Assembly: GCA_028023455.1 (NCBI GenBank)
Contig: JAQFVV010000011.1
Span: 5,642,001-5,706,000, forward strand
DNA length: 64,000 bases
Reading direction: 5' to 3'
Source of the DNA: Epiperipatus broadwayi
Lineage: Eukaryota; Animalia; Onychophora
Shown here: in pieces, positions 1-64,000 of the stretch
Layout of the letters: each line of letters begins with the position of its first letter
Position numbering within the stretch: position 1 is the first letter of the stretch
Notes under the pieces: generated by a model
What the model was told of the DNA's origin: nothing
The model's input: the letters and a program-made list of their open reading frames with translations, nothing else
Database searches by the model: none
Position numbers and translations under genes: made by a program

Positions 1-1124
1 CACATAATTATGAAAGTGAATCTATCATCAAACTCAACAATCCAACAATAGATTAAAGTTATATACTTTAATAAAATAATATATATGCTTTTTGCATAGA
101 AATAAATAAATTAAATTTAAAAAAACCATTATACAACAAATATTATATTTTTTTAATTTATGAAAACCTGTTTTGATAATGTTTTATTGTCCTCTTCATT
201 GTAACATACATCTTCATTACTAATGAAGGCAAACACCAGAAAACCCATCTGTAGTTGTAATAGCACTGTACAAGCTTAAGATCTGTTGAGTATTTATTTA
301 ACTTACAATAAATAGCTCTAGAATGAAGGAAGGCAATAAAATTGCTCTTGAATATTATATATGGTAACCTTAAACATCTCTTTAATATATATGCTACACT
401 CTCTGTGAAGCTTTTGTGAATTAAAAAATTACAATATTTGTTTTGAATACTTTTTTTCAGTTTTTTTTTTGTTTATTTAAATTTTATACAATATGGTTTT
501 ATTAAAGACTTTATATATTTTTATTTTGAATTTTTTCACTAGCTTCTTTAAAAATGATTGTGAATTGGGGATATGTAGTTTAATTTTAAGAAATTAATTA
601 TTAAATTTTGTTTGTAGCAATTAAAAAATAATAATAATAACTTTTTGCCATAATTATATAAATGCAAAGTTTAAAATAGTTATATAAGCAGGATTAAGGA
701 ATGCTTTTATTTTTTAATAAACTAAAGAAGTTAATTAAAAAAGAAAAACTTGTAAAAAAACCCAAACGCGTAATAATAAAGTGTATATGCTCAAATAAAA
801 CAAAAAAATGTATTATTTGTTGAGATGAATTTATTTTTTTGAAAAAGCAATTCATATTGCACCAGAAAAGTATTACATTTGTATCTTATGTATATATTTT
901 CATCATTTATATTTGTAATGGTTTAATGTTTTGTTGGAGCAATATTTTGCATAAAATAAAAATGTTGATCATAGAAAAGAGAAGTAAAGCAATTGAAATC
1001 TTTTAAGTTATAGCTGTGAAAGAAAATGTAAAAGATGTCTTGAGTAGATAAGATTAAGACTATTACTGAAGTATTAATAAAAATAATTCATTGAAAGATA
1101 TTTGTTAAGGAAAGCTTTTATTAG

Positions 1125-1127
<3 letters not shown>

Positions 1128-1184
<57 letters not shown>

Positions 1185-1221
1185 TGATGATGATGATGAT
1201 GATGATGATGCTGTTGCTGTT
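1128..1221. repeat. Compound microsatellite (TAA)n-(TGA)n-(TGC/TGT)
   Basis: Perfect TAA run changes to TGA/GAT run at about 1181, then CTGTTGCTGTT. Confidence 0.95.
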
Positions 1222-3759
1222 TATAAGGAAAGGAAGACTAATTGATAAATCTTAAGAAAATAATATTTACTTTACTTTGTTAGATATGATGTAGAAGAGT
1301 GGTACTTGTGACAGGTATTTATTGAATACATATCAATTTTTTTTAAAAAAATATCATGTCCATTTCAAACGTAGCCATTTACCAGCATAAAAAATCAAAC
1401 TTAGTCTCTCACTATGCATATATTCATTAGATGAGGTATTGGAATTAAATATCTGGAACACACCCCCCCCCCCCATGGTAATTCAATATTTTTCTTCTTC
1501 ACTGTTTTCTTGAAACTTAAGGACTGTTATTATTGCACTATAAATATTTGCAATTTTTTATTTATTTTCGTCATGATGAGAAAAATGTTTTTGTCAATAA
1601 GTAATTTATTTCATAATTAATTAACCTATTATACTTCATTATACAATGTTTTAAAAATAAGTCATTATGAAAGTGGTGGTCAAAATTGGAAAAGAATAAT
1701 TACTATAAATATAGTATATATATAAATTTCAGTCTACTCTAAAGCTATATATTGTAAGCTGATCATCAGTAGACATTAAGTGGTATATTGCTATTATATC
1801 ACCTTTCGATTTATAGCTTTTTCTTCATCAATGAGGACTCTTGTATCTAACAGCCATTTTTTACATCTCCATACTATTCAAGCTAATAACTTGAAATTAA
1901 AAAAACAAACAAAAATCCAAAACTTAATGTAAAAGTAGCTGGTTAATGCATAAGCATTATGAGTTTTAAGTTGTCATCGATGAAGGCAAAAGCCACAAAC
2001 TGGCTTGGAAATGTGGATATTATAGAAATACATCGTCGATTATCTATTGGTTAAGGAGGTTTATTGCAAGCGATTTTAAAGTGAAGAAAAACCTCTTAGA
2101 ATCAAATAAGCAAGCTGAGAAAATAATGCGATTGCATATGTAAAAGTATATTTTAACAATAATTTTCATTCCGTTTTTTTTTTTTTTTTCCAACTGAATT
2201 GCTAAACCCTGTTGAAAATTATCCCCAAATTGAAATTTATTTTATGCTGCAAATGATTTAGATCTGAGATTGCTATAGGTAAATTGTTAAGAACAAGCAG
2301 CCTGCAAACAGGAACCGTATTAGGAAGCTTAAACAGTATTATCTAGGTCAAACAGAAATTGAAAAATGTTGTTATTAATGAGTTATTAGCAAGTAATGAC
2401 AATTTATCATATTATTATAATACAAATCTATGATTATTGTTATTTTTAAAAATATTGATAAAATATTTATTTTCAAGCTATAGTTATAAAGCCATTTGTA
2501 TATATGTATGTAATAGTTTTCTTTTTTATGATGGACTTTCAAAATCAGATAATCATAAAAAAATGAATAGATCAAATCATTTATGAAGAAATAACGTGGC
2601 AATTTAATTATCACTTTGTATGATTTTTAGATATTTCGACTAGTACATTATTATTGCATCTTATATTAAGAAAAATATTTAGAAATAGTTCAGAATTAAT
2701 AAAAATTAATGGCAGCTTCATTACAAAAACCAATTTTCACATATAGAAAATTTAATAGTCGTTTTCTTGATTTGGAAGGCAGTTAGTTTGTGTGACATCT
2801 GAAAATAGGTGCTAGTATCTGGAGCCATTTAGAAGATCACTTTCACAATTTAATAAAGTATCTTTTTATTCTTTTTTTTGTTTTGTTTAGGGCAGTTGTT
2901 TTCATTTTTTTTATATATATATATAAATATAGAGGTTTTGCTTTATTAAAAGGATCAAACTCGACATTATCTATTTTGATCGTCATTAAATATGACTATC
3001 ATGGAATTACGTTTAATGTGCATTTATATATAGTACTGTATTAATTTGTCTCGACTGCTAAAAGAAAACATTTTAACATTTTTATAATGAACCACCATTT
3101 TTAAGAAACCTATCTTCACTTGGAAACATTTGATCATTAATCATACACATAGACACTGTTGCGAAAATTTGTTAGATATTCATAAATTTATAGTTTCTTG
3201 AAAAATAATACAAAACTGACTATTGTCCTGTCTAATATGTGTTATAGCAAAATAATAAAAAAATGAAATAATCATTTAAATTATATTCATATCAATATAT
3301 TGTAAATTCATCTCGATCAGTAAAAAAAAAAAAAAAATCAATTTTGTTTTTCCATTTGTAAGTAATTATAAATTGTTAGTATAAAAATAAATTCCACATC
3401 TTTTTTTTTTGAATGGAAAATTGAAAATTGAAGATGATAAATAATAATTTTTATATAAATCTAAAAGCGTATTATTTCTAAACTTTAATATATTTAAATC
3501 ATTTTTATTAATTATACAAATTAATAAAATGATTTTATTAATTAATGTAATAAAACTACTAGAATGTCACAAGATCACCATTTAAACCACTAAACATCAC
3601 ATGATCACTATCTCATACTAGCACAATAATTGTTATTAAACAATTCAAAACAAAACAACACTCTCCATATAGTAGTGCCATCTTGTGCTAACAAGAGCAA
3701 TCAATGGATGCCAGAAGGCTTGTGCATAAAATCCCTATCTAGTGCCTACTCATCCAATA

Positions 3760-3801
3760 TCCCCAGACTAGTTTCTGTCTTGTGGCCTTCATCAGTGAGG
3801 A
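3760..3801 (-). ncRNA. Minimal type I hammerhead ribozyme, copy A (one stem II mismatch)
   Basis: Minus strand reads UCCUCA-CUGAUGA-A-GGC-CACAA-GAC-A-GAAA-CUAG-UC/UGGGGA; same as copy B except GAC for GCC in stem II. Confidence 0.55.
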
Positions 3802-3915
3802 GCCTTGGATCTGAGAGCACTGCACCTAGATCTTAGTTAAATAGAGTTAAAAGGTGGGTGCTGGAGGGTTGCATTAGATCCTAAGATCTAGGTGCAGTGC
3901 TCTCAGATCCAAGGC

Positions 3916-3957
3916 TCCTCACTGATGAAGGCCACAAGCCAGAAACTAGTCTGGGGA
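3916..3957 (+). ncRNA. Minimal type I hammerhead ribozyme, copy B
   Basis: Stem I TCCTCA (3916-3921) pairs with TGGGGA (3952-3957); core CTGATGA 3922-3928; stem II GGC-cacaa-GCC flanked by a non-canonical A/A pair; GAAA 3942-3945; palindromic stem III ACTAGT; predicted cleavage after GTC at 3951. Confidence 0.7.
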
Positions 3958-3997
3958 TATTGGATGAGTAGGCACTAGATAGGGATTTTATGCACAA

Positions 3998-4410
3998 GCC
4001 TTCTGGCATCCATTGATTGCTCTTGTTAGCACAAGATGGCACTACTATATGGAAAGATCACCATTTGTTAAAACAATAACTTTCTTCATACAGTATTGCC
4101 ACCTAGTGCAAATTAGTAATCAATGGATGCTGGAAGATTAATGCATTAAATCCCTATCTGGTGTCTACACATCCAACATCTCCATCTGGTTTCCAACTTA
4201 TGCCTTCTGGCATCCATTGATTGCTCTTGTTAGCACAAGATGGCACTACTATATGGAAAGATCACCATTTGTTAAAACAATAACAACTTTCTTCATACAG
4301 TATTGCCACCTAGTGCAAATTAGTAATCAATGGATGCTGGAAGATTAATGCATTAAATCCCTATCTGGTGTCTACACATCCAACATCTCCATTCTGGTTT
4401 CCAACTTATG
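3998..4410. repeat. Direct tandem duplication of about 205 bp
   Basis: 3998-4201 is repeated at 4202-4410, differing only by a 3-nt and a 1-nt indel. Confidence 0.95.
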
Positions 4411-7400
4411 GTTTTCATCAGTGAGGAGCTTTGAATATGAGAGCATTGCACCTACATCTTTGGATCTAATACATTCTTCCAGAAGTCACCTTTTATCCTT
4501 TTAGTAATATAAATTATGAGCCTAAATTGAAAAAAAAAAAAAACAGTAATGTTTTCAATTCAAACTAATTTGTTTATATGGTTGTACAGAATTTAATCAA
4601 GTTTTTATCTACATGTTTTAATGCCCTTTGTTTTTCATAATCAAACATCCTTCAGATAGGAATAGTATTAAACAACTAGACCATCACATGATCACCATTT
4701 TTTATGCTTACACAATCTATTAATACAGTAACAATTTTTTTCCATATAGTATTCCATCTAGTGCAAACTAATAATTACTGGGGCTAACAGGTTAGTGCAG
4801 CAAATTCCATCATTGCATGCTTATCTAACATTCCTAGAGTAGCTTATATTATTGAGGACTCATGGATAAGAGTACACTACATTTAGATCTTTTGGATATA
4901 ATGCATTTTTCCAGAAACCATCTTTTACTTTATATTTTTAGTTAACTATAAAGCTACAAGTCCAAAATGAAAACAATAATGTTTTCAATCCAAGATTCCT
5001 AACTGATGAAAACCAATATAGATTTCATGCTTTAACTTTTAGCATCCATTGATTATCATGACTTGCACTAGATGACAATACTGTAGGGAAAAGGTTGCTT
5101 CTGTGATTGTTGCTAAAAAAAATAGTGAACATGTGATGTTGTAGTCATTTGATGCAACTAGTCTGGTGATGTTGGATGAGTAGGCACTATATATAGATTT
5201 ATTGTTTTAACCTTTTAACATCCATTGATTATCATGCTTTGTACTATATGGCAATATTGTATGGAGAAAGTTGCTCCTGCACTAGCAAATTGTGTAAATA
5301 AAAGAAATAGTGGCCATGTGACATTCTAGTCATTTGATATTAATCCTAGTCAAAGGATGTTGGTAACTATGATTATTTAAAAAAACCAAAGACACCAAAA
5401 TATACAGGTGGTGAACTGGGTTCAGATATAGATGACTAATGACTATACAAATGAATTAGCTTGAATTAATAATGTTATTGTATTTTAATTTGGTTAACTA
5501 AAAAAGGTAAAGGGTGACTGCTAGAGGGTATGCATTATGTTCAAAGATCTTGTGCAGGGCTCTCAAATTCAAAATCATTGATGAAAAACCAATCTAGGGA
5601 TGTTTGATGAGTATGTGATATATAGGAATTTGATGCATTAAGTTTCAGGTATCAGTTGATAACTGTGGCTTGCTCTAGAGATACTGTATGGAGAAAGTTG
5701 CTACTGAGATAACAGATAATGTAAGCATAAAAAGTGGTCATTATGTGATTTTCAAGTGGTTTACCAACAATCCTAGCCAAAGGATGTTAGTGTCTATAGT
5801 TATTAAAAAATCAAAGATATCAAAAATATAGATGCTGAACTGGGTTCAGGTCTGTATGACTCTGCATGTGAATTAGCTTAAATTTAAAACATTATTGTTT
5901 TTTTTTTTTTCAGTTTGAGTTCATAGCTTTGCAGTTAACTAAAAAGATAAAATGTGGCTGTCAGTGGGATGCATTAGATTCAAATATCTATGTGCAATGT
6001 TCTCAGATTTAAGACTTCTTATGATATAAGCTAGAAACTAGTCTGGGGATGTTGGATGAATTGTCACTAGTTAGGGATTTAATGCACTAATCTTCTAGTG
6101 TCCATTGATTACTATGGCTTTCACTAAGTGGCAATACTGTATGAAGAAAGTTGCTACTATATTAAAATTTCCAGAATTCGAAAATTTAATTAGATTTTAA
6201 AAATATAAATACAAAATCATAAATTTAAAAGCAAGTATATCTGTATACAAATATTCAAATATGAAATATCTAATTAATAATAATAATAACTAATTTTACT
6301 TGTGCTAAGCAGCTTAGACAAGAAATTGGTGCATTGACCTATTAACATTATTTGTTAAGTTCCTCACTTTTTGTTTTGATTAAACAAATAGTGCAATTTT
6401 AAACTAGTTTCATTTTATTCTGTCATTTCACTGTTCTATTTTTTCTTCAGTTATTAATTTTTTACAACTTTCTATCTTTGCAATGACCAGTAATAGCATC
6501 TTTATGAATTTGAAGCAAATGTTATTTTGCCAAAAATATTGGTAGGTATATCTTTTAATATTCTACATGCTTGATCTGAAAGATTCCAATGAATTGTAAT
6601 ACACAAACACAGACATGTAAATGTATATCTATAAATTAACATTTAATTATATTTTCTAAATAATAATTTCTTTATATAGTAACTTTTATATGTTGTAATG
6701 GTCAATCTAGTCAGCTGATATTAGCCTACATCTATCACCAAAAAGCACCACTAGATGTATCATCTAGAATTTCTTATATTAAAGTATTGGTATTTGTTGG
6801 ACATTTAGCTACTGATATTTATGTAGGAAGGTTATAATTTATTGGTGAGAAAATCTAACCATATATTCCTGCAAAGCCCCTTAATGACTAGCAGCAATTT
6901 AAATGTCCACTAGGTTGTAGAGAACTAAAGACTCCTTGGAATATTCAATTGGCCATAGTATATGATGGTATGGTATGTTAACAATAATGATTAATAAAAA
7001 AGAGACCCTACTAAATAAAATTCACAAATAACCAAATTTATTTTTAAGTTCATTATGTTATATTAAAACATATAATTATTTTTGTTTTTTATAGTTAACT
7101 AGAATAATTTAATATCTGTGTGATCTACATTTATATAAATTATTTCAATGAGTCCTTCTCTTGAACCTCATGTCATCATGTATACATTTTCGTTGACATT
7201 TCTAATATATTTCTGAATACCATCATGGACCAGATTTCAACAGCAAATCAGTAATATCAGCCATTCCATTCATAAGTCAGTTGACTATGCGTGGTAAAGC
7301 TAAGTTCGGTAAGAGCACACACACACATATATATATATTGCTTTGGAATTTTCCTTAGCAAGTAACACGCACAGTCTCATTCACATGAATATTATATATT

Positions 7401-7767
7401 CTTAATACTTTTAACAGTATGTATTCAGTAAAGTGCTAGATGATAATCATCAACAAATAAATAATTAACTGCATACCTAATTCAAATATACTTGAAATAA
7501 ATCTAAAATATAATCACCTAAGTAATTATTAATTCTAATATCAAAATTTAAAGAATAAGCATGAGAATCATCGGTGAGGACAGGCATTGGAAATATATCT
7601 GTAAAATAAAACGTAAAAAATTTGAAAATATTTTACTAATTATGTATAACTATGTCAATATTCTCTTTACTATATAAACATGTTTGTGACATAATTTAAC
7701 TAAAATGTGCTTAAAACTTTTAATGAACACGTCAAGCCTATTTAACAAATCAATAAAATTAAGACAT

Positions 7768-7838
7768 ATTCCTGTATCACCTTCAACTGCGTGCCAATAA
7801 GGATAATTCCTGTATTACCTTCAATTGCATGCCAATAA
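7768..7838. repeat. 38-bp-period two-copy tandem repeat
   Basis: ATTCCTGTAT(C/T)ACCTTCAA(C/T)TGC(G/A)TGCCAATAA at 7768 and 7806. Confidence 0.9.
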
Positions 7839-8129
7839 ATCGCTTCACTCTCTACCTCCCTCTCTCTCTCTCTTTTTTTTTTTTTAAAAAAATATTGGTC
7901 CTAATAAAATGTTTGAAAAAAAAAAAAAAAGGCAGTATTCATAGATATGTCTATTCTAATTCATTATTATTATTATTCATTTTTATATAATTATCTTCTA
8001 ATATCTTAATTAAGTATTAGGAGGATGATTTCTGTGAAGCAAATTTTTGATTCTTATTAAAATGTTTTAAAACAAATAATTAGCTGTGGTTAATCTAATT
8101 CAAATAACTATAGAACCATTAAAATGATT

Positions 8130-9950
8130 AATTAGTGAGTGGCTAACGGAACAACTACATTACTGTGCTTACACCATTTAAGTTGTCTTTCGAATTTGTA
8201 AATCTTATTAAAAGTTCAAAATTAGGAGTTGATGGCAAAATAGCTTCCCTTTATATAACCGAGCTATATGACTCTATTACAGAAAACAGTCTATTAACAT
8301 CATTAAAAATCAAAACTTTTGAAAAGCAACTATTCACCTACATGAATTAATTTTATAATAGACCGTTTTAAATGGCTTGATAACGACATTATCGCCATGT
8401 TTGATGGAAAACATTATTATATAATTGATGGATAGCCTCTGAGTCTACCCATACACGAGATTATTTTAAATATATATCTTAATCACATTGAAAAACAGCT
8501 CCTCTCTAAATACATCACACATACTCCCAACCTTATTTACACATGATATATATATATATAGATGATGTATTTATATGGCACCCAAAATCTTTAATTAATG
8601 AAATCAAAACAGACATTAAGGCAAAATCTGCATTATTGTGGCCTATAGAATGAGAAGACCATCATAGGGAATTAAAATATCTAAATATCTAGCTACAGAG
8701 AGATAATTTCCTGTTAAATTATAAGATTATCCTCAAATCATTAGTAATCAGAGGTTTCACACCCCCCCAAATCCATCTCATCTCACTCTCACAAATATGC
8801 CAGTCTGTCATCATTTCTTTATAGAAACTATCACTTATACAAGGTGGACGCTACTTAAAAAGCCACCATTGAACAATACCTTAAAGCAGGGGTGGGCAAA
8901 TAGTGGCCCGAGGGCCACATGTGGCCCGCTAAGAGGTTTTATGTGGCCCACCAAGACAATCAGAAAAATCTGCCTTGAACTGAGATTTCCTTTCCATGCA
9001 TGATCGAAAATTCATCTCATACTTTCCACCAGGATGGCCACATCAATACACATGCACAGTGTAGCTACAATGTGCAGTGCTTTTCCAGTTGATTTGGTTA
9101 ATTTCAATTTTGTCTTTGCATTAGCATATACATTTCCAACTTTAGTAAAACCATGAACCCTCCGTGATGAATGTTATGTGTTTAATGAAGAATGGACAAC
9201 ATTTTTTTGGTAATACAGGGAATAAAGCAGTGTGTTTATTGTGTCATGAAAAAAGGTGTGGCTCTCCACTAACCTTCGCTTCCCCAATGCGGCCCTCTGC
9301 CACTCTATGCGGCCCCCAAGCAAAAACAATTGCCCACCCCTGCCTTAAAGAACAAATTGGCATAGACTTCAAATATAATGATGTCACATGAATAGTCAAA
9401 CAATTTTATAAAAAATATGAAATCAAACCCACCCAAAGATGAGAGATCTTGGATACTACTTCATATATCCCATGGATAGCCAAAAACATCAATAAAGCTT
9501 GTTCACAAATACATCAAGTAAGCTTCATACTCCTCCCATAGTTAACACATTAATAAATAATTCTAAGGACAGACTCCATGTAGAATAAACTTTGCATGCT
9601 GTATATAAAATTACATGCCCCTAAGCAGGGTGCAGTGCTATATATTACAGTGAATCATGACATACCTCTCTACTCAGACATTTTTACAGATAAGCCATAG
9701 ATAATATAGAGCAGAAGTCAATTTTCCTCAAGTACCAAAACACCACAGACCATACATTTGGAAACATGTCTGGCAATGTAATAAGCATGGAGCAAAATGA
9801 CTAAGCAGAAGATCAAAGAAGCATGCCTTACAGCTAACAACACTAATGCCGTAAATTGGAAGGAATCAGGTTTCCTCTTTCTAAAAAATGGCCAATCTGA
9901 GTTACATTCAGTTTGGATAATCTATTGCCTATATATACACATATTCATAT
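8130..9950 (+). mobile_element. Decayed Penelope-like element (RT plus GIY-YIG endonuclease), interrupted by a hAT MITE
   Basis: Fragments in PLE order: LSFEFVNLIKSSKL..IASLYITELYDSI (first RT Asp motif region), FDGKHYYIIDG*P, YIDDVFIW (YIDD at 8555-8566), YIPW linker, VYKITCP*AGCSAIYYSES (9601-9657, GIY-YIG-like), KIKEAC..NAVN C-terminus. Many stops and frameshifts. Confidence 0.75.
8887..9342 (+). mobile_element. Non-autonomous hAT (Charlie/SPIN-type) MITE
   Basis: Perfect 13-bp TIRs CAGGGGTGGGCAA / TTGCCCACCCCTG; perfect 8-bp TSD CCTTAAAG (8879-8886, 9343-9350); GGCCC subterminal repeats; internal BED-finger N-terminal remnant (VFNEEWT..NKAVCLLCHE). Confidence 0.92.
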
Positions 9951-10327
9951 AATTATACACATTCAAAGACTATGACTGTGAGAACATTTAATGCTCTTGA
10001 AAGTGCTTAGCTTTGATAGTAATTTTCATGCAATTACAGCTTTTCTTATGAGAGTATGTTAGTGCATACAGTTATAATTTAAAATGACTAATAAAAATAT
10101 TAAACCAAAAAATTGATAGTGAAATGGATAATAATGTGAGTCTTTAGTTAAAATAAAGTTCATTTTAGAATTTAAATAATGTTCATAAATATATACATTG
10201 AGTTTGATCCAGTTACTTCAAATTAGTCTTTATGCAGCAATCAGCAAAGTACCTTGGCAATAATATTTGTTGTTTTTTTTTTTAAATGTATGTTTTTATT
10301 TTAAAATAATTCTATATAGAAATTCAA

Positions 10328-10572
10328 AGTTTAAGTTGACATTGTAGGATCCTGTGTTTTTCTCTGTTGGTTTTAGACATTTAATCACAATCAGTTTTTC
10401 ACATATGTTTGAACTATTTACTTTGTCATTATCAACTTTCCACATATTTGAAATATATAGTTTAAGTTGATGTAAGATCCTGGTTTTTTTCTCTTATTGA
10501 TTTTACACATTAAATCACAATCAGTTGTTCACATATATTTGAATTATTTCAATTTTCCACATATTTGAAATA
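10328..10572. repeat. Diverged ~130-bp two-copy tandem repeat
   Basis: AGTTT(T)AAGTTGA..GATCCTG..AATCACAATCAGTT..CACATATTTGAAATA at 10328 and 10459. Confidence 0.85.
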
Positions 10573-11278
10573 AACATCATTGATAGTTATGTTTTTGTAT
10601 GGTTAGATATAGATGATTTAAGATTAGCTACTTTGGGGACAACAAGACCATTCTGATAAAACTGATTATGTAGATTTAGGAAGGAGTTCCTAGGTGTAGA
10701 TTAATAGTAAATGGACAGTTTTTTGATTCTAAGGTTTTTGTCAGTTGACTTTAATTTGAGGGGTGACTCCTATATTGACAATCAGCACAAGAACCAGAAT
10801 CAGAGATGAAAGAAAAAACAAACTGACTTCTGCTGCTCAATATTTTTATATTAAAAGTCTAAAAATTTTAATCTTATAATTGCAACTGGAATTATTATAG
10901 AAATTTTTTATTTTTAAAACAATTTTTTTAAATTTTTTAAACCGGTTAAAGATAACAAATCATTTTAAGAATAATTAATTCTGATAACATAAAAATTTAA
11001 TAGAAATTTTATTTCTGATCTTCAATTTGTTTTATTTAAAACTTACTGTAGTTTTTTTCCTTTATACTTGGAGTCTGTTAATAAAACTTTTTTTAAAATT
11101 AAATCTTTTTATATTAATTAAACTCATATAAAAAAAAGAACACTAACTTTTTTTATTTCTTGTACTATAAAAATAAAATTATTATTATTATTATTTTAAC
11201 CATTCTAATTTTCTCACTAAAGCAATTTGTACCAGTGTCAATTTGCCACCTAGTGAGAGAAATTACCTTACAAGAAGA

Positions 11279-11800
11279 GTAAAACAATTTTATCATAAGA
11301 TGAACACAAATCTGCCTAAAGATGACAGACCTTGGATTCTCCTGCCATATATCCCTTTTATCATCAAAAATCTTAAAACTTTATGACCATTACATCATAT
11401 AGGTTAATGCACACCCCCTTCAACTGATAGATTGATAAGCAATTACAAGGGTAGACTTAACACTGATCAAATCCTAAACATCATATACAAAAGTATATGC
11501 CCCCAGGATGGGTGCAAGGTCATATATTATAGTGAGTCTCATGCTTTCACAACACCGATAGCTGTATAGAAGAGTTTAAGATAAGCCTAAGTATAAGTCA
11601 ATTTTTCTGGAGCATCAGAACATCACTAGACATATATTTGAGCCTTTCTCAGCCACCATTGTATATATTGAAAGTAATGATTCTAAGCGAAAGTTCAAAT
11701 AAGTCTGGTACATAGCTAATAACAACAATGCTATAAACCAGAATGAATCTTGCTTCCCACCTTTCTAGGAAATGGATTCTCTAATTTGCATAAGCTTTGA
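11279..11800 (+). mobile_element. Decayed PLE 3' portion (linker plus GIY-YIG endonuclease)
   Basis: Aligns by eye with 9395-9900; IIYKSICPQDGCKVIYYSES (11480-11539); HQNITRHIFEPF..NDSKRKFK*..NNNNAIN. Confidence 0.72.
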
Positions 11801-13014
11801 ATATATTTTTGCTCAAATATACTACTACTACTTTCCCATGTTTGTTTATTCTATTTGTATAAATATGTGAATATAGATAGCCACCAAAAGTACTCAGTTG
11901 CTTTGTATCATCATTATTCAGTTACAGCTTTTCCTTTTTATTGTGTTTCAGCTTGTATAAGTTATATTACACTTGTCTAGGAAAAGTCAAGTATCTTTTA
12001 TAATTATAACCTTTTTTAAGTATCAGTAATCTTATATATATATATATTATTCATAATATTTTAATTCCAAAACAATTTACAGATGTTAGAATATCTGAAG
12101 ATTCAGCAACTTAAATCACTTTTATTTGGTAGTATCTAACTTTACTAAAAATAGAATATTATATTTTTGAACAAGTCAAGTTGCAGGGAAAGTGATTACA
12201 AACTGCAAATACATAAGCAGTGACTGTCTGTTAGAAAATATTGCATTGTAAAAATTATAAAAAAAATTTAAACTTTTAAAGCATAAATTGATAGATTTAT
12301 CAGATTTTGATATTAATTTATTCATATTTTAAAAACAAATATCAAATAAAAAATATTTTGTTTGTTTTTGAAAAAAATCTAATCCTTTCTGTCAATTGAA
12401 TGACAGAATAGTGCTTTTCTTTTTTAATTATGATATAATTTATTAATATTTAAAGAAATCAGATATGATTTTTTTAGAATTATTTTATTTCTAAACAAAA
12501 ATATTTATCAAATGAAGTCAAATTTATTTTATTTTGATAAATAATAATAGTTTAATATTAAATTTAATGTTTAAAACTTATTGCAGTAAAAAGATTAAAA
12601 CTATAACTATGCTAGTGTAGTGCAAGAATTTTAAACCTAAAATAAAAATAATTTTTAATTAAACCTAAATTAAATTTCTCATATTTAATGTGCACATGCC
12701 TATATCTGTGCTAAATTTGAATATAATCTATTATGTTATATTTTACTTGGATATGTACTATATTAATAAAACATGCAATAAAACACTAAAATGGTCTTGA
12801 AATGGATATTTTCTTTTCAATATATATTATGAAAGAACCAATTACTAACAGAGTTTTCCAACCAGGGGTCTTACATCCCCCAAGGAGTGCAAGATGGTAT
12901 TCCAAGGGAAGCAAGATAACCTTTCAGTTTTTTTGTTTATATTAGGGTATTGTCCTATATAGTCAAAAATTACATTCAATTTTTATTTGTGTAATGTATT
13001 CAAGTGATTGTGAC

Positions 13015-13134
13015 TCGAGAAACTTCCAGAAGTACCAAGACTTAATCCATGATATCATGTGATATACACTCTAGAATGTTCTAGAATGTTTTGCAGAGTA
13101 TATAAATCCATGAGTGATGCCATGATTGTCAGTG
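13015..13134 (+). promoter_or_regulatory. Heat-shock-type promoter of the Buster element: two HSEs, TATA box and Inr
   Basis: GAAacTTCcaGAA (13019-13031); CTCtaGAAtgTTCtaGAAtgTTT (13069-13091); TATATAAA (13099-13106); TCAGT with A at 13131, 30 nt after the TATAAA at 13101. Confidence 0.65.
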
Positions 13135-13288
13135 CATTGTTGATTCTGTGTTAGTGCAGTGCTAATTTCTCTTGCACCTATAATAAATGGTGATTATGCT
13201 TAATGTTATTTTGCTTATTATTATTTTAATTAACTTTATCCTTTTTTTTTCAGATTATAATTCTTAAATTATTAATTATCCCTTCATT

Positions 13289-14937
13289 ATGTCAAAGAAA
13301 AGGAAATGGAATGATTATATGCAGTTTTGTTTCACTTGTACTGGAACAACTGAGAATCTGCTTTGTGCATACTTTGTGACACTATCTTTTCAAACACAAA
13401 TATGAAGCCATATAAGCTTCTGGAATGCTTCAACAACCAGCATGGTGAAGCAGGTGTTGTAGACCATGATGTTGAATCATTGAAAGCTAAAAGGCCCTGC
13501 TTTTATTCTTGAGCAACCTTTCCAAAATTTAGATTTTATATCTGCTGTCAAACCATTGATGGCTTCATACTACATGGCGCATAAAGTAGCAAAATTGAAG
13601 AAGCCCCATACAATTGCAGAAGAAGTGATAGAAATGGCAACAATTGATGTGGGAAAAGAAGCCTCAAACAAGCTTAAATTAGTGCCGTTATCAAATAATG
13701 ATATTCAGAATCAAATTTATCAGGGCTAGTCCCCTGAAAATCTCTGCAGTTGGATGAAACAACTTATGTGCAAATTGCAATCAACTCATCACATTAGTGA
13801 GGTATGTACATGATATTGTTATAATGGACAGTTTTCTGATATGTGAAAATCTGAAACAGCCACAAAAGGAAAGGATGACTTCTAATGTGTAAAAGACTTC
13901 GTGTAAAATATAGCTTAGATATCCAAATTATTGATCTGTGTGTACCGATAGTTGCCCCTGCTATACTAGGAAATAAATTAGGATTTTTTTTTGTGCTGAT
14001 GAAATGAGATTCAGCATTTGCAAAGTCCCATTGTTTTCTTCATTGACATGCTTTGGCATCAAAAATATTGCCTCCAAAGTTGAAAAAAATCCTAACAACT
14101 TTTGTGGAGACCATCAACTGGATTAGGGATTGTGCCGTGACCTCCACCTCTTTAAGTCTCTTTGTGAAGATTTGGGAAATGAGCATTCAGGTTTGTTTTT
14201 CACATAGAAATTTGCTAGTTGTCATGTGAGAAAGCTTTAAGGTGCATCTATAAACTGTGAGAAGAAGTCAAATTTTTTCTGGAGGAATGTGATTATAATC
14301 TTGCTTGAAGAAATAGAATTACAAGAATTAGAGTGATATTCTTATTTGTATGAATGATCTGAGGGTATCTATTTAAGGGGAAAATATAAATATATTGAAA
14401 TGCTGGGAAAAGTTAAATGCTTTCCAAGAAAAGTTACACTTTTGGTGTCAATGAGTTAAAAAAGGGAATCTTTCAAATTTTCCATAATTCGAATAAATAG
14501 TTTATGAAACGAGTTTTTAATTTCACATGTGTGTGAAGAATTTGTGGATCATTTGGAAGTACTATCAAAGTCATTTGATAGATATTTTGGAAGCAAAGAA
14601 CTGGAAACTTTTGGAAAATGGATTTATAAATCCATACTCCTTCAATTAGGATAATATGTCAGATGATGAAGAGCTGAAGGAAGATCTTTTTGAACTGGAA
14701 CAATATTGATGTTAGGCAATGGACATGTTTTCAAAATTTTGTGAAAAAGCACCAACTATGCTCATCCCATGCATGATGACATACTTATGCAAGTCTGGAT
14801 TTAATGTTCTTTTATCAATAAAGACAAAATCTAGAAATTACTTGGGTACACAGGCAGACATATGGATTGATATGAGCAACAAAGTGCCATATTTTGAAAA
14901 ACTTTTATGCAATAAACAAGAACAAAAGATTCATTAA
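13289..14937 (+). pseudogene. Buster/ZBED8-like hAT transposase pseudogene
   Basis: Starts MSKKRKWNDY; contains SLQLDETT, HCFLH*HAL (14029-14055) and the C-terminal dimerisation region IPCMMTYLCKSGFNVLLSIKTKSRN..KQEQKIH*. Many stops and frameshifts. Candidate 5'UTR intron 13190-13253. Confidence 0.85.
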
Positions 14938-15833
14938 ATTTAAATTGGCTTATGAATATCTGAAAATTAGTTATAATTTTTTTAAAGAAATTTCATGTAT
15001 GGATGAAAATTTAATTTTTTTGTAGTGTTTATGCAACTTTTAATTTGTAGTAATATTTTTTCTTTTTCATATGTTTTATTTTTGTTTATATATTATTAAA
15101 AATTGAATATACAAACTTGTTTTGGTCATCTTCACTTTTATTCTTAAATAAATTATTACTTTAAGGAGTGTGAGAACAAATTAACATTTTTTAGGGGTGC
15201 GGGCATAAAAAGAATGGGAACCGTTGAGACAGTGTATATTTATCTTATATCAATAAAGTCATATTGTAAATAAAGTGTGTAATCTATTACACAAAGCATG
15301 GAATTCTATTTTTAATGATAATAGAACAATTAATTGATACAATTAACTAGTCTCAACAAATTAGTTATTTGCCATTTGAATACTGAATAATAAATTATCA
15401 CTAGTTTCCATAATATATCAGATGAAGTTTTTAGATTTTATAGTGTATTTAATTTAATGTAATTTTGCATTGAATTATCTAATTATAAATAGACAACGTT
15501 TGTTACCAGCATTGTGCAGCCCACAAAGGCTTTTTAAATAAACACAAATTTGAATAAACCTTTTATGCAGGTTGTATTTTTGTTGTATTTTTATTGTATT
15601 CTTTATAAGCTAAATAATGTAATTAATATTTATAAAAAAGACTACATATCTAATTCTTTTGTATATTTGTACATAATTGCTTAATGAGACAAAGTTTTTT
15701 TTTTTTTATTATTCAATAAGTTAAGAATGTGTCTTGTACTAGCATGATGTGATTTCCAGAAGTGAAGCAAATATGCAGCATGATTGCATGTGAATGTTAT
15801 GGAATTGTATTACTTCATTGCAAAGATCTAACT

Positions 15834-16873
15834 CAGGAGTGGGAAACTTTTTCTGCAGGGTCATTTGGATATTTATAATATCATTCACTTGCCATAGAAA
15901 ATTATTGATTTAAAAATTAGCCTGCTATATTTGATTAAAAATTTTGTTAATTTATGTTTGATCATTAGATTGGGCAATCTTTTCAACTGGCAGACCAATT
16001 TCAACTTTCCCTTTTAAACAAGAGTCATATTTTTTTTTTTTATGAATTAAAAATAAAGTAACATCATTATTAGTAACTATTCTACATTTAATGACAATAT
16101 TTATATTCTTGAATTTCACAGAAGTTAGGATGCAGTCTTTATAAACTTTCCTTCATAAAATAGTTTTAAATTTTCTGACTTGTTTGTTTTTTTATGAAAC
16201 ATGTCAGCTACTTAATGAAGCTTCTTTTTTAATTTTTTATTTAAATATTTTTTTCCCACAACAATTTTATTGTAATCAGAATGTTTTGATAAAAAGTGCT
16301 GTTTAATGTTGGGTTCTTTATTAACTGAAATAGTTTCCAGATATATCAGACTCATCAGTTTACCATTTTTTTTCTATGTAAAAAAAAAATGTGTTGATCC
16401 ATATTTTTTGGTAGTGTGCAATTTTTTGTGTCAATTTTCTTTATTCAGTGTTATCATCCCAATAAAAAAAAATTAAATGCAAAATAACAGTAATAATAAT
16501 ATTAAATGAAGTAAAATTTGACTTATTTTTGATAGTATATTTTTGTCTGCAAAAAATCACTATAAAAACAAACAAAATACTTTCAGCCTCATAGATTAAA
16601 TCTGTATTCAGATTGATCATACAATATAGATAAAATTTATTGGAATATTGCACTTCTGATAGAATGAACTAGAACTATTATAAAGGTTGGAGAGAAAAAA
16701 AATGTTGAGAAAATAAATATTTAGTTCTTAAATCAATATTTGCATTGTTTATGTGTTTAAATACAAGTTTTATACAGGGCCATTTTATATACATTTTTGA
16801 AACAATCCAAAGATTAGATTGAGAGCTTTTAAGGGCTGGAGTTGGTATTTGGGCATGAGGTTCTCCAACTATG
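15834..16873 (+). mobile_element. Old non-autonomous hAT element
   Basis: Degenerate ends CAGGAGTGGGAAACT / AGGTTCTCCAACTATG with exact 8-bp TSD ATCTAACT (15826-15833, 16874-16881). Confidence 0.7.
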
Positions 16874-17280
16874 ATCTAACTAATCAATGTTTTGAGCTTG
16901 AATTTTGTGTGATATATTGTTATTTCATAGATTAGATTGAACTTCAACTCAGCACATAAAATTGTCATAAAGGCCTGGCTTTGATGATAGAGGAATGAAT
17001 AATACAATTTGTTTTTATTGTATTTTTCAGTCATGTTTTTGAATGTTTTGAGAAATGAAAACTTGTATTAGACCTGATTAATTTTTTCTTTAATTTTCTG
17101 ATTGAAGCTTGTTGTGATGAGCAACATGTACTAATTATTTTGCCATCTAAACTCATTCAGCAACCATTTGTTTGAAAATTATCTATTGAATTAATTATAA
17201 TTTTTCTTTGTTGTAAATCTTATATAATTATAATCATTATTAGTAGATAATTTATTTAATTAAGATAACTTTTCAATATT

Positions 17281-17620
17281 TTTCAAACATGAGAAGCAGT
17301 CCGGTCATGTGTTCGAACCCTGCAACCCCAAAATAGTTTGCTCCGAAGCCAACGATTGTAAGAGAAAGATCAAGGAGGCGTATTTTATTATCAATGATAA
17401 CAACGCGATAATAGACGCGACACGTGTTTTGCTATTTCAAGAAAATGGGCAAATTAATTTGCATACGCATTTGCATACATTATTATTTAGTAATATTACA
17501 GCAATGGTTAATAACCTATTTTGGCCATGAATATGAGGGAAAACTTCGAATAGTACTAGGCCTAGATTAATTTAATTTAATTGTTTTTGTTACTACTCAC
17601 AACTTCTTTTTCAGCGTGTT
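17281..17620 (+). mobile_element. Younger PLE 3' end (end of GIY-YIG ORF plus 3'UTR)
   Basis: Open frame HEKQSGHVFEPCNPKIVCSEANDCKRKIKEAYFIINDNNAI is homologous to 11620-11740; CpGs are retained, unlike the flanks. Confidence 0.72.
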
Positions 17621-20323
17621 AAAGCGCTTATATATACTATTAATTATCTATTTAAGATATGCCTATTATATATATTTGATTATCCTGTGATATATTTGGT
17701 ATCTTGTCTATACTATAAATCTAATGATAAATGCTAGAAATACACTACTATTTATCACAGAAATGATAGTATCGATTACTATATATATATTTAGTCCCAA
17801 ATTATTGATAGAAAAACTTATTTACTATACTAAGTATATTCACTTTCATAGATTAGAAAAAGAGATTGTTCATGAAAAAAGAAATTGCTATATTTAAATT
17901 CAGGTTTAGAAATATTCTTGCACAGTAAAACTCTGCTATTAACTGAAATTATATTTTTCTAATTACTTTAATTTTGATTTTGTTTTATTTTTAGAATATT
18001 TCAAAATTGATCAATGGAAAGACTTAGCTTTTATTGTCTAGTCACTTTAATGGATAGGATTACGTTAAAATGTCCAGAGAAAGGATAAAATAATTATCTT
18101 TATAAGTGTTTTTAAATTTTATAGTATTTAATCCCAGTCCTTATCAACTTCTATTTAAATCAGAGTAGTGATGTGTTTAAGTGATTTTTTTGATGTAAAA
18201 AAAAAAAGCTTGTTTAGAACGTTAGCATGCTCTTAAGTTTACATATTGGTAATTGCAAGCTATATATGTCATGTGACATCTGACTTTTTATTATTACTAT
18301 TAAAATGATTTTTGTAATATGACTATAATCTTTTTTTTTTTCAAAATGATAGAAAATATAGGACAAACACAGAATTTTTAATCAATTTTTTTGCAAATAA
18401 TACAATATTTTTAAAGATTTTAAACCTTTTTAATAACTTTCAAAATAAGTCTTGATATTGAATGATGAGCCTACTTTCTTTATGCATTGTGTGTAAATAT
18501 TGGATATCATATTAAATTATAATATTTGGCATGTGAATGCAAGTAATATCTTTTGAAAAATAGATATATTCAAGAGGTCTTCAGTGGTAAAAATGAAAAT
18601 GATAACTAATTTATATTGATAATATTCAGTGATGAGATGCCAGTTTTTGTACTGGAGTAATACTTTCTTCTAAGATAGTCTTTCACTTTTATATAATATT
18701 AATCGCCTCGAACTACATTTATATGATTGAACTAGTTTTCCAGAGGATTTACAATCCATTTTTAATAAGGATTAAAATAAAGTTGTTGTTTTTTTGAATA
18801 GCATTTGACTTGTTTCAATATTGCCCTATTAAGTTTATGAACTGAATTATTATTATTTAAAATTAATTTTTATTTACATTAGCATGTTTTTATAATTTTT
18901 AGGCATATTAATAATAAAGAAAAAGTATTTAATTCTAATAGTCATTAATAACTTTTTAGTACAGCAAAATAATTTAATTGAATAAAAATATTTATATATA
19001 ATAATTACGTACAAATTTATTTAAATTATTGATATTTTACATATCATTCATGTTGTGCTATACATGAAAAAACAAACAAACAGCAAAATCTTAAAAGATT
19101 AAGTTTGTATGTGTGATATAATGAAATTATTATCCACATGGATTTGCATTACGTAACATTCATATATTATCTTAATTATTTTTTCTTTTTATTTTTTAAA
19201 TAAATTTTCATTCTCTCTCTCTCTTTTTTGTATTGTCTCTAGAATATGATTAATTGCATTTCGATGCTATGACATAGGAAAACAAAAACTATTTACAATT
19301 AAAATTAATATTATAATTAGCAATAAATTAGATATCCTAGTTATTAAACCTTTATATGATGATAACGTTATTAAATGTACTTATATAGCAGTGAAAATTA
19401 ATTCTCCTCCCATAAGATTATTGTTGTTTATTTTACTATTATAATGTCTTTTTATTTTATTTACTTGTTTGTTGTTAACACGTGAATGTAAAAACCATAT
19501 AACTCGGGCAAGGGAGGGAAAAACATTAAGGTTATCACCATAATTTGCTCTGAGACATGCTGAGAAGGGGTGTCAACTCCACCTTACTTAACCCTTTATC
19601 ATCCACTCAGCGGGAATATAAACATTAAAAGTGACAGTTTGTATTTTTTTTCTTTAAATAAATTTATGGTGACAATTGTGTCATAACATTTAAAAAATAT
19701 TATATGACAACGTGTTTATATGTAGATAGATGTACAACTGTATTATTTTAAAATAAAATTTGTTAGAATTATCACTATTATTAATATTAGAATTGTTAAT
19801 TTAAAAATAAAGCCCTCTCTCTCAAAAAACGACAACAACAACAAAAAAGATAACTGACCTGTTATTTGAAGAATAGCGAAAACCATAAATATTTATATAT
19901 TGTTTACTTTTTATTTATAAATATTGCATATTATTAAAACAAAAAATATTTATCTTTTATATATAAAAAAGTTCTACACTAAAATAACATGATAATTTTA
20001 AATAAAACAGAATAGTGTATTGTAAAAAGTAATAATTAGTAGATAAATGGTGAAACATTTTTTAAATATTCCACTACAACCAAATATCTCTTTACTAGCC
20101 TTCAATAAAGAATTATTGAAGGAGGAGGCATTAGTCATCACACTGGCCACATTTTGGGTAGAATTTGAGCAGTTTTTCATTCTTATTTTAGTTTTTAGTT
20201 AAGAATAGCTAGATACTCATCATCAACTGATATTGGATAGTTAGCTATACTTTACATATCTGAAAGAAAAATATTAACTGATTAGAATCTGAATTTTTTT
20301 TTTTTTAAGTTTAACTGAAAAAT

Positions 20324-20382
20324 GATTTGAATCCAGGTCATGTATATTGAAGCAGATATTCTGCCACTACACTATGTGATCC
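20324..20382 (-). mobile_element. Decayed tRNA-derived SINE head (not a functional tRNA)
   Basis: Minus strand has A-box-like TAGTGTAGTGG and B-box-like GGATTCAAATC at tRNA-like spacing; no cloverleaf. Confidence 0.4.
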
Positions 20383-23300
20383 ATAGATGTAAAAAACTAG
20401 TAAAACAAAAGCTTGTACAAAATAAATTTACATGAAGTATAACCATAGCAGTATCTATAAAAGAGGAGAGCAAAAATTACCAGTAAATGACAGTTGAGAA
20501 GAATTGACAAGAAATAATAAATTATCAGTTTGCATTTAGTGTTTAATCCAGCTTTCAATCCAAAATAGAAAACTTGCACTTCTGAGAAATTACTTGGATA
20601 ATAAAGAAAACATAATAATATCAAGAAAAATTATTGGAAAAGAAAAATTGTATGATTTTGCGGTGAAAATTATATCTGTCTATGTTTGATTAAGGTTTTT
20701 TTTTTAAAAAAAAGAGATAGAGAGAGATTTCATTAGTTCAAAAATCAAACGGTGAAAAAAATTAAGAAAATGGGGTAATTTGCAAAATATAAATAAGTAC
20801 TTAAATAAATAGTATTAACCTCATGTAAATAGTAAAATACTTTTTTTCAAAAGCATTCTTATATGAGAAAAATTTAAATGACCCTTAGAGAATGTCACCA
20901 AGTGATAGAATTTGAAAGAGGGACACCATTATAAAGAATAAAAACAATTTTTAATGAAAGAAAATGAAAAACTAATAAAGATTGGAAATCTAGGAAAAGC
21001 AATGCAGACTTCAAGTAAGCAATAGAAACATAAAAATAGGAAACATTTTAATTATAGTATATTCTTTATAGCAAAATGGATTATGGTGACAATATGTGCA
21101 AACATAACTTTGAAATGAAAAGGTTTATGGAGTTAATAAATTGCTAAGAGGAAAGTTGAAGATTGATTTATGTAGGGGGCATTAAATATTGATTAAACAT
21201 TTTATATAAATAGTTCAAATTGGAAAAAAAGAGGCATTAGTCATATAAAAATAGATAAAAAGAATGCTGTAATGTTATATTAGTGATTGTATTATTTTTA
21301 CCAAATCAAAAGATTATCTACAGAATATTCTTAACATATTTAAATATAGTTTGATAAAGGCCTTGGTTTAGTTATTGGTTTTTAGGAAAACTAAAATGCT
21401 TTATTAATTAGTGATGAAAGAAAATTTTTCAGCAATTTTTAGTTGAGCTTATTCTCATGTTGAGAAAGTAAATCACTTTAAATAAATATCTTAATAGCTT
21501 TTTAGATTAAAAGACAAACCTAGATATTGAAGTGCAATTCTGATTTAATGTGCTGCTTTTCAATTAACAAATCTGTAAACTAGTGTATTTTATCATAGTT
21601 ACTAATTACCTCAATCAAATTAGTTGTTTGCAGGATGATTGGTTATTTTATTCAGTTTATTGTATGGAATGAAAATTTAAATTTTCTATCATAACCTAAA
21701 GACACTAGAAAAAATATGTTTAATGATGTTCTTTTACAAATTTTCTGGCAAGATCATAAATTTGTTGATATTTTCATCTATCTGGATGTGATATTATTGA
21801 ATCTGCTTATATTGTAAAAACATAATTAAACAGTATCAAAGATTGTAAAAAAAAGTATTTTACATTGAGCTTCAGTATAGTTTTTATAAGAAAAATAGAA
21901 TTTGTTTATATTATAAACATTATCTTAACTCTATAAGCAGAATATTTCAATGCTTACTTGTTTTTTTAACAGATATTTGTCAATAAGTAGTTTCTTCTAA
22001 AGATGACCATATATAATATATGCTTGAAGAGCAGCCCAAGCAAGATACAAAATTATCATTGTTAAGTAATAATTCATTGCAAATATAATACAAATCCACA
22101 ATATTTCTTAAAAATTCAAGAGCAAAATAATAAGGTGGGGTCTATTTGAATACTTATTTGCACTAATTATACCTACAATATTTAATATTCTGGACTTAAA
22201 ACGAGCACTCCTTCTTTAAATAGTAATAAACTTATAAATAATAAAAGCTGATAAAATAATTGCATTTCTAATGTACATTTTATAAAGGTTAATAACCCTG
22301 CTTATATTTAGTAATTTTTCTTCCAATAATAATTATATTGCCAAAATAATGCTTACTTTATCATCATATAAATTTTAAACATTTCAGTTTTTAGAATAAA
22401 TTAAATAATCGTGGTAAATCAGTCTTTATTGCAAGGTATTTCTAATTTCAGAAAAGATGATTGGTATTCCAATTTTTTTTTTACCAAGCATGAATTTTGA
22501 ACAAATAGATTATTTTCATATAATCTTTTAAAATTTATTATAAAATAACTTTCAGTTTGTTAAATAAATATTTCATAAACGAGTAGCAAAAATTTTAAAA
22601 GTAACATATTTTTTTTTTTGTTTAAAAAAACTTGAGAATACCTTTTTTTCCCCCTGTTGCATGCGAAAGAAAATCTTTCTGGCTACGTATATATATTTTG
22701 ATGGCTGCCAGTTGTTTAATATATGGAAATTTGCTTTTTTTTTTAAAAATAGGATTTATGTGTTGATAAAACACCACATTTTACTATGGATTGCCATTGT
22801 ATTTAAGTGATTTCTACAAAATTTGTATTATTTAGATTACTTAAATGAAATATGTTATCTGACATTGTGAGATGATTGTGCAAAAAAAGGTTAAGTTTCA
22901 AGTCAGCTAGAAAAAAAAAAAAGATTTCTCTTTCTTACGCAAATTAACACATTGAGTTAATTATATATTTTATTAAATTTTGTTTATACATTATCAACTT
23001 CTAGTTACAATACATAATAAATATTTTTAAAAAAGAAAGAGCAAATTTTTATCACCCCCCCCCCCAACATAATTATCATTATCCTTTTGACTCTTCACTG
23101 ATAATTAATTATTGATTTAACATTGTAATGTGACCTTTATCATACAATACTATATTGACGCATATTGCTTTAAAATAAAAATTAAATTTAGAAAATGTAA
23201 TTATTTAAAATGGATACTCAGATGTAATACGTGTACACACAATCATATGTATAGCTGTACATGCACACATGCCACTTGTTTATATATTGTAGTAAAATCC

Positions 23301-23560
23301 CAAATTACCAAATAATTACAGAAATGTAATTATAAATTATACAAAAGCAACTACTCTCTCAAAACAGTTTAAAATCCATTAGATCATTTTTCATTCTTTT
23401 GACAAACTGAATCTACAGTCACAAGATTTATGTATGCATCATACTTATATACATATAATTAAAGTATCATACATATGATTATAATATCAGTTTTTATTGG
23501 ATTCTTTATTATTAGACAATAATTGTTAGATTATGGTTATTCAACATAATATTATTATAG

Positions 23561-24200
23561 TCATCATCATCATCATCATCAACCATTATCAATCCACTGC
23601 AGGATGAAGGTCTCTCCAAGTTTAATCCATCTTCTCCGATCTTTAGCTTCTCTTCTCCACAACACCCCTGCACATTTTCTTATTTCATCCATCCATCTAC
23701 ATGTGGTCTCTTTCTGGGTCTTTTACAATCTCTTGGAATCCAGTTTAAAATTTCAATTGTCCATCTATTATCATCTCTTCTAGCAATATGTCCAGCCCAA
23801 CTCCATTTCAATCTTTTAATTTTTTCAATAAGGTCAGTAACACCTGTTTGTTGTCTTACCCATACATTGCGTTTTCGATCTCTTCTTGTTACTCCCAACA
23901 TAACCTCTCCATACTCCTTTGAGTGGTCTGAAGTCTCTGTATTGCTCTTCTATTAAGTGTCCAAGTCTCAGATCCATAAGTAAGAACTGGTAAAACACAT
24001 TTGTTAAAAACCATCCTTTTCAAACACATAGGCATATTTCCTTTTAGTATCAAGTTATTTCTACCAAAAGCACTCCAACCAAGTTTAATTCTATGATTAA
24101 TTTCCTCCATTATGTTTCCATCTGTATTAATAATCTGACCAAGGTATTTGTAACTGTTAACTTCTTCTAATTCTTCATAATCAATCTTTATTTTCATATT
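23561..24200 (-). mobile_element. 5'-truncated RTE-clade LINE 3' end
   Basis: ORFs 23889-24197 and 23680-23901 join across one frameshift into EEVNSYKYLGQ..FNKCVLPVLTYGSETW..MLGVTRRDR..KWSWAGHIARRDDNRWT..RPRKRP; (GAT)n tail at 23561-23580. Confidence 0.92.
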
Positions 24201-26817
24201 ATTATAGTATTATAAAGTAATATATTGATAATAATATGGAAGTGTCCAGGTTCATTTAAAAAAGACATTTTCATGTGGCCTGCATTTTAACTTCTTAACC
24301 CTGTTTAGGGAAATTTAATATTATAACGTGAGCAGTAGAGATGTAGTCAGTAATCTGCCTAATTAATTGCTAAGGACATTTATATTAAGATATATTAAGA
24401 TACTAATCTCAATGAAAAAATAATAGTTAGAATCTTGTAGTTTAGAACTATAATAAGTGCAAAAAAGATATAAATTCAAGATTCTATAAAAGAAAAGTAT
24501 ATTATATTTTAATAAAGTACCAGACCTAATAATGTTTTATCAATACTCATTAGTTAATTATTAAAGTGTGATTTGAAGTAAAGTTAAGTCATAAATTAAT
24601 TCATATTATATGAATAAAATTAAGAACTGTAAAAGAAGTATTTTAGATCTACATGATAAAATAATTGCCAAAAATAACAAATTTATATGGTTTCAGGTCA
24701 AGTAGAACTGGTCTATCAATATTGTTGATAATTTATACATTTGTTCAAGAATTTCACAGTTTTGTTTGCTTCAGAAATTCAGTTTGTTGAAATTGATTAT
24801 ACATATATAATTAGTTTTGATGATAATATATTTGCTTATTAGGATTTAGTTTTATACTTACAATTTTTGATGATATTTCTTATACAGTATTTTTATTTTA
24901 TTTAATCCCTTTTTTAAAGATAGGTTCCATAGAGAGTATTGATATTAGTTCATTGTCAACACTATACACATGTAGTGAATCTGGTGATTTAAATGTATGC
25001 TATCTCCCCTCCCCTACATGATTATATATGTAAGAAAGGTCTTGTCTCATGTAAGATATGAACTAATTTATATGGTAATTTATTGAATAAATAAATGTAA
25101 AATAATGCTAAAAAAATATTAACATTATTTTAAATATGATAAAGTGAATTAAATTATTTCTGTTAAATGAAAGATATTCAAAAAATTAAAAGATTAGTAA
25201 ACATATATAGTAGAAAAAATAACTTGCAATAGTACAGTTGTTGATACTTTTTAACAAGTATTTTTTGCAGTTGATAATATTTTTTTTTATTTTTAAAAAA
25301 AAAACAACCTTTTCCCACTATAGTTGAATTAACAGAATATTTTGTTATATAAGCTAAAATTAAATTAATGTTCATCATTAATGAATAACTATTAAAACTG
25401 CATAATGAGATAATAGATTACACAATGTATAATAAAACTTACAATCTATACATTTTTAAAATATATGAATAAAAACAAATGAAAAAAAAAACAAAACCCA
25501 CAAACCATTCCCGAAATGTATTTGCGGCAGAATCAACTTTTATTATTTGGTCCAGATCATTACCCACATATAATTTCATGATTTTAGTTTAATGTTTATT
25601 CTTGTCAAATTGAATTATACATGATTTTTACATTATGTATACTAAATTTATGAACATAACATCAGGCATGGTTTTTTGGTATATGCAAGATGCTTGTAAT
25701 TGGGTGAGAAAAATATTAATATAGCCATATGGAAATATTTTAAAGTGTTATGGTATTTTTTTTTAGTTTTCAAATAATTTTTCATAGCTTTTTAATTTAC
25801 CATAATTTTGGCCTGTTTTTATCCATATATCACATGAAAGAAGTTTAGATACTACATTCTAAGATATGTATGCATGAACAGCTTTACCAAGCAAATTCCA
25901 TTGAAATTGTGCATACATTTTTTTATAAATTCAAATTGATGCATGAAATGTTGTTGTAACAACTAAAATTATTTTAAAATGCTGATATCCTTAGTGATTT
26001 ATAAAAACTATCTGTTAGCATGTTTTAATTTATCATTGATTGTCTGAAAACCTTATTGATTCTGTCATGACAATGTTCACACATAATAAGATTTTATTCT
26101 CTTTTCTGCATGAAATAGATAATGTGGAACAAAAGATATCTCTTTTCAAGAATTTTTATTTAACAGTTTTTAGTTTACAATTACATAACATTTTCTTTTA
26201 TTTTTATAATTTTTGTTAATCATGATGCACATCTCATATTTTAATACTTATCATTTTACACTTACAATAATCATTGATTATTTTACATTATAATATAAAC
26301 TTCAAACTTAAGGTACGGCACAATCACCTACTATCTTAATGTATTATGATATTTTAACATTACCATATCTAGGTGATTTTTCTATACAATTTTCAGATTT
26401 AGTGATTGTATAAAATACAATTAGCAAATTCATGCAGCCCTATCTATAAATGCTCGTGTGCATCTATATAATAAAAACACACACCAGTCTGCTGGTTGAA
26501 ATATTAAAGCAGTTTTATAGAGAAGTAATTGTGTGTTTTTATTTTGTTTTTATTTTTCCTTTAGTTAGTTCGTATATTTATTATTTTCATATATATATTG
26601 TAATCTTCATGAGAGTTTACATACGTGGCTTTTGTACAGGTATATGCATTTTTTTAATTATATATTTTTAAATGTTATAAAGCTCATGCATGTAAAATAA
26701 ATTATTAATTCAGTTAAAAAGAAAAATAATAATTATTATTATTAAATGACAATGTTGTTTTTTGTTTTGTTTATTCCAATTATGAGTGAAAATAAAATCG
26801 ACTATTTAAAATAACAA

Positions 26818-26965
26818 GTTGCTATGGAAAACAGTTGCAAAATGAAGGAAAAAAACTCTGTGCTTTTCAAACCAAAGGAAGGAAAAACAGCACTTCTTGA
26901 GCTTATAATGGATGCCAAGAATATTTTAATGCGTATCTATGTGGATATATAATTTATTTATTGAG
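26818..26965 (+). promoter_or_regulatory. Candidate RFX X-box followed by a candidate non-coding exon
   Basis: GTTGCTATGGAAAAC (26818-26832) fits the X-box with a 3-nt spacer; strong donor GAG/GTAAGA at 26966; the only ORF (26824-26952) stops before the donor. Confidence 0.25.
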
Positions 26966-29900
26966 GTAAGACTTCAGAGTGCTCCCCCTCCCACCAAACC
27001 TTTCACTGATATAGCTTATTATGGAGATATAAATATAAAATACCTTAGTAATCAACAGCAACCCTCTCAACCTTGTAACTGATTGAGGTTGTTAAAATAT
27101 ATGACACTTGACACTTGATTTCACAAGGAAACCTGCCATTCAATTAATTGTTTAATTAATGGATTAATTAATTATGTAGATTCAGTACACTCAATCATAA
27201 GGAAAGGAATTTAATGGAAATAGATCATTGATAAATTGAAAATATTAAATAAGGATGCTTATGGCCATACATATATCTCGATTCCAATGTGAAAGAAAAC
27301 CAAGTTCAACTGGAAAAAAAATAGGTTACTTAATAAAATCCATATGACACTTTTATGGATTGTTATAAGTAAAAAGATTTTCTGTCATGCACGTTCTTTA
27401 TACTTGTACATTGATGTAAATAAATAAATATGATTTGATATATTTTTATCTACTAATACATTGATGTAAAAATATAAGTATGAATTGTTACATTGTTTTT
27501 TTTTTATATTTGTTAATTAAATTAATGTAATTATTAATAATTTCATTGTTTATTTATTTGTCATCCAAATTCCAAGTAGATTAATTTATTTTGTCTTAGA
27601 ATTATATCTTAAATGTAGAGAGGATAATGGGCAGAAAATATGGATGGATCTGCATAAAGGCTTGTCCTTCATGTAAGCCCAGTTTGATTATTATCTATGA
27701 TTATTATCAATTAGTTATTAAAAAAAATAAAAATTGTATAGTCTCTCCATCATGTTCTTGGTTATCCACATGGTATTCATATTCAGAATTAATTCATGAA
27801 TATTTTTATTTTATAATACTTTGATCAATTACCATTATCTGTATCATTTTCTTATTGGGAAACTGTCACATTATATATTGTAATGAAATAATGATAATTT
27901 AAAATTTTTTTTATTGGCTTATCAGTATTGCAACTATTATTTATTATTAATATCATTATTATCATAGCTATGAATAACAATATTAAAATTATATTATTAT
28001 TGATAATATTACCTTAGAAGGCAAATTATTAAACTGATCCATGATGTCTTCTCATATATATTTTATAAATACATTGTTTTCGAATATGTGTATGAAATTT
28101 TTTTTATCATAGTTTATATTTAATTATAAAAGACACTTGCACATATAAAATTAATTTTAAAACAATAATACTTAGAATGAAAAAGGTATATTACTACTAC
28201 TAATAAAAATAAATTATTTAAAAATAGTATTAGTAAAGGAATAACTTTATTAGTGTATGTATAAGATTAAAATTACATTTAATAAAGATAGAAAGTTTTA
28301 GCACAATATTTAAATATATGTGAGCACATGCACAAATGATTATAATTCTTGATTGTATTTAATACAATTACAAAATACTTAGGTAAATTTATTATTATTT
28401 GTAATAAAAGATTAATTATAATTAGAACTTAAAAACAAATAAAATCATTTATTTTAATATTTACAATATGAATATTTATTTGTAAAGTAATACATGTTTT
28501 ATTTCTATTAATTATAAGATCCTTAAAATATTATTTTGTCATTTTTTAAAATAATTTTATTACAAATTGCTACAAATTCTTAAAACTTCCAAAGATCACC
28601 TACTTCACACTCATGAACCATGTGACACAATCCTATAAATACATCTATATGTTCAGAATTGTTTAATCTTTATTAGCTGATTGCAAGCGAACTCTATGAA
28701 CTTAAATTTAAAGCTAGCCATATGTATCTTGCAATACAATGATAATAGAGTAAAGAATCAGATAAACATTTGCTTTAATGGCAAATGTATCTAACCATGT
28801 TCATTTTGTAATGCACTTTAAATGGAATGAAATTTTATAACTTAGATTTAAATATGAAATTTGAAACTGTTTTGGGAATGCTATTTTTATTTAAACCATG
28901 TTACTCACTTATCTATTCACTAAATATTTGCTTAATGTTATAATTACTACAGCAACCTACAGTTTTCCCAATAAACACTTATGTCTTGGACAATGAATGT
29001 TAAAAATGGAATTTAACTAAAGAATTTTATCTTCATTTTGAAAAACATTTTTTTATTGTACATTTACTGTTAAGATGAACTTTTAACTATTGGACTTATC
29101 TTCATAAATATTTAGAGAAAAGTTACAATTTATGAATGCCATCCCTCAAGAGATTAATAACTATGTTTCACATCTAGGAAATAAAACAACTTACGGTGAT
29201 TTTGGAATATTTTAAACTTACTGGCAATGGATTGTACTTAAAAAGTTCAAACTTCATTACTGGATTAAATTTGTTTCTCTCATCCATTAGGATTTTACAA
29301 CTTAAAACATCAAAGGATGTAATCAATTTCAAATATTTTGAAAGAATGTGCTAGAATAAATATTTTGAATTTTTTTTTAAAAAAGACTTAGAATTAATTT
29401 TAAATTATAAAGATATATTATATTTCTCGAATTTGTTTAAGTGTTATAATATCTAGAGTTATCTTTGTTAGTGAAAGTTCTCACAAAAAGAAAGGTATAA
29501 TAAAAAATATTAAATTTATGATTACCATTTAGTATGTGTGTGTTGTTGATTCTTTGTAGTATGAAGACCAGTTGGTAATATTTAAATTTAATTAATAATT
29601 TATAATTAAGTCGTAATACCCCATGTTTATCTAAAGTATCTAGTTTAAATATTTATAAATATTACCCATCTTATTTATCCACAGAAGTACTTTCTAGATT
29701 TTATAAAGATTATATTGTATATTCACTTATACTTGTGGCAACTGATACATGTATAAATATTATTGTTCAGTTGAGTTGAACTCCTGACAATATTGTATTC
29801 TCAGTTTAATCATAATGTAAGCTTTATAAGCCTCTTATGAAATGCCAGAAGTACCTATGGAATCAGTTTAATTAGAAAGAATATTATAAGTTGGGTTAAT

Positions 29901-30194
29901 GTTTTTCAGTATTAATCATGTGACATGGAGCACATATTAGACATTCAGCACCTTTTCACATATGTATCAATCCACTGATACCTTTGTAATATTGTGATCT
30001 GACCAAAATAATGTGTACGTAGATCTTATACATGATATTTTCGTAAAAATTTACAAAAATAATATGTATATTGATCTTTTGTATGTGATATTTTCCCAAG
30101 ATTTACAAAGTTATCGGCAGGTTGTATACATGTGTGAAAAGGCGCAGCATGCCTAAAACATACTTTATGTCACAGGACTAATACACACCCTAAT

Positions 30195-31013
30195 ACACAC
30201 TATAAATAATTCTTAAGCAATTAATACGAGATGCCATTAAACAAAAAGGCTATAAAATCGGTAAGTTTCAAAAACTTTGGAGCATGTTTTACCAGAAACA
30301 TATGCGACTTCCACAGGAGAAATATACATTTAATATATATTAAAGGGTTAATTTTTAAGCAAATAACATGAGACATCATTAAACAAAAAAATGCAAATTC
30401 CCTGATATATAATTAAAAAAAGGATGAAATACATGCGACATTTTCAATAAATATATATATACAAAATTAACAAAGCGTATGACACACTTGAATGAGAAGC
30501 TATAAAGATACACAGAAATTATTACATGCTATATGAAATTTAGATGAAAAAGTATAAAATGTAGCAATTTTAATCTGTAAATTACAAACGATAAATAATT
30601 ACACACTATAAATAATTTTTAAGCAATTAATACTAGACACCATTAAATTAAAAGCCATAAAATCGGTAAATTTCAAAAACTTTGGAGTGTATTTTACCAG
30701 AAACATATATGACTTTCACAGGAGAAATATATATTTAATATATATTAAAGGTTAATTTTTAAGCAATTCCCTGATATATTATTAAAAAAATAATGAAATA
30801 TATGCAGCATTTTCAATAACTATATATATAAAATTTAAACGAAAAAGTATAAAAAAAATTAATTGGTAAATCACAAAAATTCCTTAAAATACTATTTAGA
30901 AAAACAAAATATTATTTATGGGGAAAAAAAGCATGAAAGATATATGGCATTTTCAATAAATACATACAGCATTTTTAATAAATATATATGAAATTTAGAT
31001 GAAAAAGTATAAC
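30195..31013. repeat. Diverged ~406-bp tandem repeat next to the Merlin element
   Basis: ACACACTATAAATAAT..AAAATCGGTAA..TTTTACCAGAAACATAT..CAGGAGAAATAT at 30195 and 30601, plus a partial third copy. Confidence 0.85.
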
Positions 31014-31377
31014 AATATTAAAGATATCACATGCTATTATGGACTGAACAATGACTAAATTACCAAAATTTTTAAAATATTCATGAAAACATAAAATATA
31101 CACACATATGTTACCATGCAATATATAACAGGAATTGTCGCAATAAATAAATACAAAGGTTCTGTTTGATTTTATTAATAGGTCAATCAAATTTTCCAGA
31201 TAAAATGGAGATTTCAAGTAAAAATTTTACACTTTTTCCCCTCCAAAATGAACATGTGATTGTGGAGAGTATTGCTTTAACAGGATTTTTTTTTAAAAAA
31301 TGTTAAAAGGAAACCATTTTGCTACAAAACAAAAAAATACACAACTTTTATTAGTAATTCATATTGGCAGCAAATTA

Positions 31378-32217
31378 TTTTTGATCTCATTCATTATGCA
31401 AATGAATGCATCCTTGTCTTTATGACACCTGCGTCACATAAATTTGGCCAAATGCAAATCCAAATATTGCTGAGATGTTTCCCATTATTGCTTATTATGC
31501 CATTTTGTGGAACCCCAAAGTTTTTCGATGTTTTGCATGTGGACATCTGTTTCCATATTGATGAAATTATACTTATGGTTCACACAAAAATAGTTGAAAC
31601 TGCACTTTTGTATGCCTTCTAACAATTGGAATATATGGTCGAACCCTTGTTTACATTTTTCTTGATGGCTTCCATGAGAGTTGCTGTTGTCCTATCACTA
31701 ATTCTAATGTTAAAACACTCATTGGTCTCTCTGCACAAGCCACCGAACATCCACTGTTCAGGAAGAATGTGTCTGGATTGGGTTTTTCTTTTGGAAAATA
31801 GGCTCTCATCTATCTTGACAATTTTGTCAGGCCCTCCAATTTTTCATCTTTCATGTTCAAACATAGCAGTTGTACAAACTTCTTGGATGTAGCTATTCCA
31901 GTCAATCACTGTCTTATCTGCTAAACTGAGCTCCATTTTGTCCCATTCTATGGAGGTTCATTTCTGAGCCCAACTACATATAAAACATATGGCAGTTAGG
32001 AGTGGGATTCTGGAACCCTTCAACCATGTTCCCTTACAAATGCCGATTCTATGGTTGCATCCTCAAATATTGCAATGCCATTTCCTGTCTGAGGAATGAA
32101 TGCAAATGATCATAGGATGACCATTTGGATACATTTTATGAGATTGCAGGATTTTTTTTTTTGGAAATACGACACAGTGTCCATTTCAGTTGATGGAAGG
32201 TTCCAAATTGTCATCAT
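31378..32217 (-). pseudogene. Merlin (IS1595/ISXO2-like DDE) transposase remnant
   Basis: Minus strand: MMTIWNLP..KTVIDWNSYIQEVC..KIGGPDKIVKIDESLFSKRK..QWMFGGLCRET..TIYSNC*KAY..VNHKYNF..HMQNIEKLWGSTKW..YLDLHLAKFM*R. Stops and frameshifts. Candidate GTGAGT..AG 5'UTR intron at 32224-32303. TIRs not identified. Confidence 0.88.
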
Positions 32218-32633
32218 TTTGGACTGTTCAACAAACAAAAAAAGCATTTAATTACGAGAAATATACAATGGAAATCAAAAGGAAAGTACAGTTATTTACT
32301 CACAATCAACTTAATTAAGCAACAATGAAATTAAAACAAATAGTAATTATGTAGAAAAAATATAATGACAGTAACTGTGAAGAAAAAATCCAATTAAAAT
32401 CAAGCTATTGTCAAAATGAATTCTTGACAATAACTGGGCCAAAAAAAAGATCAGATATATGATAAGAAATCTTGAAAAATAGTTGAAAAAAAAAATTAGA
32501 TTGGAGCTACGGTAAACACATTTTGATATGACATCAGATAACAACATTTCAGGATTTACTTGGATTTATTTGACCTGATCACAATGTTACACATTTATCA
32601 TGGATGTGAAAAGGTGCAACAGGTCTAATACCT

Positions 32634-33077
32634 AAGGGGTGGCCAACTTTTGTGTTCATAAGATCTACTTTTTATTTTTAATATGTGTTGTGATCGACTT
32701 GTTGTCATAGGCATAGTCTATAAGTGGAGGGAGGCATGAAGTACATACTATTTTTATATATCTACCTAGTAAAAAATAATTATTTAATGGGCCAAAAACT
32801 CATGTCTGGGGGAATTAAAGCAACTTGAGTAATTATTAATAATATTTATTAATTCAAATTAGCTATATTAAATCAAGATTAAAAATATTATTTTCAATAA
32901 TGATATAACTTAGTAGACTTCACTTATCTAGAATTGAAAAAAAAATTAGAACAAAAATAAAAATAACAAAAAAACTTGAAAATCTTCATTTAATTTGTTT
33001 CACTTGTTACCCAAGAGCTCTTGCCAATAACTTTGCAATTGACCAGTGCATCATAATTGACTTGTTGGACACCCCTG
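32634..33077 (+). mobile_element. hAT MITE
   Basis: Ends AAGGGGTGGCCAAC / GTTGGACACCCCTG; flanks TAATACCT and TAAAACAT match at 6 of 8 positions. Confidence 0.65.
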
Positions 33078-34339
33078 TAAAACATGCTGTGCACAAGATC
33101 AATACATAAGTACATGTCTTTCTCTTGTTTGAAATAACTAAGTTTATAAATTAGATACCTAGAAGAAACGGATTTTATTCTTTAATTAAAGATACAATAA
33201 AACATTCTTTTGTTTGATTCATTATTTATAATTAAGTTTTTTGAATAGATGTTAACAACTTTTTCCAATAAAGTGTGTATATTACATCATGTCAAGATAC
33301 ACAACACATTTAATTACGAATAAAGAAAGAATATTTTCTTAAAGTCATCACAAGAATATTTATAATCATTGTGGAGAACTTATCTCATTTATTTAAAATA
33401 TTTTTATATTTATTATCGATAATAAATTAATTATATACAGTATTTTGCTAATTATCTGGTCATTGCCATTAATTAGTTAATACTTATCATCTACTAATTG
33501 TATAAGTAGATATGGTCACAAGATTTTATAATTATTATACATTATTTAAAAGATTATCAGTTTGATCCAAAAGGTTATTCATTATTTTTATATACTTAAA
33601 CCATCTTTATCTTAATATTTATTTGATTAAGATATGAATTAAATACACTAAAATGCCATTTGCTATTTAGTCATATCAAATATAATAATTTATAATTTAT
33701 AAAAATTTAAAATTTTAAGAATAGTATTTACTATACTGTGTTATTAGAACTCTGTGATAACTTTAAATCAAATTTACATAATATGAAAGCTTAAGACAAA
33801 CCTGCTAATCTAAAAGAAGAATGTTATAGGATTTATTCTTGTAAATCCACAGTTATACTTTAAGTCATAGTAGAATCTTGAGATATTATTGTGATTAATC
33901 ATAAAGATACATCTATATAGTGCTTCCTTAAAATAAATATTTGTTTATTATAACATCTCCTAAAGTGACTATACAAGTGTTTAAAAGTTTAAGCTCAGCA
34001 TTATTTAATTGATAAATCGTCAAAACTTGTTTTAGCACAAATTATCAGTTACAATATATATATATATATATTACTTATCAAGCAAATTTTAAATTAAATG
34101 GCCTATAAATGTACATATATTCACATTAAAATTGCGATAAATCAGCTTCTCCAGGATGACTATTTCAAACATTTCTCAGCTAACTGCAATAAATTATTTA
34201 TGTAGTTGCCATTTTAGCATTAACTTGTTTCACTTATGTAAGTACAAAATTATCCCAAATCCAAAACTCAATCAAACTAGCCAAGAAAACAAAATCTACA
34301 ACACAAACAATGGTTTCACTGCTCTCAATAGGAATATGA

Positions 34340-35228
34340 AAAATTGAAAATGTTTTTTAAAGATTGAAGTCTTATTCCTAATCCAATGAAGACAGTATAG
34401 TAATTTTTTTATCTAAATAACAAGGATCATTTTGCAATCTGAATATAATCTTTTGCAATATTAATCTATAGCATAATTCTATCCCATGCTATTTAAAAGC
34501 AACTTTAGATCATAGACCAAGTTATTTTTCTCATCTAAGATTAGATCAAAATTAATTTTTCTTAGCATCAGCATTTTTTACTGGAGAATATTATATCCCT
34601 TGTTGGAGAAAAACTTCTCACTTAAACTTCCTGGGACTTCAATTAAATACTATCATGAGAAATTTTACTGGTACACCCAAGTGTGTTTCTTCACAAAGGC
34701 TTTATCTTTTTTTTTTTTAAATATTCCTCCACCTGATTTCAGAAGAGACTGTGAAGCAGGTCAAAATTGCCAATAACTAAAGATATAGTTTCATCACTCA
34801 AGACTAGGCTGAAATCAAGATTTTTAATTTTTGTTATTCAATCAAGAATCTACAATCAAAGAATTATGGCATAAAAACAATTCTTATGATATTCTAAATA
34901 AATTACTTTTTTCAGATTTAACAATAAAGCCACCTGAATTTGGTCTTTTTAGATGCAACTATAGTCTCATCAACAGATTCAGGATAAACTATGGTCATTG
35001 CATTCCTCTGCTTCACAAAGAGAATTTATTTTCACCCACTAATTTTTGTAAATGTGGATAAATAGTAACTATGAACCATATTGTTAATAACTATCAAACA
35101 TATGGCTATACTAGCAAAGTTGAAGGATTTAATAAAGCCTTTAATGAATCTATTTGGTTGCAATCTCAACATGTTTCTTTATGATATCTTGTTAATTATT
35201 AAGCTGTACAAATCCATATACTAAATAA
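34340..35228 (+). mobile_element. RTEX-like LINE, decayed 3' portion
   Basis: LIPNPMKTV..FYLNNK, HNSIPCYLKATLDHRPSY, KPPEFGLFR..INRFRINYGHC..LHK..CKCG..TMNHIVN (C-terminal Cys/His motif); ends CTAAATAA like the copy at 51362. Confidence 0.7.
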
Positions 35229-36338
35229 TGAACTGGGAAAATATTGTGGAGATGAAAACATTGATGAGTTGTAATTAAACAATATATTAGGGTCTTTTAG
35301 AAGGAAAGGTTTACTGCAGAAATAAAAGACAGCTTCATAAAATGTCAGTCAGAATAGAGAATAATATATTTTATATATGGACATAATTTTCATTCTCAGA
35401 TTGGTTTATTTACTCATTCAAAAGTCATCTTTAATGGATTATTGCTTTTTTTTTTTTTTTACTTTCTATCATTATTATTTTTGGATTGGAATAACCATGA
35501 ATGGCTGCTGATAAAAAGACTCATTTTTGAAGACCAACTAGATTTTGAAAAATAATATCATAGCAACATGCTAACACATATAAATGTTGTTTGCAATATC
35601 AATGCTATTCAAGTTGATCATTAACAGAATCATTTAAACATTCTTATTTGGAAATATATATGTTAGATAAGTGATATAATAAGAAAATGACTGTAACATA
35701 TACATCACATCATTTCTTTATTACATATGTATGTATATCTGAGGTAGAATATACAATTGTGGCATGCATACAAACTAGATTAAAAAAAATATAATTATGG
35801 CTATTGATAGATGAATGAAGTTAGTAAATTCAGTACATAGATTTCATGTTCATAGATTCAGTCAGATAAATTATGATTAAAAAAGTAGTTAACATGTTTA
35901 TTTGTCTTAGCTTTTTTAACATTTTTTTGTAAGATTTGATTAAAAAAAAACGTAGTATTCCGTTTGTATCTATAATTGATAAAAAAAAATAGTGCTAATA
36001 TTTTTATTATATATTCAATAATTACGTCATTTAAACATGGCTGCATAAATAAGTATAATTTTTACAGATTATAATACTGATTGGAGAAATGTATAAAGTG
36101 TACAGCTAATTATTAGCATCCAAGTTCCAAAATGTGACAATAGATTTTTTTAATTGAATGAACCGATACTCAATATTTTATTTCTATTTTTTTGTGTGTG
36201 TTCTTTACTGTGAATTGATATAAGAACGTTTACTTACAAGCAAACTATTGTGATCTTTCTCAAGATAATATAGAAATGATTATGATTTTTTGGATTTATT
36301 TTTTATTGCCGTAGTAATAGTATATACATAATACTTTT

Positions 36339-36553
36339 CATACTTATGTGCGTATGCTTGCAGAAGTGGGATATTTTTACCCTCTTCTTTCTGCTTTATT
36401 ATCTGGCTTTAATTATTGGGTTGAGTGCAGTTTGGGTGAAACACCAGAAATGAAAGTGCATTTGTCCAAATAGTTAAAACCAGTTAATAAAGCAAAAAGA
36501 AGAGGGGGGGGGGAGGGATATCCCACTTCATCAAGCATATACACATATGTATG
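36339..36553. repeat. Imperfect ~215-bp foldback (about 95-bp arms)
   Basis: CATACTTATGTGCGTATGCTTGCAGAAGTGGGATAT..CCCTCTTCTTTCTGCTTTATTA pairs with TAATAAAGCAAAAAGAAGAGGG..ATATCCCACTTCATCAAGCATATACACATATGTATG. Confidence 0.85.
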
Positions 36554-38995
36554 CAAAAATACTACACATATAATAAAATGAAAATTAAAATTATATATAT
36601 AAAGATAATATTATTTAATTTTTTTTTTTTTTTCATTAATTAATGTAACTACTGAAATTTTGGAATCCACATGGAATCTACATGTGCTTTTCATTTTAAC
36701 TACTCTATATGCAATTAATGGCTATTAAATATCCAGTGCTGAAAATTAGTACTTTAGAAATATTACAATGTATATACTGTGTGTTATCTGTATAAAAGAT
36801 TTGTACTATGCTTTAGACATATTTGATTAATAAATTATGCACATCTTTTGATGTGACAAAAGGTGGATGGAATTGTATATTATTTTTTAAGTGTCTCGGT
36901 ATTTCATTAAAGTAAAAAAAAATATATATATATTTTTTTTGGAAAAATCATTCAGCAGTAGCTTCACTAAAGTTTGACTATAATTATGTATATTACAAAC
37001 GTACAAAATTTATTTTATCAAAAAGAAAATAAAAGTCATTATCATAAATAATCCATTATAATATAACTGTTGGGGAAATAGCATTCCATGTTGGAAAGAG
37101 AATCTATTTGCTTAATTGAATAATTTTATGTTACTCTGATTTCTGTATATGTTATTATATATTTTTGCTTCTTAAAATTTACTTTATTAATTATACAAAG
37201 AGCAGATGAAAGGGAGGAGCATTAACTTGTTAATTTTATTTTTTTTTCGTACCACCTCAGTGATAAATTGACAGCTTTTATTGACCTATATATAATGTTG
37301 TTTTTTGACATTTATTATTTATTATTTTAAAACATTTGAATTTTAATTAGTTTTATTTATTATTATTATTTCTTGGCATTACCTTGTTGATTAATTAAAA
37401 AATGTTGTAAGGATTCTTCTAATGTTTTAGTAACATTATGACTTACTTTTTCAATTAATAAACTATATTCTAATTTGTATGTGTGCATAATTAAATTATT
37501 AAATGGGAAAAATTAAATCGTTCTTATATTTTTTTCAAATAATACAAGTATTATTTTATTTTTTACAATTATTTTTAAAAAAAAAACATGCATTTATACT
37601 ATATATTTATGTTTTCTACTATTCATATCATTTTTTTTTTTTTTTTTGGCTTAGTATCAAAACAACTTTAAACTTTACTTGTATATATAATTCAAGAATA
37701 CAATTATATTATAGATTTTAAGATTTTTTTGAATAGAATTGTTTGATTCTTTATATATCACTCTTTTCGTTTTGAGCTTTAATCATCATATATCTGGAAT
37801 GTAATATTTCTTTATTTTAGAGAATAATAACTATATATTTTCTTTTTAAAAAGATAGATTATTTTTAAATTAAATAGTACTAAAAATGTATATATATATA
37901 ATTGAATGGTCATTTGGAAGATTCTAGAAAAAGAAGTGAAAACTGAACTTTGATTTAACAATTTGACATTTGAATTTAAAGAACTCCTTAACATTTGGTA
38001 CAAAATGTCAAAATTATAGATTCATTATTATTTTATTGGAACTGTTTATTATAAAATTGCAATACAAGTCTTGATATGTAGGCCCAAGTCATCTTATCAT
38101 CAACAATAATTAGACATTCCCATAATTGATTATTAAAAAATTATTTGAAGACAAATCTAGATTTTTTGAGATTATTTATGATGAGAAGCCATAAACAAAT
38201 TATAAACAATATATATAACAAGCATGCCATGTTTGTCTAAATTATAAACTTATTAATATAGAAAATGTTATGTTGTATGTAAATAATTTCTATGATAATA
38301 GTTTAAGTTCTGCAGCAATATAAATTTTAATGAGAATTGTATATATTGTTGGATATCTTATGACTTGTGTATTGTGTTTGGGATTTTTTCTGTAAAGCAG
38401 ATTGCATGATTCCATAGAGTCCCTGCAAGATAGTAATCATTATTTACATGTTTATTTATGTCATATATTTTGAATTGCTTTAAGTTTTAAGTTTTTCTTG
38501 AAAATAATGTTATTTTATTACTTGATGAATGTTGAATGTTTTAAAATTAATGATTTAACATTTAATTATAAATTTTAATGCTGTTGTATCTATTACTAAG
38601 GCACATTTTATTGGATAAACTATATGAACTGAATGCAAAGCAATGATACTTTTTAAAAAATGTATTTTATAATGAAGTTAATTAGGATTTTTGTGAAAGA
38701 ATTATATTTCATTTGTATTGTAAAAATTAAATTACTGAGACTATAAAGAAGTATAACATCAACTGCTGTTATTAAAAATATATGGGTGAGCATAGAAATA
38801 TATTGGAAAGTTACTAGCAGACAAGATGTTGAAGTTTCAGAAATAAAAGTTTACTACAGAAAAATTTAAAAGAAAGCATCATTAGATATCACAAAACTTA
38901 AGACCTCCCTGTGATATATTTGCCTTATTTATGGTTTGTATCATCATTATTTGACTCTTTTTTTTTTGCCTTTTTCTTTTTTTTTTTGGAATTAG

Positions 38996-39153
38996 GATAG
39001 CCATATTCATGTATGAGTTTCACCTCTTTTGACAAAGTAAAAATTTAGATTAAACAAATCAAGAAAGAGCGAGAATTTGAAAAGAAACAACAACGATAAC
39101 AAAGTAACTTTTTGCGATTTGTCAGTCTTTTGTGTATTCTTATAATGATACTA
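38996..39153 (+). other. Candidate alternative upstream exon of the PP2A-B'' gene ending ATG ATA CTA (M-I-L)
   Basis: Long pyrimidine tract plus AG at 38995; local CpG retention; ATG at 39145 with A at -3; donor CTA/GTAAGA at 39154 in phase 0, compatible with the exon at 46317. Confidence 0.25.
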
Positions 39154-40180
39154 GTAAGAGTTGATTATGTAATATTAATGTTTATTATTGGTTTTTTAAA
39201 AATAAACGATTTTACCCGGTTCATTCTTGCTTTATCTGATATATTCTAAAATCTTTCTATCTTTTTGAACAATCATATTTTTTGTTGTTAATACAATACA
39301 TTAATTTTGTATTAAATAAAATTTGTCAACTTGTATTCATGTTAGTACTGACAATCTCTTGCTGACATCAATTATAATAATATATATTATTTAATGTAAT
39401 TAAAGTAATCTTGAGCATTATTGTATATATATAAAATATTCATTTTTATAAGAAAAATCTTTTTTTCATCTTGATTACAAAAATTTTATATCAGAAATTT
39501 AAAATGTTTCTGTATCTCAACATGACCATTTTTATAAACTTGTTTCATAGTTGAATTTATATAAATGTTCTTTTATAAAAAGGAGTAGGAAATTTTTTTC
39601 TTGAAAAAGATTTCAGAATGAAGTCAGAATGTCAAAATAATTGATCCAGTATTGTGGAAACTGTTCCTGATATTTACAAACTACGTAATATATCAAGAAA
39701 AAAAGTTTTAAGTATCTGAAGCTTGAGAAAAATCAATGTCAGTACTATTCTAGAAAAAAAGGAAGTAGCAAATTGGAAAGTGAAAATTACTAAACTATTA
39801 TCATACTAATTTTCAGTTTAAATAAAATCCTAAGGAATATTTTAAATGAAATATTAAATGTTTAAATAAAAAATCTTTTGGCAGATGAACAAGCTTGATT
39901 TATAAAAGACAGACCTACTTTTAGCAGATACTTTTACTCAGTCTTATTGCAGAGTATTATTTCTGCTATGATGTATTACTCTGGTGACTTATTATTCTAA
40001 GTTTGCAATATATTTAAAAAAATGCTTTGCAAGGGATGTGCAACAAACTTAATTGATCAAATTTGTCTGCAGATCCCATGGAGGCATTATTTTAAACATA
40101 TCACAACCTTAGAATAATACATCACCAGAGTAATACATCATACCACATGTAATATCAAACTTCAAATCTTAAAAAAAAGG

Positions 40181-40809
40181 TGGAGAAATATATTCATTAT
40201 GGAAATATATTGTTGAGGTTTTAATATTTTTGTGACTTTTTATTGCAACACTTTGTGCCATCATAAATACCCAGCATGTGTAATACCAAACTTCAAATCT
40301 AAAAAAAAAAAATCATCTTATTTCCAATGGTGGAGAGATATATTCATTATGGAAAAAGGAAAAATATGAAAAAGAACCCTGAAATATTTTTTAATTGGTA
40401 AGCTGTAACAAAGTTTTAGCATTAAGTTATTTTTTAAACTTAAAAAAAAAAAAGGGTGAACTGTAAGATAAAGTTTTAGCTTTAACTATGTATTTTAAAT
40501 ATTTTTTTTTTTTTATATATAAAAACATATATAAAATTTTAACAAATAAAAAAATCACAAATGTATAAAGTTTTAGCTGTAAATGTATTTTTAAATATAA
40601 AACCATATTACTTACAAATGATGTGAGATATAAAACTTTGTTTTTTATTTATTTGAAATTTGGTATTACACATGCTAGATGTTTATGGTGGCAACAAATG
40701 CCGAAATAAAACTCACAAAAAATACTAAATTAAAAACTCACACCTACATATTTTTATTTGTATTGTAATGTGTTTTTTTTTTTTTCCCCATAATGAATAT
40801 ATTTCTCCA
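40181..40809. mobile_element. Foldback/MITE-like element with long imperfect terminal inverted repeats
   Basis: TGGAGAAATATATTCATTATGG..AGCATGTGTAATACCAAACTTCAAAT (40181-40298) is mirrored by ATTTGAAATTTGGTATTACACATGCT..CCATAATGAATATATTTCTCCA (40651-40809); internal direct repeats. Confidence 0.65.
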
Positions 40810-40999
40810 TTTTGATAGCACAAAATCATACAGGTCAGCACATTTTACAACTTGGTGAAGTATATATTTGAGATTGATTAGTCATGCCAGGATTCTAGGA
40901 TGGTATGACATCAGAAATGGAAACTTTGAATAATTATTGCTGGATGAAAATATCAGAAGAGTAATATGTCATAGCAGGAATATTGAGTTTATGCATTTA

Positions 41000-41880
41000 T
41001 TTTATATATATCAGAAAAGTTTTAGTGGTATTGTGAGAAGAGTTTCAATTATTTTATGTAGATAGTAAAGCTATTAATTTTTAAAAAAATATATGTGATA
41101 ATTCAAAAGCATTTAGCAACATGAGAAAAATTGGAAGCTCATTTGAAATTTGAAAAGCCACAAAACAAGTAAATTCACTTCGAGCAAAATATATTAATTA
41201 TACATTGGAAAGAGAAATGAATAAGTTCAAAATAAATTTGTGTATACAAATGAAAATCAATATATTAAACTACGTAAATGAAAATAATCATTGAAAAAAA
41301 TGAAATATTGAAGGAGCAAAATAATATAGTTTGCACAAACATAGTCAAAAGCAAAAACAACAGTACTGATAATGAACTTAACTACTATAGTTATTTTTAT
41401 GCCTTAAAAATAAAATGGACTGCCATTAAGAAATAATAGTAAGAGCAGTTAGAGCAAGAATATGCTTAGTCAAGATTTGGAAAAGCAAAGAAGTCAGTTA
41501 CGAATCAAATTATATGTTTTTACCATGTGCTATCAGCCTTTGAAAAGACTTGCTACAGAATATTGTAAAGAATTATCTAGATATAAATGTTGATTAAGAA
41601 CTGCATTTAAAAAAGAATTGGAGAAAAAATTTTGTGTTGAAAAATCATAGAATAGAAATGATCCATGTTTGGCCATATACGTCAAATGAATTATGATTTT
41701 AAATTAAAAGACCTTTTTGATATCGCATAAAGCACAATTGAAATAAACACAAAGTTGGTGATACTAAAGAATAATGTGTTGCTTGTTTGTATTCAAAAGA
41801 TAGCCAAAATTGGAAAAAGGGTTTTTTTTTTTTAAAGCATTGTGCACTTTTGAATGTTGACTCCATGGCTTCTTTTGAAG
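41000..41880 (+). mobile_element. Highly decayed RTE-like LINE fragment
   Basis: A-rich stretch with SMFGHIRQMN (about 41660-41690) resembling the RTE C-terminal WFGH..RM motif; little else recognisable. Confidence 0.3.
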
Positions 41881-42352
41881 AAGAAGAGGTTAATTTAACT
41901 AGAATGCAACTATCATAGATATATTGTAGAAAGAAATATTCACATTTTTAGATTGAATACTTATAAAGCAAACACTCTTCAATCAATGTTAACATTTTTA
42001 AAATCCAGAACAACTTTTTTCACACTAGGTGGGGTAAAAGTTTTGTTAGATTAAAAAAAAAAGCATTAACTTTGATTAGCAAGTGTTTGCTTTTCATAGA
42101 TATATGGTTATATACAGAATATTAAAGATCATGTGGACATAAATTATAAGTAGTCAAAATAAGAGTCATAGATCAATTCATAGATCACATGACCCTATCT
42201 CTTAAGCTTGTAAGTTATAAACTACTAGCTATTTGAGTTGAATAGCTGGGTTTGAAGACATGTAGATGTCTGAAAATTTCAGATTTTCCACTCAATAGAT
42301 AACTTTTAGCTAAGTGCTTAGCTTTGGGTTGATATTTTTAGATCTAGTGTCT

Positions 42353-42424
42353 GAACCTACCCTGACACCTCTCTGAGGAGTGCCAAAGCACGAAACCATG
42401 GTCAGGGGTTTGGGGGGGGGGTTC
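42353..42424 (+). ncRNA. Canonical minimal type I hammerhead ribozyme
   Basis: Stem I ACCTCT (42367-42372) with AGGGGT (42404-42409); core CTGAGGA 42373-42379; stem II GTGC-caaa-GCAC; GAAA 42392-42395; palindromic stem III ACCATGGT; cleavage triplet GTC, cut after 42403; stem I extends via GAACC (42353-42357) and GGTTC (42420-42424). Confidence 0.88.
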
Positions 42425-45400
42425 CTGACAGATATATTTTAAGTGCTGGCTCTGGCTAAGCATTTATCATAAAGCTTGTAGAGGAATTGGCAATCCTCGC
42501 TGTTTATAAATTATAAGTGTTTTGAAAATGATAATAATAATTGTTAAAAGTAAAATGTATTATAATTTTTATTTTGAAGTAAATAATAATTATTTTATAA
42601 AAAAACGAGGATGCTATAGAAACCAGTCACAAAAGCTCTCTTCAATAATCTCTTATAGATAAAAAGGAGGATTTAGTGTTACTTCTTTATCACATCACTT
42701 ATTGGAAATAAGTCATCAAAAATTGTAATGCCAAAGCTAAATATGTAGAACTTATTTGCTAGAAGAAGAAAACTAGTCATCTAAATTGATTATCACATAG
42801 AAATATTTTTTTTTATAAATTAATTAGTAAATCTACTTATTTCAATGCACTGTCTGGGGACCCCTTATAGGAAAATTACTATGGAAACTACCATGGAATG
42901 AATCAAAAAGAAGTTAAAATGTGAGTATTGCTAGCAGATGGTTAAAATTAATGATTTTAATGGCCATATATACACATTCGTAGAGACAGAAATATATGTG
43001 AGCTCACATATTATAAGCTTTTTCTCGATGAATCATAAATCCACAAATATTTTTTTTCATGCATGCTCTTCATATAATTTTTAAGTATAAATATGTAGAT
43101 ACATTGTTATTAGTATTATTATCATTCTATTTGTTAATTAAAGTTATTGTTAATAATTTTGTTGTTTGTTATTTTTTATCTGAAGTTCAAGCTAATTATT
43201 TATTTTATCATTTAATAATAGTATTAAGATAGAGGGAGGGGGTAGCAATTAAGAAATATAATTGAATCTGCATAGAGATTTGATTTTTATATATGATTAA
43301 TTTGATTGTTACCTCTGACTATGATAGATTTGTCAACTAAAAATAAAATTGTTTAGTTATCTCCACCATGTACATAGTCACCCATTAGTTATCTTTATTT
43401 TCCTAGACAAAAATTAATTTTCGAATATTGTTTTCCATCTTATTCTTAATTTTATTATTACCAATTGTTTAAAAAGGGCAGTTACTGTTACATATATATA
43501 TTGATATTATTTCTATTGTATAAAAATTTAAACTGGAGGGAATATTCTAATTATGATTTTCATGTAAAATTAGAAATCATTATTTATGGTTTAGTAGAAG
43601 ATATATACAATGAAAATAGTAATGCGCTATAATGTAACAGACCGTCAGACATAATTGCTTTAACTGTTCATGCCAAAAATGTAATGGACTGAGGTCTGGC
43701 ATAATTTCCAGATGGATACTCAATGTATTAAAATGAAACAGCAAAGCAATGGAATATTGTTGATGGAGAATATGGGAAAAGGTCTACATTATACTTGACC
43801 AATATTTAAGCTTGTCTACAACAGTTAAGTTTTAAAATTAGGTCAAAATACAATTTTAAATGGTATACCCAGAACCCTCCCAACTTACAGGTCCTATGAC
43901 ATCTCTGAGTTCAAACTCAGTGAAGAAATTTGCCTTTAACTCTACTCAAAGATGGATTTAAATAGGATGACAATAACGTGACCTCTATATAGGTCCCTAA
44001 TGGCTTTTACTAATGAATATATTCAAATTGTGTACACATGTATGATAGATGTTCTGGTGAGTGAAGCATGAATGATGCTTGATAATCTAGAGACCAGAGA
44101 AACAAATATTTTAACTTCAAAGAACAAATATTTATTAATAAAATCTGGATTAAATTAATAACATTTATAACTTAATAAAAATATATACATGAATATAATA
44201 AAATATGGATCTCTCTTTACTATAATACGAGTAGTTGTAAGTTAAATCTTAAACATATCAATCAAAATAAAAATTATGAAATTACAATGCACAATGTAGA
44301 ATAAACTATTATTTTGAGGATCAAATTATATTATTAGATGTTCAATGTTTTATTTCATGGTGTTATCTGAATGTATATTACACTTATATCTATGGATTGT
44401 TAATAAATGTTTTATAGATAGAGTTCATTCATGACTGTTAATCATCCAAACACGAAAATTTACTCATATATAATTACCTGTTAGTAAGTAAAATAAATAT
44501 TTAATTTTATATATTAAATGCCTAATTAAATGTAGATGTTTAAAAATCTTACCTTTGTATTTTAAAGTCAATGTCCAGATGTCAATTCTAATGCACCCAA
44601 TTATACTATGATTTTATTTACAAATATATATATATATGTATACCTTGAGTTGTGTATTTATATTTCTCTCCTCCTATCAAAATTTAAACAAAATGGGTTC
44701 TTTACATTTTAAGATTTATGGGGGGGGAAAATGTTTTCTGCAAATATGTAAAAGGGTGAGAAAAATAGTAACTCAACTCTCAGTATACACCAAAAAATAC
44801 AAATATAAAATATTTAAGAGCATCAAAATGGAATGAAATCTTGGACTTCTTTAAAAATAAAAGGTTAAAATTTGTAAGAGTGGCTTCAGTGTTTTTTAAG
44901 CAGATGGTGTCTTTCTTTTATTGGAGCATGTTGAATGATTTCAAACTCCAACCACTTAAAACAATTCCCATGATGAAAAAGAACTCATAAAGCTCCCGAT
45001 TTTGTAGCAGTTTCCTTTCTGATTCCATAAGAACTTCCTCTAAATCAGCTCATTTAGATACTAGGCATACCAATGGTTACACTTTATCACTATCTGATGA
45101 CACAAAGAAGGCACAAAGATCCTGTGACAATTAATTTAGCAAGATTGCATCATTATGCTATATATATATCCAAATACGTAGTTAAATGTAGGTTTTTTTT
45201 CTCAAAGTTTATAATATAAATAGAAACGTTATTTATATGCAGTATTTTGCTTCAAAAGAAATACAAATTAGTATTTTAAAATTCTATTTCATTATTAGTT
45301 TGCTTTTTTTTTTTTTTTTTTTTTAAAGCATTTTATAATAATTATACTTTTGTAGTTGATAAGCAAATATAAATCTCTCAGAACTTTCGAATGAAAATTC

Positions 45401-46316
45401 ATAACTTAAATAAAGAATGTCTCTTTTCTTTTTAAAATATTCTGCACCTTACCAAATCAATAATAAATAAATGCAATTCAAGATATTAAACAGTTTTTTT
45501 TAAACGAAATTGAATCATGATAATCAATATAACAACAATAATAAAAATATTCTTATTCTAAATCTTTGCTTCAACTGTATTCCATTTTTAACAACCAACA
45601 ACAACTGTTGCTTAGTTGTTTTTTTTTCACGTTCCAAAATCAGTAAATGTTTACTTTTTTTTTACTCTTTTATATAAAAGAAACTTGATTGCTAGCATCT
45701 CTTAACGTTAGATTATTATGTCTGTCACGTCATGATTAAAACTATTAAATCTATAATGTATAAATGTTTCACATTTATTTTAACAAAATAATATATAAAT
45801 TCATTCCTTTCTGAGGGCATGGTTATTTATATATATGTCTCAAAATATCCTAAAACTATTCAATGTGTTTTAAAGGTTGGGTGCCTATATAATCTTCATA
45901 ACCTTAGCTTGTCATTCCAAAACATCAGTTATTATTATTATTATTATTTTTTATAAGGATTGGGCATCACATTACAATATATTTTAAATTTTTGTAAAGA
46001 AAATTAATAGGAGTTATATAGGCATATAGTGCTCTAAATCTGGTTACATTAATCTAGTGCAAATTTCAAAATAACTTAAGAGTTAGGTTAGCAGAATTTC
46101 TGATTTAAGTTAGAAAATTAAAGTTAACTACTTAGAGATTTTCAGTTTTTATTAGTTTATTAAACTGATTTTGTATGTGATGATTATAATTATTTTCTTT
46201 TTTTCAAATTTATTCTTTTTTTACTATTATTATTTTAAATTACTAGAAAAATTTTAACCTATTTTTTATTAGAGATTACTTTAATCGATTTTTTTTTTTT
46301 AATTATTTTATTTTAG

Positions 46317-46538
46317 CAACAAATAGCCAAAGATTTTCAAAATAATGAAAATAAATCGACATTGAAACGGGCAAATCGTCGAACTTCATCATTCCTTAAA
46401 ATTCCAAGGTTTTATTATCCTTGCGGTCGTCCAATTTCACCAACAGAACATGAAAATATTTTGCAAAAAATAGCAATGACCTTTTCTAAATTTGAAGATG
46501 GAAAAGTTACCAAAGAAAATTTTAAAGTTATTACTAAG
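46317..46538 (+). CDS. PPP2R3A: Internal exon of serine/threonine-protein phosphatase 2A regulatory subunit B'' (PR72/PR130, PPP2R3A/B-like)
   Basis: TTTTAG acceptor at 46316, AAG/GTAAGA donor at 46539, 222 nt, phase 0-0. QQIAKD..LKIPRFYYPCGRPISPTEHENILQKIAMTFSKFEDGKVTKENFKVITK matches the family segment IPRFYFPxGxP..(H)EQTLSRIETAF..GKIAK that precedes xCGCPLYWK. A versus B orthology cannot be resolved; the ORF-track tail after ITK is intron read-through. Confidence 0.88.
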
Positions 46539-49460
46539 GTAAGAAATAGGTATAACCAGTCTCATTTTTTCTCATTTTTAGATAAACAATATTTAAGAAT
46601 TATTTGTCTTTTCTTTTTTTATTTATTTTTATACATTATTAATAGAAAATACTTTCAAAAAACTATTTTGAAAATAATTTTACTGTAAAATGGTAACAAT
46701 TTTAAACTGATTTTTTTTTGTTAAATATAATATATTAAAAATTTTTAAGCATTATAACTTGTGATTAAATAGCAAAATTTCTTTATGAAGCTACTTAATG
46801 GCATTTCTTTCTCTTTGAAAGAATATGTTATTGATGTAATGAAGAATAATATTAATTATTGTAACAAAAAATAAACAATTATAGTCTTGCAGGTAAGCAT
46901 GCAGGTTTTGAATAAAATAGTGATCATAATTTTGAAAGTGAAATTGTATTACCCACAAAACAAGTGGAGTTCCACAAGTCAAATTGAATAGAAAAATTAG
47001 AAAAGGTTGTAAATAATTTAAAAACTGTTTATTAGAGATTTTCTTAGAACTACATTTTTGAATGATATTTTATTGCAGCAAAAGATTTCACAGTAAATAG
47101 TTTTTATTCTGAAAGGTAATATGTATTTATGAAATTCATTAAGTTTTTCCAGGCATTCTGCAAGATTCAGATTCTTTGGATAATTGTTATACTATATATA
47201 ATGAAAGACCAATCTGGAGGATGCATATAATTCAGGGAAAACCATCCTTTGCCAGTTGGCTAGAGTACTACTAATCATCCATGCAAATATAGTAACTTTT
47301 TTATATTAATAAAATTGACTGATCTAATATTAAAGTATCAATAAACCATATAATGATCATCTATAAATTGACCTATTTCAACATAGCCAAAGATTAAACA
47401 TGGCAGAATCATTTAAAACTCATTACATAAACCTTGTTTAATAACTTAACATCTAATAAATATTTAATTTATATATTCAATTAACTGATTATTGATTCCA
47501 TTATCTCAATGAAAAATGAAAAATCTTTCTCTAATAATTTTGTAGGTAGTTTAGAATTAGTGACACTTTCAATTGATATTCTCATTTTTATGTTTTTTGT
47601 TTTAAAGATTAAAAAACTTTATATTTAAAAAAAAAAGTTTTTGAATTCAAATTCATATAAAAAAACTATTATGATGATGAGATTTATATTTTAAAAAATG
47701 AGTTAAAATAAATTATTACCAATATGCTAAAACAATTAGGAACAAAAGTAATTTTTTGACATTTAGTTTTGTTTAATTTTAAATATTTTAGTTATATTGT
47801 ATTCAGAACTTTGAAAAAAATTAATTTGAATTCAAGACCCCATTTTTAAAGTATAAAGTTTACTAAACCTAACCCAATATTTCCAAATATATTCACAAAG
47901 TTAGAATCAATATGGTAGAAAGCAGTGCTAATCCCAACGTATCATTTTGTAAAGACTATAAAAAGCAGACTTTTAATGGAATGTTCTTAGAAAATCATTT
48001 ATCAGGATATCAAATTTTGTCAGTTATCCATGCATAATTAACAAATTAACTATTTGTTTGTTAAAGTCCTAAAATTACTCATTAACTGCTGTTTTTAATT
48101 ATCATCTGGAAATAATTCAAAATTAATATCTTTATTTTTAATAATTCTTTTATTGATGAAGTTGTTTTTTTTTTACTTCAGCAATGTGTAGTTTTTGTTT
48201 TTGTAAGGAGTATACCATAGCATTTATTTTTTTGTCATTATTATCCATTTTATTAGTGAAGTTCTCGTAATGTTTAAGTGAAAAAATATATATATATATA
48301 TTTTATTTTTTATACTTATACCATCATCCACTTCTCATGTTATTTAAGATTAGTATAAAAATGGCATCATGTTTATTTAACTTCTAAAGGATTATGGTAT
48401 ATTAAGTTTTCTTATTAACATGTATGATTTGTTCAGCTGTTTTACAGTATAGCAATTTTTTATTACTTCATCTATAATTTCATAATACATAACATTTCAA
48501 TTTTCCATAATTTAAAAAAAATAATAAAAATATTGCCTTGATAAATGTGTGAACATTTCTGGGATGAAGAACCCTGCAAGTTTTTTTGTTGCAAGTATTC
48601 TGTGTTAGATTGCACATATAATGATTGTTAAATTATTATTTTTAACAAAGTTTTTTTTTATCTTAAACTATAAAATAATTAAAGAACTAATTTAAAATCT
48701 CATCACTATGACTTATTTCTCACAAGGTAACTTCTATGTATTTGTCAAATCACTATATTTTGCACTTCTCCTTCCATCATTCCAAGCAACTCTTTTTAAA
48801 TATATATAATTGAAAGCAACTCATAAAAATATAAACCTATTTTTGGAAGAATAATAAATGCCAAAATTTATTAAAGAATAATTGTCTTTATACTATTAAT
48901 TTTAAAAACTTGAACATTATAAAGAGATATTAGGTAAAAAATATATATATTATAATATTTGAAGCAGAGACAAAAAAACAAAGACTTGAAAAAAATAGAG
49001 TAGAATACTGTTTTTTAAGATGAACACTATAAGGATATCAGGTTCAGAAAAGCAGTGATCAAGGCTATACTTAGGACAAATATAATGACTGATAATAGAA
49101 TGATAAAGTGAAATAATTTGAAAAGAAGTTGTAAGAGACGTGTCATTGATTAATTAAACTATTCTATTTTACATGTATTCTAACATATGAAAATAAACTG
49201 AAATATACAAAAATAAGAATGTTATTCAATAAAAATAGTAGATTTTTGGTTTGGGCATATCTAAAAGATCAAGATGTTCTGAAGATTATATTGGGGGGAT
49301 GGGCATTATTAAAAAATTTGGGCATGTCATATATTAGCCCATATTTGGGGTTTGAATTTATCTCGTATAAAATTGTTTTCAGCTAATTATTGTCAGGAAA
49401 TGGATGCCTAGCTATCTTTAACTAAAAGATAAAGCAAGAATGGAAAACAGTAAAGTACAG

Positions 49461-49620
49461 CTTTTTTTTTTTTTGTGAGGGACTGTTGGATAGGCCTTTG
49501 AGAAAAATGATCTGTTTATTTGAAAAAGTGTTTTACCTTTTTTTTTTTTTTTTGTGAGGGACTGTTGGATAGGCCTTTGAGAAAAATGATCTGTTTATTT
49601 AAAAAAATGTTTTACCTTTT
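49461..49620. repeat. 79-bp-period tandem duplication bounded by poly-T
   Basis: GTGAGGGACTGTTGGATAGGCCTTTGAGAAAAATGATCTGTTTATTT at 49475 and 49554. Confidence 0.95.
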
Positions 49621-50229
49621 ATTTACCAAATCAAAAAAAATGTGAAAACCAAAAAAAAAAAAAAATGTAGATTTTAAAATAAACAATAATTTTAACAAAA
49701 AGCTTTAGCTATTAAAACAATAGCAAAGTTTTCCACATAATAGTGCTACCTAGTACACGCTCTAATAATTAATGGATGCTTGAGGGTGATATATGATATT
49801 TAAAGTTTTAACTATCTCAAAGTATATTCATGTCAATAAAAATCATTGGAAAAGTTAGCACTAATACTAAGGTGAGTGGATGGGTTGTTTTTGAAAAACT
49901 CCAGAATCAAAAATTAGATTTGATTTTGATAACACTTTTTAGAATTGAGAATAAACTTAAAGAAGTAAACCAACCTATGTTAATATTGATCCATATATTA
50001 TTTTGAATCATTAGTATTTAATAAAAAAGATGAAGATTGATACTTAAAGATAAGTTAAAAGAAAAAATACATTACTATCATTCTCAAAAGTGTAAAATGA
50101 ATTAGATATAACAGAAAAAGATATACAACAGAATGCTAGGAAAAATCTTATATGGAATAGCATTCATATTAATTTGAACCTTTAAAAGACTTAAAAGGAT
50201 TGTTAGATATATAAGTGTAGAATTCTATT

Positions 50230-50720
50230 CATTATCATTATTAACATTTCCACCCATTTTCAATCAACTGCTGGATGGTTTCTCCAAGTTTAATCCAGTT
50301 TCTCTGATCCATAGCTTCTCTTGTCTAAACCACATCAGAAAACTTCCTTATTTCATCTATCCATTTTATGTGTGATTTCTTACTAGGTCTTTTACAATCT
50401 TTTGGTATCCCATTTAAAACTTCCACTGTTCATCTATTATCTCTTCTAGCAATATCTGTCCAATACAAGAGTATTTTGAAGATTAAAGTGGTAAACTAAA
50501 GAAGTAAAAGTAAATAGAGATTATTTAAATCATCTGAGTTTTGCATTTGATGTGGCTATTTGTATCAAAGTTTCAGAAAATGTTCAAGAATTATCAGATG
50601 AAAGTAAGAAACCAGAACTAAGAATAAATGATAAAAAAAAAAAACCAAGAAACTAAAGATTAATAATCATGAATTAGAAGAAGTTAACAATTAAAATATC
50701 TTGATCAGATTTTTATCAAT
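50230..50720. mobile_element. RTE LINE insertion with inverted 5' part
   Basis: 50230-50461 is the RTE 3' end on - (homologous to 23580-23790); 50462-50720 is an upstream RT segment on + (DYLNHLSFAFD, ELSDESKK.ELRIN, HELEEVNN*KYLDQI). Confidence 0.75.
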
Positions 50721-51361
50721 AATTTGTTAAGTTAAATTTTTTTCATTCTCGTTGCAGACTTTGATTTCAATGGTATAACTGCAACACAATATTATTTTTG
50801 TAGGTATACTTTTCCATTTCTTTTATCAGAAACACTGAATTATATATTTCAAATATATTTTATTAATATGTAACATTATTATTTATTATTAGTATAATTA
50901 AATATTAATATGTTTAATGTTATTTATTAAAATTCTTTTATTATTAAACTATGATTTCTTTATATATATATATAATTATTTTGTAAGGAATATAATTCTG
51001 ATATGATGATAATCATCCTTTATGCATGTACCATAATTTTAATATTAATTTAATACCCTTCATATATGCACCAAACTTTTATTTAACATCGTTAATTTAA
51101 TATTAAAAGTATAGCAATTATCTTCATATCAGAATTACAGTTTGACAATCCACTAGTAAAAAAACTTCTAGATTATTTCCATTCAAAGGAATATAATTGT
51201 AAATTCTGACTATTTGATCTTTCTCAGTTTATGAAAATGATTTCATTTCTATGAAATCAGTTTTTTTAAATTATTATTTAAAAATTTTAATGGTTATGAT
51301 ATAACTCTATCATTGACTTTGTTATATTAACATATAAATTATTTCTTCTTTTATAAACTGT

Positions 51362-54000
51362 AGTTTATTTACTTTTATTTATTTAGGGTGTGGATTTAGG
51401 CAGCATAATTATTAAATAGATATTATAAAGAAAACTGTAGAAGTTCCAGCTATGAGATAGATTCATTAATGGCTTTATTAAATCCTTTAATTTTGACACT
51501 GTAGCCTTAAATCTAACAGTCATTAATGATATGGTTCATAGTTTGTATTTACCTATATTTACTAAGATCAGTGACTAATAAATCCCATTTATGAAGTTAA
51601 TGAATGCAATGACCATGGGTTGCTCTGAATCTATTGATGCAACTTCAGTTGTGCCTCGGAAGATCAAACCAGCTAGCTTTATTGTTGATCTGGAAAAAGA
51701 AATTTATTTAGGAATTTCATAAGAATTTCATTTTTATGGCATAGTTCTTTGATTATAGATTTTTTGTTGAATATCCAAAATGAAGATCTTGATTTGAACA
51801 GAGTTATAGATTTTTTGTTGAATATCCAAAATGAAGATCTTGATTTGAACAGAGTTTTAGATGGTGAAACTATATCTTTTGTCAAGTCCAATCTGCGTAA
51901 CAGTTTTCTGTACATTTTCTGTGTGGTAATTTCTCTTTTGATGTTTTGGAGGAGGAATATATGAACGAACAGGAAGCCACTAGTAGTAATCTTAAGTGTA
52001 CCATAATTTTCACATGGTAATATTTGAGTATCTAGAAATTTAGTACGAGAACTTTTTCTCCAAACACTAATGCTAATAAAGCTATATATAAAGTAGTTCC
52101 ATCACAACTTAAAATAGTGCCAATCACTTTTCTGAGGAGGTTATGAGGAAAATAAATCAGGTTATGATTCAAGATTATGTCTAAATAGTATATGGTAGGT
52201 ACATGTTATAGTCTATTATTATTGAAGATTATATCCAGGTTACAAGATGATTTTCCTGATATTTTAATGATAAATTGATTATACTTTTTTTGATAGTCTT
52301 TGAAAAATATTTCCAATTTTTTCATATTCTTATAAAGATACTTATTTATTTCAGGAAATAACTTCTTTTGAGAAGCCAAGGTAATGTCTATAGCATAGAT
52401 GATTTCATGCCTCTGTATCTTCAAGATCAATGATTAATATATTAGTAAAGTAGGTGAGAGAAACTGAACTATGAGGCAATCTATTCTGTAAAATTTTGTA
52501 TCCACTATAATGATCATTTCATTTGAATTTTTTTTACTGAAGAGTACTTTGTCAAGAAATTAAAATTTGTCTACATTTAAATTTTTTTAAAAACTTTTAG
52601 AAGATCATTTTTACAAACAGAATTATAAGCAAAGGGTAGATCAATAAAGATAGTACCAGTTTTTATTACTGGCTCTGTTTGATTTTAAGACTGTTATAGT
52701 TTTATTTGTATGCTTAATTTATTGAATACTTTCTGTTTGAATACTGTTACTGAATAATTCTCCCATCCATGCTTTGACTTCAAGTTTCTACATTTTTTAT
52801 AAACTCCGGAAGTACTAGAAGTATGTTGACTACTCCTGAGGCTTTTTCTAATGTAAGATAATCAAGGACAATTTCAATTTTGCTGACTTCCTCATGTTTT
52901 ATCAGATTGCTATTATAGATCATTTATGAAAGAGATGCTTTCAATTTTAGTTTTCCTCATTCTATCAATTTTGATATTAGAAGTCTGGTATATAAGATTG
53001 GCAACCTGATTAGCAGTAGTGGCTTTTTTAGAAAGCCTTTTACCTCTACCAAGCTTTTGTGGAAGTGCTCTTGCTTATGACTATGTTTGTAAAGTTTTCC
53101 TATGGTCTCTCCATTTTTCTTTTCTGACATCATTCGTGATTTCATAAGTTTGTAAGCAATTTTAAAATCTTTGACAGAAAAGTTGCATATAAAAGAGCAC
53201 TGCTAATTTTATTCCAACCTGGAATAAATTACTTTTATCCACAAGAATGGCTTCTCTGGCAGCTGTTATTAAGTTTGTTAAATGTTTCATAGCAAATGAG
53301 AAGTGGAGAGATTCTATTTATACTTTGTTCAAGATTTTCAATATATGGACTCTTATTAACTTTTCTTAAATTTCATCTTGGAACATGATAACCTTCAACT
53401 ATAGGAATTTAAATTCCCATAGTGATTAGACTAGGTTTATGTTGTCTATAGGGAATATGATTTAATATTAGTAGTTCATCTGGAAATTATGAATTTGTCA
53501 AAACGATAATGTAAATCAGAGTTGTTTCTGTTTGTCATGTGCTTGTATTGAATGTTCCTTCTTGCTTAGCATCATAAAGTTAACATGTTATTTACTACCA
53601 TCCATTCTACAAGTTGACAATCTGCTTTGATCCTCATATCATACTCCTGAATTCTACTATGAAAATTGGAAATCTCCTATAATTACAATAAATGTAGGAA
53701 GAATTGGAATCAGTTGAGAGAGCCAATTTGCATTGGGAGATTTGTAAACATTGCATACATAAAAAATATATATATCATTTGATCTTCAGTAGAAGTTAAT
53801 GAGTTTCTTAAAGTACAATTATATTAACATTGTACTAAACAGTTACTTTGTTGAGGATCTCCTGTTTAGATTTTGTTATATTCTCAATGTTAAATAGAAT
53901 TTTATTGTATTTCCTAGGCAAAGATAAGATTGCTATGCAGAATGAATGCCTAATGCTTAAGGTATTCTATGATTGCCTGCATCATGTAGTTATTTTTATT
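51362..54000 (-). mobile_element. RTEX-like LINE, decayed, spanning endonuclease to 3' tail with internal deletions
   Basis: Minus strand in order: VCNVYKSPN..IIGDF (APE), YDAKQEGTF, KASGV..LPEFIKN, KTGTIFIDL, NRLPHSSV, IYAIDITLA (YADD equivalent 52386-52397), GFDLPRHN..NRFRATHGHC..TMNHIINDC, (TAAA)n tail. Confidence 0.8.
51753..51854. repeat. Exact 51-bp tandem duplication within the RTEX-like LINE
   Basis: TTATAGATTTTTTGTTGAATATCCAAAATGAAGATCTTGATTTGAACAGAG at 51753 and 51804. Confidence 0.95.
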
Positions 54001-55199
54001 TTATTTTGAGGATCCTATGACTTTTATCTCAATAGTTTTAGCATGGCTTTCCTTAATAATATGATTAGAATTAACATTAATTGTAAGATGAAGTCTGCTT
54101 TCTATTTAGAGACATTAGTTTCACATACTAATTCATGTTAATTTCAGGGTGGGCCACAAAAGACTGTCATCCACCTTCCAATAAACTGTAATTTCTAGAA
54201 AGTTTAGAGAAACAAAATTAACAAAGATTGGCATAATTGAATTTGCCAGCCACTCAGCAGCATTTATAATTTAATAATTGCTCTAAAAAATTAGAATTGC
54301 ATTATTTTTAAAAATTGTAAATTGTTTAATTAAAATTATAGCTTTCGGTATGGTCTGTTAAAAATGTTTTATTGATATAATCTGATACTTCACAAAATCG
54401 ATTTTTGTTTATAATTTATATAAAAAGTGTCTTTTTTTTTAAAAAAAAAAAAAGTAATAACAATAATCACAACATATAATTAATATCTTTTTAATTATTA
54501 ATGTATAGTTGTATTTTATAAAAATAAAAATTTTGTTTTTAAATATGCACATGGAGACATGTAAATACAGACACATATACATACGAGCTTTCCCCCCCTC
54601 TCATATTGGTAAAATGTAAAGTTACCTCCAGTAATAATATGGTTACTTTTAATTTTCATAAAGTCTTGTTATTATGGACTTTAAATATGACAAAGAGAAT
54701 TGAAACTTTTTGATTTTTTCTCATATTTTTTTAAAAAAAACCCAGTGGGGCTCTTGATAGGACAGATTAGTAATGATATTAGTGAATTTAAGAACTAGAA
54801 ATTTTTGGATTGATTTTAACTGAAATAAAATAAAACATCAGTTTGATTATTTGAATAGAATTGTTGTATTCCACCCATCTCTTATATTTCAACAATATAC
54901 TTTATTGACCAAAAATTTATGTTACACAGGTTTTACAAATGTTTTGCAATGGTTTTGCCAGGATTAAAAGGCAATTCAAATATAACTAACATGGTATGAG
55001 CTTACAGTAATACTGGAATGAGTTTAATCGATTGTTGGTTATTGTATAAATCTGGTTAATATAACTGATTACAGATGTGTAAGTGTGGACATTGGAAATT
55101 ATAAATGATTGTCATTAATGATATTTTTTGTACAATGTAGTACATGATATATATATATATCATTTGAATGAAAATTCATTTTCTGGAGGTTTGACTGGT

Positions 55200-56160
55200 C
55201 CCATTAAACAGGCTTTTATGGTATAAGACTAATCTAATGAAGATGTCTGGAACATAGTCTTTCATAAAGATAGTTGTCCCATGAAACAGATGAGATATCT
55301 GAGAAGGTTGTTAGTACTGGCTACTGTAGTTGTGGTAACTTATAGGGACTGCTCTCTAAGGAGTGACCAGAGGATCACAAAAATGTCTGGGGGACTATGT
55401 TGTTATCTCATGCTTTTAGCTGTCATAATTTGTTGGTAAATGAAAATGGATGCTTCCTGGTGTTGTTGCCTATAAAAAGGTGCAATGTGTTCACCAGAAG
55501 GTAAACAGATAAATGTGGCTGTATGCACTATGGGGGGGGGGAGTGATTTTTGGAAGGACTAAGTTATGTAATGGATAAAAGTAGCAGACTACCTCTATAC
55601 ATTGAACATAATTTGTTGTGTGGAATTTAGTACTTAGCAGTTATTGAGAAGGTGTTGTTGAGTCTCCTTAGCTTCATGGCATTGCCCATAGAATGTGTTG
55701 ATATTTTGTACAGATGAAAAAGGAAGTTGGAAGCACATATAGGTTGAGTGATTAGGAAGTCAAAAAACTTTGGTTCTAGTGCCCATTTTTTAAATTGGTG
55801 GAGATGACATCAGTTATTAATGCTAAGCATGGGGAGGGATAATCATTCTTTTGAGTCTGGATAAAACAGGTTATTTTTGCCAGTGAGTGTTCTTGGAATT
55901 GTGGGTGAGGCTAATCTGCCCTATGGTCACTAGGGTTGAGTGAATGAGTTGCAAGATACGACATTGAGGGGAAGAGGGGTTCTGTAGGGGTTACTTTCAT
56001 CAGGCACTGAAGGGTTTGGTACTGGCTGGTAATAACTATTAAATTAATGGCTTGTTGTGAATAGAACATCTGAATATTGTGCAGGCGTAGACCATTATAC
56101 AAGAGTTGGTGGTTGAGCTGTTTTATTGAGATTGATATTGTCTTGTGATCCCAGAACATA
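55200..56160 (-). mobile_element. Highly decayed LINE endonuclease-region remnant (possibly I group)
   Basis: Higher GC, A/C-rich minus strand; fragments LNVVSCN, QE.H, NLYVLP, HILW, YSHIYL occur in APE-domain order. Confidence 0.35.
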
Positions 56161-59100
56161 TCTCTTAAATGTCAAATTTTATGATTTTTGAGCAATTTAT
56201 TATATGATTTATTAATAATACATATTTTGAAAATAATGAAAATATATTTCTTATGAGTAGTTGCGGTAAATATAGTTAAAAGGAAATATAAATTTAGAAT
56301 TTTGTATTATGAGATCTCATTAACCCATGCCCCAAACTGTTTAATTTAATGGCCAAGATTTATAGATTATTGAATCAATTCTGGCGGTTTTAATTGAATC
56401 AAAGTTTCTACGTTGTCATTGCTTTGATGCTTGGATGTCAATGTGACATCCTAAGCAACTATCAATACAATTTAGTTTGGAAGCCCATACTATCTGAATA
56501 TGAAAGCACGAGATGCATATGCATATACATTATATAAAAATATTTTTAATTTTTTATTGTAATGTAGTTTCAGGAATGCTTTTTTTAAATTCAACTTTAA
56601 CGAATAATTATTAATATGAATAGATTATTAATAATTACTATACTATTTGACCTTTATCTTAGAATTTATTAATTTATCATTATTGAAAACGTATTATTTT
56701 GTACCTGCATTAATCTTACCCAAAGCTATATATATATATCTTTCTTTTTCTATTTTTATTTAACGGTTAACTAATCCAGTGTAATAGGAATGACGTGCCA
56801 GAAGGAAACCCAATTATGTGATTATAAAAAGGTGTGGTTTTCGCTTATAATGAGATATTTATTTTGCATCTAGCACTTAATATAACAAATTAGTTTAAAT
56901 TGTAATTCATAAATATCACTTCATTTATTTTTAAATTTTAATTATATTAGAGATATACATCTAAACATAGAAAACATAGTACAATATATATACATGAAAT
57001 AGTTCTCTATACTAAGATATCTATCTATAAATACCTAATCCTATAATCAAGATAATAGTTATTATAGTCAAGAGAGTGATACCTCTTATGGTCATTTATC
57101 ATTATAATGTGCTTAAATTATTTATTTTATATTTTGTAAATTTAAGACATCACTGTGCTTTCACAAATGACTGGAATCAAAATATAGTATTCATATTCTT
57201 TTAAAGGAGAATGTTTTTTCACGATCGTGTCTGGAAATGATATATATATATATATATTATTAGATAATAATATAGGCATTAAGAAGCTTACTTTTTTCAG
57301 TCAAACTATTTATTTGCATGAAAAGATTCAGTGCAACAATTCTACTTCATTTGACTGAATTAAGAATTTTTTCCTGATCCAGAAACCTAAAGGTATCCTT
57401 CACTTTTATTATTGGGTTAAAGTTTTCAGAAAATCTTTTTTTTAAATTTATAATTATTTTATTTTATAGAATAATTGTATACTTATTAAATAAATGAACC
57501 CACAAATGTCCACTCCTTATTATATTTTTCACAATACCTTTATTATAATTATATTGACAGTTTTGAGTGCCCAGCAATCTTCTTCAGAATCTTTTTTAAA
57601 ATTCTTGGTACCAACTATTTGGAATCTTAAATTTAGATGTGAAAAGTAATATTAATATTAAAGGCATTATGAAAAATGCAATAGCAATGATGATTTCTGA
57701 ACCTATTTATTCAAAATAAAAATGAAAGTGAATTTATTATCTTGTATATTTATTCTTACTAATTTATTACTTTTGTGCTTAATTAGAAATGTTTTTGTTA
57801 TATGTATGTGTATTAAATTTCTTGCCCATAGAAAGAACTTGAGGTAACTAAGCAATAAGGTACTATAACTTATAATGTTTTATCAATTTGATGGTGTTTT
57901 GCTATTAATTGCTATCTTCTTACAATTTATTTTTGCATCTCAAAATTGGAAATGACAACTGAAAAAACGAAATTCAATGTGTTCATTAAGAAAATAATTG
58001 TGGAAATTACATTAAGTTAAAGGGATCTCTTTAATATCACGGCTCAGAAATTTCATATATTTTTAATTTTTGATTGGATTGACTAATTAGTTATATTACA
58101 CAGTGCTATATACAATCTTCACATTTATTTCTTTTATGTTTATTTATATAATTATAAAGTAGTTCTCTGCTTTATTCTGTCTGTATAATTGGTATAGTAA
58201 CTATTCATTTTAATTTTGATAGAAATGATAATGATGTCATTTTAGACCAAGTAAAAATGTAGCAAAAGAAAATAAATTAAAATTAGTTTGTCAATGTTAT
58301 TTTCATATGCATAATATTATAATCATGATTTTATAAAGTATTACTTTTTGATGACATTATAAATTCATGTGCAATAATAGCTGAATAAAATGAAAGAAAT
58401 AGAAAAGACAAATTCAAAGACCAATTGAGATAAGTCTGTAGTGCATGAATCATCTTTACATTACCCAATTTGTTGAAGGATATTTAAATTCTTGTGCCAT
58501 CAAATCAAACTGTTAAATTAATATGTACCTAGTTCTTTATAAAATAAGAGATAAGTTGTGCTCAGGCACTGAAAAATATTACTTTTAAATAACTAAAATA
58601 GTAGCGAGCAATTACATGATAGGATTAAAATCAAACATTGAAACAAGAAAGTCCTATATAATAATAAGAAATTGTTCATTAACTCTAATCCTTATATATT
58701 TGAATTCAGTGCATTTATTATTATTTATTTTTGACTGATCTGCCATTTCCCGAATTGTTTTATTAATAAAAGAGCACTGAACAAGTTTGTAAATATGCAA
58801 ATAAATGGTAATAAAAGTGTTGCGATTGTAGATCAGTTGAGACTAAGCAATTAAAAAATCATAATAGCATTGAGTTTAACAATGCAAAAAGAAAAATTTT
58901 AAGAAATAGATCATTTTACATCCAATGTAATTCGGAATGGATTTTAAAATGAAGTGTTAGTTCTGCTCAGTAAAATCAGGTTGAAAATTTACACATCAAA
59001 AGTTTTAATGTGTATGGTTCATAATATAGATTTAATTTGCAACTGTGCATAATATCAAGTAATGAATTAAACAATGCATTCTACAATAGAGAATTATCAT

Positions 59101-62012
59101 TTGCTTTGTCTTTCTCAGGGATATATTACATCTTTTTAGATTTAAATATGAAATCATATGAGAAACAATATTTAGCAATAGGAGTAATAATCCACCATCT
59201 TCCCATGTAATCTTTTGTAAGTTTGAGTAAAATTGGCAGTGGATGCTATTTTTATGTCCATATTACCAGACTGGCTTCTAGATATTGTATATAAGTGAGA
59301 TGCACCAGAAACTACTTAATGTCTATCAGAAAATTTGTGATGGGGGCATCTTACTAGTAATTATATATTGGATTATTTTCATCATTTAGTTTGAATTGTT
59401 AAATGTTTTCCAAAAAAATTCAAACTTTATTTAAAATTTTCTAGATATATTCATCTGTTATTAATAATACATAGGTTCAAGTGGTATTATTCTCTTTTTT
59501 CAGGTGCTGTTGATCTAACCACTTCTGGGATTAAATGAATTATTTTTAGATACATGAATATTGAAATTGGGGTGATGCTTTAACCAACTAGGCTATTCTG
59601 TCAATGACAACAATCAGTAGAAATTTTATATATTTATTCTCTTAATTTTTGTACCTCCCCTCTTTTTTTTTTTTATTATAAAGGTTATAGTTAAAAGTGA
59701 TTTCTAAACATTATGGATTACCTGGGTTGATTTTTATGTTATTTGCTATTGTCATGTGAGCAGCTTTAAAATTTTTTTTCTCTGTGTTTTACTCTCTGCC
59801 CAACGTTTTCGTACTTTCCAACCAATGTTCATTGATTCCTTCTAATAATTGTTTTTATATTATTATTTTTTGTAATCATTATATTATATTTAATTTTTTT
59901 CAATGGGATGATTGGTTATGTTGATAAATATTCTTTCACACTCACATAGTGTTTTATATAGTTCTTGTTTTTCAATATTTCAAATTTAGATATTGTAGAG
60001 GTGTACATAGTAAATATCAGAATAGCTTTTCAAAACTATAGCATATTATGAAGATTTTTAACCTGTCATATATTTTGAATTAATTATATTAAAATAGATG
60101 AATATTATTTATTCATGATATTCTAATACAGTGATTTAATTCTAAGATTTATTACATAGGTTGTGTAGAATTTAATCATCAAAAGCCTCTCATGCCATCG
60201 ATTGTGTGTTTCCAGTTTTGACTTTAATCCCTCTTTTTTTTCATGTTTTTAACTTCTTTTTTTTTGTCCTAATTAAAGTTGGAAAAACTATTTTGATACT
60301 GAAGAGATGAAGATAATTTTTATATATAATTTTGAAGAAAATTATGATATTAGTAGAATAACTTTATAGCAATTGTAGAATTTTATAACTTTGCAATTAA
60401 CTCTTATTACTTTGTATTAAAGCATTGATAATATGTAAAATTCAAAATTCATTATTTTCTTAACAAAAGAAATACTATATTTTTAATATAAAATTTTAAT
60501 TATCATAGTTATGAAATATCATGATTAATTTATAAAATCAGAGCAATATTAAAAATGTATGTGATTTTAACTATTATTGCGTAAAATGCTGAATTTATTA
60601 TTTATCTTAATAATGATGCATCTTCACAGACAGATATTTATCCATTTTTATTTTGCTCTCATTGTCAAAAAGTTTTATCAACTCTAAATTCACTATGGCT
60701 TACTTCTAAAAAGTAAGGAATGATGAGAAGCATTGTCTAATCCGCTTTCAGCAATTTAAAGAATAAACAAATAAAATATAAAGATCCTCATATTGTTTGT
60801 AACTATATATTTGACTGCTTCCATCATCTAAATGCATTGTTAAATATTTTTTAGATAAATTCTCAGTTTATTTTACATTTTTACAATATATTGAGCTGCT
60901 AATATAATACACGTTAGCATGGAACATGATATTTTGAATTCCATTTTTCTCCTCTCTTTTTTAGATGTTGTTGGTCTGACCAGTGATAGCTTGCATAGGA
61001 ATCTGGTGACCTTTAGATTTAAGAATATTGAATTTAAGGTTATTCTGTCAAAGATAACCATCAGTAGAAATAAATATATATTTACCCATAATGATGTTTT
61101 GGATTTTCTTCATTTTTTTAAAGGGGAAAGTTAATAAATTAATTTGAGATATTATGGATTATTGTATTAAGTTGATCTGAAGAGCCATATGCTGTTGTTG
61201 TGTGAGCAGATTCTTTAAATTATTATTATTATTATCAACATCATCATGATGGTGATGGTGGTGGTGATGATGTTTCAAAGATAAAGTTTATTCAATGCTC
61301 AATGGTTACATAGGATTCACAATATACAGGTATAACGTTTTCCATTTTGCTAGGCCTCTACATGCTAATATAAACTGCGCGTGAGTTGATCAAGCTATGT
61401 CAAAAAAGAAGAATTATATTTCTATTCTAAAAACATAGCTATATTTCCTGATCAACTTGGCCTATTAATTGTTGAGAATTGTGCTATTGATGAAATCAGC
61501 TTTTAATTAATTTAATCTGGGCGCCAGAATTCCTAAGAATTCACTGAAATCGTCATATAACATCTCACAAATAAAAAAAAAAAACTTTTAAACTAATCGG
61601 TATTACATCATACCGTAACGAGAATTATTTTTTTTAAGATTATTATTCCTGGGCTTATTCAAACATATTGGCAAAGGTAAATTACATTTTTAAATTTTAT
61701 TAAACTACTAATAGATTTAATAATAAAAAATAATAATTATTATTAATAACGCACCAATGAAAATTGGTATTAGAAATATTTTTATTCTAATAGAAATAAA
61801 ATGTTAAATGAAATTAGATGTAAATCAATTAATAAAAAAACAATTTTACAATTACAGCTCACTTCCAAATTTCTTCTAGAAAGTTACTAAAAAATGAATG
61901 TCTCTTGCACAAGAAATTTAATGTCTCTATCGGGATTGTTTAAACATACTTTTAGAAATTGTTTGAAAACGTTTAATTTGGTCACAATCAGGAGTAATGA
62001 AGCATTACTTAC

Positions 62013-62340
62013 TGGTAAGTTTTGTGAATTCAGTAGTAGATAACTATCCATAGTTTTTCGGAGTTGAATTGAGCTCACGGCCTTTGATTATTAGTTGATC
62101 TTGGTGCTGGTTCCATAGGCTAGTCGCGTAAGCTTCTCTGGTGTCCATCGGTAATGATGTCAGCTAAAGCTCCGGTCTACTCTTGTATGAATAACTTTTT
62201 CATCGTAGAGTGGTCTGGATTCTCTAATCCAAAACCAACCAAAAGAATATCAGCTAAACCAACACGTTCCTCCAACTGAATCCCTCCTTTTTATACTAGA
62301 GGTCCCATTGTCGGACTTCTGCGCATGCTAATATCATGGC
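62013..62340 (-). promoter_or_regulatory. Candidate antisense promoter and first exon
   Basis: CpG-retaining island; NRF1-like GCGCATGC and YY1-like ATGGCG near 62320-62342; TATAAAAAGG on - at 62295-62286; donor CCA/GTAAGT with intron starting at 62012. Confidence 0.4.
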
Positions 62341-64000
62341 GTTTTGCGTTTATAATCTTATATATTCTTTATAAAATTTATGTTACAAAGTCTTTATTTT
62401 TTTCAGCATAATTCTGCCATCTTTAATTAGTTGAAATATTTTTACTTTCTCTTATCTAGATTGGTAATTTGTGTCTTTTGTTCTCTCCAATTCTAACTTT
62501 TATTTCTAATTACATAAAAAAAAAAATGAAAGAATAATTTAACTTTCATTGTACATTATTTTTTTTTTTTTAAAAAAAAATTAGTCAAAAAAAAAATCTA
62601 AATTTACTTTTATTTTTTAGCTTTTACCAAATGCCAATATATTTGCAACGTATATAAATAAACGTTACACAGGTTATATGAATATTTACATGTATGTACT
62701 AAAGCAGGGTATATCTACACAGATAAACTTGCTTCATGTTCATTTTAATTTGCCCATCTTCCATTGTATATATGCAATTTATTATTAAATATCTGCACAC
62801 ATTAGTAATAGGTGTGTGTACAACTTGGCATTATTCTGACATAATCATAAAAAGCTAGGTTTGTTCACTAAAATCAGGTGATATATTAGTTATTGTTAAA
62901 AAAAAAAAAAAGTAAAAGTAAAAATCAATTGTAGCAAGATGTTTGAATAATTTTATACAATAGGAGAAAGGAATTAGTTATTACGGAAGGGAGCTTAAGT
63001 GCCACAGTTCTATATCAGTACATTCTATCTACAAAAATAGTTGCAGTTGGACATCTTTAGACATGATAAGGTGTTATTAAGAAAAAACAAACAAAAGTCA
63101 GAAAACCAGCTGGGCAACGCAGGAGAATGAGGAAGTGAAGAGTGGATAAATAGCAATTAGAGAAATTAGTCAAAATCCATTAAAGAAAGTCACTAAGTGC
63201 AATGTAAGGTAGGGAACTAAAATATATAAGCATACAATTCGACATTGTCTAGATATAATAATAATTTCTTCCAGCGAATAATAATAATTCTTAAAAAATT
63301 TATGAAAGATTATGAGTTTTCATGATTATTAAGATTATCAACTAACTTTGTATCACCGAGAAGTATCATCCAAATTTCATCTTATTGTTCAACCCAAGAT
63401 TGCCGAGAATAACAGCATCAAGCTAAAACTGACTGCAAGAAGAAATAAATAGAATGATTGCTGTACCTGCAATGAGTGAGTAGTAGGGTGTCAGCTTCTC
63501 CACAGTCATAGGGGGGGGTGATTGTGGCATCCTAGCTGTTCCATCCAAAATATGAAGTTCAAAACCATATCCTATATCCTCCATATAAGCCGCAAGATCA
63601 CCAGTTTACTTACATATTCCTGAAGCCCCGAGAAAATTAAGTTTTACTGGTAAATATGTTCCACTATTTTAGAAACTAACTGTAACTTTATATATATACA
63701 CACACACTTTAACTAGTCTTAATCACTCAAATTATTTAACCTTTATTTTATATCAAAATCTACTCTCTCAATTATTTTTATGAAATGAGAATTATATTTG
63801 TTTATTTTATTTATGCTATTTTTTTGAATGATGGAGGGAACGTGTTTATTAAGTATGATAGTTACACTTCTTTGCTCACGAAATCCCAGTAGAACGGAGT
63901 GGGGTAAAGAAGATGGCTAATTTAGAATCTAATTTTAAAGAACAACAATAACTAAAGGATGTCAAGAAAGTTACCTTTTAATTCTCAGAATTTGTGTACA

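Follow-up and report, generated by a model that had tools for sequence, protein, structure and literature searches.

A type I hammerhead motif in a probable retroelement insertion upstream of a PP2A-B'' exon of Epiperipatus broadwayi

The stretch of the E. broadwayi genome analysed here (the window, 64,000 nucleotides, with positions counted from its first letter) contains a canonical type I hammerhead motif at 42367-42409 on the forward strand. We consider it very likely that this motif belongs to one dispersed copy of a retroelement, inserted recently in the Penelope-like manner, for which no host function is indicated. The family to which this copy would belong is non-coding, reaches a very high copy number and bears a hammerhead of the canonical metazoan type I. 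The evidence comes from the motif itself, from the anatomy of the insertion around it, from the abundance of related contigs in public sequencing runs and from the predicted folds of the RNA. The same data bear on the alternative that the ribozyme has been taken over by the gene in which it very probably resides.

The hammerhead motif

The motif as a whole was recognised by the Rfam model, and its parts were read directly from the letters:

42367-42409, + strand: type I hammerhead ribozyme motif, a full match to Rfam RF00163
42367-42372 with 42404-42409, + strand: helix I, 6 bp (ACCUCU/AGGGGU)
42373-42379, + strand: conserved core CUGAGGA
42380-42391, + strand: helix II (GUGC/GCAC) with a G-C closing pair and the loop CAAA
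42392-42395, + strand: GAAA
42395-42402, + strand: helix III, the 8-nt palindrome ACCAUGGU
42401-42403, + strand: GUC cleavage triplet

Every position of CUGAGGA, GAAA and GUC is canonical for a type I hammerhead, and cleavage would be expected between C42403 and A42404. A scan of 800 nt with RF00163 (Hammerhead_1) covered the model over its full length (positions 1-45 of 45) with a score of 34.3 bits, at a gathering score of 34 and an E value of 1e-6; the topology is that of type I, with three helices and helix I open. The consensus printed for this model (GUCC-CAAA..-GGAC, ACGCGCGU), which we take to be that of the schistosome ribozyme, aligns column for column with GUGC-CAAA-GCAC and ACCAUGGU. 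A strict core pattern (CTGANGA, 8-20 nt, CGAAA, 2-10 nt, GTC) matched only here in the 64 kb, while 0.00 matches were expected from shuffled sequence. The Rfam scans of the whole window reported no hammerhead, neither at the gathering score nor at E <= 1, because of their speed filters, and this cannot be taken as evidence against the motif. The GC content is 26% over the window and 50-60% in the motif region. Judged by its sequence, the motif is a genuine hammerhead and not a chance match, in agreement with the sequence-only reading, which had described a canonical hammerhead with a palindromic stem III and whose listed features are all present.

A young insertion with a Penelope-like layout

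The motif is located within an insertion of 354 bp (42152-42505, 39.5% GC) that lies between two copies of an exact 13-bp TSD. The description of the surroundings as "otherwise eroded sequence", given before, does not fit such a well-bounded, young insertion, which is composed as follows:

42139-42151, no strand: left TSD copy ATAAATTATAAGT, identical to the 13-mer at 42506-42518
42152-42222, - strand: inverted arm of 71 nt, by alignment a reverse-complement copy of the family's 3' tail, without the hammerhead
42223-42225, no strand: filler of 3 nt (TAC) where the two arms meet head to head; the inverted arm ends before it and the family match starts after it
42226-42505, + strand: direct arm, a 5'-truncated family unit of 280 nt with 41.8% GC, defined by contig matches
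42506-42518, no strand: right TSD copy ATAAATTATAAGT, of which nucleotides 1-12 are found as well in the sequence with which the family itself continues

An exact 13-mer shared by 40-nt windows at equal spacing is found in about 0.1% of random pairs taken from the window. The boundaries were also visible in the contigs of four public runs, which we aligned to positions 40900-46800 (29,303 contigs, most of them 90-99% alike). A contig of unique upstream sequence ends at 42173, and loose ends accumulate at 42145-42148, 42226 and 42517. In 107 contigs of other copies the loose ends stand before 42226 and share a 5' consensus that is absent from this copy; the direct arm is regarded as 5'-truncated because those copies continue upstream of 42226 with shared sequence. 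At the other end the family contigs match up to 42517 and then go on with a different shared sequence, so that the direct arm stops within family sequence, which suggests internal priming at a 12-nt microhomology with the target site. When reverse-complemented, the inverted arm can be aligned over 48 columns (42 identical, four mismatches and two gaps) to 42502-42517 joined to the consensus found beyond 42517 in other copies. The DNA contigs also contain weak joints, of low reliability since their short sides are only 20-29 nt long, which hint that in other copies the inverted arm is joined to direct arms truncated at 42347, 42418, 42471-42484 and other points, with fillers of 3-5 nt at the equivalent place.

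A different TSD was considered and discarded. This was an imperfect 11-bp match at 42215/42504; matches of this kind occur in 11.5% of random pairs from the window, and the exact 13-bp TSD fits the independent boundaries better.

The footprint known for Penelope-like elements consists of a TSD, a copy that has lost its 5' part, a neighbouring inverted copy truncated in the same way and additional tail sequence on one side (PMC8557442). All of these are seen at the locus. The exact 13-bp TSD and this published head-to-head arrangement are what would be expected of the young PLE terminus that had been proposed as one of two explanations of the motif.

The pairing of the two arms could also be read as the mark of a MITE-like fold-back transposon that moves as DNA and has inverted repeats at its termini, in which the hammerhead would be a passenger. 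The TSD is compatible with it and the outer ends do pair (42207-42222 is 88% complementary to 42502-42517), but the arms differ greatly in length (71 nt and 280 nt), most of the right-hand "repeat" consists of the TSD, and other copies extend past both inner boundaries. In addition, a TSD of 13 bp is long for most cut-and-paste families, and the weak joints suggest truncation points at the 5' side that vary among the other copies. The layout is that of the Penelope-like footprint (PMC8557442), and we consider a fold-back transposon very unlikely.

No RT-like ORF of at least 50 aa was found within about 4 kb of the insertion, the upstream flank of which is unique sequence, and no RT/GIY-YIG gene is attached to it. 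Elsewhere in the window, an ORF at 23889-24197 on the - strand is a fragment of a LINE-type RT; its homologues are 47-80% identical and none of them is a near-identical one from the E. broadwayi genome.

Abundance of the family

The contrast between the insertion and its flanks is very marked at the level of contig depth. The exact unique flanking contigs have depths of 34 (40915-42173) and 31 (45961-46800), whereas the summed DNA contig depth reaches 1.0, 2.35 and 0.32 million in the three bins over 42082-42672 and 0.48 million at position 42412, sums that do not represent a copy number. They are taken here only as a sign of a family with very many copies. In the window, a blastn search with a word size of 9 found no second copy of the unit. 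The motif had been described as solitary, and this is correct within the 64-kb window; outside it, the family is extremely abundant in the DNA contigs and is found in several related species. By the sequence-only reading's own account, many near-identical copies would speak against co-option, and this loss of solitary status therefore counts against it.

Among the small runs of related species, the hammerhead family was found in those of organisms B and E, and an RNA run of organism A contains it as well. One example from organism B is a contig of 477 nt that covers 42322-42479 with 13 differences and does not extend into the flanks of the E. broadwayi locus. Family contigs are present in the RNA runs X5 and X10; the contigs are unstranded and the match is at the level of the family. 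In run X5 the RNA depth is about 380 for the family at 42412, compared with 62 for the host exon, again unstranded and not specific to this copy. A search for other copies among viral and metagenome contigs, with two exact patterns, gave no matches.

Predicted fold of the RNA

The minimum-energy and centroid folds place the hammerhead at the tip of a long imperfect hairpin, and a smaller hairpin was found next to it by repeat and hairpin scans:

42299-42480, + strand: predicted rod, a long and imperfect hairpin that continues helix I and bears the hammerhead at the tip
42481-42498, + strand: 3' hairpin GAGGA-AUUGGCAA-UCCUC

The predicted arms of the rod are about 75 nt each (42299-42372 with 42404-42480). 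The same rod was given by the folds of 42226-42517 and of 42139-42518, with z values of -3.7 and -3.9 and no shuffle that equals them. The predicted pairing probability over the ensemble is 0.65-0.85 for helix I and 0.99 for helix II. When two copies were folded together, the prediction was a double hammerhead with an intermolecular helix III of 8 bp at -57.6 kcal/mol, versus 2 x -25.0 kcal/mol for the monomers.

The words CCCTGAC (42360-42366) and CCTGAC (42424-42429), to which the sequence-only reading had drawn attention, are both there, and in 30,000 shuffles of the flanks the word never turned up on both sides. The off-state pairings proposed for them do not stand up, since the pairing of CCCUGAC/CCUGAC with GUCAGG(G) has a predicted probability of at most 0.001 and forcing the two pairings costs +3.8 and +11.2 kcal/mol. 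In the predicted fold the CCUGAC words sit on two strands of the rod, paired with a G-run and with UGUC at 42349-42352, and they appear in both flanks because they are part of two strands of the family's own helix-I rod.

A further candidate pairing came from the 3' hairpin. Positions 42487-42498 are complementary at 11 of 12 positions to 42375-42386, a segment that takes in some of the core and the 5' strand of helix II, and a complement of this kind is found in 0.02% of shuffles. As a dominant structure this pairing was rejected, since it has a predicted probability of 0 and would have to be forced at a cost of +12.9 kcal/mol.

These folds bear on whether the motif could be a chance match or a dead relic without catalytic competence. 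Its Rfam score exceeds the gathering score by 0.3 bits only, helix III cannot fully form in a monomer, and minimal Penelope-type hammerheads cleave poorly in vitro (PMC4209133). Against this, all the core positions are canonical, the strict pattern is not expected even once by chance, helices I and II are predicted with high probability, and the position of the motif coincides with the tip of a rod that is itself significant, within a young element whose family is present in RNA runs. There is, in our judgement, only a very slight chance that the motif is of this kind. The term "monomer-inactive" had been an assumption, and published rates for invertebrate retrozyme monomers are 0.1-0.8 per minute (PMC7229834). 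Amphibian retrozyme monomers, like the Penelope-type ones, cut poorly.

The host gene and the case for co-option

The hammerhead lies 3.9 kb upstream, and on the same strand, of an exon for which we found spliced RNA contigs:

46317-46539, + strand: internal coding exon of the PP2A regulatory subunit B'' gene (PR72/PR130 type)

In two species (runs X5 and X10) there are RNA contigs that match exactly 46317-46539 (223 nt) and then continue in non-adjacent sequence. The contig of run X5 has no differences in the exon and extends 131 nt further upstream and 1096 nt further downstream. The exon is bordered by an AG acceptor and a GT donor, its frame is open for 74 codons, and the encoded peptide matches PP2A subunits of the B'' type over a part that immediately precedes the P2R3B EF-hand domain and reaches into it. 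Pfam gave no match for the exon peptide alone, which is too short. This was the only B'' exon found in the window by tblastn with nine homologues. In the non-repeat bins between 41097 and 46316 there was no RNA depth peak of the size of an exon, which places the preceding B'' exon further upstream; the two bins of high RNA depth at 43855-44248 correspond to another repeat, with contigs that differ from the window. The insertion is thus very probably inside an intron of PP2A-B'' in sense orientation, as had been proposed from the letters.

This position is the starting point for a role in the host. On this view the B'' pre-mRNA would be cleaved at the motif in a switchable manner, with the CCUGAC pairings keeping the site off, and co-transcriptional splicing would be tuned in this way. 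The sense orientation in a probable intron, the intact core and the occurrence of the CCTGAC word in both flanks beyond the shuffle expectation are in its favor, and there is precedent in the conserved intronic hammerheads of amniote genes (PMC6155905). The likeness to the latter extends to type I topology, sense orientation and location in the intron of a protein-coding gene, and amniote intronic hammerheads are themselves thought to derive from retroelement hammerheads of the type I kind. However, they are single-copy and have been kept at orthologous positions across classes, whereas here we have a young copy of an abundant repeat. Three considerations speak against co-option, namely that the family is abundant, that the insertion is young and that the supposed switch is energetically unfavorable. 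The locus is one of very many near-identical copies, the insertion is clean and its TSD unmutated, and the proposed pairings are both improbable and costly in the predicted ensemble. The flanking words are accounted for by the two strands of the family rod, and the contig of organism B that covers the ribozyme leaves the flanks of the locus unmatched. A co-opted switchable site, proposed before as the second explanation, is in our estimation extremely improbable. Almost as improbable would be an early domestication of another sort, a first step on the path that led to the conserved amniote hammerheads, in which the sense hammerhead would cleave enough of the nascent PP2A-B'' pre-mRNA in its long intron to alter the output of the gene and 42487-42498, rather than the CCUGAC words, would act as attenuator.

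A possible history of the element

A recent retroelement insertion of Penelope-like kind, the reading that we prefer, could have come about as follows. The element would have been inserted by target-primed reverse transcription, a process that would have left the 13-bp TSD, the 5'-truncated direct arm with the ribozyme and the short inverted arm upstream. In the life cycle of the element the hammerhead would cut multimeric or read-through transcripts into unit-length RNAs. Two RNA copies may pair through the palindromic helix III to give a double hammerhead, while the long helix-I rod would stabilise the processed RNA. The present copy would simply ride passively in the PP2A-B'' intron, in sense orientation. 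The motif, the make-up of the insertion, the high abundance of its family and the exon are observations; from them we infer mobilisation by a Penelope-like reverse transcriptase, a role of the ribozyme in processing and neutrality for the host. The parent element may be either an autonomous Penelope-like element or a non-autonomous retrozyme.

Taken alone, the locus carries little weight. It is a clean and bounded example of a hammerhead-retroelement insertion, with its exact TSD, its head-to-head arm and a 3' junction with 12 nt of microhomology, and it adds one more sense-oriented intronic copy of such elements to the E. broadwayi genome. It could be used as a reference copy for a consensus of the family. 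In mammalian cells, cleavage by intronic ribozymes has reportedly been tolerated or harmful depending on its speed. The locus offers a natural test case for the question of whether sense intronic hammerheads are tolerated through slow monomer cutting.

Comparison with known hammerhead elements

In architecture and genomic behavior the locus resembles the non-LTR retrozymes of metazoans (Cervera and de la Pena, 2020, PMC7229834; Li et al., 2026 preprint, 10.64898/2026.07.22.740005). In its canonical metazoan form the type I hammerhead has a helix I of 6 bp, a helix II of 4 bp and a short palindromic helix III (PMC4209133), and both the retrozymes and the E. broadwayi motif conform to it; a two-pair stem with a tetraloop cap has been mentioned in passing for helix III of invertebrate retrozymes (PMC7229834). 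Metazoan hammerhead repeats are 150-450 bp long and low in GC, with TSDs of more than 4 bp (PMC4209133; PMC7229834). The direct arm, which is without an ORF, is likewise non-coding, a few hundred bp long and modest in its GC content, and its RNA is highly self-paired. Very high copy number, a TSD of more than 4 bp, dispersed and intronic monomers and the co-existence with Penelope-like elements are further traits in common. The animal retrozymes are highly expressed, and their mobility is believed to depend on Penelope-like elements (PMC7229834; bioRxiv 10.64898/2026.07.22.740005). The difference is that the locus is a single 5'-truncated unit plus an inverted partial arm, and that it contains no head-to-tail tandem array. 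Dispersed monomers are nevertheless common, are a recognised derivative form of retrozyme families, and about 43% of the copies in Xenopus are intronic (bioRxiv 10.64898/2026.07.22.740005).

With the pLTRs of Penelope-like elements (Cervera and de la Pena, 2014, PMC4209133; Craig et al., 2021, PMC8557442) the locus shares the insertion footprint with its TSD, and a hammerhead close to the 3' end that is likely to act in dimeric form. Unlike them, the copy found here has no attached RT/GIY-YIG gene. The typical metazoan Penelope "min-HHR" lacks helix III and has a long helix II, in which one base is bulged and 6-8 bp are formed (PMC4209133), while helix II of the E. broadwayi motif has 4 bp and its helix III is the 8-nt palindrome.

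The Sm-alpha repeats of schistosomes (Ferbeyre et al., 1998, as cited in PMC6155905) are similar in ribozyme architecture and in being dispersed, short and non-coding. They differ in that neither a tRNA-like head nor pol III boxes were found in the truncated copy studied here (ARAGORN over 41800-42900) and in that there is no sequence similarity beyond the ribozyme.

A second, different hammerhead-like family is present in the window, with sequences at 3766-3795 on the - strand and at 3922-3951 on the + strand, and the earlier remark that two hammerhead families occur in this stretch is borne out.

Modules and arm joints of the hammerhead retroelement

In an RNA run from organism E, a related species, the two parts of the high-copy hammerhead retroelement unit were represented very differently. 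The 5' module of the unit (42226-42378) reached a summed depth of 14,500-25,500, in contrast to only 23 at position 42412, just 3' of helix I of the hammerhead, and 102 at the host PP2A-B'' exon (46317-46539); these values are summed contig depths and not copy numbers. Therefore, the way in which the 5' module is combined with that of the hammerhead seems to differ between species or subfamilies.

The copy in the window has an inverted arm (42152-42222) followed by a TAC filler and a direct arm (42226-42505). In DNA contigs of other family copies we found the inverted arm, within 42168-42222, joined to direct arms at many different starts within 42242-42484, with fillers of 3-6 nt at the joint, and the inverted-arm side ended most often at 42222. 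The sides of these joints are short (20-29 nt), which makes them weak evidence; if the joints are real, the inverted arm would keep a fixed inner end and the truncation point of the direct arm would vary.

Directly 3' of helix I (42367-42372 paired with 42404-42409) there is a G10 run (42410-42421) whose length differs between family contigs, one G fewer being found in 41 DNA contigs. In principle, this run and the GGGG before it might fold into a two-tetrad G-quadruplex that would compete with helix I.

A second family of hammerhead-like motifs

A different family of hammerhead-like motifs, CUGAUGA-AGGCCACAAG(C/A)CA-GAAA-CUAG-UC, was found in two copies of opposite orientation, adjoined by a tandem repeat:

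3766-3795, minus strand, hammerhead-like motif
3922-3951, plus strand, hammerhead-like motif of the same family
3998-4410, 207-bp tandem unit, two copies, 98% identity

The closing pair of helix II would be A-A in this family, and an Rfam scan of 3700-4700 (E up to 10) reported no hammerhead at either motif. The 207-bp units form long hairpins on folding, and these hairpins produce spurious microRNA-family matches.

The PP2A-B'' gene and other repeats

In 46540-64000, the 17.5 kb that follow the exon at 46317-46539, tblastn detected no further PP2A-B'' exon, and the next intron is therefore probably longer than 17.5 kb. The remaining features were as follows:

42885-43478, repeat in the same, very probable PP2A-B'' intron as the retroelement, summed DNA depth 3,000-16,000
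43855-44248, repeat in that intron, summed DNA depth 34,000-40,000
23889-24197, minus strand, 102-aa ORF
49462-49624, short tandem duplication, 79-bp unit x2.1, 96%
51753-51862, short tandem duplication, 51-bp unit x2.2, 98%

The contigs matching the two intronic repeats carried consistent differences from the window sequence. On its sequence alone, the ORF looks like the C-terminal end of a reverse transcriptase of the LINE type; its top database match (59% identity) was a protein that carries a contamination label in a sturgeon record.
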